Part shown: piece by piece, positions 1 through 64,000 of the stretch
Layout of the letters: every line of letters begins with the position of its first letter
How positions within the stretch are numbered: position 1 is the first letter of the stretch
NCBI RefSeq assembly: GCF_037042905.1
Contig: NC_087251.1
Span: forward strand, 6,822,001-6,886,000
Length of the DNA stretch: 64,000 bases
Origin: Lytechinus pictus
Taxonomy: Eukaryota
Reading direction: 5' to 3'
Notes under the pieces: model-generated
Told to the model about the DNA's origin: nothing
The model's database searches: none
The model's input: only the letters and a program-made list of their open reading frames with translations
Translations under genes and position numbers: made by a program

Positions 1-102
1 CGAGTTATCCTGTGATCCCATTTTGACTCTCTAACAAATCTTATTAGATTTTCAGTGATTAATTCCCAACCGTGACAACAAGTGTGCCCAGGACACCTTG
101 CT

Positions 103-215
103 GTGTTGGTGCAGAAATGCCCATAGCAGCATGCATAAGTGCATTGTGTAAGGGTGTTTCTGCACCGCTGCGGTGCGCAACTTTTTTTGGGCTAAGGGCA
201 TTCTTGCACCAACAC
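103..215. repeat. Short inverted-repeat element (MITE remnant or hairpin)
   Basis: GTGTTGGTGCAGAAATGCCCATAGC (103-127) matches the reverse complement of 191-215 at 22/25 positions. No clear TSD. Confidence 0.5.
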
Positions 216-2794
216 GAACTGCCTTCTCCTTGACCTTACCATCACACATACTTTCCTTTTCTTCTGAAGGTTAATTGTACAATATTGAATTGAGCCATGT
301 ATACCAGGCCCTATTCACCCCTTTTAATAGCAGTTTTAAAATCAGAGTTCATGTCCTAGTTTAAAAATACCAATAAATACCATGGTAACAATGCTCAATA
401 AGCAATAAAAACCATTGATTCTCGTATGGAAGTTACCATAGTAGTAATTTCTATTGACGGGGCCCTTGAAGATTTTTTTATATTATAATTACTGCTCATT
501 TTTGAAGAAAAAAAGGAAAAGTTAAAATGCAAACAGCTTTAAAATGTTTTTTGGACTTATCAATATCGGACACAGCCTAGTCCATTTAACATGTAGCAAA
601 CAAGATAATTAGTAAGGAGTAGGTTTTCTTCAAAGGATTTTTTTCCTTCTCATTTAGGAGACATGATTCACATTCATCAACATGTGTGTAAGACGCAAGC
701 AACCAATATCAGATGTATTAGGCATTTACATATCCTCTCCTTGCTTGTGTAACATCTTCAAATTTGTTGCACAAGGTGTATTAAAAAAAAGAAACCCCCA
801 ATTTCATATCTATTAATGAAAAACATTAAGTAAGTACAACTTATCAGCATTTAAATGAGATCTTGATTAGGTTTCTAGAACAATGTATTACTGGACATCA
901 ATATAAGTAGTGCAAATAGCAGATAATTCACTTCACTTTACATTTAATATACAGATTGTGAGTGTATGCCTACAACAATGAATAATAATTGTCAACAATT
1001 TTTATCAATAAAGCTTCTTTAATTCTCTTTTTCATGCTGAAGGTACTTAGCTAAATTATGAAACAATAACAACTGCTGATTTTTTTTTATAATCTTATTT
1101 CTTTTATTGATGTTGATATTGAATGTGTCCTTATTGTATAGCATGCATTTTGCATTTAACAATTATTTAAGGTCCTAGAAAGTTAACTAAGGTGTCATTC
1201 AAATGCTTATATTTGTACTTATAATCTTAATGTGACTGATTTTCTTACTTTCCATAAAAAAATATATGATAGTTGGGTTTCCATTTTCAGAAGCATCTTG
1301 TAGATTAGTTATCACTGCTAAACACCCCCCCCCCCACAAAAAATAGGAAACCATTAAAGCTCGTAACATTTATTTCTGAAGTACTTTGTGGAATCATTTA
1401 TGTCAGGCGTACGTCATTTTGCATGCGTCATACAAGATTATGAGTCAAGGGTATAGGTTTTCTTCAAGATTTCCTATCATAGCATGCATCCACATGACAA
1501 TGACAATTAGACACCAAAGACCAAGCCTTAATAGAAAAACCCTTAAGCAAAAGTTAATGAGTTCTTTATACTATCAAGATTTCATGAATTAGGTAATAGT
1601 AGATATATTTCATCACTTGCCTAGTGGACTCTCTGATAAAGGTCGTATACCTAATTATCTCTCTCTTGTCCTTTTCCTTGTCTTGTCCAAAGGGTAGGTA
1701 ACCATTCTCTAGTGGCGGGAGAGTTAGTAAATGAAGGAGTACCACTGATAAAGTTATTTTAAGTGTGAGCCTACACAATCAAATAGGAATAATCAGAGAT
1801 ATAGGGTGCAGAAAGATATATCCACCAGTATTCAAATCATCCTAAAAATAAAATTAATTGATTGTTGATTATTAAATGTATTTGCTTTTTATGAGGAGCC
1901 ATAACATCGAATGCTTGCAGTGTTTCTTACTTAATAATTATTCCATCAAAAGTACTTATATAGTCAGTCTTGCTCCATTTTGAATGTAGTCTATGATTCA
2001 GTTGTTTGGATAGGAGGATATATTTTCTTATTTTTCTCCTGAAAGAACAAACTATAAAGTTTTTTATCTTTTCTGTTCATTTAGGTGGAAATGAATCAAA
2101 CTTTGTTATTTGAAGAAAAAAAAGAAACAAACTTGAAGTGCAATTTCTTAAAATTTGTTTTGAAAATTAGAATGGAATAAGATGTCAGATGTCCAAAAGG
2201 ATCTGATTGACATCTGTTTTATTGATTGATAGAAGATTCATACCACTTTGAGCAAGGAAATGAAAATTTTGTAGAATACATAGTGCAATGGAAATCATTC
2301 TCTTTTCTGTTCCTCACTTCCATTACATGTTGTGCTGATTTTTATGTCTTGATATTTGATCTGGAAGTTACTGCTGTTTAGGTGTCTAGAATGTAATGAA
2401 GTACATTACAGGAAATTATGACCTGATTCTTCGACTATATTACTATCTACTGTAGATAGCACGCCATCTCTTTTTCACTTATTTTCATTCTCTTGGAGTC
2501 TTTCTAGCCATGTTTCTTAGTCTCTATGTCTCTTTCTTTCTCTCTCCACCTCTCTCTCTCTCTTTAATTTTCACCTCCTCCCTCTCCCATTTACCTTTCT
2601 ATACCCACTTTCAAACTTTTCTCCTATAACCTTATTTTACTTTGTTCCATGCCTATCACTATTGCTTCTTGCTTTATCTCTTCCTTTCACTTCCATCAGC
2701 TTGTTTTTCTTAAGGTAAGACCCCCCCCCCTTCTTATGTGTGATTCTCTGATTTATTCTTAAGTATTTTTAAATCTTTTCGTTTCTGTCGATAG

Positions 2795-2838
2795 GAAGTC
2801 ATCAGAAATCTATCCAGCATTGCAAATGACTAATGCAG
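2795..2838 (+). CDS. Candidate internal exon of an unidentified plus-strand gene (xKSSEIYPALQMTNA)
   Basis: Acceptor TCTTTTCGTTTCTGTCGATAG and perfect donor CAG|GTAAGT. Only one of three frames is open, and it ends in phase 1. Confidence 0.5.
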
Positions 2839-3868
2839 GTAAGTGCCACCTCTGTAGAAAGAAGAAACACATTTGCTTTCATAGAAAATACCATGGGAGT
2901 AAAGAACTCTTGAAAATCAATACTACTTTATCTTCTTGACAACTTTTAAATCTTTTCAAATTCTCAACCGGTGATCCGGAGGTGCGAGGGAAATCCCTCA
3001 CGTGTTTCATTCCACCGCTTCCACCAGCCATCCTGGTGTTCCGAACATGTGTATCCACCGAGGGACATCAGTCAATGACAATAGCACATGTGATATAGAT
3101 ATGACCATAGCTTAATAAGTGTTCCTCAGAATCCTTGTACTGGCATTCTAACTATCTGCAGAATCTCTAGTGGTCAATGTGACAGTTGTTTAATTGTAAT
3201 AATGGTTCCACTGATCCTATTTCCGTTGTTGTGCCGATGATGAAGGGGGTGGCAGATATCACTCTACCCCTAAACGGGTCAATGGCATTGCTAGGTAGGC
3301 GAGGACGAGTACGTATGCATTGAGAGGGGCACTGATAATGATGATATACAAATTGGTAATGTAACATGGCAACCAAGGTTGAGGGTTTTGGAAGTTGGAG
3401 CAAGGTCTGCTATTTTGTCGACTTTTATTTCTCTCTTTTAGCCTCTTGTGTTTCTTTATGTCATGTTACAATTTGAAAGTAATGGCAAGTGGTATTTCTT
3501 CACTGATCATGTGCAGTGGAACAGGACCATAAAAGTCAAACAGTATCGGTCATCCAATGGTATACCTTCCCCAGAATCCTTGCTTGTGATTGGCTGTTGT
3601 TACCATGATACCATTGGATGTGACCATGATAGTTATTTCATACAACAGGGCCCAGTTCCCAAGTAACATCAAGAAGACTTTAGATGTAATTTAATGTATT
3701 TCCAGATGACAATAGATTTTCATAATTTTACAAGGAAATCGATTCAGCTGTTAAAAGAATTAACTGTTGAAAAAAAATTGAAATCATATTGAAATACTGA
3801 CTTTGAACTTTCACTATGAAGTGGTATAGAATGAGTTAGAAGGCAGAATCCTCTAGATGCAATGGTCG

Positions 3869-4370
3869 CAGTGGCGTACCGTGGGTCATGGCATGGGGGG
3901 AACAAGCAATTTTTTTTAGTCACTAAGTATAGCCAGATATACTGACCTAATGGAGAAATTTTAAGGACTGTGCCATTAAACGGATATGTATCTCACTGAT
4001 CAAATATTGTGAGGGCAAAGCGCGAGCTGAAAATTTTTGATATTCAGACCAGAAAAGGTGACTTTTTAAGGACTGTTTTTAAGAATTCATGAAGAGCAGA
4101 CATATCTCCCCAATCCACTAATGCGAACGTTAGCACGGACTGGAAATATTTTATATTCAGGCCTTAAGGGGGCAAGCACTTTAAGTCATGAAAGTGAAGC
4201 ATATGTCACTACATAAAACAATAACTCGAAGTGCAAGGAAATATATTTGGTGTATATTGACTTGAAAACAGGATATTTTAGTACAACAGGATTATATATC
4301 TCAATGCGAGCACAAAAAATTATGAACACATAGAGTTATGAAAAAAAATATATCTTATGTAATATTATAG
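3869..4370. mobile_element. Fragment of a non-autonomous DNA transposon (CAGTGGCGTA-type terminus)
   Basis: Starts CAGTGGCGTACCGTGGG...GGGGG, followed by degenerate internal subrepeats (TATTCAG/TATTGAC blocks). The right terminus was not found and the end coordinate is approximate. Confidence 0.4.
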
Positions 4371-5211
4371 TACTATTTTCAGTCCTATGATATTTGCTTA
4401 TGTTCTCCAACTATACCTCATAACAAAGCTATAACTCATATTCACATGAATGGCTTATATGACAAACATGTTGATTGTTATACATCTTTCCTATTGATTT
4501 CAATTACTACACAGGTAAGGCTAAAGGCAACGAGAATTGGACGTAGCACTAATATTACATCAAGTTCTGCCAACTAATCTAAATTCCAAAAGAGCACTCT
4601 TTATTTTTAGCAGCAAAATTAGTCTGTTTTTCACATTAGTCAATGAAAGCTATATCATGCATGTTTACAGAGTGCAATATTTGCCTCATTAGTCTAAATT
4701 ATAAAAGAAACTGGCATGAGAGTAACCTGCTAGAACATTTCTTTAATTATATTTTTAATTACTGTTCTCACATGATATATTGATAAAATAAGCATCTTTT
4801 CAGAATCTATAATGGTTGAAAAAATGTTTCTAAATAACTAATTTACAGTTACCTACTATTACTATTACCAAGATTTCCATGGCAAAGAAGAATAGTGTAG
4901 TAGGTTTCTGAGGACGACAAGAACACACTTGTAGAAACGTAAAGATTGGGTGGTCCTTTACTGGACCAACACTTGCCCAAGATACATGGTGTACCGTGAA
5001 ACCTACTACACTAACTAATTTACAGCTTTTGTTATTTTTTCTTTTGCATTCACCATACTGATAATAGGTTATACTAGATATTAATCTTAAATGAATTCAG
5101 GACATTTTATTTATATCTTCTAAGTGTTTTAATCGGCATATTTAAGCTGTTATGATTTCAAAACTCTTTGACTACCCCCTGCCGCCCCCCCCCCCTCTCT
5201 CTCTCTCATTA

Positions 5212-5664
5212 ATATGCTTTTCACACTGCATTTCCTTAACCCCATACTATCCTTAACCCGGGACTATCCTTAACCCCATACTATCTTTTTTCGATTCACA
5301 CTGTCTTTCTTAACCCCATACTATTTGCTTAGCCGGTGTTAACGCCTTAACCCTGGGCAATCACACAGCTCATTAATAGTGATGATTTTACCATACAGAG
5401 CGCGATTAACGTGCAATTTCGACTACTGTGATTGGCTAATGCTTAGCCCCACTTTTCCTTAGCCCTGTTTCGTTTCACACTGCATCTCTTAGCACCGCAA
5501 TTGTGGTGCTAGCACCACAATAAGCTGGCTAACCCTGCTTTTTTGCAGGGCCAGATAGTACCGTACTATTTACTGTGCTAGCCCACTTTGCTAAAACCCC
5601 CCCCCCCCTTAGCCCCACCAATTTTCTGGGGTTAAGGGGAAAAAGTGCAGTGTGAAAAGCATAA
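5212..5664. mobile_element. Harbinger-like MITE, family A, copy 1
   Basis: TIR TATGCTTTTCACACTGCA / TGCAGTGTGAAAAGCATA. It is an inverted homologue of 28379-28880 and carries internal TTAACCCC/TTAGCCCC subrepeats. Confidence 0.85.
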
Positions 5665-8600
5665 TATTTGCCTATAAATAATTAGGAGACATAATTAGTA
5701 AAAAAGAAAACCTATATTGAATGAGTGCTGCTTGTTGTTGTCTTTATTCCACAAGTCTTTATAATGTAAATATTTTAAGGCAACCAAATAATTGTTGCTG
5801 TGAGAAGTGGGGCTAAGTGCAGACAATTTGCCCCTGGCCTTCCCTCGTGTATTGAATAAAATTGTACACTTTCAAGCCAGTGGCTTATTTGCATAAGGTC
5901 ATGATATTTGTTATCAGATTAAATTCTTGATTTTTTATCTCATTTTGTTTTCTTTTAAATTTTGTGTTAGGTTGTGTACACTCTTGAAAGTAGTGCCCTA
6001 TGGCCCCTTACACCACCCCCCCCCTGCAGATACACCACTACCAGAGAGATTTGAGTTGCCTTTGTAATAGTGAAGTATATCGGCCTCCTTTCATCTTGTA
6101 ATAAGAATCGAGTGTCCTTGGTCATTTTGAGAGACAAATAGAGAGAAAGGATTTAATCTGCACTGTTCAAACAATCCTATAGCTATATAAGAATTCATTC
6201 TGTGTTAAACATGGAATAAAAATTTGTTTCTCTTTGTGGATGTTTATTGTTGAGATTAATTGCCAGGGCATTGTTGTTGACAAAATGTAGAGAAATTCCA
6301 TTATTGATAACACTTGATTTGTTACTTTATTCATTTTCATTACTCACTCGTAGGGAATTTAGAATGGTTTTTATTGTATCACTTTGATGTTTCTCTGCGT
6401 ATGGGGTGTGATAATCCGGGGGAATTGATATGTTTACATGATTTTGACCATGGAACGTGATACCAGTAGTTGTAGCCATGCTATTGGGGATCTGACTTCA
6501 ATCAATTTCATCTATTGTATACAAGTTATATTTCAACGTGGGGGATGTTTTCTTTTGTGTTTAACCTCATTAATACTTAATGGTTCATGCAGATCATGGT
6601 AACTTTATAGAAGTTTGTTAAGAAAAGAATTATACCAAAGATAATGATATTGAATATTTTTTATATCTATTAATGCCCGTTGAAATCATTTCAATGCCAT
6701 TGGTATTACTACAGCTATATTAGGCGACCATTTCAGGATTCAATGAATTCTGTCTATTCTCAATCATTAGAGTTCTTGAAAAATCATTGAATAAGAAGGT
6801 TTCACTGATATTTTGTTCTGACTAATACACTAACCAGCTCCGCCTCTTAAGTCAATCACAAGTTGAGTTTCAGTGAAGGTTAATATTGGTTATATTTTCC
6901 ATAATTGATAACAAAACCGAGCTATCAGATTATATTTTGAATGTGCCATCTTTTTCTTTCTTTTCAATATAAACATCCAGGCACCACACTTTTTGTTCCT
7001 CCAACTAAAGAGTACTTCATGGATCATATTATTTACATTAAGTGGTAGTTTTGCACTCTTGATCTCTCTCTCTCGTAATCATTCTCTGTTCTCAGAATTG
7101 TATTCTTGCTACTCAAGTGCTGTGTTTTGTTTGGATTGAAATTGCTTTAAATTTAACAAAGCCAGAAAGTATTGTATGATATTTCTCTAGTATTATCACT
7201 GAGTTTGATGTCTCTGAGAGGTATGAAGATGTGTTAGTGGTTACTCCATTCATGATATCAGACATGCAGGTATGTAATGGATACTACACGTTCTCTACTT
7301 CCTGGGGAGTAATCCAGTGCAGTGTTGAATGCTGAACGGTGTATGTATTTAACCCCTGGGTGGAGAGAGTCAAATCTGTGAAAGATGCTGTGGTCGGAGT
7401 GGAATCCTCTACCCTGGTGTCTTCAATTTCTATAAGTCCAATATACAGGCTCAACATGATTTGAAATGATACTAAGTCATATCTATGAGGATTTGCTTCT
7501 TCAGTTTTTATTGGTTGGTCTTTTATGGCCAAGCACTTGTTTCGGATGTAGAATGACTCAAGTTTGTATATCTTGGGAATTGCTTGGCGTGGATTTAACC
7601 AACAATTTCTAGTTCAGGAGGCAGACATTCTACTACTAGTAACTTGGGCAACTCACTGAACTGCTAGTGGCTATATGTATAACCATAGCTGCTAATAAAC
7701 ATATTAGACATATATGCATTAAATTGAAGTACTTTTATTGTGAAAAACAAATGTTTCTATCGGGGGTAAAAAAATATTTGTTCTTTTTACATAGAAGAAT
7801 TATTTCTCATCCTTTTCTTCCTCTCTTTGTTATTAGTATCATGAGATTGGGCTTAACCTTTAATTTTGTTTTAAGAATATAAGACACCTTCATCAACCTC
7901 AAGACACATTCATTCTTAAGAAAATTCATCTCACCAGAGACATATTCTATCTCATCTTTTTTTTTTGCTAGGGGCAACACTGAAGATGAGTCTTAGCATC
8001 CAAGACAATGTTTTGGAAAAGGAAGAAAATATTTATCAAGCGCCTCTTCTTTGAAGTAAAGGTTATTAACTTCTAGCTGTACATTTGTCTGGGTACAAAG
8101 TGGTCAAGTATCCTTTTCCCTTTAAGATTGTTTGCCCGGAAGATTAAGTCTGCTACAATTCTATGTCAATGTTTTAGTCTGATGATGTTGTGACAGTGCT
8201 GCCCTTTTTCTTTCATCTTTATGTATCCAATAAGTATACTCTGTAAATGTTTTTCATTAGTCAATTTCCAATCCTTTTTCAGAGAATTAGATCAGTTGCT
8301 TTTCCTGTTTTAAGTACTATAGTTGTCATCCTAATAGCAAACTTTATGTGTACAGAATGCTGTGGCAACAGGGGAGGGAGGAGGTGCAGGGGGTTGTCAA
8401 AGGTATTTCAAAAAATCTGCATAAGATAGTGATAAATGATAAAAATGCAACTTATTAGAGCACTCGTTCGTACTTTGCAGAGTGCTCAAGTGTAAATTGT
8501 CATTAGCTCCTTAAAAAAAATGATCCTGAACCGATTCATTTTAACGCTATTTACAAATGATAGGAATTAATTGAGGGTAATGCATTATCAAATTCTATAA

Positions 8601-9254
8601 GGTTTCTAGTAAAAAGAGACGGAGTTAATTGAGTCTAGATGACATTTATTGACTAATTATCTTTTCCAAATGGCAGTGATATTCTTTGCTTTCAGTGAAC
8701 TATGGATGACCTCCCATGACAGGCCTTTTCATTGATATCTATGTTGTTACATAATGATAGAATAACTGTAATTGTATACCAGAAGTGTCTCCATTTTCAA
8801 GGAGAGAAAGAGTCTTTGTAAAGAAACTTTGGTTCAAAGAAATCCAGGGAAGTGTGTCAATATCTATGAAATACCCAATTATCAGATGTGGATGAAAAAT
8901 GAACTGTTTACTCATGGAGATCATACTGCATTTGCCTGGTTTGATGATGTTAATCTTTAAGGGGAAGTCAAAATTAGAGAAATGTATTGATCTAGATTTG
9001 GCAAAAATCCACCAAGAAATAGCAGTTATGCATATCTAACGTTTTACTTTGACATCATTTGTGGAAAGCACCCCCTGTATGAATTCTATAATTTGCTTTT
9101 TTATGTCAGAATGTTTGAAATCATTTTTCATGGGCATTAATTCCATATATCAGCAAACACATTATTTTTATCAAACATTCATCTATCAAACAATAGTTTC
9201 ATTGATCATGAAACATTAATAAGTGTCAATTTATGAATTTGTGTATAGTTTAGT

Positions 9255-9880
9255 GTAGTATTTATTTTCCGTATAAAAAAAACAAAAAAAACGGATGGAT
9301 AGCCCATATTCAGTTTTGTCAACATGACAATACTGTTCTTCCATGGGGTCCATATACAATAAAATACACATATGAAAGAAGCATAACATATACTGTAAAT
9401 CAAACAAAATAATAAAAGTGATATGATATATCCTGTCACTAATAGGAAAAGATTATAAAATTCAATAGTTTGGCAAGAATTTACACGAAATATTGTATAA
9501 AATGAATGAATTGAATGAATTAGGCTGCTATCATATTATTGAAATAAGTTTTCGCAAGGAGCGAATGACTAAGTACTAGTAAAATTAATATACAATGATT
9601 GTAAACTGTCATATAACACAATATTTTGGTTCTCTCATACAATTTTAAGAGGATTTAAGAGCGTAAAAATATTGAAGGAATTCAGTATAAAAATACACAT
9701 TGCATTAAGACAACGTCGCAATAGATCTATAAAAACATGTATATACACTGATTGGATTCATATAAGGAGTAAAAAATAAAAAGGAGAATGCACTTTGTGG
9801 AACTATTCAGTTGAATAAGATCATAATCAGTTAGTAATTTAAAGTCTGTTCAGGGAACAATGGGGAGGAGAAGGGGAAGA
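9255..9880 (-). mobile_element. Degraded L2/CR1-group LINE 3' end
   Basis: Shares the GGATAGCCCAT...TTCCA(A)TGGGGTCC 3' motif with the LINE at 16053-16725. On the minus strand it is followed by AATAAA and a simple tail. The upstream boundary is approximate. Confidence 0.5.
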
Positions 9881-12384
9881 AAGACAAAACAAGAAAGAGC
9901 ATATAATATTGACTTTATGACATATATGTGACATATCATACATGGGAAAACTGCTCACATGTGACATCAAAATAAAAACTTTGAAAATTCAGTTCTCTCT
10001 TATTCTTCTTTGGTTGATTTTCACCAAATCTTCACTTATAATTTCTCTCATTTTTCTGCCTTTATTCAAAAATATTTTGTCTGGGTGAAATTTTTCTTTT
10101 TAGGTCAGATGTTCAGAGGTTATAGCCTAAAATTTCACCAGAATGAAGTATTGGCTGATATCATTTTCCTTTCATATTTTCACCTTCCAATTTATCATAT
10201 ATTCTCTTTTGTATCTAAGCACTGATGATGTTTTTTCATTTTCATTGTAGGTTTCACACGCCTAATTACAACATGCAGGCAACTAAAGATTCCTAAGATT
10301 TCAAATTTAATATATCTGATTGACAAAGTTGTAATGCATATGATTCACCATCTAACACTGATTCTATAGGAAAGGCATTGCCGAAATGGGAAAGAAATAT
10401 CACTTAACTTTTGGAACTATTTGACTGGTGGAAGAAATAAGGCTATTTTTGCCATTTCAGGTGATAAATGAGATCTTGACCTAAGATGTTTTCATACAAG
10501 TTGATTTATTAAAAAAAAAAACCTGGTCAACATACCCTTTTCTAGTCAGATATGAAATGTCAGATATATTTCCTATATAGTGATAGTAAACATTGGTCCC
10601 CTTAATTTCATCTTATTTTTAATATTCTTTTTTTTTTATGTCTATGGGAAATCTTTACAAAAGTGACACTGCAATCCCATATAGTTGATACTGCATTAGC
10701 AAATGACTGCAGATACATTGGTTTTGACAAGATTTCCACACCCATTTTATCATCTTGAGATGTTTGGTACATCTGTGATACCTTTAATGGCCTTCATTCT
10801 GTTCTATAAGAAGAAAAGGCCACCCTGTCATTTGGAACAGAAGTAGTGTCAATCCAGAGACAGACCAGATTATCCTTTCTTCTAAAGCCATCTTTTTCAC
10901 AGAATTAGAAGGATTACAATGGATTGGTAGGCAGACAAGCATGTCATCCTATAATTAAAGATCATCATCCCTCACCAACAAAGTTTAAATCTCTCATTTG
11001 ATTTCATCCTTATTGTATCCACATCACATTACATCATTTTTATGATATGATTTAGTTCAAATTCTTCAACGAACTCTACTTCCAGGGATTAAATCTTGTC
11101 TACTCTGTGTTTTGGGTGCTATTGATGGTTGTAAATGTTCAAATGTTCTTTGAGTGTCTGTCAAGAAAACAGATGTCTGACACTTGTAAACAAAATAAAA
11201 CAGTTATGCAGATACTGTCACATATACAATTATTTTGTTTTGTGAAGAAAGACAGAAGAAAATTTTGAACAAGAAAAAAAGGCAATACAAATGAAATCTT
11301 TTACAGTACAATTCAGTAGCAGGACTGTGCATCAATATTGATTGATCCACCAAGAATCAGTTACAGCATCCAAATTCTTGTACCATTGAACTATGAGAAA
11401 GAAAAAGGATAAAGGTGAGCGCACCACTAAAATTATTTATTCATTTTTTAATTCCAAATGTACAGAATATTGGCAACCCTGATGAACAACCAAGGAAAAA
11501 ATCAGTATCAACTTAAAAGGGGCACATGTTTGGTGATTGCCAGACAGTGGACACTGTTTTTACACTGTTAATTTTTATTCCAATTGTTAGAATAATATAA
11601 TTTTTGTCCATTTAGCTTATCAGATCCTATGTATCTAATCAAATTATAATTTCAGTCTTTCATACCTTGTACTAATTTCAAAAGAATGGTATTATACTGT
11701 CCATAGATGAAAAAAAAATCCTTCTTGAGCAATGAAATGTACTCCCTGCTAGGACATCAGAACATCCACATCAGGTCGAAAAATGGAATTCATGCAGTTG
11801 AATATTTTTGGTCTAATAATGGTGTCTTTAAGATAGTTTTGCCAGGCACCCCGAGTCTCACGTGAATTCTGAACCATATATGAATGGTTGTCTTTCAGGT
11901 CTGGATGAATAGTCCAGCGACTATTGTTCCGCTCTGGACCATTTATTTTTGACAGGTATTATCCCTCTTGAAAAAAAGAAGATTTCCGGATTGATGCTTT
12001 AATCTTCTTAAAGGTACAGTTTTTTATTTCCTGTTTTGAAGATGTTGGAATCTTGATCTTTTTTTAACCACTGCATGCATATTTAGATAATATATTAGTG
12101 TTGTGATTTGTCCATGTATAACAAATGATGCACAAGTTAGATAAGAGCATTCAGATACCCTTTTCCACAGTTTTAATCTATTCCATTATAGCTTTTTATC
12201 CTAAAATGTGACTTAATGAATATTGTCTTTATCAGATTAAATTGTGTAAAAGACTTGTGATTTCCTGAATCTTCTAATCACCCTACAGCTCATTAATAGT
12301 CTAGACTGATTCCTCTTCCTGTTGTCATGTTTGTTTCAGATCTTTTTTAGATACATTCTTTGTAATCCTTCTCTCTACAACCAT

Positions 12385-12835
12385 TACCGTGTTTACACTT
12401 AATCGGCAATTGGTTCTGAACCAATTGCCGATGCAGAATCGGCATTTGGATTGCGTTTACACGTTGTTACAGCTCACGGTTCAGAACCGCGAGCCGATGC
12501 AAAAACTTGAAATGATACGCATACCTACAATATACGTCATAATAAAGACAACGCTGGATCAGTGCGCTAACAATTACGTCACAATGGTAAAGTAATTGAA
12601 ATGCGCACAAATTGCCGGTGCAGAATCGGCTTTCTGTTTACACGTAGTAAAAAAGCCGATTCTGCATCGGCTCGCGGTTCAGAACCTACTACTTTGGTGG
12701 TGCAAATTGCCGGTTCTGAACCGCGAGCCGATTCAAGTTACTCGCGTTTACACACTATGAAAAAGCCGATGCTGCATCGGCTCGCGGTTCAGAACCGCGA
12801 GCCGATTCAAATGCCGATTAAGTGTAAACACGGTA
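12385..12835. mobile_element. Harbinger-like MITE, family B
   Basis: Perfect TIR TACCGTGTTTACACTTAATCGGCA and 3-bp TSD CAT (12382-12384 / 12836-12838). CpG-rich, with internal palindromes ATCGGCTCGCGGTTC-A-GAACCGCGAGCCGAT. Confidence 0.9.
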
Positions 12836-15800
12836 CATGTCTTATAATCTGAAAGATAGTTGTGTCAAGTGCTCTTATTTGATACCATCTATTCTTGAAG
12901 TCTTAATGAAGTGTTGGTAAATCTAAAGATTGCCCACTTCTCTGTGGGGAATAATCAGTGATGCTTGGCCCCATAAAAAGATTATTTACTACTCTTTAGA
13001 ATCATACCCTACTTATTTTGGTTTGCTATCAGGGCAGTGTTTTAAAATATTGGATGATATATTAATTTGAAGTTGCAAGATGAATACGAGTGGTAATTAA
13101 GAGCAAAAAAAAGAGCTTATGTTTGAATGGAGTTATAATTATCTTGTTTGTTTTTTGATCACCTGGTTAACCTTTGGACGAATCAAAACTTCAATTTTTA
13201 CCTTACTCCACATTCAAATATATGCACCTTCATGTAAGCCATGAGAGAGCAGTTAGTATAATTTACAGTTTGAATAATCTTTGATCATGCATTGATTATT
13301 GGTAATGAATAGAATAATCATCTAACAAACCATGGACCTACCTTTCCAAATTCACATTGAGCTTTTAATTGCATGGTGAGAAACTAAAGTATGCTCATTG
13401 CAAGTATGTGAGACTGCATTGAAATATTGAGGTACCCACTTTATAATTCATTTCCACTGTCCACACGGGTGTGTAAGACATGAATTGATAAAAATATCAA
13501 TATCTTTATCAATTACATCATTATAGAACTGTCTTCATGCCGCTCTTCATTTTAGAGCTGCCCAGAGAGCTGCCTTTATCCTTGATTTTCTGTCTTTCTT
13601 TTCAGGGCTATGACTAATTTAAATATAGTGTTTTCTCTGTTTCATTTAATCTGAGTCACTATAGATGTATGCCCCTCAAGCTGCCTTATCTTCCCCCTTA
13701 TTTTTTAAATCCTCGGACAAAATGAATAATCTTCACAAGCCATGATAAGTAGAACATTAGTAAGCCGCTTACTAATGTCTCTTGATATTTAGTGATAGAA
13801 GACAGAGACTAGGATGGAGAGAGACAGACGTGGGCGAAGACTTATTCAGTAGTTAAGCTTTCATGAGGTTTCATACAATCGTCATAGAAAAGGAAGGGAT
13901 GGGGTCACAGAAGTCATTGAAAGGTATTAAGAATATGAGAAGAAAAGAAGCGAGACACATTCGGATGTGTATGTACAATGAAGAGACAGATTAACGTTTT
14001 GGGAGTGAAAAGAGATCTGGACACTGGAGAGATAGATAGTAATGTGACATGTTACATTCATGTTGGACTGAAGAAAGAAAAATGGGAACAGTTACCAACT
14101 CACATTTAGTTGTGGTTCTGAGATTGAGATATGCCTCAAAGTGACTGGGATTTTTATTATAATGCATCACAGAATGAATTTGAATCAACAAAATCATGAC
14201 GATAAAAGGTTTATTCAATTCTGCCCAGAGTCAAATGCTTGACATGTGGAATTGCATGTAGGACTACATAAAAGTTTTTTTTTTGCCCAAAAGTTTTAGC
14301 TGTTTTCAATCATATTATGACGTTTGGAGTACAATCTATGGCAGTGGAAATAAAATCCAACAGATTTGAAAATAATAGTTCAATATTCATAAAGCTCTTA
14401 TTAATTTTTTTAAAATTTATCTAAGTGCATGATTATTATTTCATATCTTTTCCACAACCAGACTTTCGCTTTTATACACAGAATATTCTTGTGTTCATGA
14501 TTCATGAGCTAAGATTAGAACTGCTTGCTCATTAAACGAGATGTGATCCTATTATCCTCTTGATATGATAAAACTCCATTTGTAAATTGCTTACAACGAT
14601 CAAAGTTTATTTAGTCCCAACTCAATCTTGAAGTGTCATTAATGAGCTATTTCTGTCACCTACTTCACATTAAGTCTTAATGAGGAAATTTCTTCATTAT
14701 ACCCAAGTCTGATGTTGCCCTGGTGCTGTTTTGAAAACAATTGAGTAGTATTGACTCCTTTACCCATCTCCAGACTGTGGTATGGTAACTAAGGAATTGG
14801 TTGCTATGTAAAGATGTCATTTGTGGTCATTAACGATACCTTGTCCTGTGTAGTTCATCACCTCAATAGATTGTTTGGTGGATTTACAATTGGTAATTAA
14901 CTGGATTATCCTCACTTGTGGGTGGTATATTAGTTATTTTTCTGATATAATCCAACATTCTGTGATTGTGCAGAAGTTTTTATCTTAATATACAGACTTA
15001 CAAATAGGCCTTTGTAAAGAGGATGAAGATAATAAGTGAGGATAGTTTGCAAATTAGTGCAAATCTGACTATCACAATAAATCCAGAGATATTGGCAGTT
15101 TATACAAGGTACACGGTAATCCCTATGAATAATCATACTTCAAGTCATTTAACATACTACTATCTACACATGAACAGAAAATAATAGACTCCCATATATA
15201 CATGTATCATGCATAATCATATTGATAAAACTGCAATATATCAATGTATGTGTTTGTAAACCCACTATCACATCTCAGAATAATCAATCAGACCAAAATA
15301 TACCATGCACAATAGAAATCTTTTATCAATTTATATACTTGTAATCCTTGTATCGACACTTAATAGACAAATAAATCAGCAAAACTAATAAGACTTATTA
15401 TCTTGCAAAGCAGTCATACTCTGTATTAATGTATGTGATTATATATTGGTACCTATTGTATCATAAATCAACAAATAAATCTTACATAGCAATCATACTC
15501 TGTATCAACACATGTCCTCCTCCACCAGCACCTATTATACTGTATTAGACAGAGAATAATGCAATGAAGTGCAAACAATAGTTGATATTAATGAGATGTG
15601 ACTGTGCGTGTAAGGTCACAAGATCAACATCGGTAGTAATTAGTAGATACCATAGGATTCAAGCGAGACCTGATTAATCTCTGTCTGCTTTGCTCAATAT
15701 CATGCTTGTATTAACAATCAGGGCTTGATTAAAGGTAAGGTTTCATAATATAAGAACTAAAAGTCATGTCTATAACGTCTTGATTATCCATGGAATATTT

Positions 15801-16052
15801 ATTTCATTTCCTGATTTAAATTTGCTTCTCACTATATAGTTCTAATATCTTTTATTCATTCATTCATTCATTTATACATTAGTTTATTTATTCATATATT
15901 TATTTACTTGTTTATTCATCTATTCATTGTATTCACACATATCCATAATATCTATAATACAAATGTAGTAGGTAGATAGATAGAGATGATATAGAGAAGT
16001 GAAAAGTAAGCCTCAAAGATTTTGTGATGAGCTTTAAACTATTGATATCCTA

Positions 16053-16725
16053 TTGATTGATTGATTGATTGATTTTATTCCTCAAGAATATCACAGGTGA
16101 TTACAATGAAATTGAAGAATACCTTGACAGGATAGCCCATGAAAGCCGAAAGGCTTATTTCCAATGGGGTCCTATAATTGTTAGTATAAAACATTAAACA
16201 TACATTACTATGACAAGTACTGGAATATGGTAAAAAAATATACATATCCATCAAGTAATTTGCAAATACCTTAAGCAAACAATTATCTACCAAATATAAA
16301 ACAAGAAATATGTTTTATCATACCCTACATTATCTACAATACTAAAAACCAACTGTACAAAATGTGTCATTTTTCGGGTAATACTGTTCTCGAGTAGATT
16401 CCAGTTTTAGGTGCTTTTTTAATGCAATCTTAAAGTGAGGAAAATTTTTAACTGCTTTTACTTGATATTGGATGCCATTAAAATGAAAAGTGTTCCCTAT
16501 ATGTCCTTCACGTTTTGGTAATACAAAATTAACATTACTATTTCGAGTATCGTACCTATGAATATTTGATACACGGGTGAAATTATTTGCTATATAATGA
16601 TCTAATGTATCCAACTATAATATCTTATGCACGTAGTGTAATACTAATTGTTCAGATCTTTGATCTATATGAAGTAATCCTGCCTTTTCAAGTTCATTAC
16701 ATCTGACATGTGCTCTTGGCCCTAA
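16053..16725 (-). mobile_element. 5'-truncated L2-clade LINE (ORF2 C-terminus, 3' UTR, (TCAA)n tail), copy 1
   Basis: The minus strand reads ...ELEKAGLLHIDQRSEQLVLHYVHKIL*...HRYDTRNSNVNFVLPK...FKIALKKHL, typical of L2/CR1-group ORF2 ends. It is followed by a 3' stem-loop, AATAAA and (TCAA)n. It contains an internal stop. Confidence 0.8.
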
Positions 16726-17626
16726 AACATTTATTACTATTGATGTGATTATGTCTTTAGTTCAAAGAGAAAATTTGATAAGTTCATCTATTTCTTCATC
16801 TCCGCTATGGGATGAATTTGATAATTGTTTGGTTTTTTTTTTTAATAGACAAGTTTACTTCCGTTCCTTCTGTACAAATATTTCAGATGATATGGAACAC
16901 CTGAACATAAGCACCTTTTAATTTCAGGCAATGAGATAATATAGCATGACTTGCTCATCAATATACCTTTCTTTCCTCAGCTTTACCTCTGAAAAGATAG
17001 CTACATCCAGATTATATTAGAAGCGATAGTATAGGTCTTGCATTATCTACATCTGTGGTAATTATTTTAATGTTCATGTGCATGATGGATTCACTAATAT
17101 TTAGTTCTCTCAAAGTTTTTCATTCCCGGCCGTTGGTAAGATGAGGAGGGTTTCCATGGCAAACGACTAAGCTGAGTCACATTCACTAATTAGGTGAATT
17201 GTGGCAATTGTGTTCAACATTTCGCCTGATTAGGTTCAAATCATCATGCAACGCCACACCTACAGATACTCTTCATAACTGAGTCATCCTATTAGCAAGT
17301 CCTCCTCATACACAAATACATGGCCTACTTGAAATAGAATGAAGATGTCTGTTTTCTTAGCCCTAAAGCCCAATAATCCTGTTTATTGACCAGATTTGCT
17401 TCTCACTATATAGTTCTAATATCTTTTATTCATTCATTCATTCATTTATACATTAGTTTATTTATTCATATATTTATTTACTTGTTTATTCATCTATTCA
17501 TTGTATTCACACATATCCATAATATCTATAATACAAATGTAGTAGGTAGATAGATAGAGATGATATAGAGAAGTGAAAAGTAAGCCTCAAAGATTTTGTG
17601 ATGAGCTTTAAACTATTGATATCCTA

Positions 17627-18299
17627 TTGATTGATTGATTGATTGATTTTATTCCTCAAGAATATCACAGGTGATTACAATGAAATTGAAGAATACCTTG
17701 ACAGGATAGCCCATGAAAGCCGAAAGGCTTATTTCCAATGGGGTCCTATAATTGTTAGTATAAAACATTAAACATACATTACTATGACAAGTACTGGAAT
17801 ATGGTAAAAAAATATACATATCCATCAAGTAATTTGCAAATACCTTAAGCAAACAATTATCTACCAAATATAAAACAAGAAATATGTTTTATCATACCCT
17901 ACATTATCTACAATACTAAAAACCAACTGTACAAAATGTGTCATTTTTCGGGTAATACTGTTCTCGAGTAGATTCCAGTTTTAGGTGCTTTTTTAATGCA
18001 ATCTTAAAGTGAGGAAAATTTTTAACTGCTTTTACTTGATATTGGATGCCATTAAAATGAAAAGTGTTCCCTATATGTCCTTCACGTTTTGGTAATACAA
18101 AATTAACATTACTATTTCGAGTATCGTACCTATGAATATTTGATACACGGGTGAAATTATTTGCTATATAATGATCTAATGTATCCAACTATAATATCTT
18201 ATGCACGTAGTGTAATACTAATTGTTCAGATCTTTGATCTATATGAAGTAATCCTGCCTTTTCAAGTTCATTACATCTGACATGTGCTCTTGGCCCTAA
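17627..18299 (-). mobile_element. Same LINE fragment, copy 2 (produced by the tandem duplication)
   Basis: Identical to 16053-16725 shifted by 1574. Confidence 0.8.
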
Positions 18300-19725
18300 A
18301 ACATTTATTACTATTGATGTGATTATGTCTTTAGTTCAAAGAGAAAATTTGATAAGTTCATCTATTTCTTCATCTCCGCTATGGGATGAATTTGATAATT
18401 GTTTGGTTTTTTTTTTTAATAGACAAGTTTACTTCCGTTCCTTCTGTACAAATATTTCAGATGATATGGAACACCTGAACATAAGCACCTTTTAATTTCA
18501 GGCAATGAGATAATATAGCATGACTTGCTCATCAATATACCTTTCTTTCCTCAGCTTTACCTCTGAAAAGATAGCTACATCCAGATTATATTAGAAGCGA
18601 TAGTATAGGTCTTGCATTATCTACATCTGTGGTAATTATTTTAATGTTCATGTGCATGATGGATTCACTAATATTTAGTTCTCTCAAAGTTTTTCATTCC
18701 CGGCCGTTGGTAAGATGAGGAGGGTTTCCATGGCAAACGACTAAGCTGAGTCACATTCACTAATTAGGTGAATTGTGGCAATTGTGTTCAACATTTCGCC
18801 TGATTAGGTTCAAATCATCATGCAACGCCACACCTACAGATACTCTTCATAACTGAGTCATCCTATTAGCAAGTCCTCCTCATACACAAATACATGGCCT
18901 ACTTGAAATAGAATGAAGATGTCTGTTTTCTTAGCCCTAAAGCCCAATAATCCTGTTTATTGACCAGAGGCAAAATAATATATTTTCCCATTTTTACCTA
19001 AGAATTATTCAAAGTGCATTTGTAGTTCACTTGCCAGTACTCACTATGAAGAGAAAGCAAATTGAAGTGATTTTTGGTGTTCAATGTCTGTAGATTGCAT
19101 GTATTCTAAGGAATGTTTCTATGGGTGTATGGTTCATTGGTCAATTTATTTTATTCATCTGTGGGCGTTTTATTTTAGGATTACCTGAGCTGTTTTACTC
19201 TGACTCAATATGTAGTCACTGTTTTATTTCCCTTTGATGGGTGGCGAATTACTCATGAATTTGGACGACTACACTGAATTTGTATTGACCGAGTGTTTGA
19301 TTTTCACCTTGATTTAATTTTGACAAAGATTATAAAGATTATAAATGTTATGTTACAGGGCTGGAGATAGCATATATGCTGATGGGAGCAAATAACAATT
19401 ATATTTGAGTCGTAGATTCTGATAGAAAAATTATTTGATTGATATATTGATGAAAGAAATATTGTGTTGAGAATGAAAATAAGTATTTTTGTCAAGTTAT
19501 TGTGATTAGTAAATAGTTGCAAATATTCCTCAACTAATCTCAATTGTTGTACCCTATATAGAAGGGAATATTGTTTTATGATGTCTATATTTGTTTACTT
19601 AAGACCATATGAATATCCATCATAATATGTAAAGGTTCTACTGAGAATAGCAAGTGAAATGTTGATAATGTTCCTGGGATATTGACGAGATTCTAGAGAC
19701 TTTAGACTCCAACAGATAGTTTTAT

Positions 19726-19747
19726 CAAGGAGCTTGGAAGCTCCTTG
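19726..19747. mobile_element. 22-bp palindromic P-element-like footprint
   Basis: CAAGGAGCTT-GG-AAGCTCCTTG flanked by the perfect 7-bp direct repeat GTTTTAT (19719-19725 / 19748-19754). Confidence 0.7.
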
Positions 19748-20296
19748 GTTTTATGCTGATGGAGGAGTATTATAGCAGACTTGTAAGACACTCTGTTATT
19801 CTCATTTTGACAATGCTATCCACCCACATCATAGCCATACACAATCCAATGATGACAGATGGGTTCATGTATCAGCAAACAATAATTCCACTTTACTATC
19901 ACATCACATGTTAGCTTGCTTCTATATGAAAAAAAAAATTCTACAATGCAATATCATACAGGTTGATGATGTGAAAATATATTTGTAGGTCGATATATTC
20001 TAAAGTAATGCTGACAAATTAATATATACATTTTCAATTAACTCTTTTTATTCTTACTTCCTTTGGAGTTTTGTATGATACTTGGATGTCAGACATCAAG
20101 ATTGCAGTAAGAGAATAGATAAAAACTTACATCATTTACCAGATATCAATGAAACGAAACATGAATGCATGTCTTATCTGTTAACTTAAGAGCCAAAAGG
20201 ACATTATATTTTGATAAAGCAAATGATTTATGCCCTTCTTGCTCCAGACAGATGGTATACATGAGGTTATCATGAATTTTCTTGAAGAGTGCATCT

Positions 20297-20779
20297 ATAG
20301 GTGGTTTCAGACCGCCTCGAAGTTTGCCAGTTCCAGGTATTCTCTGATCGGGAAATTTACCCCGATCAAAAATACCAGGTATTTTGGCGGTGTGAAAGCA
20401 AACTACGCGAATAATATCCCCGAAAGAAAATACCTGATAAATAGTAGGTACTTGGCGAAATTACGAGAACTTTCGCGGGGATTTTTCCAAGGTCGTGGGT
20501 ATTTTGGCGGTCTGAAAGCAAATTACGGGAACTTTTAGCCCAGCGTGTCGTTGGGTGCGGCGCCGTGCATGGGTTGCTGCTGGGCTAGTGATTTTGAATT
20601 TCGCGCCTTGCTGCTTATCAGACCATACTGCGCATGCTCGTAACTTCAGGAACTTATCCCGAAGGGTATGTTTCAGGGCGGTGTGAATGCAGGAATAATT
20701 AATGGGTATTTTTCAGCCTAAAAAAGTTCTCGTAATTTAAGGGGGATTCTTGTGATCGAGGCGGTTTGAAACCACCTAT
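20297..20779. mobile_element. MITE, family C (probably Harbinger-like)
   Basis: TIR ATAGGTGGTTTCAGACCGCCTCGA / TCGAGGCGGTTTGAAACCACCTAT (23/24), with internal repeats GGTATTTTGGCGGT(G/C)TGAAAGCAAA. The TSD is ambiguous. Confidence 0.8.
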
Positions 20780-23344
20780 TGTAGGAAAAAATAACTCCAA
20801 AATCATGTCAGAAGATGAATAGGTACTTTGATGTTTTAGCTTTAAAAATATTGTATACCATTGAATTATTTGATGTTGTGTAGTTGTCTTTATTTTCATC
20901 TTTGCATTGTAGTTTTTTTTAATTCTTTTTCCTAAACTATTTGATCATGATATTACTAATTCCTTTCAGATGACTATATATTTATACCACCATTTCATTT
21001 CATTTATGCTCCTTACTGCATCATTTGTTTCTATGTTGCTTTTAAAGTTGTCTCCTCTAATTGCCTGACTGGAACCATTAGATATACTGATTAGATCAGA
21101 CAATATCACTGATATTTGTTGTGAACTCCAAATGATGCATGAAAAATGTCATAACATCCCAGTATCATACAGACATCTCACATACTGATCTTAATCTTCA
21201 GGAGCTATATCGTCCTTGTAAATTGGAGGCTCAGAGATGGAGGAGTCCAGTTCTAAAAGGAACTAAATCAACCGTTGATGAAAATTGAGTTATTTACATC
21301 AAACTGGGTGGTCGCTCATCTATGAATAAACCACTAGATCTTAAACTACACATTTTATTGATTAGTCAAATAGTATTGGGTACAAATTCTTTAACATGTG
21401 TAACCCCTAAGAAGAGATGAATCATTCATATCATGACATTCTCTGTCACATGAAAAATCCAGACCTACCTATGGGTAATAGGGATGTGCTAACTTCAAAT
21501 TGATGTACTTTGAAGCATGAGCATTTTCATAATTTGATCCCAGAGACATAACCTATTTTTTATTTTCACCACTTCTAAAACCCTGAGTGTGTAGGCATGT
21601 TTCACACTCATCCTAAAAAATTCAATACGAAATCTTTTCTGGTCGCTCATAGTGTGTACACCGGTATAACAAACTGTCCTCCCTCCCCCCTCCTTTCCCT
21701 CCCTCATTTCATGACATTATTTAGTTCAGTTCTCATTTTCAACAAGAATGAATGTGAGAACAAATTCTATGATTGGATATAGCTCCTTTTGGAATTAAGC
21801 TCTTCAAATGGTGATACCTCATGTTTCGAAATTCCTTCACATTTGACCGCTTTATGAATAAAAACAGACAATGCAATCTGTGAAGAAAATGATTGATTGT
21901 TTTATTGTATGATGATGTGTGAAAGCAGTGAAATTGGACTAGAATCCAGCAGGTTTTTGTTGTTATCCATGATCTATGATACTCAGCATTCTATACAATT
22001 TTTTTTTTCAGTCAAGAGTTGATAGTCAAGCTCTAGCTCTGTGAAAGTGAAAACTTGGAGTATCACAGATGCCCAATAATTATTTGGTGTTTTTTTAGTA
22101 TAAGGATCTTTAGGTAATGTTGGATTGGAAGGGTTATGTGTTATGAAAGTATACTACAGACTTGAACTCATACTTGAACTTCATAAATCCTTCACTTTGA
22201 ATTGAGAACAGCAGGAGCGTGGGTTTTTTTTATTTCATTTTTCACACTTGAATGGAACATTCCATCAAAAGAAATCATAGACACGTTATATGGTCCTCTG
22301 CTCACATTAGAAATTTTTCATGATAAATCTGAATTTGCAATGATTTTTACATGGGAATGCTTGTTTTGTTTGTTATGGATTAATTTTAAGGGGGAAATGA
22401 ATCACAAAGTTGTGAAGTTGAAACAGACCAATATGACTTTCTTGAACACTGTGGATGTATTTTTACAAAGTAGCATGCATTTTATCTGATAAAGTATGGC
22501 CAAATTTGGCAAAATATTGCCATGCTTTTCAGGTTGGTTGACAGCCCTATTTAGAATGCTGATATTCATGATAACCCCGCTCTGAATTGTTTCCTTCTCT
22601 GATTTCAGCTTTTTAAACCGTGAGGAATAAGAAACTTTCCATTTTCAAGATAAGTTTACAGAGTTAGATTTCAATCAAATCCCCAGGAACTCATCCGAGA
22701 ACTTAATTGATACAATTCAATTTATCCTCTTCATGACATCATTCAGCAACTGAAACTGAAAACCTTTTATAGGATTGTTGGTTCACAACGAAAGCAAAAC
22801 TTTGCAAAATACAAAGAGTTTGTCATAGTCAGACAAAGTATGCAGGTCAGTTCTTTTTATATTTGGATGTTGACATGGACACTCCTGCTGGGTTACTATG
22901 ACGATTAAATGATATTGATGATCTGATGAAAAGGAAACATGGGGAGGAGAATTATTTGTAGGAGAGATGTCATATTCCCACAGATAATCTGTCTGCTTAA
23001 TTCACCTCCCGATGAGTATTTACGTCTGGTAGTCACGCAAGGTATTTGTGTGGGAGTGTAGAATGCGTGCAAGTGTTCATCATATGTTTTCTCCCACCCA
23101 CTGACATGTACTTGAAGATTTATAAAAGTTCCATTTCCCATTAGTCTACAATATAAAGTCTTATTGTAAAGTGTTAAATCATTGAAATGATCATGCTGGA
23201 TGTTGTCAAGGTTTTTTTTAACTCTAATCTAAAATCTAAAAGTTAATAAATTTAGCTTACAATTCTCTAATCTAATTAGCCATGTTATCATTGTTGCATT
23301 CTTTGATACTTTATTGTTATTATTTTTTATGATATTGGCCTTTG

Positions 23345-23527
23345 CAGGGGCCGCGGAAGCGGGGGGGGGGGGGGGCTGGGGAGCTTCAGCCCCCCCCCCC
23401 CACTTTTTTCAAAAACCGTGTACAAAAACGTAAAAATAACCATATGATTGTGATTTTTGGCATGGTCAGCCCCCCCCCCCCACTTTTGGCTCAGCCCCCC
23501 ACTTTGAAAACCGTTCCGCGGCCCCTG
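23345..23527. mobile_element. GC-rich MITE with 5-bp TSD, family D, copy 1
   Basis: TIR CAGGGGCCGCGGAA / TTCCGCGGCCCCTG, TSD CTTTG (23340-23344 / 23528-23532), with G and C homopolymer runs. Confidence 0.9.
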
Positions 23528-25968
23528 CTTTGTTAAAAGAAAGTTATCCATCGCAAACCTTTCCCAAATGATATGTGTCATAACCCTATGCCTAATAACA
23601 CATATTTACTTCAAATGTAATCCTTTAGTCAGTTATAAATATTGAGAATTAGCATTCTTTTTATGAAAATTAAAATGTTAAGTGAGATTTTTCCAAGGGT
23701 AGCTAAATACTAGTGAGGTGTGATAATGAGGAATACAAGAGATTCTTTGATAATAATTGGAATGCAGACTGTATTTCTGAGTCAGCTATGATTTTATCTG
23801 CAACCTGAGTGAATAAAGGTGATATTAATTCCTTCACCGTGTGTGGGTGTTTGTATGTCTTTGAGCTCAGGTATGTGAAACAATGTTTATCTACTGGGTT
23901 TAATTGCTTCAGACCTTGTCCAAATGGATGGGCGGGATGAACATTCCTACCAAGATGGTCCTGGGGAATTTGCAAACGTTTGCTTTATTTCATAAAATAT
24001 AATCTGTGAATGAATATGATTTGGAGGCAGTAAACATGAACTTTTAAGTGATACTGTATGATTAATTTGTTTAATTTATTTTATTTATTATGCAATATTT
24101 TGTTTTAACAGTTTATAATTTGTTCTGTGTGTTTTTTTAATCTATATTATAGGCCTATAAACACAGTTTTCTGCTCCTTATAGTTGACCTCCATTTCTCT
24201 CCAATATCATTAGTTAATGGTTTTATATAACTTATTTATTTTCATTTAAAGCAATGCAAGCAGATTTTTTTAACAAAAAATTTTCCTTGGATATTAATTA
24301 CCCATGCACATATGAATCCTTAGTTTCATTTTGAAATTAAATATTGAAAACCCTCAACCACACCTTGACAAAGAAACCCTGTTTCTGTTTTGGAGTAGTA
24401 ATTAATGCTTGTTGATTGTTGATTGGTATCAGACTATCTCCCATGAATTCTTCCAAACACCAAAGACCAATGGCTATTTACCCCCTAAATGACCGATATT
24501 TGATCAATAATGGATGGGTGCAATTTGTCAGATAGAGTTATCAAGAGTGCAAATTTGTTCTCAGTTTGAATTTTGCTGAAGAGAAATATTTTGTGTATGA
24601 TAGTACTGCCATTAATCTAATGTTTCTGTGCTCTTAAAAGAAATATATTTGTTATTGCTAGCTGTGATGTAGTAGTATAAAGAAGGTGTGACAGTGAAAG
24701 ATCTTGATTTGTTATCATATAGGATTATTAATGGAGTAATTTGTCTAATTTATGTCAAATTGGCTGAAAGTGATACCCCAAAAAGAGCATTATACAGGAC
24801 AAGTGATCTACAAGTTTCACAAAGAAAGCATGCGTAGTAACAGTTGAGCATGTTCCTTGAGAATATTCTGATCCATGTTGTGTATCTAGGGGCAATGGTA
24901 CATGTGGACCTGGTGCCACTTCCAGGAGCCCAAAAAGAAAGAAAGGGAAGAAAAATAAGAAGAGGACAAGAAAATAAAGACTAGAAATTGCATTCTGATG
25001 AACAACTGAAGAAGCCTCAGATGCCAAAAGTTTATTTGGGGTGTGATGTCAGCTATTGCCACCGGTTTAAAACATTGCAAGGAGTGCAGTTTTACTGTTT
25101 GCCCTGGGTTCCAATATTCCTATATGTTGCTATCTTGCAGTGAAATGTTGTCACCACATGCAACTGGGAATTCCCACATGTTTTTATTTTGTGGGGGGGG
25201 GGGGTGGAGAACATTGCGTTGAGATCATGAATGCAATTTTTGCCTCCTTTGCCAATTACAATTCATGCATTCTTTTTCAATTTTGCTATCCTGAGTTAAT
25301 GCTCAATACAGATAAAAGAATCATATCTAAAAAAAAAGTTAGATTGGGAGCTCTGTCTACACATTTTGAAACCATGTTAATCTCATCTACCTTGGCAATT
25401 TATATTTGCAGATCAGCTTCAAGTTAAGGTCAACCTCAATACATATGACCTTCTAACAGATGGCACTATTTGCAGGAAAGAAAGAAAAATTCATGCATGT
25501 ATGGATGATAGATATTTTATGAAGATGAATCTTTTTGATAACTCTTTATTAAGATGTAATCCTTTGATATTTCACCCATCACTTGTTATTAGTATCACTC
25601 AATACTATATCTTTCTTTACCATATTGTCATCTAACTTTTTGATGCAAATTGCATTGTGAGGAGATATACCCTATAAAATGCCTGAACGCTTTTTCACCT
25701 TTGCCATATGCAATTTTCTTTTATAGTTGTCATTTATGACCTACGCTCTTAAAATTTGTGAATATGATCCTTATATTCAGATGTTCAGGCTTCTAACTTT
25801 TTTTGCAACAACACAGGAGACCCTATTTGTGAACAGAGAAATTGTGGAATTACGGATTCTCTATAAATTCCTATTATCATTAGAGGATGAAACTTCATAT
25901 AATATTACACATAGAATCCATTTTGTAAGTATTCAAATTTTCCAACATGGAAAGTTGTTTTTGTCTAA

Positions 25969-26601
25969 GAGGCTGTTCACACCGCAAGGGGGGACCGTGG
26001 GCGGACCGTGGATCGCGCTATCGTAGCGCGATCCACGGTCCGCCCATTGGCATTCGCCGGATTCACACCGCAGTGAGATAGCGCGGTCTATCGTAGCACC
26101 CCCTTTTTTGAGAGGTCCTGTTGCCATGACGCGTGACGTCATGAGGTCAGAGCGGTCAAAGATTTCGCGCGCTATTACGAACCCGTACTAGTTAGTTGAG
26201 AGCTCGATATCGCTGTGCCTATTATGCTAGCCGGCCTACGTTTATTTCATGGCGTTGTATACATTGTGCATGTATTTCTATTAATCTAGATTCTAGACAC
26301 TTGTATTTTAACTGTGTTTGTGGACGTGAATGAGTATAAAATTCCCCGCGTGTAGAACGATGACTTCCGGCGTGCTATCGTAGCTCGGGTTCACACCGGC
26401 AGAGATAGCGCGATCTAGCGCGCGCTAGACCGCGCTATCTCTCGTGGACCACCCCCAAGAGGTGCTCCAGTGGCACGCCGTTTTGGCTCGCCGTGGCTCG
26501 CTGTTGGGCGGACCGAAACAACGTTGTACCTTCCACACCGCAGAGATAGCGCGATCTAGTGCGCGCTAGATCGCGCTATCTCTGCCGGTCTGAACAGGCT
26601 C
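25969..26601. mobile_element. Harbinger-like MITE, family E
   Basis: TIR GAGGCTGTTCACACCG / CGGTCTGAACAGGCTC (14/16) and TSD TAA (25966-25968 / 26602-26604). CpG-rich, with internal palindromes built on AGATAGCGCG. Confidence 0.9.
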
Positions 26602-28378
26602 TAAGTTTGGTTTTAGGGGGTGCATTTCAAGGAATGTCTTTTCATTCGTTTTCAATAAAAAGAAATTCTGTCAGCCAATTAGGTGCAAGGATTTCAGTAA
26701 CTTATGATAGTTTCCAATGTAAATCACAGACAAACTACTCTGTGAAAACACTTCCCAGATCTACTGTATACCCTTCCATGAGAGACAATCAGGCTGCTGC
26801 AGTGAAAATCAAGAATCTTAGCTGAAACCCAAGACTAACGTGAGAGCTAGGCAAGTCTTTTTCAAGTTCAACTATGTTATAAATCAGAGTTATGATGATG
26901 AGATTGAGATCACTGTGGGAGAAATCATGAATGGGTGGAACCCATCAGAGTTCAGCAGGCCAATCTCTTCCTGAAATTGGATCTTGGATGTCACCCCAAC
27001 TATCTTAGACTCTTGTCATGTTTATCATTTTTCTTCATTTACCAGCCGCAGAATATTCTTGCTTGGATGCTTGTAGGGGGCTTGGCAGATAATGAGGATA
27101 TTTTTCCTAATTGTGCATTTCAAATCGCATATTTGCGTTGAAGCAAAATGCAATTTCCAAGTGCTCGTTTACAACTGACAAGGTCTATTTTATCATTGGA
27201 AATTGCGCTTAGCCCCTGGATATTTTTTCCAGGGTAGGGGAATGATCTTTACGTGAAGATGTCAATTGTTCATCTTTTCTTTTTTTTCTGGGGGGGTATT
27301 GAAATAGTGAAGATGTGGAGGAGAAGACGTTTTCCCAAAAGAAAAACTACGTCCTCAAATTCCACAGTGCTGTCTTGGATGTGTGGAGGAAAAAGGTAAA
27401 AATCATCCAACAGCAAAGTAAAAGAGCAACATAAAACTGAACAATAACAGGAGCAGTAATTGTTTATTTTCTTGAACTTCTGCATCCCAACCCCTGGTTG
27501 GATAATTTGATTGTCAATTAATTTTGTCAGTTCACCTGTGTTCAGATTTTTTAGTTGGAACTGTTTATTTGAGCTGCCAGGTATTTCAAGGTTTATACTG
27601 TAATAGAAGAAGACTTCTTGAGAAAGTTGTTTATAATTAGGCCTGAATGATAAGAATTGAGGTAGAAAGATCTATCTCAATTCAAGGTTAAGGATTAGAA
27701 GAATTCTTGAACTCTCATTTCGATATACCTATCATTCCTATATGACTTCTGAGTAATCTGTTTTGCTGATGTTAGCTTGGATGCCAGTCTCCAAAAAGAA
27801 GATGTGGAATTATTTCCTGTAAGTTCTTTCTTACACTCATGTCTGAATTCCCCCTATTTCACTTTCCATTCAATTCACCATACCATCAGACCCCCCCCCC
27901 CATTAATTGCTTTTATCACTATTCATTCCCTTCCTGTTTTTTAACATATCAAAGTGGATCTCAACCCATTTTTTTTTTCTTATTTCTCTGTCAATTTTTT
28001 AATTTAACATTTATTACATGTTTTGCGAGAAGTCTGTCTCTCATGTTCTTGTTTATCACCTGTCATTCTAGTCATATGAAATATAATTTGAACTCAAGGT
28101 ATCAGTGATTGGACTGGCCAGTACATCAAAACACTCGGTGTGTGATGCTAGGTTATATTATAGGTGGCGCAGTTTGCCAATAATCGTCATGAATTCTGTT
28201 TCTTTCAAAGAAAACAGGTTTTGGGAAGATAGTCTTAACTTTTTTGTGCATGAGGGCATGAGTCTACAGAATGGCAGAATTTGATACGGATAAAGCGTAG
28301 GCTATTGTACTATTACAAACCTTATCATGAATATATTCAATGGGTTAAATACAGTTGTTGTTTTTTACAAAGTCTCTA

Positions 28379-28880
28379 ATATGCTTTTCACACTGTACTT
28401 TTTTCCTTAACCCTGGGAAATTGGTAGGGCTAAGGGGCCTTAGCCCTACCAATTTCCCGGGGTTAAGCTTAGCCCACTTCGTTTTCACACTACGTTTTAG
28501 CAAAGTGGGCTAGCACGGTAAATAGTACGGTACTATCTGGCCCTGCAAAAAAGCAGGGTTAGCCGGCTTATTGTGGTGCTAGCACCACAATTGCGGTGCT
28601 AAGAGATGCAGTGTGAAACGAAACTGGGCTAAGGAAAAGTGGGGCTAAGCAATAACCAATCACAGAAGTCGAAATTGCACGTTAATCACGCTCTGTATGG
28701 TAAAATCATCAATATTCATGAGCTGTGGGATAGTCCGGGGTTAAGGCGTTAACCCCGGCTAAGCAGATAGTATGGGGTTAAGAAAGACAGTGTGAATCCA
28801 AAAGAAGATAGTATGGGGTTAAGGATAGTCCGGGGTTAAGGATAGTATGGGGATCAGAAAATGCAATGTGAAAAGCATAT
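28379..28880. mobile_element. Harbinger-like MITE, family A, copy 2 (opposite orientation to 5212-5664)
   Basis: TIR ATATGCTTTTCACA / TGTGAAAAGCATAT and 3-bp TSD CTA (28376-28378 / 28881-28883). Confidence 0.9.
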
Positions 28881-31800
28881 CTATGTGTTAACATTGGCTT
28901 GTTTATTAGGGTTCTGGTATCATGCATTTAATTTTCTTGGTGGACCCTAATATATTATTACATTTTAATATTTAGCATGATATCAATGCATTCTGGGTTT
29001 CCTCTGATGCTAAAACCCTTAAAAATAATATTGAATAAAAAAAGGATATTGATCAGAAAGCCCTTCAAAGAACAATGAATATGCATATGATTTTTATTAA
29101 TTATTTTTTGGTGATTTAGTTTTCAAAGAGTTATTAAAAGGTCAGTGTAATAGTTGTTCTCTGCACTCTAATTTTGACAAATGTCTTCTCAGCCGGGTTC
29201 TGAAGGATACTGAACTCTGATCTCCTCCTTACACAGTTGATATGATTATCATATTTGTTCTATTCAACATCAGACAATGATAATAATTTTAAAAATGGAA
29301 ATTCATCAATCTTGTTTTGTTATTTCATGATTGATTTGAGATAATTCCCCTATAGGTGTTTCCCACCATTTACAAATGGTGTTCTTCATCCATTCAATGC
29401 CAGATTGGTTTCCCCCTTATTATAATCCCTTTCCTCTATTCTGCTTGGTGGAACTCACCAGTGTGTTTCATCTTACTCAGCTGACTGGACATGACGGGAC
29501 TAGACCGGTCTTCGTGACGCCATCCCCCATCATTAACAGAACCGCTTCGATGACGCACCTGAAAAGAACACAAATTACAACCCAGCGATATCTGTGTAAT
29601 TTCTTGATCAAATTCAATTTTTGCAATTGTTGAAGCATGGCCTGTTCCTTTCAGCAATGCTAACCACACAATTTATCATTGATAATGGCTTCCTTGCACT
29701 GCGGTGGTGGGGTTTGTTATTGATTTTTGTCTGTTTGGTGTTCATGAAATCAGCTGGAATGATTTGTAATCAAACAAATTGCTTGAAGAGCTGTCTTAGT
29801 TCCCAACAGAATTGTCAAGCATCATATCTTGCTCTTGTATAGCCATTATTACCATGCAGATGAAGTGTTTATTATCAATATAAATATAAAAAAACAGGCC
29901 TATCGCTTTGTGATATGCATTATCCTACCCCCTATCTACAGCTATCAATGATATTAATGTGAATTTTATGCATTGCCAAGATTAGATATAACTAGCAAAT
30001 AAACTTCTTGGGTGTGTTCTGACTCCTGAGTATAGTAATTATCAGTTTGATCAAACATGCAACAATCTATTGCAAGGTTAACATTTTCTTTGTTTTGAAA
30101 TTGTCACTTTCTTTTTAGCTCTGTTTTTTTCTTTATTTCGATCATAGTATTTCATTGTGTTCCCCCCACTTGCACTTTAATAATCCCTTATCATGTTGTA
30201 TTGATGCTGATTATTTTTTGTTCTGTCATACCATCTTTTCTTCCTTCTATGTCTTCCTTCTCCAAGTGAAATCCTTTTCTGCAGTGATATGAAGTATGGG
30301 TCCATAGACCATAGATAAAGTCGTCAATTGAATTATACCAAGGAGTTGTGTGACCTCATTCTGAAGTCATTCAACTCAAAACAATGAAACTCCTCATGAA
30401 ACTCACTCGCTATAACAGCTGTTGGTTCCCATGTTCCTTTTCAAAGTTTTTTTCAAAACTTTGTTTGTTGAATCAGTTGCTTGAACATGGGTTTCTTTCA
30501 AATCATCTGCAGTATTATGAATTTATGAACATTGAATTGTTTTCCTTAAAATTTTAGTATATTGAGACAGTCAGTAGACTCCACCCCTTCCCCATTCATA
30601 TTTTTTGGGGGGGATATCGGAATCCTCTGGGCTGGCATCAGGCTTTATTGTACACTTTGATTTCAGATGATTTTTATGATTGGAAAATCATAGTAGTGAT
30701 CTGTTGACTAATCAAAGTAATTTAGTATGCAGGATAAAACAATATCTTTTTCTTTTTACTTTCTCATGAAATTCACTAGATTCTTGTCTTTGAATTTTGA
30801 ATAGGCCCTAACATGACATAATAATGAGAAAATGGGATATTGCTTGTTCTTTATAGAATCACTTCAGTGAGTATATAGAAATGATATTCATATAGTGATG
30901 TCCATAAATTGTGAAAGATAACCTAATACCATGACTCATATCAGGATATGACATTGAGTTATAATGTCATATAACCTCGTCATTATCATGAAATAGTTGA
31001 CCATTTTTTATGGTTGATATGGTCAGAGTTGAATTTATTTGGTTCAAGCATTCCTCAACCGCATTTGTTAGATCTGTATATGATGCAAACATTTTAAGTT
31101 GGCCTTTCTTTTTCTGAATAGTGACTGGAATGAGAGCGAGACCAGTCAAACAATGTACAGAATGGCAAGGTTGAATAGAACAGATTCATGGAAGAACCTG
31201 GGCATCAAACATTAAATCAGCAATCAATGACAATTCTTACATTGGCCAATCAAAATCATTATTGCATGCAAAATTCATTCAAAAGACTGACGAGTAAGCA
31301 GAATTGATGTTTCTAGTTTGCAAATGATTTCAAAACTCTTTGCAAGCAGGACAAGATTGAGAGAGACATTGCAAATTCATTGAATATTTTTAACTGAAAT
31401 TAATGGTCTCTTTGATTTTCTGATTTCTCACATCAATGAAAAAAAGGAAATATAATTGTCCTCAAATTATGTGCCAAGAATAATAGTTGTGTATATGCAT
31501 GTGATTGATATTGATAGAGAATCATTATTTGGCATTGTTCGAGATTTGTATTTTGTCATAAACAGATAAAACTTACAAACACTATACCCAACAGATAATG
31601 TTTGGTAATTTCAGTACTTGTATCCCTGGGTTTTTTTTTGTCTGGTCATGAAAAACGTACTCTACATCTCTTTTTTTTTCTACTTACAATGTATCAATAT
31701 CTTTAAAAGTAACTTTTTCATGATTATTAGACAGTGGGGTTCATTGCCCCATGGACCTATTACCCTAACCATGTTATACAAACAGATCATTAACAAGAAA

Positions 31801-33282
31801 TGGGATATTCCTCTCCTGGATTTATAACCCAACTTTGTCTTCTTAATTTCTCTTCAATTACCATCTGTTGTTTGTTCAATATTAGCTAATTAGCCAATTA
31901 GGATCTCTAAGTAAGCAGCTCCTCTTCATTACAAGAATATCAGTATCGTGATATCCACAGTGGTACCAACATAAAGACTGTATTCATTATACATGACATT
32001 AACAACATGTAAAACAGCTATTATTTGTGTTCAGCATTTCATTTTTCATTCTTTTTTATGATTTCAATTTGATGATAATAAAGTGTGCATGGAATCCTTG
32101 CAAAGTGGAGGGTTGTTACTCTTTGGTTGCATCAGCTTATGTCAGCTAGCCCCCCCCCCCCCCTCTTCTCCATCCCTCTCTATCCCCCCACACATTCTCT
32201 ATTTCTTTCTCCCTCTTGTCTATTTCTGTTGTGAAATATTCATTTTAATCACATTAGCATCAATTGATATTATGATGTTGATCAATACTTACATAGGCTT
32301 ATTACTAACACATGTAGTCAGTGAGTGCATTTAGTTTCCAATATTTATGATCATTACGAAACTATTATAAGCCTACTTTGAAAATCATCAGTACAAAAAA
32401 ATAATAAAAGTGATGCCAATGATTAAGCACTGCACTTGGTAGTCTTTCGTAACTTTGTGATTAGTTTTATGAAACATTTTCCTGACTAGTAATCTCTATC
32501 CGGTTGAACGTTATTTATACCACTTTTTCCCAGAAAGAAAGTACTCCTACTTTTGATGAATCAATGGGATAATTCTACTGATCTGAGCAATAAAGCTCCC
32601 ACTTCTCTGATAAACAATGAAACTACCACTTTCCTGATAAAACGGTCTGCTGAGCACTAAAAAGTATTCAGTGAAATTCTCTCCTCTATTTTCTACGGTT
32701 TATATATTTGTTCACATAACATATGTTACAGTATAACCCTTTTCATTTTGTAACCAAGTATACAGCATAGTGAGCAGACCCCAATAGATATGCTACTTTC
32801 TATATCCCAATTTGCAAAATTAATTTGTGTATGCTGATTGGTTTAAAATTGTTGTATTTTTTCCTATGTTTTTATTGTTTTATCATTTTCTCATTCATGT
32901 TCACAGATTCCGCAAGTAAAGTAACCTGTATGAAAGTGAAGTTTAATGGCTCTATCAGTGAATGAGACAAAATAATCTTTTATCTCTATGGCAACCAACC
33001 AGAGAAGATGAAAGAACAGCTGGAAGGAATGTGAAAGTTTCCAACTTTGAGATGGGTTGAATATAGCCAAGTAGTGCTAAAATGAATACTAATACAAGGA
33101 TAAGTAGAAGTCCATAACACCAAAATAATATTTGTATCCATGTATATTATAGTGAAGGAAGATGATATTATATTCTTTGCGACATTTGACAATCTTTTAT
33201 ACATTTCACACCACAGATGTTTCCAGATTTTCAAAATGCAAGTATTTTTACAAATGGTAGATTTAAAAGTGCTTTGTAAGAT

Positions 33283-33308
33283 CATGGACCTAGAGTAGTA
33301 GGTCCATG
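33283..33308. mobile_element. 26-bp palindromic P-element-like footprint, second family
   Basis: CATGGACCTA-GAGTAG-TAGGTCCATG flanked by GTAAGAT / GTAATGT (5/7). Confidence 0.55.
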
Positions 33309-33791
33309 GTAATGTCTTTGAAAGGATCAGCACTATAGACCATGCGCATCGAGGGCCAAAGAGAATGAACGAATGCAACGACCAACTGGGTAGATCTTTG
33401 TGCTTGTCTTTCACTGAAGTGGTTCATCAAGAGTTCATCCATGCTCACAAACAATATCAAAATTGCTTTTCATCAAGAATTGATCAGAACGATTAAACCC
33501 AGTAAGTAACATCCATCAATATCTAATCATTTAGTGTGTACGTTATCACTCTCCTGATCATTTCAACTCTATTCTCTGTAAAGGTGAAGTGAATGTGTTC
33601 ATCTGAAAATTCATTGATTAATTTGATCAAGTTCAGATTAAAAATTCATTCAGGTTTTGTGTTCTTTCAAGGTGAGAGAGTAGAACCACCCCCTCCGTGC
33701 TGATAACGATCAGTAAACATCAAGATCAGTTATGGTGATAAAAGTTTGATAACTATTTACCATTGTTTCTCATATAATGAAATACTACGTA

Positions 33792-34013
33792 TAAATAAAA
33801 TGAAATATGGGGCAAACAGAAATGGTTTACAATTAATTTCTTTGCATTTCAAGTCTTTTGACATTGTCATTCATGGTTCAAGCTTCAAATTTAAAGAATT
33901 AAACAAATTAAACAAAATGAAATATAAGGCAAACAGAAATGGGTCACAATTAATTTCTTTACATTTCAAGTCTTTTGACATTGTCATTTATGGTTCAAGC
34001 TTCAAACTTAAAA
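33792..34013. repeat. Tandem duplication, 117-bp period, about 1.9 copies, slightly diverged
   Basis: AAAATGAAATAT..GGCAAACAGAAATGG..ACAATTAATTTCTTT.CATTTCAAGTCTTTTGACATTGTCATT.ATGGTTCAAGCTTCAAA occurs at 33797 and 33914. Confidence 0.9.
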
Positions 34014-35570
34014 ATGATATTATATATTTTTCTCTAAACTCAGTAACAGGGGTAATGCAGAGTTATAGTACCATGACCCAGGCCTTTCTTTTTCACTACT
34101 TGAAAAATCAATCACCCCTGCCCCCCCCCCCCCCCTGTTGCGCCATCCTTGCAGTAAATTGCTTAGCTCCAGCTAGAAGTCTAAATTATAAATGATAAAG
34201 TTTGTAATTTTCTCCTTTTCCATTCATATCATGTAATATATTTCTTTATGATATTATTGACATTTATGGGGATTTTTTTTATACTTCATCAGTTATTGCA
34301 ATTTATCAAAATTATGCATCTTGTTTCTAGTTCCTTGATATAACAAACTTGTATTTTATTATTGAACTTCATCTGTTCACTATTCTCAAGACTTCTTTTT
34401 TTTTTACTTTAGTTATTAAAAAGTTATTCAAGTATAGATGAAGGTATGTATACTGATTATTCTTAATTAATTAATTCATTGACCAAGAAGGAAAGAAAGT
34501 CCAATACAGTATTATTGTGCATATTTTTAGAGGAGATTGGTTAAGAGGGTGCGTAATTTCTGACTCTGCTGCCTTGAACTTGTCAACTCAACTATACCAT
34601 TAATATTGTTATTTATTTTTGTAGCTCTTAAAATCTGTTTTCTGTGTCAAATTGGCAGGTGATAAAACACTTCAATATCTCTTAACCGACAGGGAAATTA
34701 AAGACCTTGACTGCATTGATTGATAATCATAGTAGTAATATATTATTTTTGATCCAGAAAAGTAAATGTATCTATAGATGTATTTCAAAGTGTCAATGTT
34801 GAACTTTATAAAAAAATAGTCAGAGAAAAAAGATTTGATTCTAGCAATTAAATTATAGACCTAATGTCCTTTCAATTATATCATCATCATCAATATTTCA
34901 TACACGCTTCCTGTATGTTCTGCTTTAATAAAGATGTATTTGTAAAATGCTTAATTTTTGACACATATATTAATTACAATCATAAATATATATTTGTATC
35001 AAATTTTCTGGAGGAATCAGTGATTATTTGATGATATATGTCAATTGGGTAACTATTTGATTGCCCTTTAAACCATCTAATAAACTGTGGGTGTAGCCCT
35101 ATGCAATCAACCTTGATGGGAATACTTGATTGATCATCAGTAAACTGATCTTGATATGATATGTTCTGCATTCTTAAGAAGCTATACAAGTTAAAAGGAA
35201 TGTATGTATTATCAAAAATAAAAAAGCTTCATGTGCTTAATTAGATAGTTATCACATAAAATGATTGACACCAGTTATTGTCTTGTGCTATATTGTCAAT
35301 ATGGTGGAGAGGGAAAAACACTTTGTTTTTTATCATGAAGGTATATTTTTATTAATCATTTACACTTTGTAAGTGAAACACAGAAACCTTGAAAAGCATT
35401 AGGGAGATTTCATGTTTAATGTCGTGTTGGTGTTAAAAGCACCTTTTCATATTGACTACCCTACATATAGCCCAACTGATATGAGCTTACAAAAATGGTC
35501 CAAACTTTATTCTTGAAAGTTCAATTACATCATGTTTGGTTCATCTCATGCAGGACCAGTTTCATTTTAA

Positions 35571-36156
35571 AGGACAAGTCCACCCCAACAAGAAGTTGAT
35601 TTGAATGAAAAGAGAAAAATCCAACAAGCATAACACTGAAAATTTCATCAAAATTGGATGTAAAATAAGAAATTTATGACATTTTTAAAGTTTTGCTTAA
35701 TTTCACAAAATAGTTTGCACATCCTGGTGGGTATGCAAATGAGGAGACTGATGACATCATCCACTCACTATTTCTTTTGTATTTTATTATATGACATAGG
35801 GAATATTTTATTTTTCTCCTCATTGTTGAGTGAAACAACGATTAATTCCTCCCTGAACATGAGGAATGAGCATTGTTTAATACTATATGATTCAGTCAAG
35901 TTGGTCCTTATTGTCAAATCTAAAAAAAAGAGATATTGTATAATTCAAACAATATAAAACAAAAGAAAAAGTGAGTGAGGGACATCATTGACTGTCTCAT
36001 TTGAGTTGTGCATATCACTGTTTTGTGAAAAATAAGCAAAACTTAAAAATGTCATAACTTACATATTTTACATCCGATTTTGATGAAATTGTCAGTGTTT
36101 TGCTATTTTGATTTTTCTCTATTCAAATCAACATTTTTCTGGGGTGGACTTGACCT
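35571..36156. mobile_element. Kolobok-like non-autonomous DNA transposon
   Basis: TTAA on both sides (35567-35570 / 36157-36160). TIR AGGACAAGTCCACCCCA / TGGGGTGGACTTGACCT (16/17), with long imperfect subterminal inverted repeats. Confidence 0.85.
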
Positions 36157-36765
36157 TTAAGTTTTGTTCAATGCTGACGTACCACGTATGCCCAACACTA
36201 AAACTAAAACACAGAAGTAGCTTCTTGTGCCAGAGTCCCTGCATATTGTTTTAAGATCATGAAGATACAATATATGTAATGTTGGACAATATTACAGAGA
36301 TAAAAATTTCACATTTTTATGTATAGATTATGTGAAATCAGCCTGTAATAGCAGCTTCATTTTTCTAAGGTGTCTGGATATCCAACCCCAATCTTATAAC
36401 ATTAAATCACTTTATATACTAAAGCTTACTGAAACCTTATTGTGCTCAGGTCTTTCTATATGCTCAAAAGACCTTTTTAGTATTTGTCCTAAGTTCATAA
36501 GCTGGTTTTGAGAAGGAATACCCTGCATTCTGACATTGAATACATACTATGCATATATCATTAGATACAAGAATTTGTTCCATTTATTTATTTTTTATTA
36601 ATCACCAGCTGTTTTGTTTATTCCATTTGTATAAAATACTATGCAAGAGTTTGTCTTCATGCGTCAATATAGCACATCATATTGTTTCGGAACAATGTAG
36701 AAAAATTCCCACACATTGGAAGAGAACAGTTAAAGTAATTTAGCAGATGTAAAATGCAAAACATA

Positions 36766-36945
36766 CACTGTAAAGACGCTGTTTAAAATTTTAAGCACAT
36801 CACTATTACAACTATTTTTAAACTTTTTAAACCATTAGTTAAACTTTTTAAACCAGTTGTTTAAAAAAGTTGAAACAATTACAAAAAAGTTAAAACAACT
36901 TGTTGTTAGAGTGACGGGCTTGAACAACATGCTTTTTTTACTGTG
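36766..36945. mobile_element. Short MITE with CACTGTAAA termini and TA flanks
   Basis: TA|CACTGTAAA ... TTTACTGTG|TA, with internal TTTAAA(C) subrepeats. Confidence 0.55.
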
Positions 36946-39900
36946 TATAAAAGATCATCCTTTCAAAAAGTTAAAAAAAATCGTGAGTCAACATTAGAGC
37001 AGCAAAGATTATGGAAGAATTTGATGCAACAGAACTTCAATAAAAAGAGGTTTTTATTGGATGTAAGGATGGTTTAACTAGTAGGTCCATGGTTTAAGTA
37101 TGGTCCTATATAGATATGCTGACTATCCATGATATGAAGAGTTGGTTTCTATGAGATGTAAATTTGTTAATGCATGATTTACTGATGAGAGAGCACAAAA
37201 CTGAAGGGATCTAAAAAGGGGTTTAAAAAAAATCACCAGACAAAAGGGATGCCATGCAGAATTAAGTATTATATTCTGTACTAAAAGTGGATCCTCCACC
37301 TACTCTCTTACAGAAATCCTGATCATCATAATAGTTACCAGAAGCCATTTTCATGCTCCATTTGTGGTTTTATATTATTTGGAATCTTGTATAGGCATGA
37401 GGGCGTATGGAGACCCCTTCTTTTCACAATTTATTTCTTTTGATGAATTTGGGTAAATGTGGAAATACCTGTACCTTATTCAATGGGGTTTGTATGGTGT
37501 TTTGTTTGAGTCGTTGTTGATTTATTGATTTTGGTACCACCAATCCATTCATGTATGCCATTATTTTGAGAATTGAGTGTAACAGTCAATAATTATGATC
37601 CGATATTGATTGCTTTGTTGCATTGTTGCATTTACATTTTCTGTGGACTTGATAATACTTTCATTTATTGTGCAGGAAATCAGTCATAGCTAATGAGGCT
37701 CTGGGACTCTCAATACCTAGTAAAGGGTGAGATTGTTGTGCGATATTGAAAGAAAATTGATATTACTTCATGATTACCAATTAAAGGGAAGATGTACCAT
37801 CAAATTGAATGTTGTTTTCATTCAGTCTTGTCATCAGGCAATGATATTGGTGTCCTATAAAAGGGTTATGATGATGATGAAGGGTCTTCAAGTGTTTAAA
37901 CAGTGCCTTTTTATATTCCCCTCCTTTACAGAGTCATTCTGCCAAAGTTGAAAGATCTTCCAATTAGAATGTTCAGATCCTGGTTAATTCTAAAGAACTT
38001 TTTAAATTGGCAGAGGGACAATCCATGAACTTCATCAGTTATTGTATATCAGTAAAGGATTCAAGTCCACATATACAGTTACAGATCCTGGAGTCCTCAA
38101 GATGAATAGCGGTTGGGTCTGAATGAAAGATTGGAAAGGTTACCATTTTGAAATAATTATTTTGGTTGCCAGGGTAATGAACCAAAACATATATTTACAC
38201 TTCTTTCTGATAATGTCACTGTTATATGTTTTTAAAGTATTTTATGATTGTGTCTTACAATCTAAGTGACCGATGTTCAAGTATATTAGGACTATTTGTC
38301 TATTAAGACCACAAGATTGCTTTCCCATGAATATCATTTCCTATTGAAATATATATTACTGGTACCTGTTCATAAAGACCATCTGCATATAAAGACTATC
38401 ATGCATGTTTCACCACTTTAGCAATAAATGGTTCAACATTAGTAAAAGTTGAAATGATTCAACTGTCTTCTGTATTTTGTTGCATATAATATGGGTATGG
38501 GGTGTCCTTTTAAACAATTTTAACAATAATTAAAGAAATTGTAGACTCTATATGCTTCTGAAAATCAGTACATGTCTCTATCTCTAATGATGAACTATAT
38601 TCACAGTCCATCTGCATTAGGTTATTATATTTTTCTCTCCAAAATCTTATTGATATACTTTGATTGTATTTAACTTAATAGACCTGTTTCAATCCACTAT
38701 GGAGTCAATATTTTTTACCATTACATACATGAGAGAGCATGCTCCTGAAGCAAGATACTTTGGTTCAGTATTCCAAGATAAAGTATGCCATTGTCTATAG
38801 AATAGTGACATTCTGTGATGTTAACATTCAGTGTCATAGATTTTATTCAACATAGATGATAACCATTGACCCTAAAAAGTACTTTTCATCCTTGTAGTGA
38901 AGCCCTTGACTCTTTTCCATTGACCTGTTTTCTTGGAGTTTTCAAATTTTCATGCCTGACTTTTCTCTATCCCATATTGATTGCCTTCTGTTTCTCTTTG
39001 CTTTAAAAAAATCAATTGAGTATCTTTCCCTCAGGATCTACTTACCATCTCAGCAAAAATCCATTCTAAAATTCCTCTCTTCAAGAATAAATATACTTGC
39101 TTGCTGCTTGACTTATTTTATTATTGTTTCACAAATTACCCCCACTAGGCTAAACTTGGGAACATATATTGCATGGCTTCCTTCTATGTTTGAGGTTATT
39201 GTTCTTACATGCTGAATTGTAGATCTTCTGTAAAAGGGTTTATTTTGGATTATCTGTGAGAAAATTTGAAATTGACACCAATTTCCAAGTTTTAACTTCT
39301 ATTGTTATGAAGCTTAAAAATCTTTAATTCTCCTAGTATCCTAAGGCTAACAGCTAAGGAGGATTGTATTTGTATCTCAATTGTTTCCTGCTGGAAGTGA
39401 TCTGCACAGTTAAAGCTGCTTTTTAACTCGTTTGAAAAGTAGAACTATTATTTTGGTAGAATTGTTTTCTTTGTCCGAGAAAAATTGTTTGCTCAAGCTA
39501 GAGATGCTTGAGAAAAAATGAAGAGAGCTAAATTACCCATTTGAGTGTTTTTTCTTTCAGTATTCTTCCTGGGTAACCCCAAAACACTTCAGATGAAAAG
39601 TCAGTCAAATTAAATGGAAATGCATTTGAATTCCTAGCTCTTCTATTTTTTCTCTAAACTTAAATCTGTCCCATTCCTTCTCTTTATCTTGTTTCTATTG
39701 AATTCCCTTACAATTGGTTCTTTTTATATCTTTATTATGTTTCTACCTCCTTCTGTGCTTGATTGATTATTTCCTTTTGCACTCAGAGTTTTTCTTAATA
39801 TCTCCATACCCCCACCCCCTAGTTTCTCTTCCCCTCTCTTTTACAGTTTTTCTCCTTTCCTTTTCCCTGTCTCTTTTTTCCCCCATACCCTTTTACTTTT

Positions 39901-40315
39901 TCCTCAAATAAAGTGCATCATCTTTACTTTGCCTCACACTTGTTACCTTATCAGTGACAGGAATATGCCAAGTTTTTAATGTCCTGATTTATGCTTTTCT
40001 ATCATAAATATTTGCCCCTTTATGAGCTTCCTTCATAAAAAAAATCTACAGGTATTTATGACAGTCTTATCAAGGGGCCATGCCACCAACCATGTTCAAT
40101 CTAGGTCATGCTCTTCACATCTATCACATGCCCATAAGTTTTTTTATTTGTAGCACTAAGGTTTACATCAAAACCTTCCATCTTAGATTTGTTTGCCCTC
40201 AAATAAGTTGTGTAAGTCATGGCAATTCATGTATGCCAATATTAGCTTTGATGTATTTTACAGTGGTGTATGGGCTTTCAAAAATTGTCACAAATTTCAT
40301 TAAAATACAGGCCAG

Positions 40316-40473
40316 GGGCCCTGTTTCATAAAGGACTTGCAACCCTGGTAACTTTGCCATTATGGCAACTACCATGGTAACCTTGATTCTGATCGGCTGA
40401 CGAGCCCTGTTACAATGGTAGTTGCCATAATGGCAAAGTTTCAACAGTTGCAAGTTCTTTATGAAACGAGCCC
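40316..40473. mobile_element. Short Harbinger-like MITE with CAG TSD
   Basis: Imperfect TIR GGGCCCTGTTTCATAAAGGACTTGCAAC / GTTGCAAGTTCTTTATGAAACGAGCCC, with CAG at 40313-40315 and 40474-40476. Degenerate relatives appear to lie near 307-465 and 3545-3653. Confidence 0.75.
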
Positions 40474-40733
40474 CAGGATGTACATATAACTCTCCCTTTT
40501 CTCTACAATTTGCTACATATACATGACTGTAGTGAAGGGGGTTGGCAGAGCTAGTGACTGACATTGGCAATGCTCACATGTACCTGCCATCATAAATGTA
40601 ATAAATTTGACAACTAATCAACACCTCCACTACAACTATTGGCTAACACCACCACCATTTCCACCATCACTACTCTAACCATCATCATCCCAACCATCAC
40701 CAGCACCATCATTATTAAAATCACCATAATCAT

Positions 40734-40917
40734 CACTGCTGTACAGATGGGGGCTTAGGGGGCACGGGCACTTGTCCATGCCCCTATAATATAACATATG
40801 ACATAATGTTCTGGAAATATACCATACCATTTTTCTCTTTTTTCTTTTTTTGTATTTCATGGTCATGGAACCCCTTTTGGGGGGAGGGGACAAGCCTCCC
40901 CTGCCTGTATGCCAGTG
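40734..40917. mobile_element. Degenerate short MITE (CACTG...CAGTG termini)
   Basis: CACTGCTGTACAG / CTGTATGCCAGTG with subterminal G/C runs. No TSD found. Confidence 0.4.
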
Positions 40918-42093
40918 GAATAAAGTGTCAAAAAGCGTTTATCAATAAAATGTTTAGTACGTTTTTGTCAATTATTTCTTATATTTAAAACTGACATGAG
41001 ATAATTTTTCATGTGTCGAATATAAATTTGCTTCTTTTTAATACCCATGTAATTGAGTGCATATCACTGTCAAGGATTTTCATTAAACGAGTCATGGAGT
41101 TTAACTCTTTTCTATGTGAATGATGAAACACTTCATTGGTTGCACAAAATCCTGATCGCTTGCTACCAAGCAACAACAAGAGTTGACTGTACTTTTTATT
41201 CCTTAGAGCTATCAGATTTACCTGAAAGTGGAGTGTTGGAAATATAGACAAGAAATAACATTAGACCATATGACTGATATTGGATTGATGTTGATGTATT
41301 TCATTGAGGTTATGTTATTTACATATAGAGTGTTGATGGTTTTGATGGGTTTTTCTGAAATTACTTTTGAAAACTGTATGTCGTATTGAAAAGAAATGAG
41401 AGTCACATCATTGGCTGCATGTACTGAGATTTGAAAGTTTGTGATACTTTCTCATGTACATTAATTGCAACAAAGAAATAGAATGTTGCATTGCTGTTAG
41501 GTAAAGTGTTGGAGAATCCCCCCCCCCCCCTTCAGAGAGGGAGAGAGGAGAGAAAATTAGATTGAGGAAGTGTCGTGCATTGTTATATCAAATGCATAAA
41601 AAGTTTAATCCATCATGCTTATCCTAGCTTAGCATCACATTTTGTGTGTTATTAGAACTGTGACATTCAAGGGCATAAAAACCTCAATCTTGTTTGTACG
41701 TGTTCTGAGTTAATTTTGATTAAGTCAGTTTATAATATCTTTTTACATTTTCTATAATCCTGGCTTAATCCACTTTGATCCGTGTAGAATCAATTGTATT
41801 CCAATCTTGTTTGGTCTGCAACATGTTAGAAATACATATTTTTTTAATGTTCATTTTGTCAGTGGAAGAAAAATGTAAACTGGAAAATTGATAATCATCT
41901 GATTGTATCATATTCATAATAATCAGAATCAGTTGATTATTCTTTGGTTAATTTTTTATTTCATTCAGGAATCTACCCGTGTGTTTTAATACGTTGTGTT
42001 GGATTTTAATTTCATTTAATTTTCTGATAATCTTATGGTGCATTGAGCAGTGACATTTTCATTTATTTATATTTTTTTTTTAATTTTTGCTAG

Positions 42094-42161
42094 GTATCAT
42101 GACTTACTCTGAGCGGAGGCAAAAAGTTGTGGATATGATCTCATCATGTACTCAGAAGTAA
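42094..42161 (+). CDS. Candidate terminal coding exon of the same unidentified gene ((G)IMTYSERRQKVVDMISSCTQK*)
   Basis: Strong acceptor TTTTTTTTTTAATTTTTGCTAG. The frame is protein-like, starts in phase 1 (compatible with the 2795-2838 exon) and ends in TAA at 42159-42161. Confidence 0.5.
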
Positions 42162-45100
42162 ATTACAACACATCATCTCAGCTCTGAACAATTTCTTAAA
42201 ATTTGGGTTAAAGGCGGAGAGGAAAAGAGTGAGTAAAGGGTAAGAGTGAAAGAAGGTAGGAAGGAAGCAAACTAACTCACCCTATGACCCAATTGTTTGC
42301 ATTGCTTACACTGGTAACAATGAATTGAATACTTAATGGGTTTCATAGTTACTCCATTTTCACCCCTTCTTACTAGTTGTCCTGTGTTGGGTGTCTGGCC
42401 TTCTTATGGTTTAGCACACCCCTCTATTGTTCGGGCTGAGAAATTGGGGTCCTATTTAGGTAAATTTGCACTGGGATATGTTCTTTCTGATGCTGCTGAG
42501 GAAGAAAGAGGGGGAAGGAGAGAAGAGGAAGAGGGCATTCTATCTCTCCTATGCTTTATATGACAATAAAAGTGGATGCTTGGTCAATGAGGTGATTCAA
42601 GTAATACCAATGATGGAAGGATAGGGAAAAGGAGACATCTTTAAAGAGACGTATGATAGAATGGGTGAGAAAAGAATAGGAATCAATCCAAAGGGGGAGC
42701 ACTTATAATAAACCACATGTTAGACAAGGGTATACCTATAAACACTATACATCATACTCATTGTTTGATGTAAGTGGTGTATTATACTTCATTTGTCACC
42801 GTTTTCCATTATCTTCTGTCACCATTTTCAATCAGTGTATTGTGTGTCATATCTCAACATGTGAATCATGAAGGTTAAGTCTTTTGTAATGAAAATAAAT
42901 TGATTTTTGTCTACCTTATTTTAAACATCCAGGTAATTGAAGATAAGAAAGTTATCAATCACAGTGTTGGGCTTCACTTGTTAAGAATTTCCTCTTTATA
43001 AAGTTTTACATTTTCACTCTCCTTTATTTCATTATTGTCAGCTTTTTCATTTTTATCATTGTCTAATTTTCAAAGTTTCAGAAAGATTTTTTGAAAATTA
43101 TGCAGAATTAAAAGAAATATATAATTCAAACTTGACTAATGAAAATACATCTTGAAGAAGACAGGTATCTAAAATAATAAAAGGATTCAATAACATTCTT
43201 CTGAGTCGGCTTTCTGTCCCATTCCAGCTAGAGCAAGATGGTGCAAAGATGTGATATGTGTATCGGTTGATATCAAAGGGAAGAGTGGTGTATGTGAGGG
43301 GCAAATAAGATGAGGATATAACACTGGGATGTTGACACTGATTTGCTTGATTTGTTTTATCTGTCGCCCTCGATGTTGACCAATCAATTAGCACCTCCTC
43401 TCATGATTTCAGCTTGACATGATTTTTGCCTGCTTGATATCAAATTGAGTCGACTCTGCTTTTCTTCATTTTTCAAAAAATATTTCTTCAAATTATTAAG
43501 TTATACCAATTGCTCTACATCTTATCTACCCTATATTCTCTCTCTCTTCTCTATTTCCATCCATCTTCCAAAATTTGCATTTACCCTTGACACTTGAAAA
43601 CTGGAATCATCAAGGGTATCATCTTTCTCAGGCAATCCATGGTAACACTAACACCACCACTGATGAAGTCCTACCAACACCGTCATGTTTTGAAACCACA
43701 CCAACATAAGTTATTTGATATTCATTCTTATACAAGAAAATCATATTCACAGCTTACATCATGATACTCTACATCTTTTGGGAAACACTTTTACAGTCAT
43801 TACAAATTTCATCTTCTGACAATCATAACCATGGGTGTACTTTAGACAATTCCATGTTCCAACCATTTGCTTGCCATCAATACCTCATCTCTCATCCACT
43901 ACAGTATAAGATGCTTATCAATCATCATCGTCTCTCAGCTTACATCCTCATTCACCATCTTAATGGATGTTTCAAGGAACCTATCGATAGCCTATTGCAG
44001 ATATCAATCACACATTGACAGTTGATCAATCAACTGTTTCATTTTTGGGAATTGATTACAAGACTTTGATTGCTTTTTTGGTCTCAAATTTAGGTGATAT
44101 TGATTGCATGATCTTGCAATACCCCTAAAAGGATGAGGTGGTCCATCTAAATAAAGTAGCACTGAATCGTACTTTCACGTAAGAAGCTGACAATGGTAAT
44201 TCAATGGCATCCGTATGGCCTGTCCCTTGTAAAAAAAAATTAGTTAGCATTTGTTAAAATAAGTATAAATGATTGTTGATAGAAGAACACAAATCTGATG
44301 AATCAAGAATATGGCATTGTTGGCATTATAATATGGATGTACTACAAGTACTATACTGTTAATTTTCTTTTAGAAGGTATAACTGCACCTCTTATCCCAT
44401 CTTCATATACATGATCCTAGTTGATTTATGAATATAGAAACTTCATTTCATATATAAATATAATATGTGAATTCATCGGCACCACACCTTGGTAGAGTAA
44501 AGTATATTTGTCACAGTCTTTACTGCAATCAGCATGACTAGAGCCAACAAAGAAACATTTAAAGCACCTAAAATGAATTGTTCTTGATAAAAGGATGAGC
44601 ATCTCCACACCCATGCTCCACCCTGAATATCAATTAGAACACCACCTAATGTTATGTGAATGGGTTTTGTTTGATCAGTCTGGATCATGCAGCCAGCAAA
44701 CCACTGTTGATTCTAAAGATCTACAAATCCTTCCTCTAAAAGACAGAAGGTATATAGTGTGAACGGGAGAGTATGGGGTGAAACCATGAGGAAATACATT
44801 CACCTTGAGACCCATGTGTAAATCTGTTATATACACATGATAATCAATACTTGAAATTGCGCATCCATTAAAGGATAGGTTAGGTAGTAGTATCAACACA
44901 TCAATCTTCAAGGTCACATCATGGATGGCGCCACCCCTTTCTGTATCCAAAGCTCTTCAAGTCATCTGTATAGTTATCAAACCATATGGGGTTTCACCAA
45001 TTATGAGAATTTATCATATTCGTGTTATCATTATCATTAATAAGGTTCCTTAATTATATATTTTCTTAACCCGGCCTACCCTCTCATCTCTCCCTCTTCC

Positions 45101-47647
45101 CCTCTCTTCTACCCCTCCCCCTCTCTCACTCTCCCTCTCACTCTTTTTGCCTCTTCCATCCCATTTGTTCTTTTGAAATGTCTCTGTTTAAGGTTTAACT
45201 TCTGCAACTCTTGTTCAAACCCAATGAATAAGGACTGACAAGCTGGAATATATCTCAGAGCCTTTGTAACTATGTCAACACATTGAACACACAAATATAT
45301 GTATATTATGCTCTTCATAGGTATCAGAATGAGCATATCAGTTGCAAACAGAGCAGATAAGAGTTGGGCGGAGAAAAGAAGAACAAGCTAAATCCATCCA
45401 AAGAGTAGGTCCAGTAAGCAGCTTTAAGGAGGGGTTTGACCAGATCCCCCTAAAGGCATGCATGAATAAAGATACACAATTGTACATCCTATTTATCTAT
45501 TCTTTATTGTCAAAATCTTCAAGATGAGAAGGTTTGTTTTCCTTCAAAGTCAAAGAATAATTTTATTACTTGAACTCTAGATGCACTCTCATCAAACAAA
45601 GGCTAGTCTTGGAAGATATTATTTAGAGACTGAATGTCAATTTCCAAATTCTTTTTCTTTACTTCTTACTTGCTTGACTACTTTTTGCACTTATGTCAAT
45701 TGATATACAGCATTCGTTGATATTAAATTAATAATATTATCATGAAAAAGTAATAGGTTCACTTTTATTGACAATCTTCATTGTATGCTATGTTTGTGGT
45801 ATTTTCCATGATGTCAAATACAACTATAGCTCCATGACCCCTTAGAGATGATCAGCGTGATCAATATAGAGTGCAGTTGGTCAGGAAACAATGTATTATG
45901 TACCCTGGTTGATGAACAATTCTATCTTTAGATATCTCCCAATGGATTAAGGTGCTAAGCAAAATATGATAAGATACAGAACTTAAACTATTTGACAAGT
46001 AAACAAGTCAGAGACATTCAATAAGAATGATATAGTGTTTGTGTTATCTTGTGTGTAGCAATAGATAAGAAGAAAATATTAAGGCTAGGGGTGGGTGGAT
46101 TGTGCAAGAATATTAAGTAGGATAAGGGTAGAAAAATAAGGGATTAAGTCTGACTTTGATTAGTCATTGTAGATTATTGTCATTTGTTTTAAGAGAATGT
46201 GTTGAATAAGTATGATATAAAGGTTTTGGTATGATAATACAAATCATCTGTGAAACCTTCCCTTGTCAAATTACTGTGTAATGGAAGACCTACCTTCAAA
46301 AGGGAGGTACAAATTGTTGAATATAAAAAAAAAAGGTAGCTGAAGTTAAATGTTCATAAAAGAAGACCATTGTCCATTCCTGATGAATCTTCACAATAAG
46401 CCTAGATCCTCTTTTCATCCTGTGTGGTATTGCTTCTGTCATTATCCTACACTTGAAGGATTAGATGGCGATGAGGAAGAGTCTTTTCACTCATCTCCAA
46501 TCCTGATCAATCTCTAGTCCATACTCGGTTTATATACCCTCTACCTCCCTTTCTTGGATTATATAGGCCTATAGATCAACTACAAAATAAATTCTGGCAG
46601 TTTTCAAAGTGCAAATTGTCTGAGGGCTTCTACCTTGTCTGTGTACTATTGTTCCTTTTATGTATGGTTAAGCCTCTATTGAGCTCTTTCTATTTTTTAT
46701 TTTCTTATACCTTCTTAAAGGAGTATTATTCAGGCTCAATCTTAGCTTGTCAATGAATGCAAATTTTTCTCTTTATATACCACTACCAGTCAACCATATC
46801 ACTTCCAGAGACATTCACAATATATTTCTTTCTGCAAAACTGGTTTGAAAAAAGATATTGAGAAAAAAAAGGAGCTCACACGTGGACATGAAATGGGACA
46901 TTCATAAAGAAAATCATTTACTATTTGTTAGTAAATTATACTTTTGTTACTTTCTTTGTAGCCAGGGGAAAAATAACAAGTTCTGTTAAGGGTTCTGTTC
47001 AAGCCAAGTTAATTTTTTTGGTACCAAAAAGCATGCAATTTTAGAGGCTCTTTTCAAACATTTTTTTTCTTCATATTCTGGGTTATGCCCTTTATTCTTC
47101 CTTTTCTGGTCTCATGCTTTCCTTTTCATCTATGATTTCATTTTGCAGTACAATGCAGAATACATAAAAAGAATATTCTATCGCTATTAATCATGTCATG
47201 TTACTTATTTACCATCGTTCGAAAGATGTATCTCAGCTCCTACTTATTTTTTCTTCTTTTATTTCCAATACACCCCCAATTCGTGTATATTATTGACAAT
47301 AATAATATCCAGGTTTTGTTCTCTTCTGTTCTGTATTTGTTGACCATGTTAGAAGCTTTGTAGCCTTTATACCTCTAGTAAGTCTTCAATGGAATTGTGT
47401 GTTAAAATCCTATTCAAGAGAAGAGAAAGGAATCAATGAAAAGAGGTTTATAAGAATAAGAACATAGAAGGAATAGACAAAGATTCAAAAGATGCTGTCA
47501 AATGTAGATTGATTAATCTTGATGATAGTCAACTGGTGTTTGGTCATTTCTCTAGGCCATCTTAATTTTTAATCTTCCCCTTATTCTCTCTCCTATTCTC
47601 CTCCCTTTCTCTATCTCCCTCTCTCTCTCTCCCTCATTTTCCCTGAG

Positions 47648-47650
<3 letters not shown>

Positions 47651-47678
<28 letters not shown>
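47651..47678. repeat. (TA)n microsatellite
   Basis: 14 TA units. The array resumes at 49771 after the inserted element. Confidence 0.95.
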
Positions 47679-47682
<4 letters not shown>

Positions 47683-49770
47683 ACAAAAAAAGTAAGTCTC
47701 CCCTAAATCAAATTGCTGTAACTTTTGAACGGAATTATTTTGAGATATGATATTCCGTAGGTGGTTTTCTACACTCATTAAGCAACTCCTGGGGAAAAAT
47801 AAGATTGATCGGTTGAGTCATGCATGAGTAATTAAAGATTGAATTAAAAATGACCATTTTTGAAAGTCACAAGAGTCGTTTTTCAGATTGTGCAAATACA
47901 AAGTTGGGCAAATGTTGTCTTTAGGTGAATTTTATGGTATTATGCTGTTTTACTATCCATCATTTAGCCACTCCACACACAATTTTGATATCAATGTTCA
48001 TGGTTGAGTGAGCACAATGTATTGCAGGGGCCGCGGAAGCGGGGGGGGGGGGGGCTGGGCGGGGAGCTTCAGTCCCCCCCCCCCCCCACATTTTTCCAAA
48101 AGCATGTAAAAAATGTAAAAATAACCATACGATTGTGATTTTTTGCATGGTCAGCCCCCCCCCCCCCCCCACTTTGAAAACCCTTCCCCGGCCCCTGTAT
48201 TGTGACGTATCATCATAGGGGTTTATGGTAGTATCCTCTGCAACTTGTTAGATCATGTTAGAATTTGAAAATGTTGGTGGCTCCCCCGATTATAGGCCCC
48301 TCCCCCATTTTAAAATTCTGGACCCACCACTGATTTGTCCATAAATTAAACTGATCATGAGAAATTGTTAGGAAAAGAATACATTTATGCAGTATAAAGA
48401 GTATTCATTCCTAAGTTTTCGAATGTGGTCGCTCAACCATGAAAATGTTTAAAGTTCGGAGAGTGTGTGGTGATAGAAATGATGGATGATAAAAACAATA
48501 GCAATTAAAGTCTTATTTGAAACCGAATTTGCCCCCAATATTCACTTTATTACCCTTTAAAATGAGTCTGTGACATTGAAAATACCAATTTTCCCACTTT
48601 GATGCGTGCTCACTCATCCATAAATACACAAATCGATTTCATTTTTGCACAGAATTCTGCCCATAGGTTGATAAACATTACTGCCAAATGACATTGCTAA
48701 AGACAGCCGTGAAAAAAAGTTCCACCATATTGAATAAGGGGTTACTTATTCTTAAACATGTGCACCCATAATGTACACAAGTCTATGAGAGACGAAGTCA
48801 ACATTTTAACAAATATGAAATGAGGGTTTGTTTCATGGACGGTTTTTGTTACTTCTGCCAATAGTTATTTCATGAAACTTCGTACATGGCTTCAGAGTAA
48901 CACTATCCAAAAGGCGCGCACACCAAAATAACCATTCGATACTACACAGAGTGGGGCCAAGGCCTTGAACTTTCTTCTCATTTGCATAATTTTCGAATAT
49001 TGTGTGCTCAATGATGCATTAAACATCGGGATTTTCATAAAAATCAAATCAAATGAACTATGCAAGGAGGTTTGTGACAGATATCCATAGTAACAAATTG
49101 CATTTTTTCCAATAACGTAAAAAAGAGCTAATCGCATTCCACATGTTCATTCAAGCGTGGATATTTAATTAAACTCCTTTGAATCATTGAAGCATTTTAA
49201 TTGGTCATGAACATAACGAAAAAGTTGAGAAAAGATAATTTTCAGTTCCCAAAATGAACCAATACTTGCCAATTATATTTGAAAATCATATTTTTTGTTT
49301 TCAATAAATGTTCATTGAACCGTGAAACGATGAATATTGTTGAAGAAACTCTTCCAAAAATAACTGTCATCATATTCTATCATTTTTATTGATATAAATG
49401 TGTAAAAAATCCAATTATAGCAAATTTGGACTTGTGTTTATTCAACCGTGAAATTTAGCCAAAAAAGTTGTATCGTCTTTTAGAGAGTACCTTTTACAAG
49501 CCTTCTGACTATTTTTTATGATGAGAATGTGGAATTAGTTCCAATAAAATGGAATCAAAGTCATGATATTTGGCTTGTGACTTTTGAAAAGTGACATTTT
49601 TGCCTTCTGACGGTGCTCACTGAAGCATGAAGTGAAATACGTCCATAACGTTTACTCAGAGGGTAGCTTATAAAATTACCTACAGGCTCATGTAAAAATA
49701 TATTAAAAACTCGCATTGGTTCGGAAATTATTGATGTTTGTTTAAGGGGGGACTTACTTTTTTTGTTGTG
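47679..49770. mobile_element. 2.1-kb non-autonomous DNA transposon inserted in a (TA)n microsatellite
   Basis: TIR CACAACAAAAAAAGTAAGTCTCCCCTAAA / TTTAAGGGGGGACTTACTTTTTTTGTTGTG, with (TA)n on both sides. No transposase ORF. Contains a nested family D element. Confidence 0.85.
48025..48197. mobile_element. GC-rich MITE with 5-bp TSD, family D, copy 2 (nested)
   Basis: CAGGGGCCGCGGAAG ... CTTCCCCGGCCCCTG, TSD TATTG (48020-48024 / 48198-48202). Homologous to 23345-23527. Confidence 0.9.
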
Positions 49771-52019
49771 TATATATATATATATACACACACACACAAA
49801 AGATAATATTCATAATATTAAATACACATGCACTGTAAGCAATTTCGTTACACCAAGTATATTGGTGTCCCATAGGCATAATTCAAATTATAACTCAGCA
49901 TGATTTGACTTTGACTGATTGATGCGATGCCTGAATATTTTCCGTCATCTGTATCATTACTTATCTTACAAATGTTTCCCTTTTGAGATAACATCTAAAA
50001 TGATATATTATTGTGTAAAAGCTATTTCATGTCTGAGTTACCCTCTAGCACTTCCTTACAAATTGAAATAAAAATATACATTTCAATCTTGCATTATTCT
50101 TCAGAGAAAAACAAGTTTAAATCGTTTGAACCCTTTTCGTAACTACATATCAATTTACTGGTGTATGATTTGAATGGAACTCAATTGAAATGGCCATGTA
50201 GACATGCTTGCCTTGTTATTTGCTATTTATCTTGTCAGTTTTTATTGGGTTCAGGTAATGGCCACCAATGAATGAAGAAAAATCGATAAAATAATATGGT
50301 TATTTCTCATTTCATTTTTATTTTTATTCTGCATCAGATTGATGTTTTTTTAGTTCTTTATATCCCATCCAAAATAACAAAACAATCAAGCAAGTTTGGA
50401 AATATCTCATCCAAACTGCAAGGTGTTTTTTTTCGTGTGAGGAAAGTCAGATTATTAATCATCTATCCAAATTTTAGTATTTACTTCTCAAAAATATATT
50501 TTTCACTTTTAACATGATCGTCTTTAGTCTCTCACTCTTTCAATCTTGCCCCCTCCTTTTTTTTTTACCCCCCCTCTCTTTCTTTTCTCTTTTGATCATC
50601 CAAACTCTTTGCTTCTTGTTTCTGTTTCGCTTCCTTTATCACGCACGAGCATTATTAAAACCAATTCAAAAGTTGGCTGGTAATATAGGCCAGACCATTG
50701 TCAACTCCCAGGTAACTTTAACTCATATGCCATACCCACTTCAAACAAATGTATCATAGCAATGTATGTTGATAGTACAATGCTAAAGCAAGGCATCATA
50801 TTTGGATACCAATCTTGAATGGGAAACACAGGCATCTGTATCATACAAAATGTGATAATACTCTATATTTGCGAAGAGGGTATGACTACTCTGGGCAAAC
50901 AATACTGGTCCTGAATGAATCCCATCTATCAATCTTTGTAATCTTCACTTCTTTTTCCCAATTGTTCTTTTCAAAGAGATTGCCTGTATCACTTCAAAAG
51001 AAGGCGTCCTCCCATATGAATGAAAGGCTCATCCCAGGCCTGAAAGGAAACAATGCCATGAGAATAATAGAGGGATCTCTCACACAAAACACAATGAGTG
51101 TATACCTTGTAAACATCAAGTACAGACATGCGGAGACAGAGATGCAATAAATCCAATTCAGTTTTATTTGATAGTCAATAAAAACGCTCTGTAGTCTTAA
51201 CAGAACAATGATACCAACATCAACCTTCAGAAGTCCTGTTAGGGAGGGGGAGAGAACATGCATGTAAAGTATATGCCATGTTCCTTATTTACTATTGTGC
51301 AAAAACTATTACTCACTGTCACTGGTTCAAACAAACTTAATCTCAAAGTATATTTATCAAAATGTGACAGGAAATATGGGATCAAGTTTCTTTGGAAAGG
51401 AGAGACAGATAGGATAATTTCAGATATTTTTTCTTTTCCTAGTTCCTAATTCAGAAGTTCATTTTTTGTTTTAACCATGAGCTCTATGTTTTATCTGGGT
51501 GGTCTACAAATGCATAAAACCTATAAATGGTGGGTGGCTATGGAAAAAGGAAAACCTCAAGCCTCCATAGTTTGATGTTGAAATACCAACAATGTGAACA
51601 ATGCCCCCATCCAGGTAGGGGGGGGGGGGCTATTGTCTACAATCACTAGAGAAATAAAGGAAAGATTGTTGTGTAACCTTGTGTGCTGGTTTGAATGATT
51701 GTAGAAGGAATGAGCTCATCACCAATATCTTGCCCGGAGAAATTTTATGATTTAACTGAATATCTGAGAGCATGGGAAGTGATTAAATCCTAATTTGAGC
51801 TCAAAATAAGTGTATTGAAGATCTTAATTCAATCGGTTTAAAAATCAAACTACACTCGAATAGCAACACCAAAATGAACAACCATCCTTGAAACTTTATG
51901 GTGGTGGACAATTTTACATATATGTAGATGATGAAGAACAAAAATTGAAATCATTACAGACTGATTATTTCATAATCCAAGTTTAGTTATTCTGATTGTG
52001 CCAAATGGGGAAAAAAATT

Positions 52020-52332
52020 ATAATAATAATAATAATAATAAACCGTTCTTGTATAGCGCATATCACAATTATGAATAATGTCTCTATGCGCTTCCAAAGG
52101 ACTTGGATATTATTACCCCAGCTGTAGCTTGGCAGCCGTAATTACTAAGAATACAGCGCACACGCATTTCAAGGAATAAATTCCTGCCAGGTACCCATTC
52201 ACCTCACCTGGGTTGAGTGCAGCACAGTGTGGATAAATTTCTTGCTGAAGGAAATTACGCCATGGCTGGGATTCGAACCCACGACCCTCTGTTTCAAAGT
52301 CCGGAGACTTATCCACTGGGCCACAACGCTCC
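52020..52332 (-). mobile_element. Full-length tRNA-derived SINE with L2-type 3' tail
   Basis: Minus strand: A box TGGCCCAGTGG, B box GGTTCGAATCC, central CTCAACCCAGGTGAGGTGAATGGGTACC block, 3' AAGCGCATAGAG...ATGCGCTATACAAG hairpin and (TTA)n tail. Confidence 0.9.
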
Positions 52333-53587
52333 ACATTATGGTATTATAAACTTGATAATTAAAATTTTGGTATATTACACTTAATATTTTTTGGTATTAT
52401 ATAATTCAATTCACTGTTGAAGCTTCACTGGTATTTACCTCATATCAAAAGCATATCAAAATTTTCTATATATTAGGAAGTACATACTAATGTTACTAGT
52501 AAAATTCCTCATTTGACTAGAAGTACATGTACATGTAACATCAATGCCATGACGCAGAAGTTTGCTCAGTTACACTAATATTTGAAAGCAATAACATACA
52601 GTGTATTACTCAATCTGAGCATCTGAATTGTTTTTTTATTTTTTATTTAAGATGATTTATGCAAACATGTGGTCCTCTTTATAAAGATATATAATTTCAA
52701 ATAATCTCTTAAATATATACAACAGAGCAAGAAACGTAACATATCAATTAAAATAAAAAAAAACAAATACATGTGTGAACAGTGTGACAGTGTTTCCTGA
52801 ATTAGGAATTCAGATTATTATTAACATCATATAGTTTCTCACCAGTTGCTACAGTTTGATTTTAAAAATTACAGTAATTGTTTGTATTGATGTTTGAGCA
52901 TATACATGTATGTGGTGCTCTGGTTCCCTGTAAAAAAAATAATTAATTTGAGTAATTTTATGTCAATGAAAACCATGGGAAAAAAGCTAGAATATTGATT
53001 ACATTTCTTTATGGAACAGGGCCGTAGACCATCAAAATCAGACTGTAAAGGCAACTTAAAATATAGAGTACATGTATGAGTAATTATTTCAGTAAAACTG
53101 ATGATATTAAAAAGAACATGGCATTCTTGCCGAAACATATATAGAGAAAGCCAAAACAATAAAAACTTAGACCATTTAATTCATGAAAACATGTAGTAAT
53201 AGTACTCTTTGTTGTGGTCTCACAAGTTTTTCAAAATCATACCAATGTTGAGACAGAACCAGATTTTCCCAGGTACTGATGAACAAGCAGCAGTCATTTA
53301 CAACAAAATGTTTTGGACTAACCACAGAGGCATACAGCAGGGGAAGCAAACAACTGTACTTTGCTACATTTCTGTTATTAAAACACAATTTTAGTGCTTT
53401 ACATATTGCAACATCAATAAAGAAAATCGGCCGCGTATCCATCTGCACAGCATGATGACAAATATATTAAATTAGCATCAAACATTCACATTAACAATTG
53501 CAGAATGAGTTACGGCTTTGGCATGTTCGTTTTTCTGTAATGAACAGTCTTGAATGTTCCATTGAAACAGGACACTCACAACAGGTC

Positions 53588-54085
53588 TCATGTTGGGATA
53601 CAACAGAGCTTTTTCCAGATCGTTCCTTTCTTTTTAGGTTTTGTGTCCTGTGCTCTCTTGGGTGGAGGTGGGATTTTTTCTTTTCGACTCAATCTCCGTC
53701 TCAGGCTTTTTGATGATTTAGGTGGTTTAGTGTACTCTAGTCCAGTTAATATTACAGCATCAAAAACTTCCTTGAGATTGTGCTGGGTAAGTGCAGAGCA
53801 TTCAATATAACCCACAGCATTGATACGACTTGCGCGCATAGATGCCTCCTCTTCACAGATGGGACGTTCCTGATGTTTTGAAAGGTCTATGAGAATGTTA
53901 ACATCTGTACGGAGATCACACTGTGTTCCAATCAGCAGGATAGGAGTCTTTGGGTTGTGACGTCTGAGCTCTGGTAGCCATTTCTCCAAGACGTTATGGA
54001 ATGAGGTGGGTGAGACAACGCTGAAGCACAGCAGGAAGACGTCTGTTTGAGGATAGCACAGGGGCCTCAGAGAATCAAAGTCATC
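53588..54085 (-). CDS. RHOU: RhoU/V coding exon 3 (DDFDSLRPLCYPQTDVFLLCFSVV...WKKLCCIPT*)
   Basis: Acceptor TTTTTGTCGTTTCAG, phase 0. Contains the switch II continuation, G4 (GTQCD), G5 (ECSA), a polybasic tail, a dicysteine terminus and stop TGA. Confidence 0.96.
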   Translation of the reverse strand, partial: DDFDSLRPLCYPQTDVFLLCFSVVSPTSFHNVLEKWLPELRRHNPKTPILLIGTQCDLRTDVNILIDLSKHQERPICEEEASMRASRINAVGYIECSALTQHNLKEVFDAVILTGLEYTKPPKSSKSLRRRLSRKEKIPPPPKRAQDTKPKKKGTIWKKLCCIPT

Positions 54086-57000
54086 CTGAAACGACAAAAA
54101 ATGAACAAAGAAAACATAAATTATATATATATTATAGATACAATTCACTCAAACTTTATCTGATAATACATCAAATATTTTGTTAAAACTAACATTTAAA
54201 AATGATTTGAATAACAAGTGAAGACTTTGTTTAGTTTTGAGTAAGTTATGTACTTAATGTAGGGCCCATATAGATTTAATCAGTGAAAATTTATTGAAAT
54301 CATTTGCCACCTTTCAATCGATGAAGTTTTATCATTTCCTGGAATCTAAATGCTGATATTAATTCATATGAATATGTGTGTCTATGCATCTACTGTGCAC
54401 ATGTTGCAGTTCTGCATGTCAGTGATCAGCAATGCAGACAATTTTCTGCAGCAATCATCAATGTAGACATTTTTTCTGCACTGGATATTCACTAGAATTG
54501 TTTGTATCTATATGATCTATGGTTTTCAAACAAACGTATGTCTAGCCCACCAACTGAGCAAAACATGCTGAGGACTACTATTCATTGAAAACAATACAAC
54601 AAAACTCTGCTGAATCTCACCTATCCCAACCTATATGTATATTGAAATTTTGAATATGACATAAAGACTTGTCAGCTATATTACAAACATGTGACAGCTG
54701 TACCATGTTGCCTGGAACTTAACCTATATTCCTCTATTTACATTTACATCTGTACCATCACATACCAGTAGCCTTATACATGTGTATGGTTTGAATTACA
54801 TGTGTGCAGAGAGGTGTTCTGACATTTGTACCATATTCTATTATATTATTTTAAACGCTCATTGTTCAACCGGACCTCAATAGCCTTGGTTCGAATAATC
54901 TTTAAAAAGTCAGAATACAGTACTGTCTGCACACTACAATTATATAGCTAGGTAGGAGTTGATCTGCACTAAAATGCTGAGATAGAGTCAACCATGGCAA
55001 GGATCAATGCATCCTGATGCTTCAATTCAACCAACCAAGGACATATCAACTATATACCTTCAATTGATATAATCCAACATCAATAAGCTACGTTCCAAAT
55101 TGATTTTGATCGATACCTGGCGATGATGAATGTATTGTATGAATGAAATTTATTACTATGCCTATGACATCCTGTCAATGATAATAACATAAAACACATG
55201 ACCCTTTGATTCCATGATGCAGATGGATTATAAAGTTTTATATGGCAATTATATGTGTAGGCTACCTGTCATTGTAAAATTACACACCCACTTCACATGT
55301 TCATATGATTAACAATTGCTCAGATTGCATTAAATGCTAAAAAGGTGAAAGTCCTGCATTATATTGAAACCCCCTATATGATAACTGCATGCTTGAATTA
55401 AAGAGCTATGTTCAAATTCTGGTGTAGAAATCTAATCATGGAAGCAACCCTTATTAATTGTTTATCCTATTTAGAGTTCACCAAAGTTGAATTGAAATGT
55501 GCACACAATTACAATGTAGTACAACACGGCCAATTTATGTGTCTTCAAAAGACATACAGGGCCAAGAAATTGGGTCCAAATATTGTTTCATTTTCTTCTC
55601 AACATCTTTTATTCAATCACCTTGATTATATTTCAAATAACTTTCCTCAGAAGCTGATAGACAGGTTATTATGAATTTCTCAACCATGTAGTCTAAAAAT
55701 AATGCAGAGAGAGAGAGTATCTGGGGACTTTATATGGTTAATGGGAACATAAAATGGGATTAATCAGAGTGGTTAATCCAAAAAGTACCCGAATTCTAAC
55801 AAATTCATTAACAGGAGTCTGTTGAAATAGAAGGATTAGGATTGGAAATGAATACATGTAGGGTAATCTGTTTTTCTAGAAGGGTGTAAGAAGGATGAGG
55901 GAGTTGAAAACAGGATATTTTATAAAAGGATTGTGGTCACAGAGTATGAGCAGATAGCAAGTGTTTTAATAGGAGAAGTGGTTTTTAACCAGCAGTGAGT
56001 ACATGTATTAGGCATATTCTGATGGATTGAGCCAGTGAATGTGTCATCATATTGTCTAACAATCCACTGGTTAGTGGTTACCCCCTTTCATAGATCACAA
56101 ATCCACTTAACACTGGGTTAACCATTAACTGAGTTATATAGTAAGATCCTATTGCTACAAATTGAAGTGTTTTATAAAGTTCTAATGTTTGGTGGCATGG
56201 ACTCCGGAACTTACGGTATTGTCACTGTCAGAAATAGGTATTTGAATTTGCAGGAATCACTTTAGGGCTATAACTTTTACAGGTTCAATGACGGGAGATA
56301 CCATTTTAATTGAAAACAGATAATCTTTAACTGCCAATTCCTTTGAGATTTAAACTGTACTATTGTAATAAATTTGCTGCTGGTATACATCAAACCAATT
56401 TCATTGATGTGTATAAAAACTTCATAAGAAATTAACTGTGTGCCTTCACAAATAAGTATTTAAAATTTTTTTTAAAAATTGCCAATCAAATCTGATTAAA
56501 TTTCAGATAATGGTAAAATAATCCCATGCAGCCAGCACTGCAAGCTCAAATCCAGAAAATCCGATAAGTGTAGAACCATTGCAGACTTCTAGAATTGCTT
56601 GTTCACTTTCATTATATACCTACGGTACTTGTTCTTCAAGCAAGCACATGTAGGACACAACCATTTATGTCAACATCAATTTGTATGGTCATTGTGAATC
56701 ACTTTCATTCTATCAGTCTCTAACACCATCGTCCGTGCAAACGATCTGGTGTGTGGATACCACATCAATTCTTATATTGGGATACCTACAATACATGTAC
56801 ATGTAGACCAGACAAGAGGGCAATGATATTAGAGATATTTCCTTTACACTGTACAGTGCATTATTTTTCTTTGCCACTGGTACATGTACCTTGTCACAGG
56901 GCCCCATGGGAGACCAACACATTGTTGAATGGGCTTCCCTGTTTTTAAATAAAATAATAAATAAATAAATGAAATGTAATGCAAAATGTGCCAAACAATA

Positions 57001-60000
57001 ATTCTTTTTTTTTTTAGTTCTTGGGCCAAACACCATATTTCTTCATCAGCCAACAGGTTTACAAAGGAAGAAAATTAATAATTTGGCATCAAAGTGACTA
57101 TTCAAACAAGGGTTCTGTTTGAGTACATAATGAAACATATGCAGAAGAATGAATAAATCTTAAGTTCTTGCCAGGTATGGCGAACAAAAAGGTTGGTGAG
57201 TATACATACATGTAGTCTCAGCTTGTACTGTTTACCTATTTTTGCGTAGGCGTAGTTCAATAGATTTTCCAAGACCGAGCAAAGTACATGAATGATTCAG
57301 CACTGCACTCAATATCAATTTTGCAGGACTTGTTGCTGTAGCAATTTTATACCATTACTAAGTTTTCTGGTGCATATTTTGAATCTTCACACTGCTGATC
57401 TCTCACTCCAAGCGCCTACATGTTTTCACACATTTAAATCGAAAAGGATCCTTCCTGTACATGTACATTGTAAATCATTACTTGTAAGAATATAAACAGC
57501 CTTAGTTTTATGTACATATTAAATGCATATTATGTTTACTGTTTACCCATTAGCCTATTAAAAAAGGTTGAACATAAGCTTTGAAATATACTTTGGAAGT
57601 CCTTGTCCAACTTGTGTGTTTAATACTGCACCTGAAAATATGAAAAGCAAGTTATGCAATTCACTGATTTTCCTTAGTTCTTATATCTTGTCTTTTATTC
57701 TCTTTCATTATATCAAATAAATTTTGAATAACTTCCGCTCAGGAATACAATGTATATTGTCAGATCCACCGCAAGTCAAGGTTACAGTCTGTGTGTTCTA
57801 TATTCCATATTTTGTACCACACTCTATGGACAATGGACGTGAAAGGGCATCTTCTACAACTTGGCTTGCAAATATTTGTTTTCATTTGACATGGTAGAGT
57901 GTAGCTAACTATTCATCACCACCTTTGCTGCTCTTGTCAGTACATGGGGTAAAGGATGCAAACCACAACATTGCATCCTAAACCACAAAACAGGAACCAA
58001 TATCATTGGTGATAAGTGTCCCCTATTATATTACTGAACCCTACATAACCTTATAATTGTATATATAGTGTTCAGGATTGCTGTGTATGAATCTTATTGA
58101 AGAACATATGCATTTGTAATTCATGAATATAAACGATTCTTTAGAATAATTATATTCAAATGATTTTCAATCACATGTCAATGTCACTGACTTACAGCTA
58201 GTGTGTACATCTATATGTACCATTACCAAGTACAGAGGTCAGTGCTTCCCCCAAATTATGAAACCCGGGTGTTGTAATATAAAACTTGGTCATTCCAGTA
58301 TCCAGACATGGTCGTGGTACCTTACTCAGCTCAGTAGGGCATGGGTACTGGGAAAGTATGGTGTAGGATTCCAGGGTTCATAACCTGTTTCTCTCTTTCT
58401 CAATACAATAAACTCCAGTCCTTTGAGGGCTAGGGGGCTGACATGTACACCCCTTGAATTTGTTCAAAGGATATTGCCATTGTGCAAAATAAAATGCACT
58501 CTTTAGGGAGGTATGTTAGGTGTATTGAGTTTGCATCTCATTAACTATAAATAATCATGCCCATGAATAGAAGGAGGGGAATATACTGAATGATGAATGG
58601 GCCTGGGAAGTTTAGTGAATGGATTAGTTTAGTCTTAAATAAACATTGTAAAGATTTACAAAAGAGATGGAATTCCCTCCCCAGAAATGCTTGGGAATAA
58701 TTCAAAGATAATGTTCCAAACACGATCTATCATCCTAACTTGAAAATCTCAGTCTGGGCTCAATGCGCTATTTCTGCATGATTTTGTGCAGCATGCCTCT
58801 GCGCTGTGGTTTCATGATTCATCTTTCTGTAATTTCAAGTCCAACTCATGAGTTTTTTTATTTTATGATCTAAATGGAACTATTGGAATTACCTGCAGGC
58901 AATCAAACATTATCAAATAATATTCACTTCACAATTTTTCAAACAAATATTTTATATTGGTAAACTAAAGTGACACCCCAGGCATTAAATTCTTACAATA
59001 CTGTACACTTCCTTCTATTCAGTATTCTCGCTATTCACCTCCATTGCATTCAAAATACTTGATCATTCATAAAACATATAAAATTTATGCATGAGAACAA
59101 TAAAGTAGTGGTAAACGACCAACAAAAAAAGAGTAGCACACCGCTATATCTTTAGAATAAGCATATACATTAGTATTTAGTAGTATTTAGAAAATTCTGG
59201 AGACAACTATAATTTGCAGTTTAACTTTGCACCAGAATTTGGTATATCCTCATTTATGGTGTAGTATTGTATCCCATACAGAGTGAGAGTGCAGTATCAT
59301 TGAAAAGATTTAACTGACTTGCAAATTGCTCTTTGAAAGAGAGGCCAATTTTCTTGTTCAGCGAAAAGGTAAAAACTCATTCTATTACGATTTTTTAGGC
59401 CTACAGTGTAATCATGTAATTGATGGTAGGAAGGGTTTTCAAAACTTATTCTTGTTGTGGCCAACAAATGTCTAAATCCTAGCTAAGGTATTTATTTTTC
59501 TCACATCAGTGGATTCTGGAAAGATATCTGATTTTCTTGTTCAGTCAGGGACTCAACCAGGGGGAAAATAGATTCAACCAGGGAGGTGAACGCATTTATA
59601 AACTATCATTAGAGACCAACAAGTTTCATTTATATTCTGAACTGAATAGGTCACACAAAAGCTTGTGATTTTAATGAAAATATTATTTCAGGAGTTGTTT
59701 CATATTTTAAAAAAATGTGTGATTAGAACACACAACTGTAATGTAAATCAGGTCAGTATGTTGTATTGTGTAGCTGTAGACCTACCCATTTTATTCCTAT
59801 AACATTTCTTCTCAAAAGTGTGGGAGGTTCAAAGCATGCACCTTCATTGTTCAATATTTGTACATGATTGAGAACATTCCATCGCTGAACATTCCTATCA
59901 CATATAGCAATGAAACATTACACTTCCTAGTCCAAGGATTTTCTAAACACCATTGCAACCAAAACAGGAACCGTACAGTCAAAACATTTCACAAGCTCCT

Positions 60001-61028
60001 GAATGACTGGGCAAACATTTCACCTCCATTCTGCCATGGTGGCACCCAATATTTCACCTGGGTTTGGGCACAATACATGTGAGATATTATTCCAGTCTTT
60101 GTACTTGAATCGTGCCATGCCAGCTTCTTCACGCTTACAAACTCAGCAGCATGAGCTAAGGCTAACAAAAACTTGTCTAAACATGGGCGGTATAGAGTTT
60201 TGCACACAGCAGGGTATTGAAGCCATGGCGCCATGATCTGATTAGGCCACCACTGTTGGGTCTATTTATTTGGCTAAACTTGAACACTAAAGATCCAGTC
60301 AAGCAAAGAGTAAAGCAAAAGATATAAACAGAATCTGCAACGTTTTTCTTTGTCCACATTTATTGTAAGACTCCTTCCTACAAAAAAGTACAAGGTACAT
60401 GTACAAACTTTTCCAGATCAAAGAACCAAGAGAATTTGGCACTACTGGTCCCTGATGTATGTGTAGGGACAACTTTGTTTTGTTTTTAGGCAAAACAGCA
60501 CAAACTGGAGGCAAGTGAATTGCAAACTAACTGTATAATTGCATAGTTGTATATTTGTTCTCTTTTTAAACCCCTCACAATCGTTTTGAATAATTTTTTT
60601 CTTATCTTTTAATATCATTTTATTTGTTTCAATTCAACATTATGTATGTGGTACAGTTGTACAAGTACATGTATGTAAATATGCATGATGTAATTGTACA
60701 ATGCAGTATTGCACAATGTGAATCTCACACTTGTGTAGCCATGAGTGGTCTTAGCCCGTTGATGATTCATTCAAAGTAAATACAAGAAGGGCCTACATGG
60801 TACATATATCCAATTAACTGTGTATAAACCTTATTGTAAGCCATATATTATGGGCAAAATCCAGACCATAAAGATATGAAAAAGTTGTTTTTTAGAAATA
60901 CAGTTTAAAATAGATGTTGATAATGATATTACATGGATGTAAAATGTTTTTAGAAAGAAGAAAACTATTTCATGAAATATGAAACATTAAACTGAATTTA
61001 TTTTTATATATGAATATCATCGACTTAC

Positions 61029-61087
61029 CTGCCCAGCAGTATCACATATTTGAAGTTTGATTGGTTTTTCATCAACTCTTATGACAA
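61029..61087 (-). CDS. RHOU: RhoU/V coding exon 2, 59 nt ((V)VIRVDEKPIKLQICDTAGQ)
   Basis: Absent from the ORF track. On the minus strand it has the acceptor CCTTTTTTTTCAG and donor CAG|GTAAGT. It encodes the G3 motif DTAGQ and restores frame between exons 1 and 3. Confidence 0.95.
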
Positions 61088-62537
61088 CTGAAAAAAAAGG
61101 GAAAGGAGAAATAAATTGAATGTACAGAGCAGTGCTTTTTTGGAGATAGGAAGATTATCAACAACAATGGAAGAAGACAAGGATTATTACTCTTGTTTCT
61201 GTTAATGCTCCTTCAGTTCATTGCCCTCTCTTCAGTGTAACAGTGAAGGGGCAAAGACTTTTCTCAACACACACACAGGCTCACTGTGACAGTCAACAAA
61301 ACATAACCGGAAGGGTTTAGAGTCATTCACTACACCCATATTGTATCATGGTGAAAAGCCTGGTCCTAACAAAAGAACCCCAAAGGAGGCTCCCCTTTTC
61401 TTGTGCTCTTATCCATATTCCTAATAATACAATGATGCCATTTAAGCATCTTAGTGTTCTAGTCTATAGAAGAGTGAATCATGCTCTACCTTGAAAGGTT
61501 CCCACACCTACATTTACAAGCACACAAACAAATACCCATGTTTCAATTGAATTATTTTGAATAGATCCTCCATCTTCCTTAAGATTCAGAGTAACATTAA
61601 TTTTGTTTTAAATTTATATATAAGATTATCATGGATTCTCTAACTTTTCCACTTTAAAAAAAGGAAAGGTGGGGATTTGAAAATGTAAAATTTCAGTTCC
61701 AAAGTTAAGTAAGAGTTCTGAAGCAAATTGAAACTAACAATCATTGAAAATTTGACAAACAGATGAGACAATGGTAATGCTACTGTACATTGTTATATCA
61801 GCAGCTCTTCTTAGTTCCATGATAGATACTGGTTGTACATACATGAGACTACATGTGAGACCATATGGTACAACCATACTGCATGTCCCAACACCAAAAA
61901 AGAGGATTTATAGAAATCAATAGTGGGCACAAAGGATATGTTCGATTGCTTAGTCTGCTTGCCATCTGCCTGTATCGCTGATCTTCATTGTTCTATTGTA
62001 CAGTCATACAGGTAAGTGTTGCCACTCGTAATTTAATATGCTTCCTTGGTTACCAGTTTTTGCAAGGACCATATTCACAAACATGACTTAATAACTTACT
62101 TTTTATGAACATTAATTTATTTCTAGACAAAATACAGAGTGAAACAAAACATTCAATGCAATTTTCTCAATTGAACCTGAAACTGAGAATTAAATTTGAG
62201 CATTTAAGTATTGTACTGTCGTGGATCTATACTCAAGTCAATTCAAATTGAAAAATACTTGAATAAAAATATTAACACAAAGAGATACTATAGGCCTACA
62301 CTCCACTTGAAATTTTGAAAATGACAACACAGATCAGATATACACAGATAATTGAATATTGCAAGTTTCAAAGTTATAGAACTCTGAGAACTGCCAGAAC
62401 CACTCCACAAAGATGAACTCATAGTAGACTAGCTTTTCCATATCATGGGGAACTACTGACTACATGTACAAGTATGATCCTCTGAGCTGACTTATATACT
62501 AGCATAAAGACATTTGATTGAAAGTTAGAGATGCTGA

Positions 62538-62893
62538 CCTGGGGGGGGGGGGGAAGGGGGGAGCCAGTTGTCAAATGTATTGCTGTACACATGACCAAAA
62601 TATTTCCAAACACCTAAACGAGTTTTTCTCTGTGTGCAGAATAACCCCTTAACAAGTTTTGCCTCAGGCCCAAACACTTCTCAGAAACTAGGAAAAATCC
62701 CCGGAGAAAAAGCTTGGGGAAAAAACATACCCTAAACACGTTTGGCTAGTCTTTAAAAAAAATGGCTTAAAAAAAAAAAAAAAATGTTTGGCCCCGTGAT
62801 TGACCATTGACCAGTCAGTTTAAAAAAGTCTTTTATTTTTGGTCACACATGTGTAACGTTACAGCAATATTTGACTGCCCCCCCCCCCCCCGG
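62538..62893. mobile_element. MITE with poly-G/poly-C termini in RhoU/V intron 1
   Basis: CCTG(G)n...GTCAAATGTATTGCTGTACACATGACCAAAATA pairs with TATTTTGGTCACACATGTG...CAGCAATATTTGACTG(C)nGG. Direct repeat TGCTGA(CC) on both sides (62532 / 62894). Confidence 0.75.
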
Positions 62894-63014
62894 TGCTGAC
62901 CATTTTCATAGAAGATATAAAATTGAAATGGATTCTCCAATTTCCATTCTACATTTCCACTCCAGCATGGAATATTGGCTGCAAATGCCATCTCAAGTAC
63001 TGATGATGAATTAC

Positions 63015-63240
63015 CTGAATAGTTATCAAATGCTGTAGGAACATACTGTACTGGATACCCATTTGTTGTGTAGCTCACAACAAGACTTGTCTTTCCAACT
63101 GCCCCATCCCCAACAAGAACACATTTGAGTTTGGTATCACACTGAATAAGATCTTCATCCGAATCGGCCCGCATTACTAAACTACTCGGTGCGCTCGGTG
63201 GGTGTGTAGCCGAAGCTCTGGGTTGAACATTCGGTGGCAT
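63015..63240 (-). CDS. RHOU: RhoU/V coding exon 1 (MPPNVQ...[37 protein letters not shown])
   Basis: Contains the P-loop and switch I. Donor TCAG|GTAATT at 63015/63014, phase 1. The ATG at 63240 has context GCCGCAATG and gives the MPP start typical of RhoU/V. The in-frame ATG at 63324 has a weaker context (T at -3). Confidence 0.93.
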
Positions 63241-63699
63241 TGCGGCAACTTCCTCGTTCTGTCCTACTTGGTCGTGTAAAGAGCCAACGTCCCGGTATTC
63301 CTTTGAAAAACCAGCTAGCACCATCGAGACTTCGACATGTGGAATGAGAAGTGTCTTCTTTGTAATCCAAACATTAATGAAAACAATTTTTGTAAATCAA
63401 TGTTAGGCGTCGTCGATCTCTGACATAAACTTTTTGGAGTTGGACTTTTCCACGATAGTCGATAGAAAATTAGAATAGAAGAGTAATGCACACTGTCTCT
63501 GTCGAAAGTTAAATTTGGAATCAGTCCCAGAATTGATGGCCGTAGTTTTTGAGTTGTCAGCTAGCTCGAACTGGTACCTCGGCCTTACGTGTCTCGGATC
63601 TGTTTAATTTAACTATTGAAATATTCCATGAAATATCCAAGTCACTCAATTCCTAGTTAAAGCGATGTACTGCTCTGTCGCTGGTGCTTCTCCAAATGA

Positions 63700-63930
63700 T
63701 CACTGCACTCTAACAGCTGATCGATATCGGGTCGTACCGTACGTCACGTCGTACCGTACGCGTATATATGTACGCTCGCTAAAGTAGTAAGGTAGTGACG
63801 TAGCGTGGATCGCCCGCTGCGATTGGTCGTCTTTCCACTTGTTCCCATAACCAAGGAGCTGAAGCTCCTTGCCATAATAGAAGGGTTGGGTGCACGGGTG
63901 TCACCTCAAGTCGGCTAAAATCAAAGGCCA
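63700..63930 (-). promoter_or_regulatory. Putative RhoU/V promoter (CpG-rich)
   Basis: Abrupt CpG enrichment upstream of exon 1. Motifs: TATATA 63763-63768, CCAAT on the minus strand 63822-63826, CRE-like TGACGTA 63796-63802 and TACGTCA 63740-63746, direct repeat GTCGTACCGTACG at 63731-63743 and 63748-63760, TCF/LEF consensus ATCAAAGG 63920-63927. The TSS was not determined. Confidence 0.65.
63852..63871. mobile_element. 20-bp palindromic P-element-like footprint in the RhoU/V upstream region
   Basis: CAAGGAGCT-GA-AGCTCCTTG flanked by CCATAAC / CCATAAT (6/7). Same arms as 19726-19747. Confidence 0.65.
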
Positions 63931-64000
63931 ACTATTAAAGTGCAAATGACTGCGATGTTGTCCGAGGTCCAAGCTTCATCATGAGGGCGATGGGGACGAT

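Follow-up and report, generated by a model that had tools for sequence, protein, structure and literature searches.

A palindrome of 22 bp enclosed between two copies of GTTTTAT in Lytechinus pictus (site 1) is probably, with a rough probability of 0.7, the scar left by an excised DNA transposon, likely of the P superfamily, whose staggered cut would have produced single-stranded tails near 11-12 nt. It lies in non-coding DNA of the 64-kb stretch analysed here (the window), has neither a Pfam or Rfam match nor an evident function, and would stand as the fixed trace of a single insertion and a single excision.

The sequence at 19719-19754 is exactly as first described, GTTTTAT being followed by a palindrome with a GG centre (10 + 2 + 10) and by GTTTTAT again (Table 1). 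The ATAGT half-site to its left overlaps the first 2 letters of the left GTTTTAT copy, and the GG centre would consist either of letter 11 from both ends or of letters 11 and 12 from the right end. For the 36-nt strand, a folding energy of -9.1 kcal/mol was obtained (z = -6.1). Among 60 simulated windows, one contained a palindrome whose arms reach at least 8 bp within a perfect 7-bp repeat, and the count was likewise 1 of 60 for an 8-bp repeat, site 1 being thus by itself just moderately unlikely. On the contrary, its 9-bp arm occurs 4 times in the window versus 0.23 expected, a count reached in none of 100 shuffles, and all 4 occurrences fall within the palindromes of site 1 and of a second site (site 2).

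Table 1. Features of the two palindromic sites, with positions in the window, strand and supporting evidence
Feature	Position	Strand	Evidence
ATAGT, left half of target-site motif, fits ANAGT tendency of P/1360 targets	19716..19720	+	sequence; PMC3276498
Site 1 left 7-bp target-site duplication, GTTTTAT	19719..19725	+	single copy at empty orthologous site
Site 1 left terminal remnant, 10 bp, CAAGGAGCTT	19726..19735	+	sequence, arm counts
Site 1 2-bp centre, GG; putative repair junction	19736..19737	.	sequence and inference
Site 1 right terminal remnant, reverse complement of left arm	19738..19747	-	sequence, arm counts
Site 1 right GTTTTAT copy	19748..19754	+	29 letters absent at 19719 in runs X4, X6, X8
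Site 2 left copy of degenerate 7-bp duplication, CCATAAC	63845..63851	+	sequence
Site 2 20-bp palindrome, 9 + 2 + 9, arms as in site 1	63852..63871	.	sequence
Site 2 right copy, CCATAAT, 6/7 identical to left	63872..63878	+	sequence

Four of the 15 listed sequencing runs were compared over window positions 19380-20120. Their orthologous contigs differ from the window at ~7% of letters (45 over 627 in X6, 32 over 430 in X8), indicating that they come from a diverged relative, and the orthologous flanks of site 1 show many small gaps between the two organisms. In the three runs that cover site 1, which represent three samples and three studies, the relative's contigs are devoid of 29 letters, 22 plus 7; those of X6 and X8 span the gap and extend over more than 31 letters to either side of it, that of X4 has 11 on the left, and in run X1 the orthologous piece starts at 19779, so that the site is uncovered. 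As the absent segment equals the unit plus one 7-mer, GTTTTAT is a true duplication, and the empty site removes chance as an explanation of site 1. The single-copy 7-mer proposed at the outset as a check of the scar is, therefore, present in the relative in 3 of 3 covering runs, where the empty allele is the only one seen (best share of runs versus the window's sequence, 0.13). The simplest reading would be an insertion in the L. pictus line, with precise loss in the relative as the alternative.

Alternatively, the structure might never have belonged to a transposon, being instead repair filler, a template-switch duplication or a protein-binding palindrome, absent from the relative through slippage between chance 7-bp repeats. 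Hairpins between direct repeats are prone to precise deletion, the comparison of two organisms allows either direction of change, and site 2 adjoins CCAAT and CRE-like boxes. Nonetheless, the same arms appear at many unrelated loci and in unrelated organisms, each time between their own 7- or 8-bp repeat, and local template switching would copy the flanks rather than a shared sequence. A non-transposon origin is strongly disfavoured, and we attribute hardly any weight to it.

At site 2 (9-bp arms at 63852-63860 and 63863-63871) the arms do recur 44 kb away as the sequence-only reading stated, while the flanking 7-bp repeat described there is imperfect, CCATAAC versus CCATAAT. A second palindrome sharing the same 9 + 9 arms is expected 2e-6 times per window. 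Sites 1 and 2 have unlike centres, and site 2 can be parsed as a 9-letter piece of one end joined to the 11 right-hand letters that it has in common with site 1. The distance from site 2 to the CCAAT box is 26 bp, and it lies upstream, by 528 bp, of the start codon of the sole gene found in the window. This gene, on the minus strand, encodes a RhoU/cdc42-like GTPase; its exon 1 matches L. pictus exactly and differs at 3 residues from Lytechinus variegatus, and its exon 2 is identical to the L. variegatus protein. With one of them upstream of a Rho GTPase gene, such scars would add 27-29 bp to regulatory DNA, with no function evident. As a separate observation, TACATGTA occurs 13 times in the window versus 2.3 expected from base composition, with 12 of the 13 copies in the 52.5-62.5 kb interval (52524-62461), in and just past the RhoU gene.

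Beyond the orthologous locus, at least 18 pieces among the 28 listed from the relative match only 19714-19757 and continue into unlike DNA on both sides. Upon merging records that agree between runs, they would represent ~11 distinct other loci among the listed matches, with palindrome lengths, on the assumption that every gap falls inside the palindrome, of 17, 18, 20, 22 (4 loci), 23, 24, 25 and 26 bp. The outer ends are constant and the centre varies between loci, the gap position being known for one of them (a single, central gap of 5 letters, 19732-19736). Three loci with zero substitutions over the matched span differ in length (17, 20 and 23 bp), and the three readable junctions (site 1, site 2 and the 17-bp form) share 11 right-hand letters (19737-19747) and keep, respectively, 11, 9 and 6 left-hand letters. 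Site 1, site 2, the copies of the relative and the duplication-flanked metagenome copies described below all retain the two duplications and, enclosed by them, parts of the two terminal repeats. Since the comparison reveals just copies near 22 bp with GTTTTAT-like flanks, it demonstrates variation and sets no upper length limit. Three of the relative's loci carry exact GTTTTAT, whose chance frequency is 2.5e-4 per strand; this suggests, as a rough figure, hundreds to thousands of copies in the relative's genome, or fewer if the family prefers such sites. In addition, a 79-letter contig matching 19722-19755 is found at a depth ~5 to 10x single-copy, and its 22-bp scar thus lies within a multi-copy repeat of the relative and may have been amplified as a passenger.

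These lengths also bear on whether the 22-bp palindrome could itself be mobile, as an ends-only MITE moved by a transposase and creating a fresh 7-bp duplication each time. Filled and empty states differing by exactly the unit plus one 7-mer would suit this idea, and so would the 22-bp class, which is the commonest (4 of the ~11 other loci, plus site 1) and counts as a point against the scar for fitting a fixed-length unit; the element would then be far smaller than any described MITE, with tips common to several unrelated organisms. On the contrary, 7 of the ~11 loci have other lengths, three of them without any substitution, and the unlike centres of sites 1 and 2 are not those of uniform copies. 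Moreover, according to PMC7776569, the P transposase of the fly depends on internal binding sites located past the terminal repeats, and 22 bp would be too short for internal sites or for two-end pairing. A mobile 22-mer is, consequently, very improbable in our opinion.

In the mechanism that we favour for the scar, a DNA transposon with ends starting CAAGGAGCTT, probably a 1360/Galileo-like member of the P superfamily, would have inserted at GTTTTAT, duplicating 7 bp, and the filled state would be the derived one. The transposase would then make a staggered cut, opening one strand at the element edge and the other ~11-12 nt within the inverted repeat, each chromosome end keeping a single-stranded tail that corresponds to an element tip. 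By analogy with Drosophila, these tails would be end-joined with some trimming or a few added letters, giving a short palindrome between both duplications, and the 22-mer could be an untrimmed 11 + 11 join if the ends differ at position 11, or a 10 + 12 join if they are alike. With every scar being an independent repair event, uniform outer ends and varying centres would be expected, and the length variation restricted to the inside fits end-joined overhangs. Part of that variation possibly represents later decay, the orthologous flanks being gap-rich, which is a point against the scar.

A long staggered cut is a signature of P transposase and, in the papers considered here, has been measured only for the fly enzyme (PMC7776569, PMC2895639). 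According to these sources, the fly cut falls at the 3' end of the element and, on the opposite strand, 17 bp within the repeat (PMC7776569). The ends left after excision bear 17-nt 3' tails, whose joining yields products with the two duplications and with pieces of both repeats that are trimmed, microhomology-joined or extended, the commonest product with short microhomology being of 30 bp (14 isolates; PMC2895639, Table 1). The kind of scar here proposed is, thus, already known from fly experiments. Junctions of Drosophila P and of the urchin share the retention of both duplications, a palindrome made of two tips, uniform outer ends, and centres that are trimmed, microhomology-joined or extended by short or templated insertions. 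On the contrary, urchin scars are natural and fixed rather than induced, and are flanked by duplications of 7 bp instead of 8 bp. Their commonest length is 22 bp, implying a tail of ~11-12 nt, versus ~30-32 bp for the 17 nt of Drosophila P. The 17-nt fly stagger invoked initially is a poor fit for these scars, as the urchin arms stop near 11-12 nt in a sample biased to short copies, which suggests an overhang near 11-12 nt in the urchin versus 17 in the fly.

Metagenome contigs were scanned for two 9-bp arms 0-30 bp apart, allowing total lengths of 18-48 bp. At least 120 loci matched, with 116 distinct contexts among those listed. Perfect flanking repeats of 7 bp surround L012 (23 bp) and L054 (43 bp), and perfect ones of 8 bp L043 (24 bp) and L025 (38 bp), where 0.014 and 0.004 are, respectively, expected; one-mismatch repeats flank L008 (25 bp, 8-bp repeat) and L115 (30 bp, 7-bp repeat), with expectations of 0.07 for 8 bp and 0.24 for 7 bp, the latter making L115 weak. 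Perfect repeats of 6, 9 or 10 bp were absent among the 116 listed contexts, and none of the 46 distinct contexts (61 loci) in viral contigs had such flanking repeats. An excess of flanking duplications, put forward at first as a way to check the scars, is hence found elsewhere, 7- or 8-bp repeats being far above chance. The six duplication-flanked loci contain no long reading frames and have the appearance of non-coding DNA from eukaryotes; the centre of L025 repeats part of the right arm of that locus, resembling the templated insertions of fly repair products, and the arms of L054 measure 20 bp each, exceeding a 17-nt tail. In L012, L035, L043 and L115, one arm each reads the same 12 letters inward, with position 11 differing from the urchin arm; judged from these letters, the shared arm suggests that a terminal repeat lineage may be conserved across unrelated hosts. 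L035 (601-622) carries these 9-bp arms in a perfect palindrome of 22 bp, situated at a contig end where the right flank is absent, ~415 bp upstream of a RhoA-like first exon that is followed by an intron; its location upstream of a Rho-family gene, as for site 2, probably reflects a shared promoter preference or chance.

The long arms of L054 and the 30 bp of L115 indicate that scars with these tips are not all short, which counts against the scar as proposed and in favour of an ends-only internal deletion, in which a longer element of any superfamily that duplicates 7 or 8 bp would have lost its interior through aborted gap repair after excision or through collapse of a long hairpin or cruciform, with no long stagger required and the tip length being then uninformative on cut geometry. 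Consistent with this are (i) the origin of most fly repair products in incomplete synthesis followed by end joining, as reported in PMC2895639, (ii) the many longer palindromic elements in the window, and (iii) the bias of the comparison towards short copies, by which the upper length is unconstrained. Nevertheless, aborted synthesis should presumably yield broad lengths and unequal arms, whereas lengths of 20-30 bp are found, when 18-48 bp were allowed, in the two window copies and, among the 6 listed metagenome copies with duplications, in the 4 other than L025 and L054, and elements of 30-15,000 bp with these tips are absent from the window. In addition, hAT, MULE and Transib transposons leave hairpins on the flanks and not element tips (PMC5499845), so that a palindrome could come from them just via gap repair. 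Altogether, an internal deletion appears to us unlikely, and excision, with the tails then united by end joining, is preferred.

Regarding the affiliation of the excised element, target-site duplications are of 7 bp at site 1 and of 7 or 8 bp in the metagenome copies, the sizes proper to the P superfamily. The arms begin with CAAGG, which agrees with the CA...TG termini of this superfamily, and Yuan and Wessler are said to have given CANRG in 2011 as the consensus of its terminal inverted repeats. Duplications are of 7 bp in 1360 and Galileo and of 8 bp in P (PMC3698922, PMC4168063, PMC3276498); those of 7 bp also occur in some hAT families (PMC4455052), and Kyakuja is described as having 7-bp duplications and CA..TG ends with no inverted repeats (PMC12730594). 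Similarly to 1360 (Hoppel/ProtoP) and Galileo, site 1 shows a 7-bp duplication and fits the 1360 consensus KTNBWAB at 7 of 7 positions together with the ANAGT half-site (PMC3276498), while AAC, as in the GTTNAAC of 1360, closes the flanks of both site 2 and L054. On the contrary, with regard to the P-group target motif (ANAGT...ACTNT / GTTNAAC / KTNBWAB), site 2 fits one half and the fit of the 6 metagenome sites is mostly poor, the target sites lack palindromic character, with 0 to 6 self-complementary positions among 15-16, and the comparison with 1360 and Galileo covers duplication size and target motif.

None of the 117 window frames of at least 68 aa matched a transposase family, Pfam matching only the two Rho exons, and the window has 0 Rfam matches. 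Pairs of CANRG ends separated by as much as 15 kb and flanked by a 7- or 8-bp repeat comprise, in the window, the two known sites and 5 others, which were taken as chance on account of their poor inverted repeats and different tips. With neither a full-length element nor a transposase found in the window, and with every copy seen being devoid of the interior where subterminal transposase-binding sites would lie, the assignment to the P superfamily is based on the termini, the size of the duplication and the target motif. Thus, as regards the P/THAP-type excision scar envisaged by the sequence-only reading, the empty site, the duplications and the inside-only length variation speak for the scar, while we infer P membership and the staggered cut. 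THAP9-type genes have been reported from sea urchins to humans (PMC10983969). No account of such termini, or of P-type scars occurring naturally across a genome, was found in the literature outside Repbase, most subscription journals and supplements, and a named family with these ends may exist in that remainder.

Other non-coding relics and footprints share some of these features. P-MITEs of Anopheles gambiae and BuT5 resemble the urchin unit in being non-coding, with P-type ends and duplications (PMC1562414, PMC3698922); on the contrary, as presented in these sources, they span hundreds of bases, keep subterminal sequence and are mobile, whereas the urchin unit has 17-26 bp and variable centres. 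Footprints of Tc1/mariner and of hAT, MULE and Transib elements are likewise short end-joining scars at donor sites, and breaks of the hAT type form hairpins on the flanking DNA, their scars therefore copying the flanks (PMC5499845). The urchin arms, on the contrary, are common to loci with unlike flanks and show no flank copying, at variance with hAT/MULE/Transib footprints. Scars of the Tc1 type retain, at TA sites, only a few letters from each end.

The locus contributes an orthologous site found empty, an apparently shorter cut, and tips that recur in unrelated organisms. If these palindromes are scars, their length profile would allow the cut depth of an uncharacterised family, here near 11-12 nt, to be read from genomes, and their number would count past excisions that are invisible to repeat annotation. 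The recurrence of these tips, with 7- or 8-bp duplications, in organisms unrelated to one another points to a lineage of wide distribution, traceable by its scars.

The window also contains other repeats. An exact tandem duplication of 1574 bp (15820-18968), 100% identical and with a LINE-like 3' fragment inside as judged by eye, is either very recent or an assembly artefact. Two poly-G/poly-C MITEs with CAGGGG ends and perfect 5-bp repeats are placed at 23345-23527 (183 bp) and 48025-48197 (173 bp), and a 477-bp MITE with inverted ends and TA on both sides at 20300-20776. A TTAA-bounded foldback element of 594 bp occupies 35567-36160, presumably Kolobok- or piggyBac-like given this boundary, and palindrome-rich elements are found at 5207-5666 and 28377-28885 (a pair, 95% complementary over 310 bp), 12401-12807 and 25998-26595.
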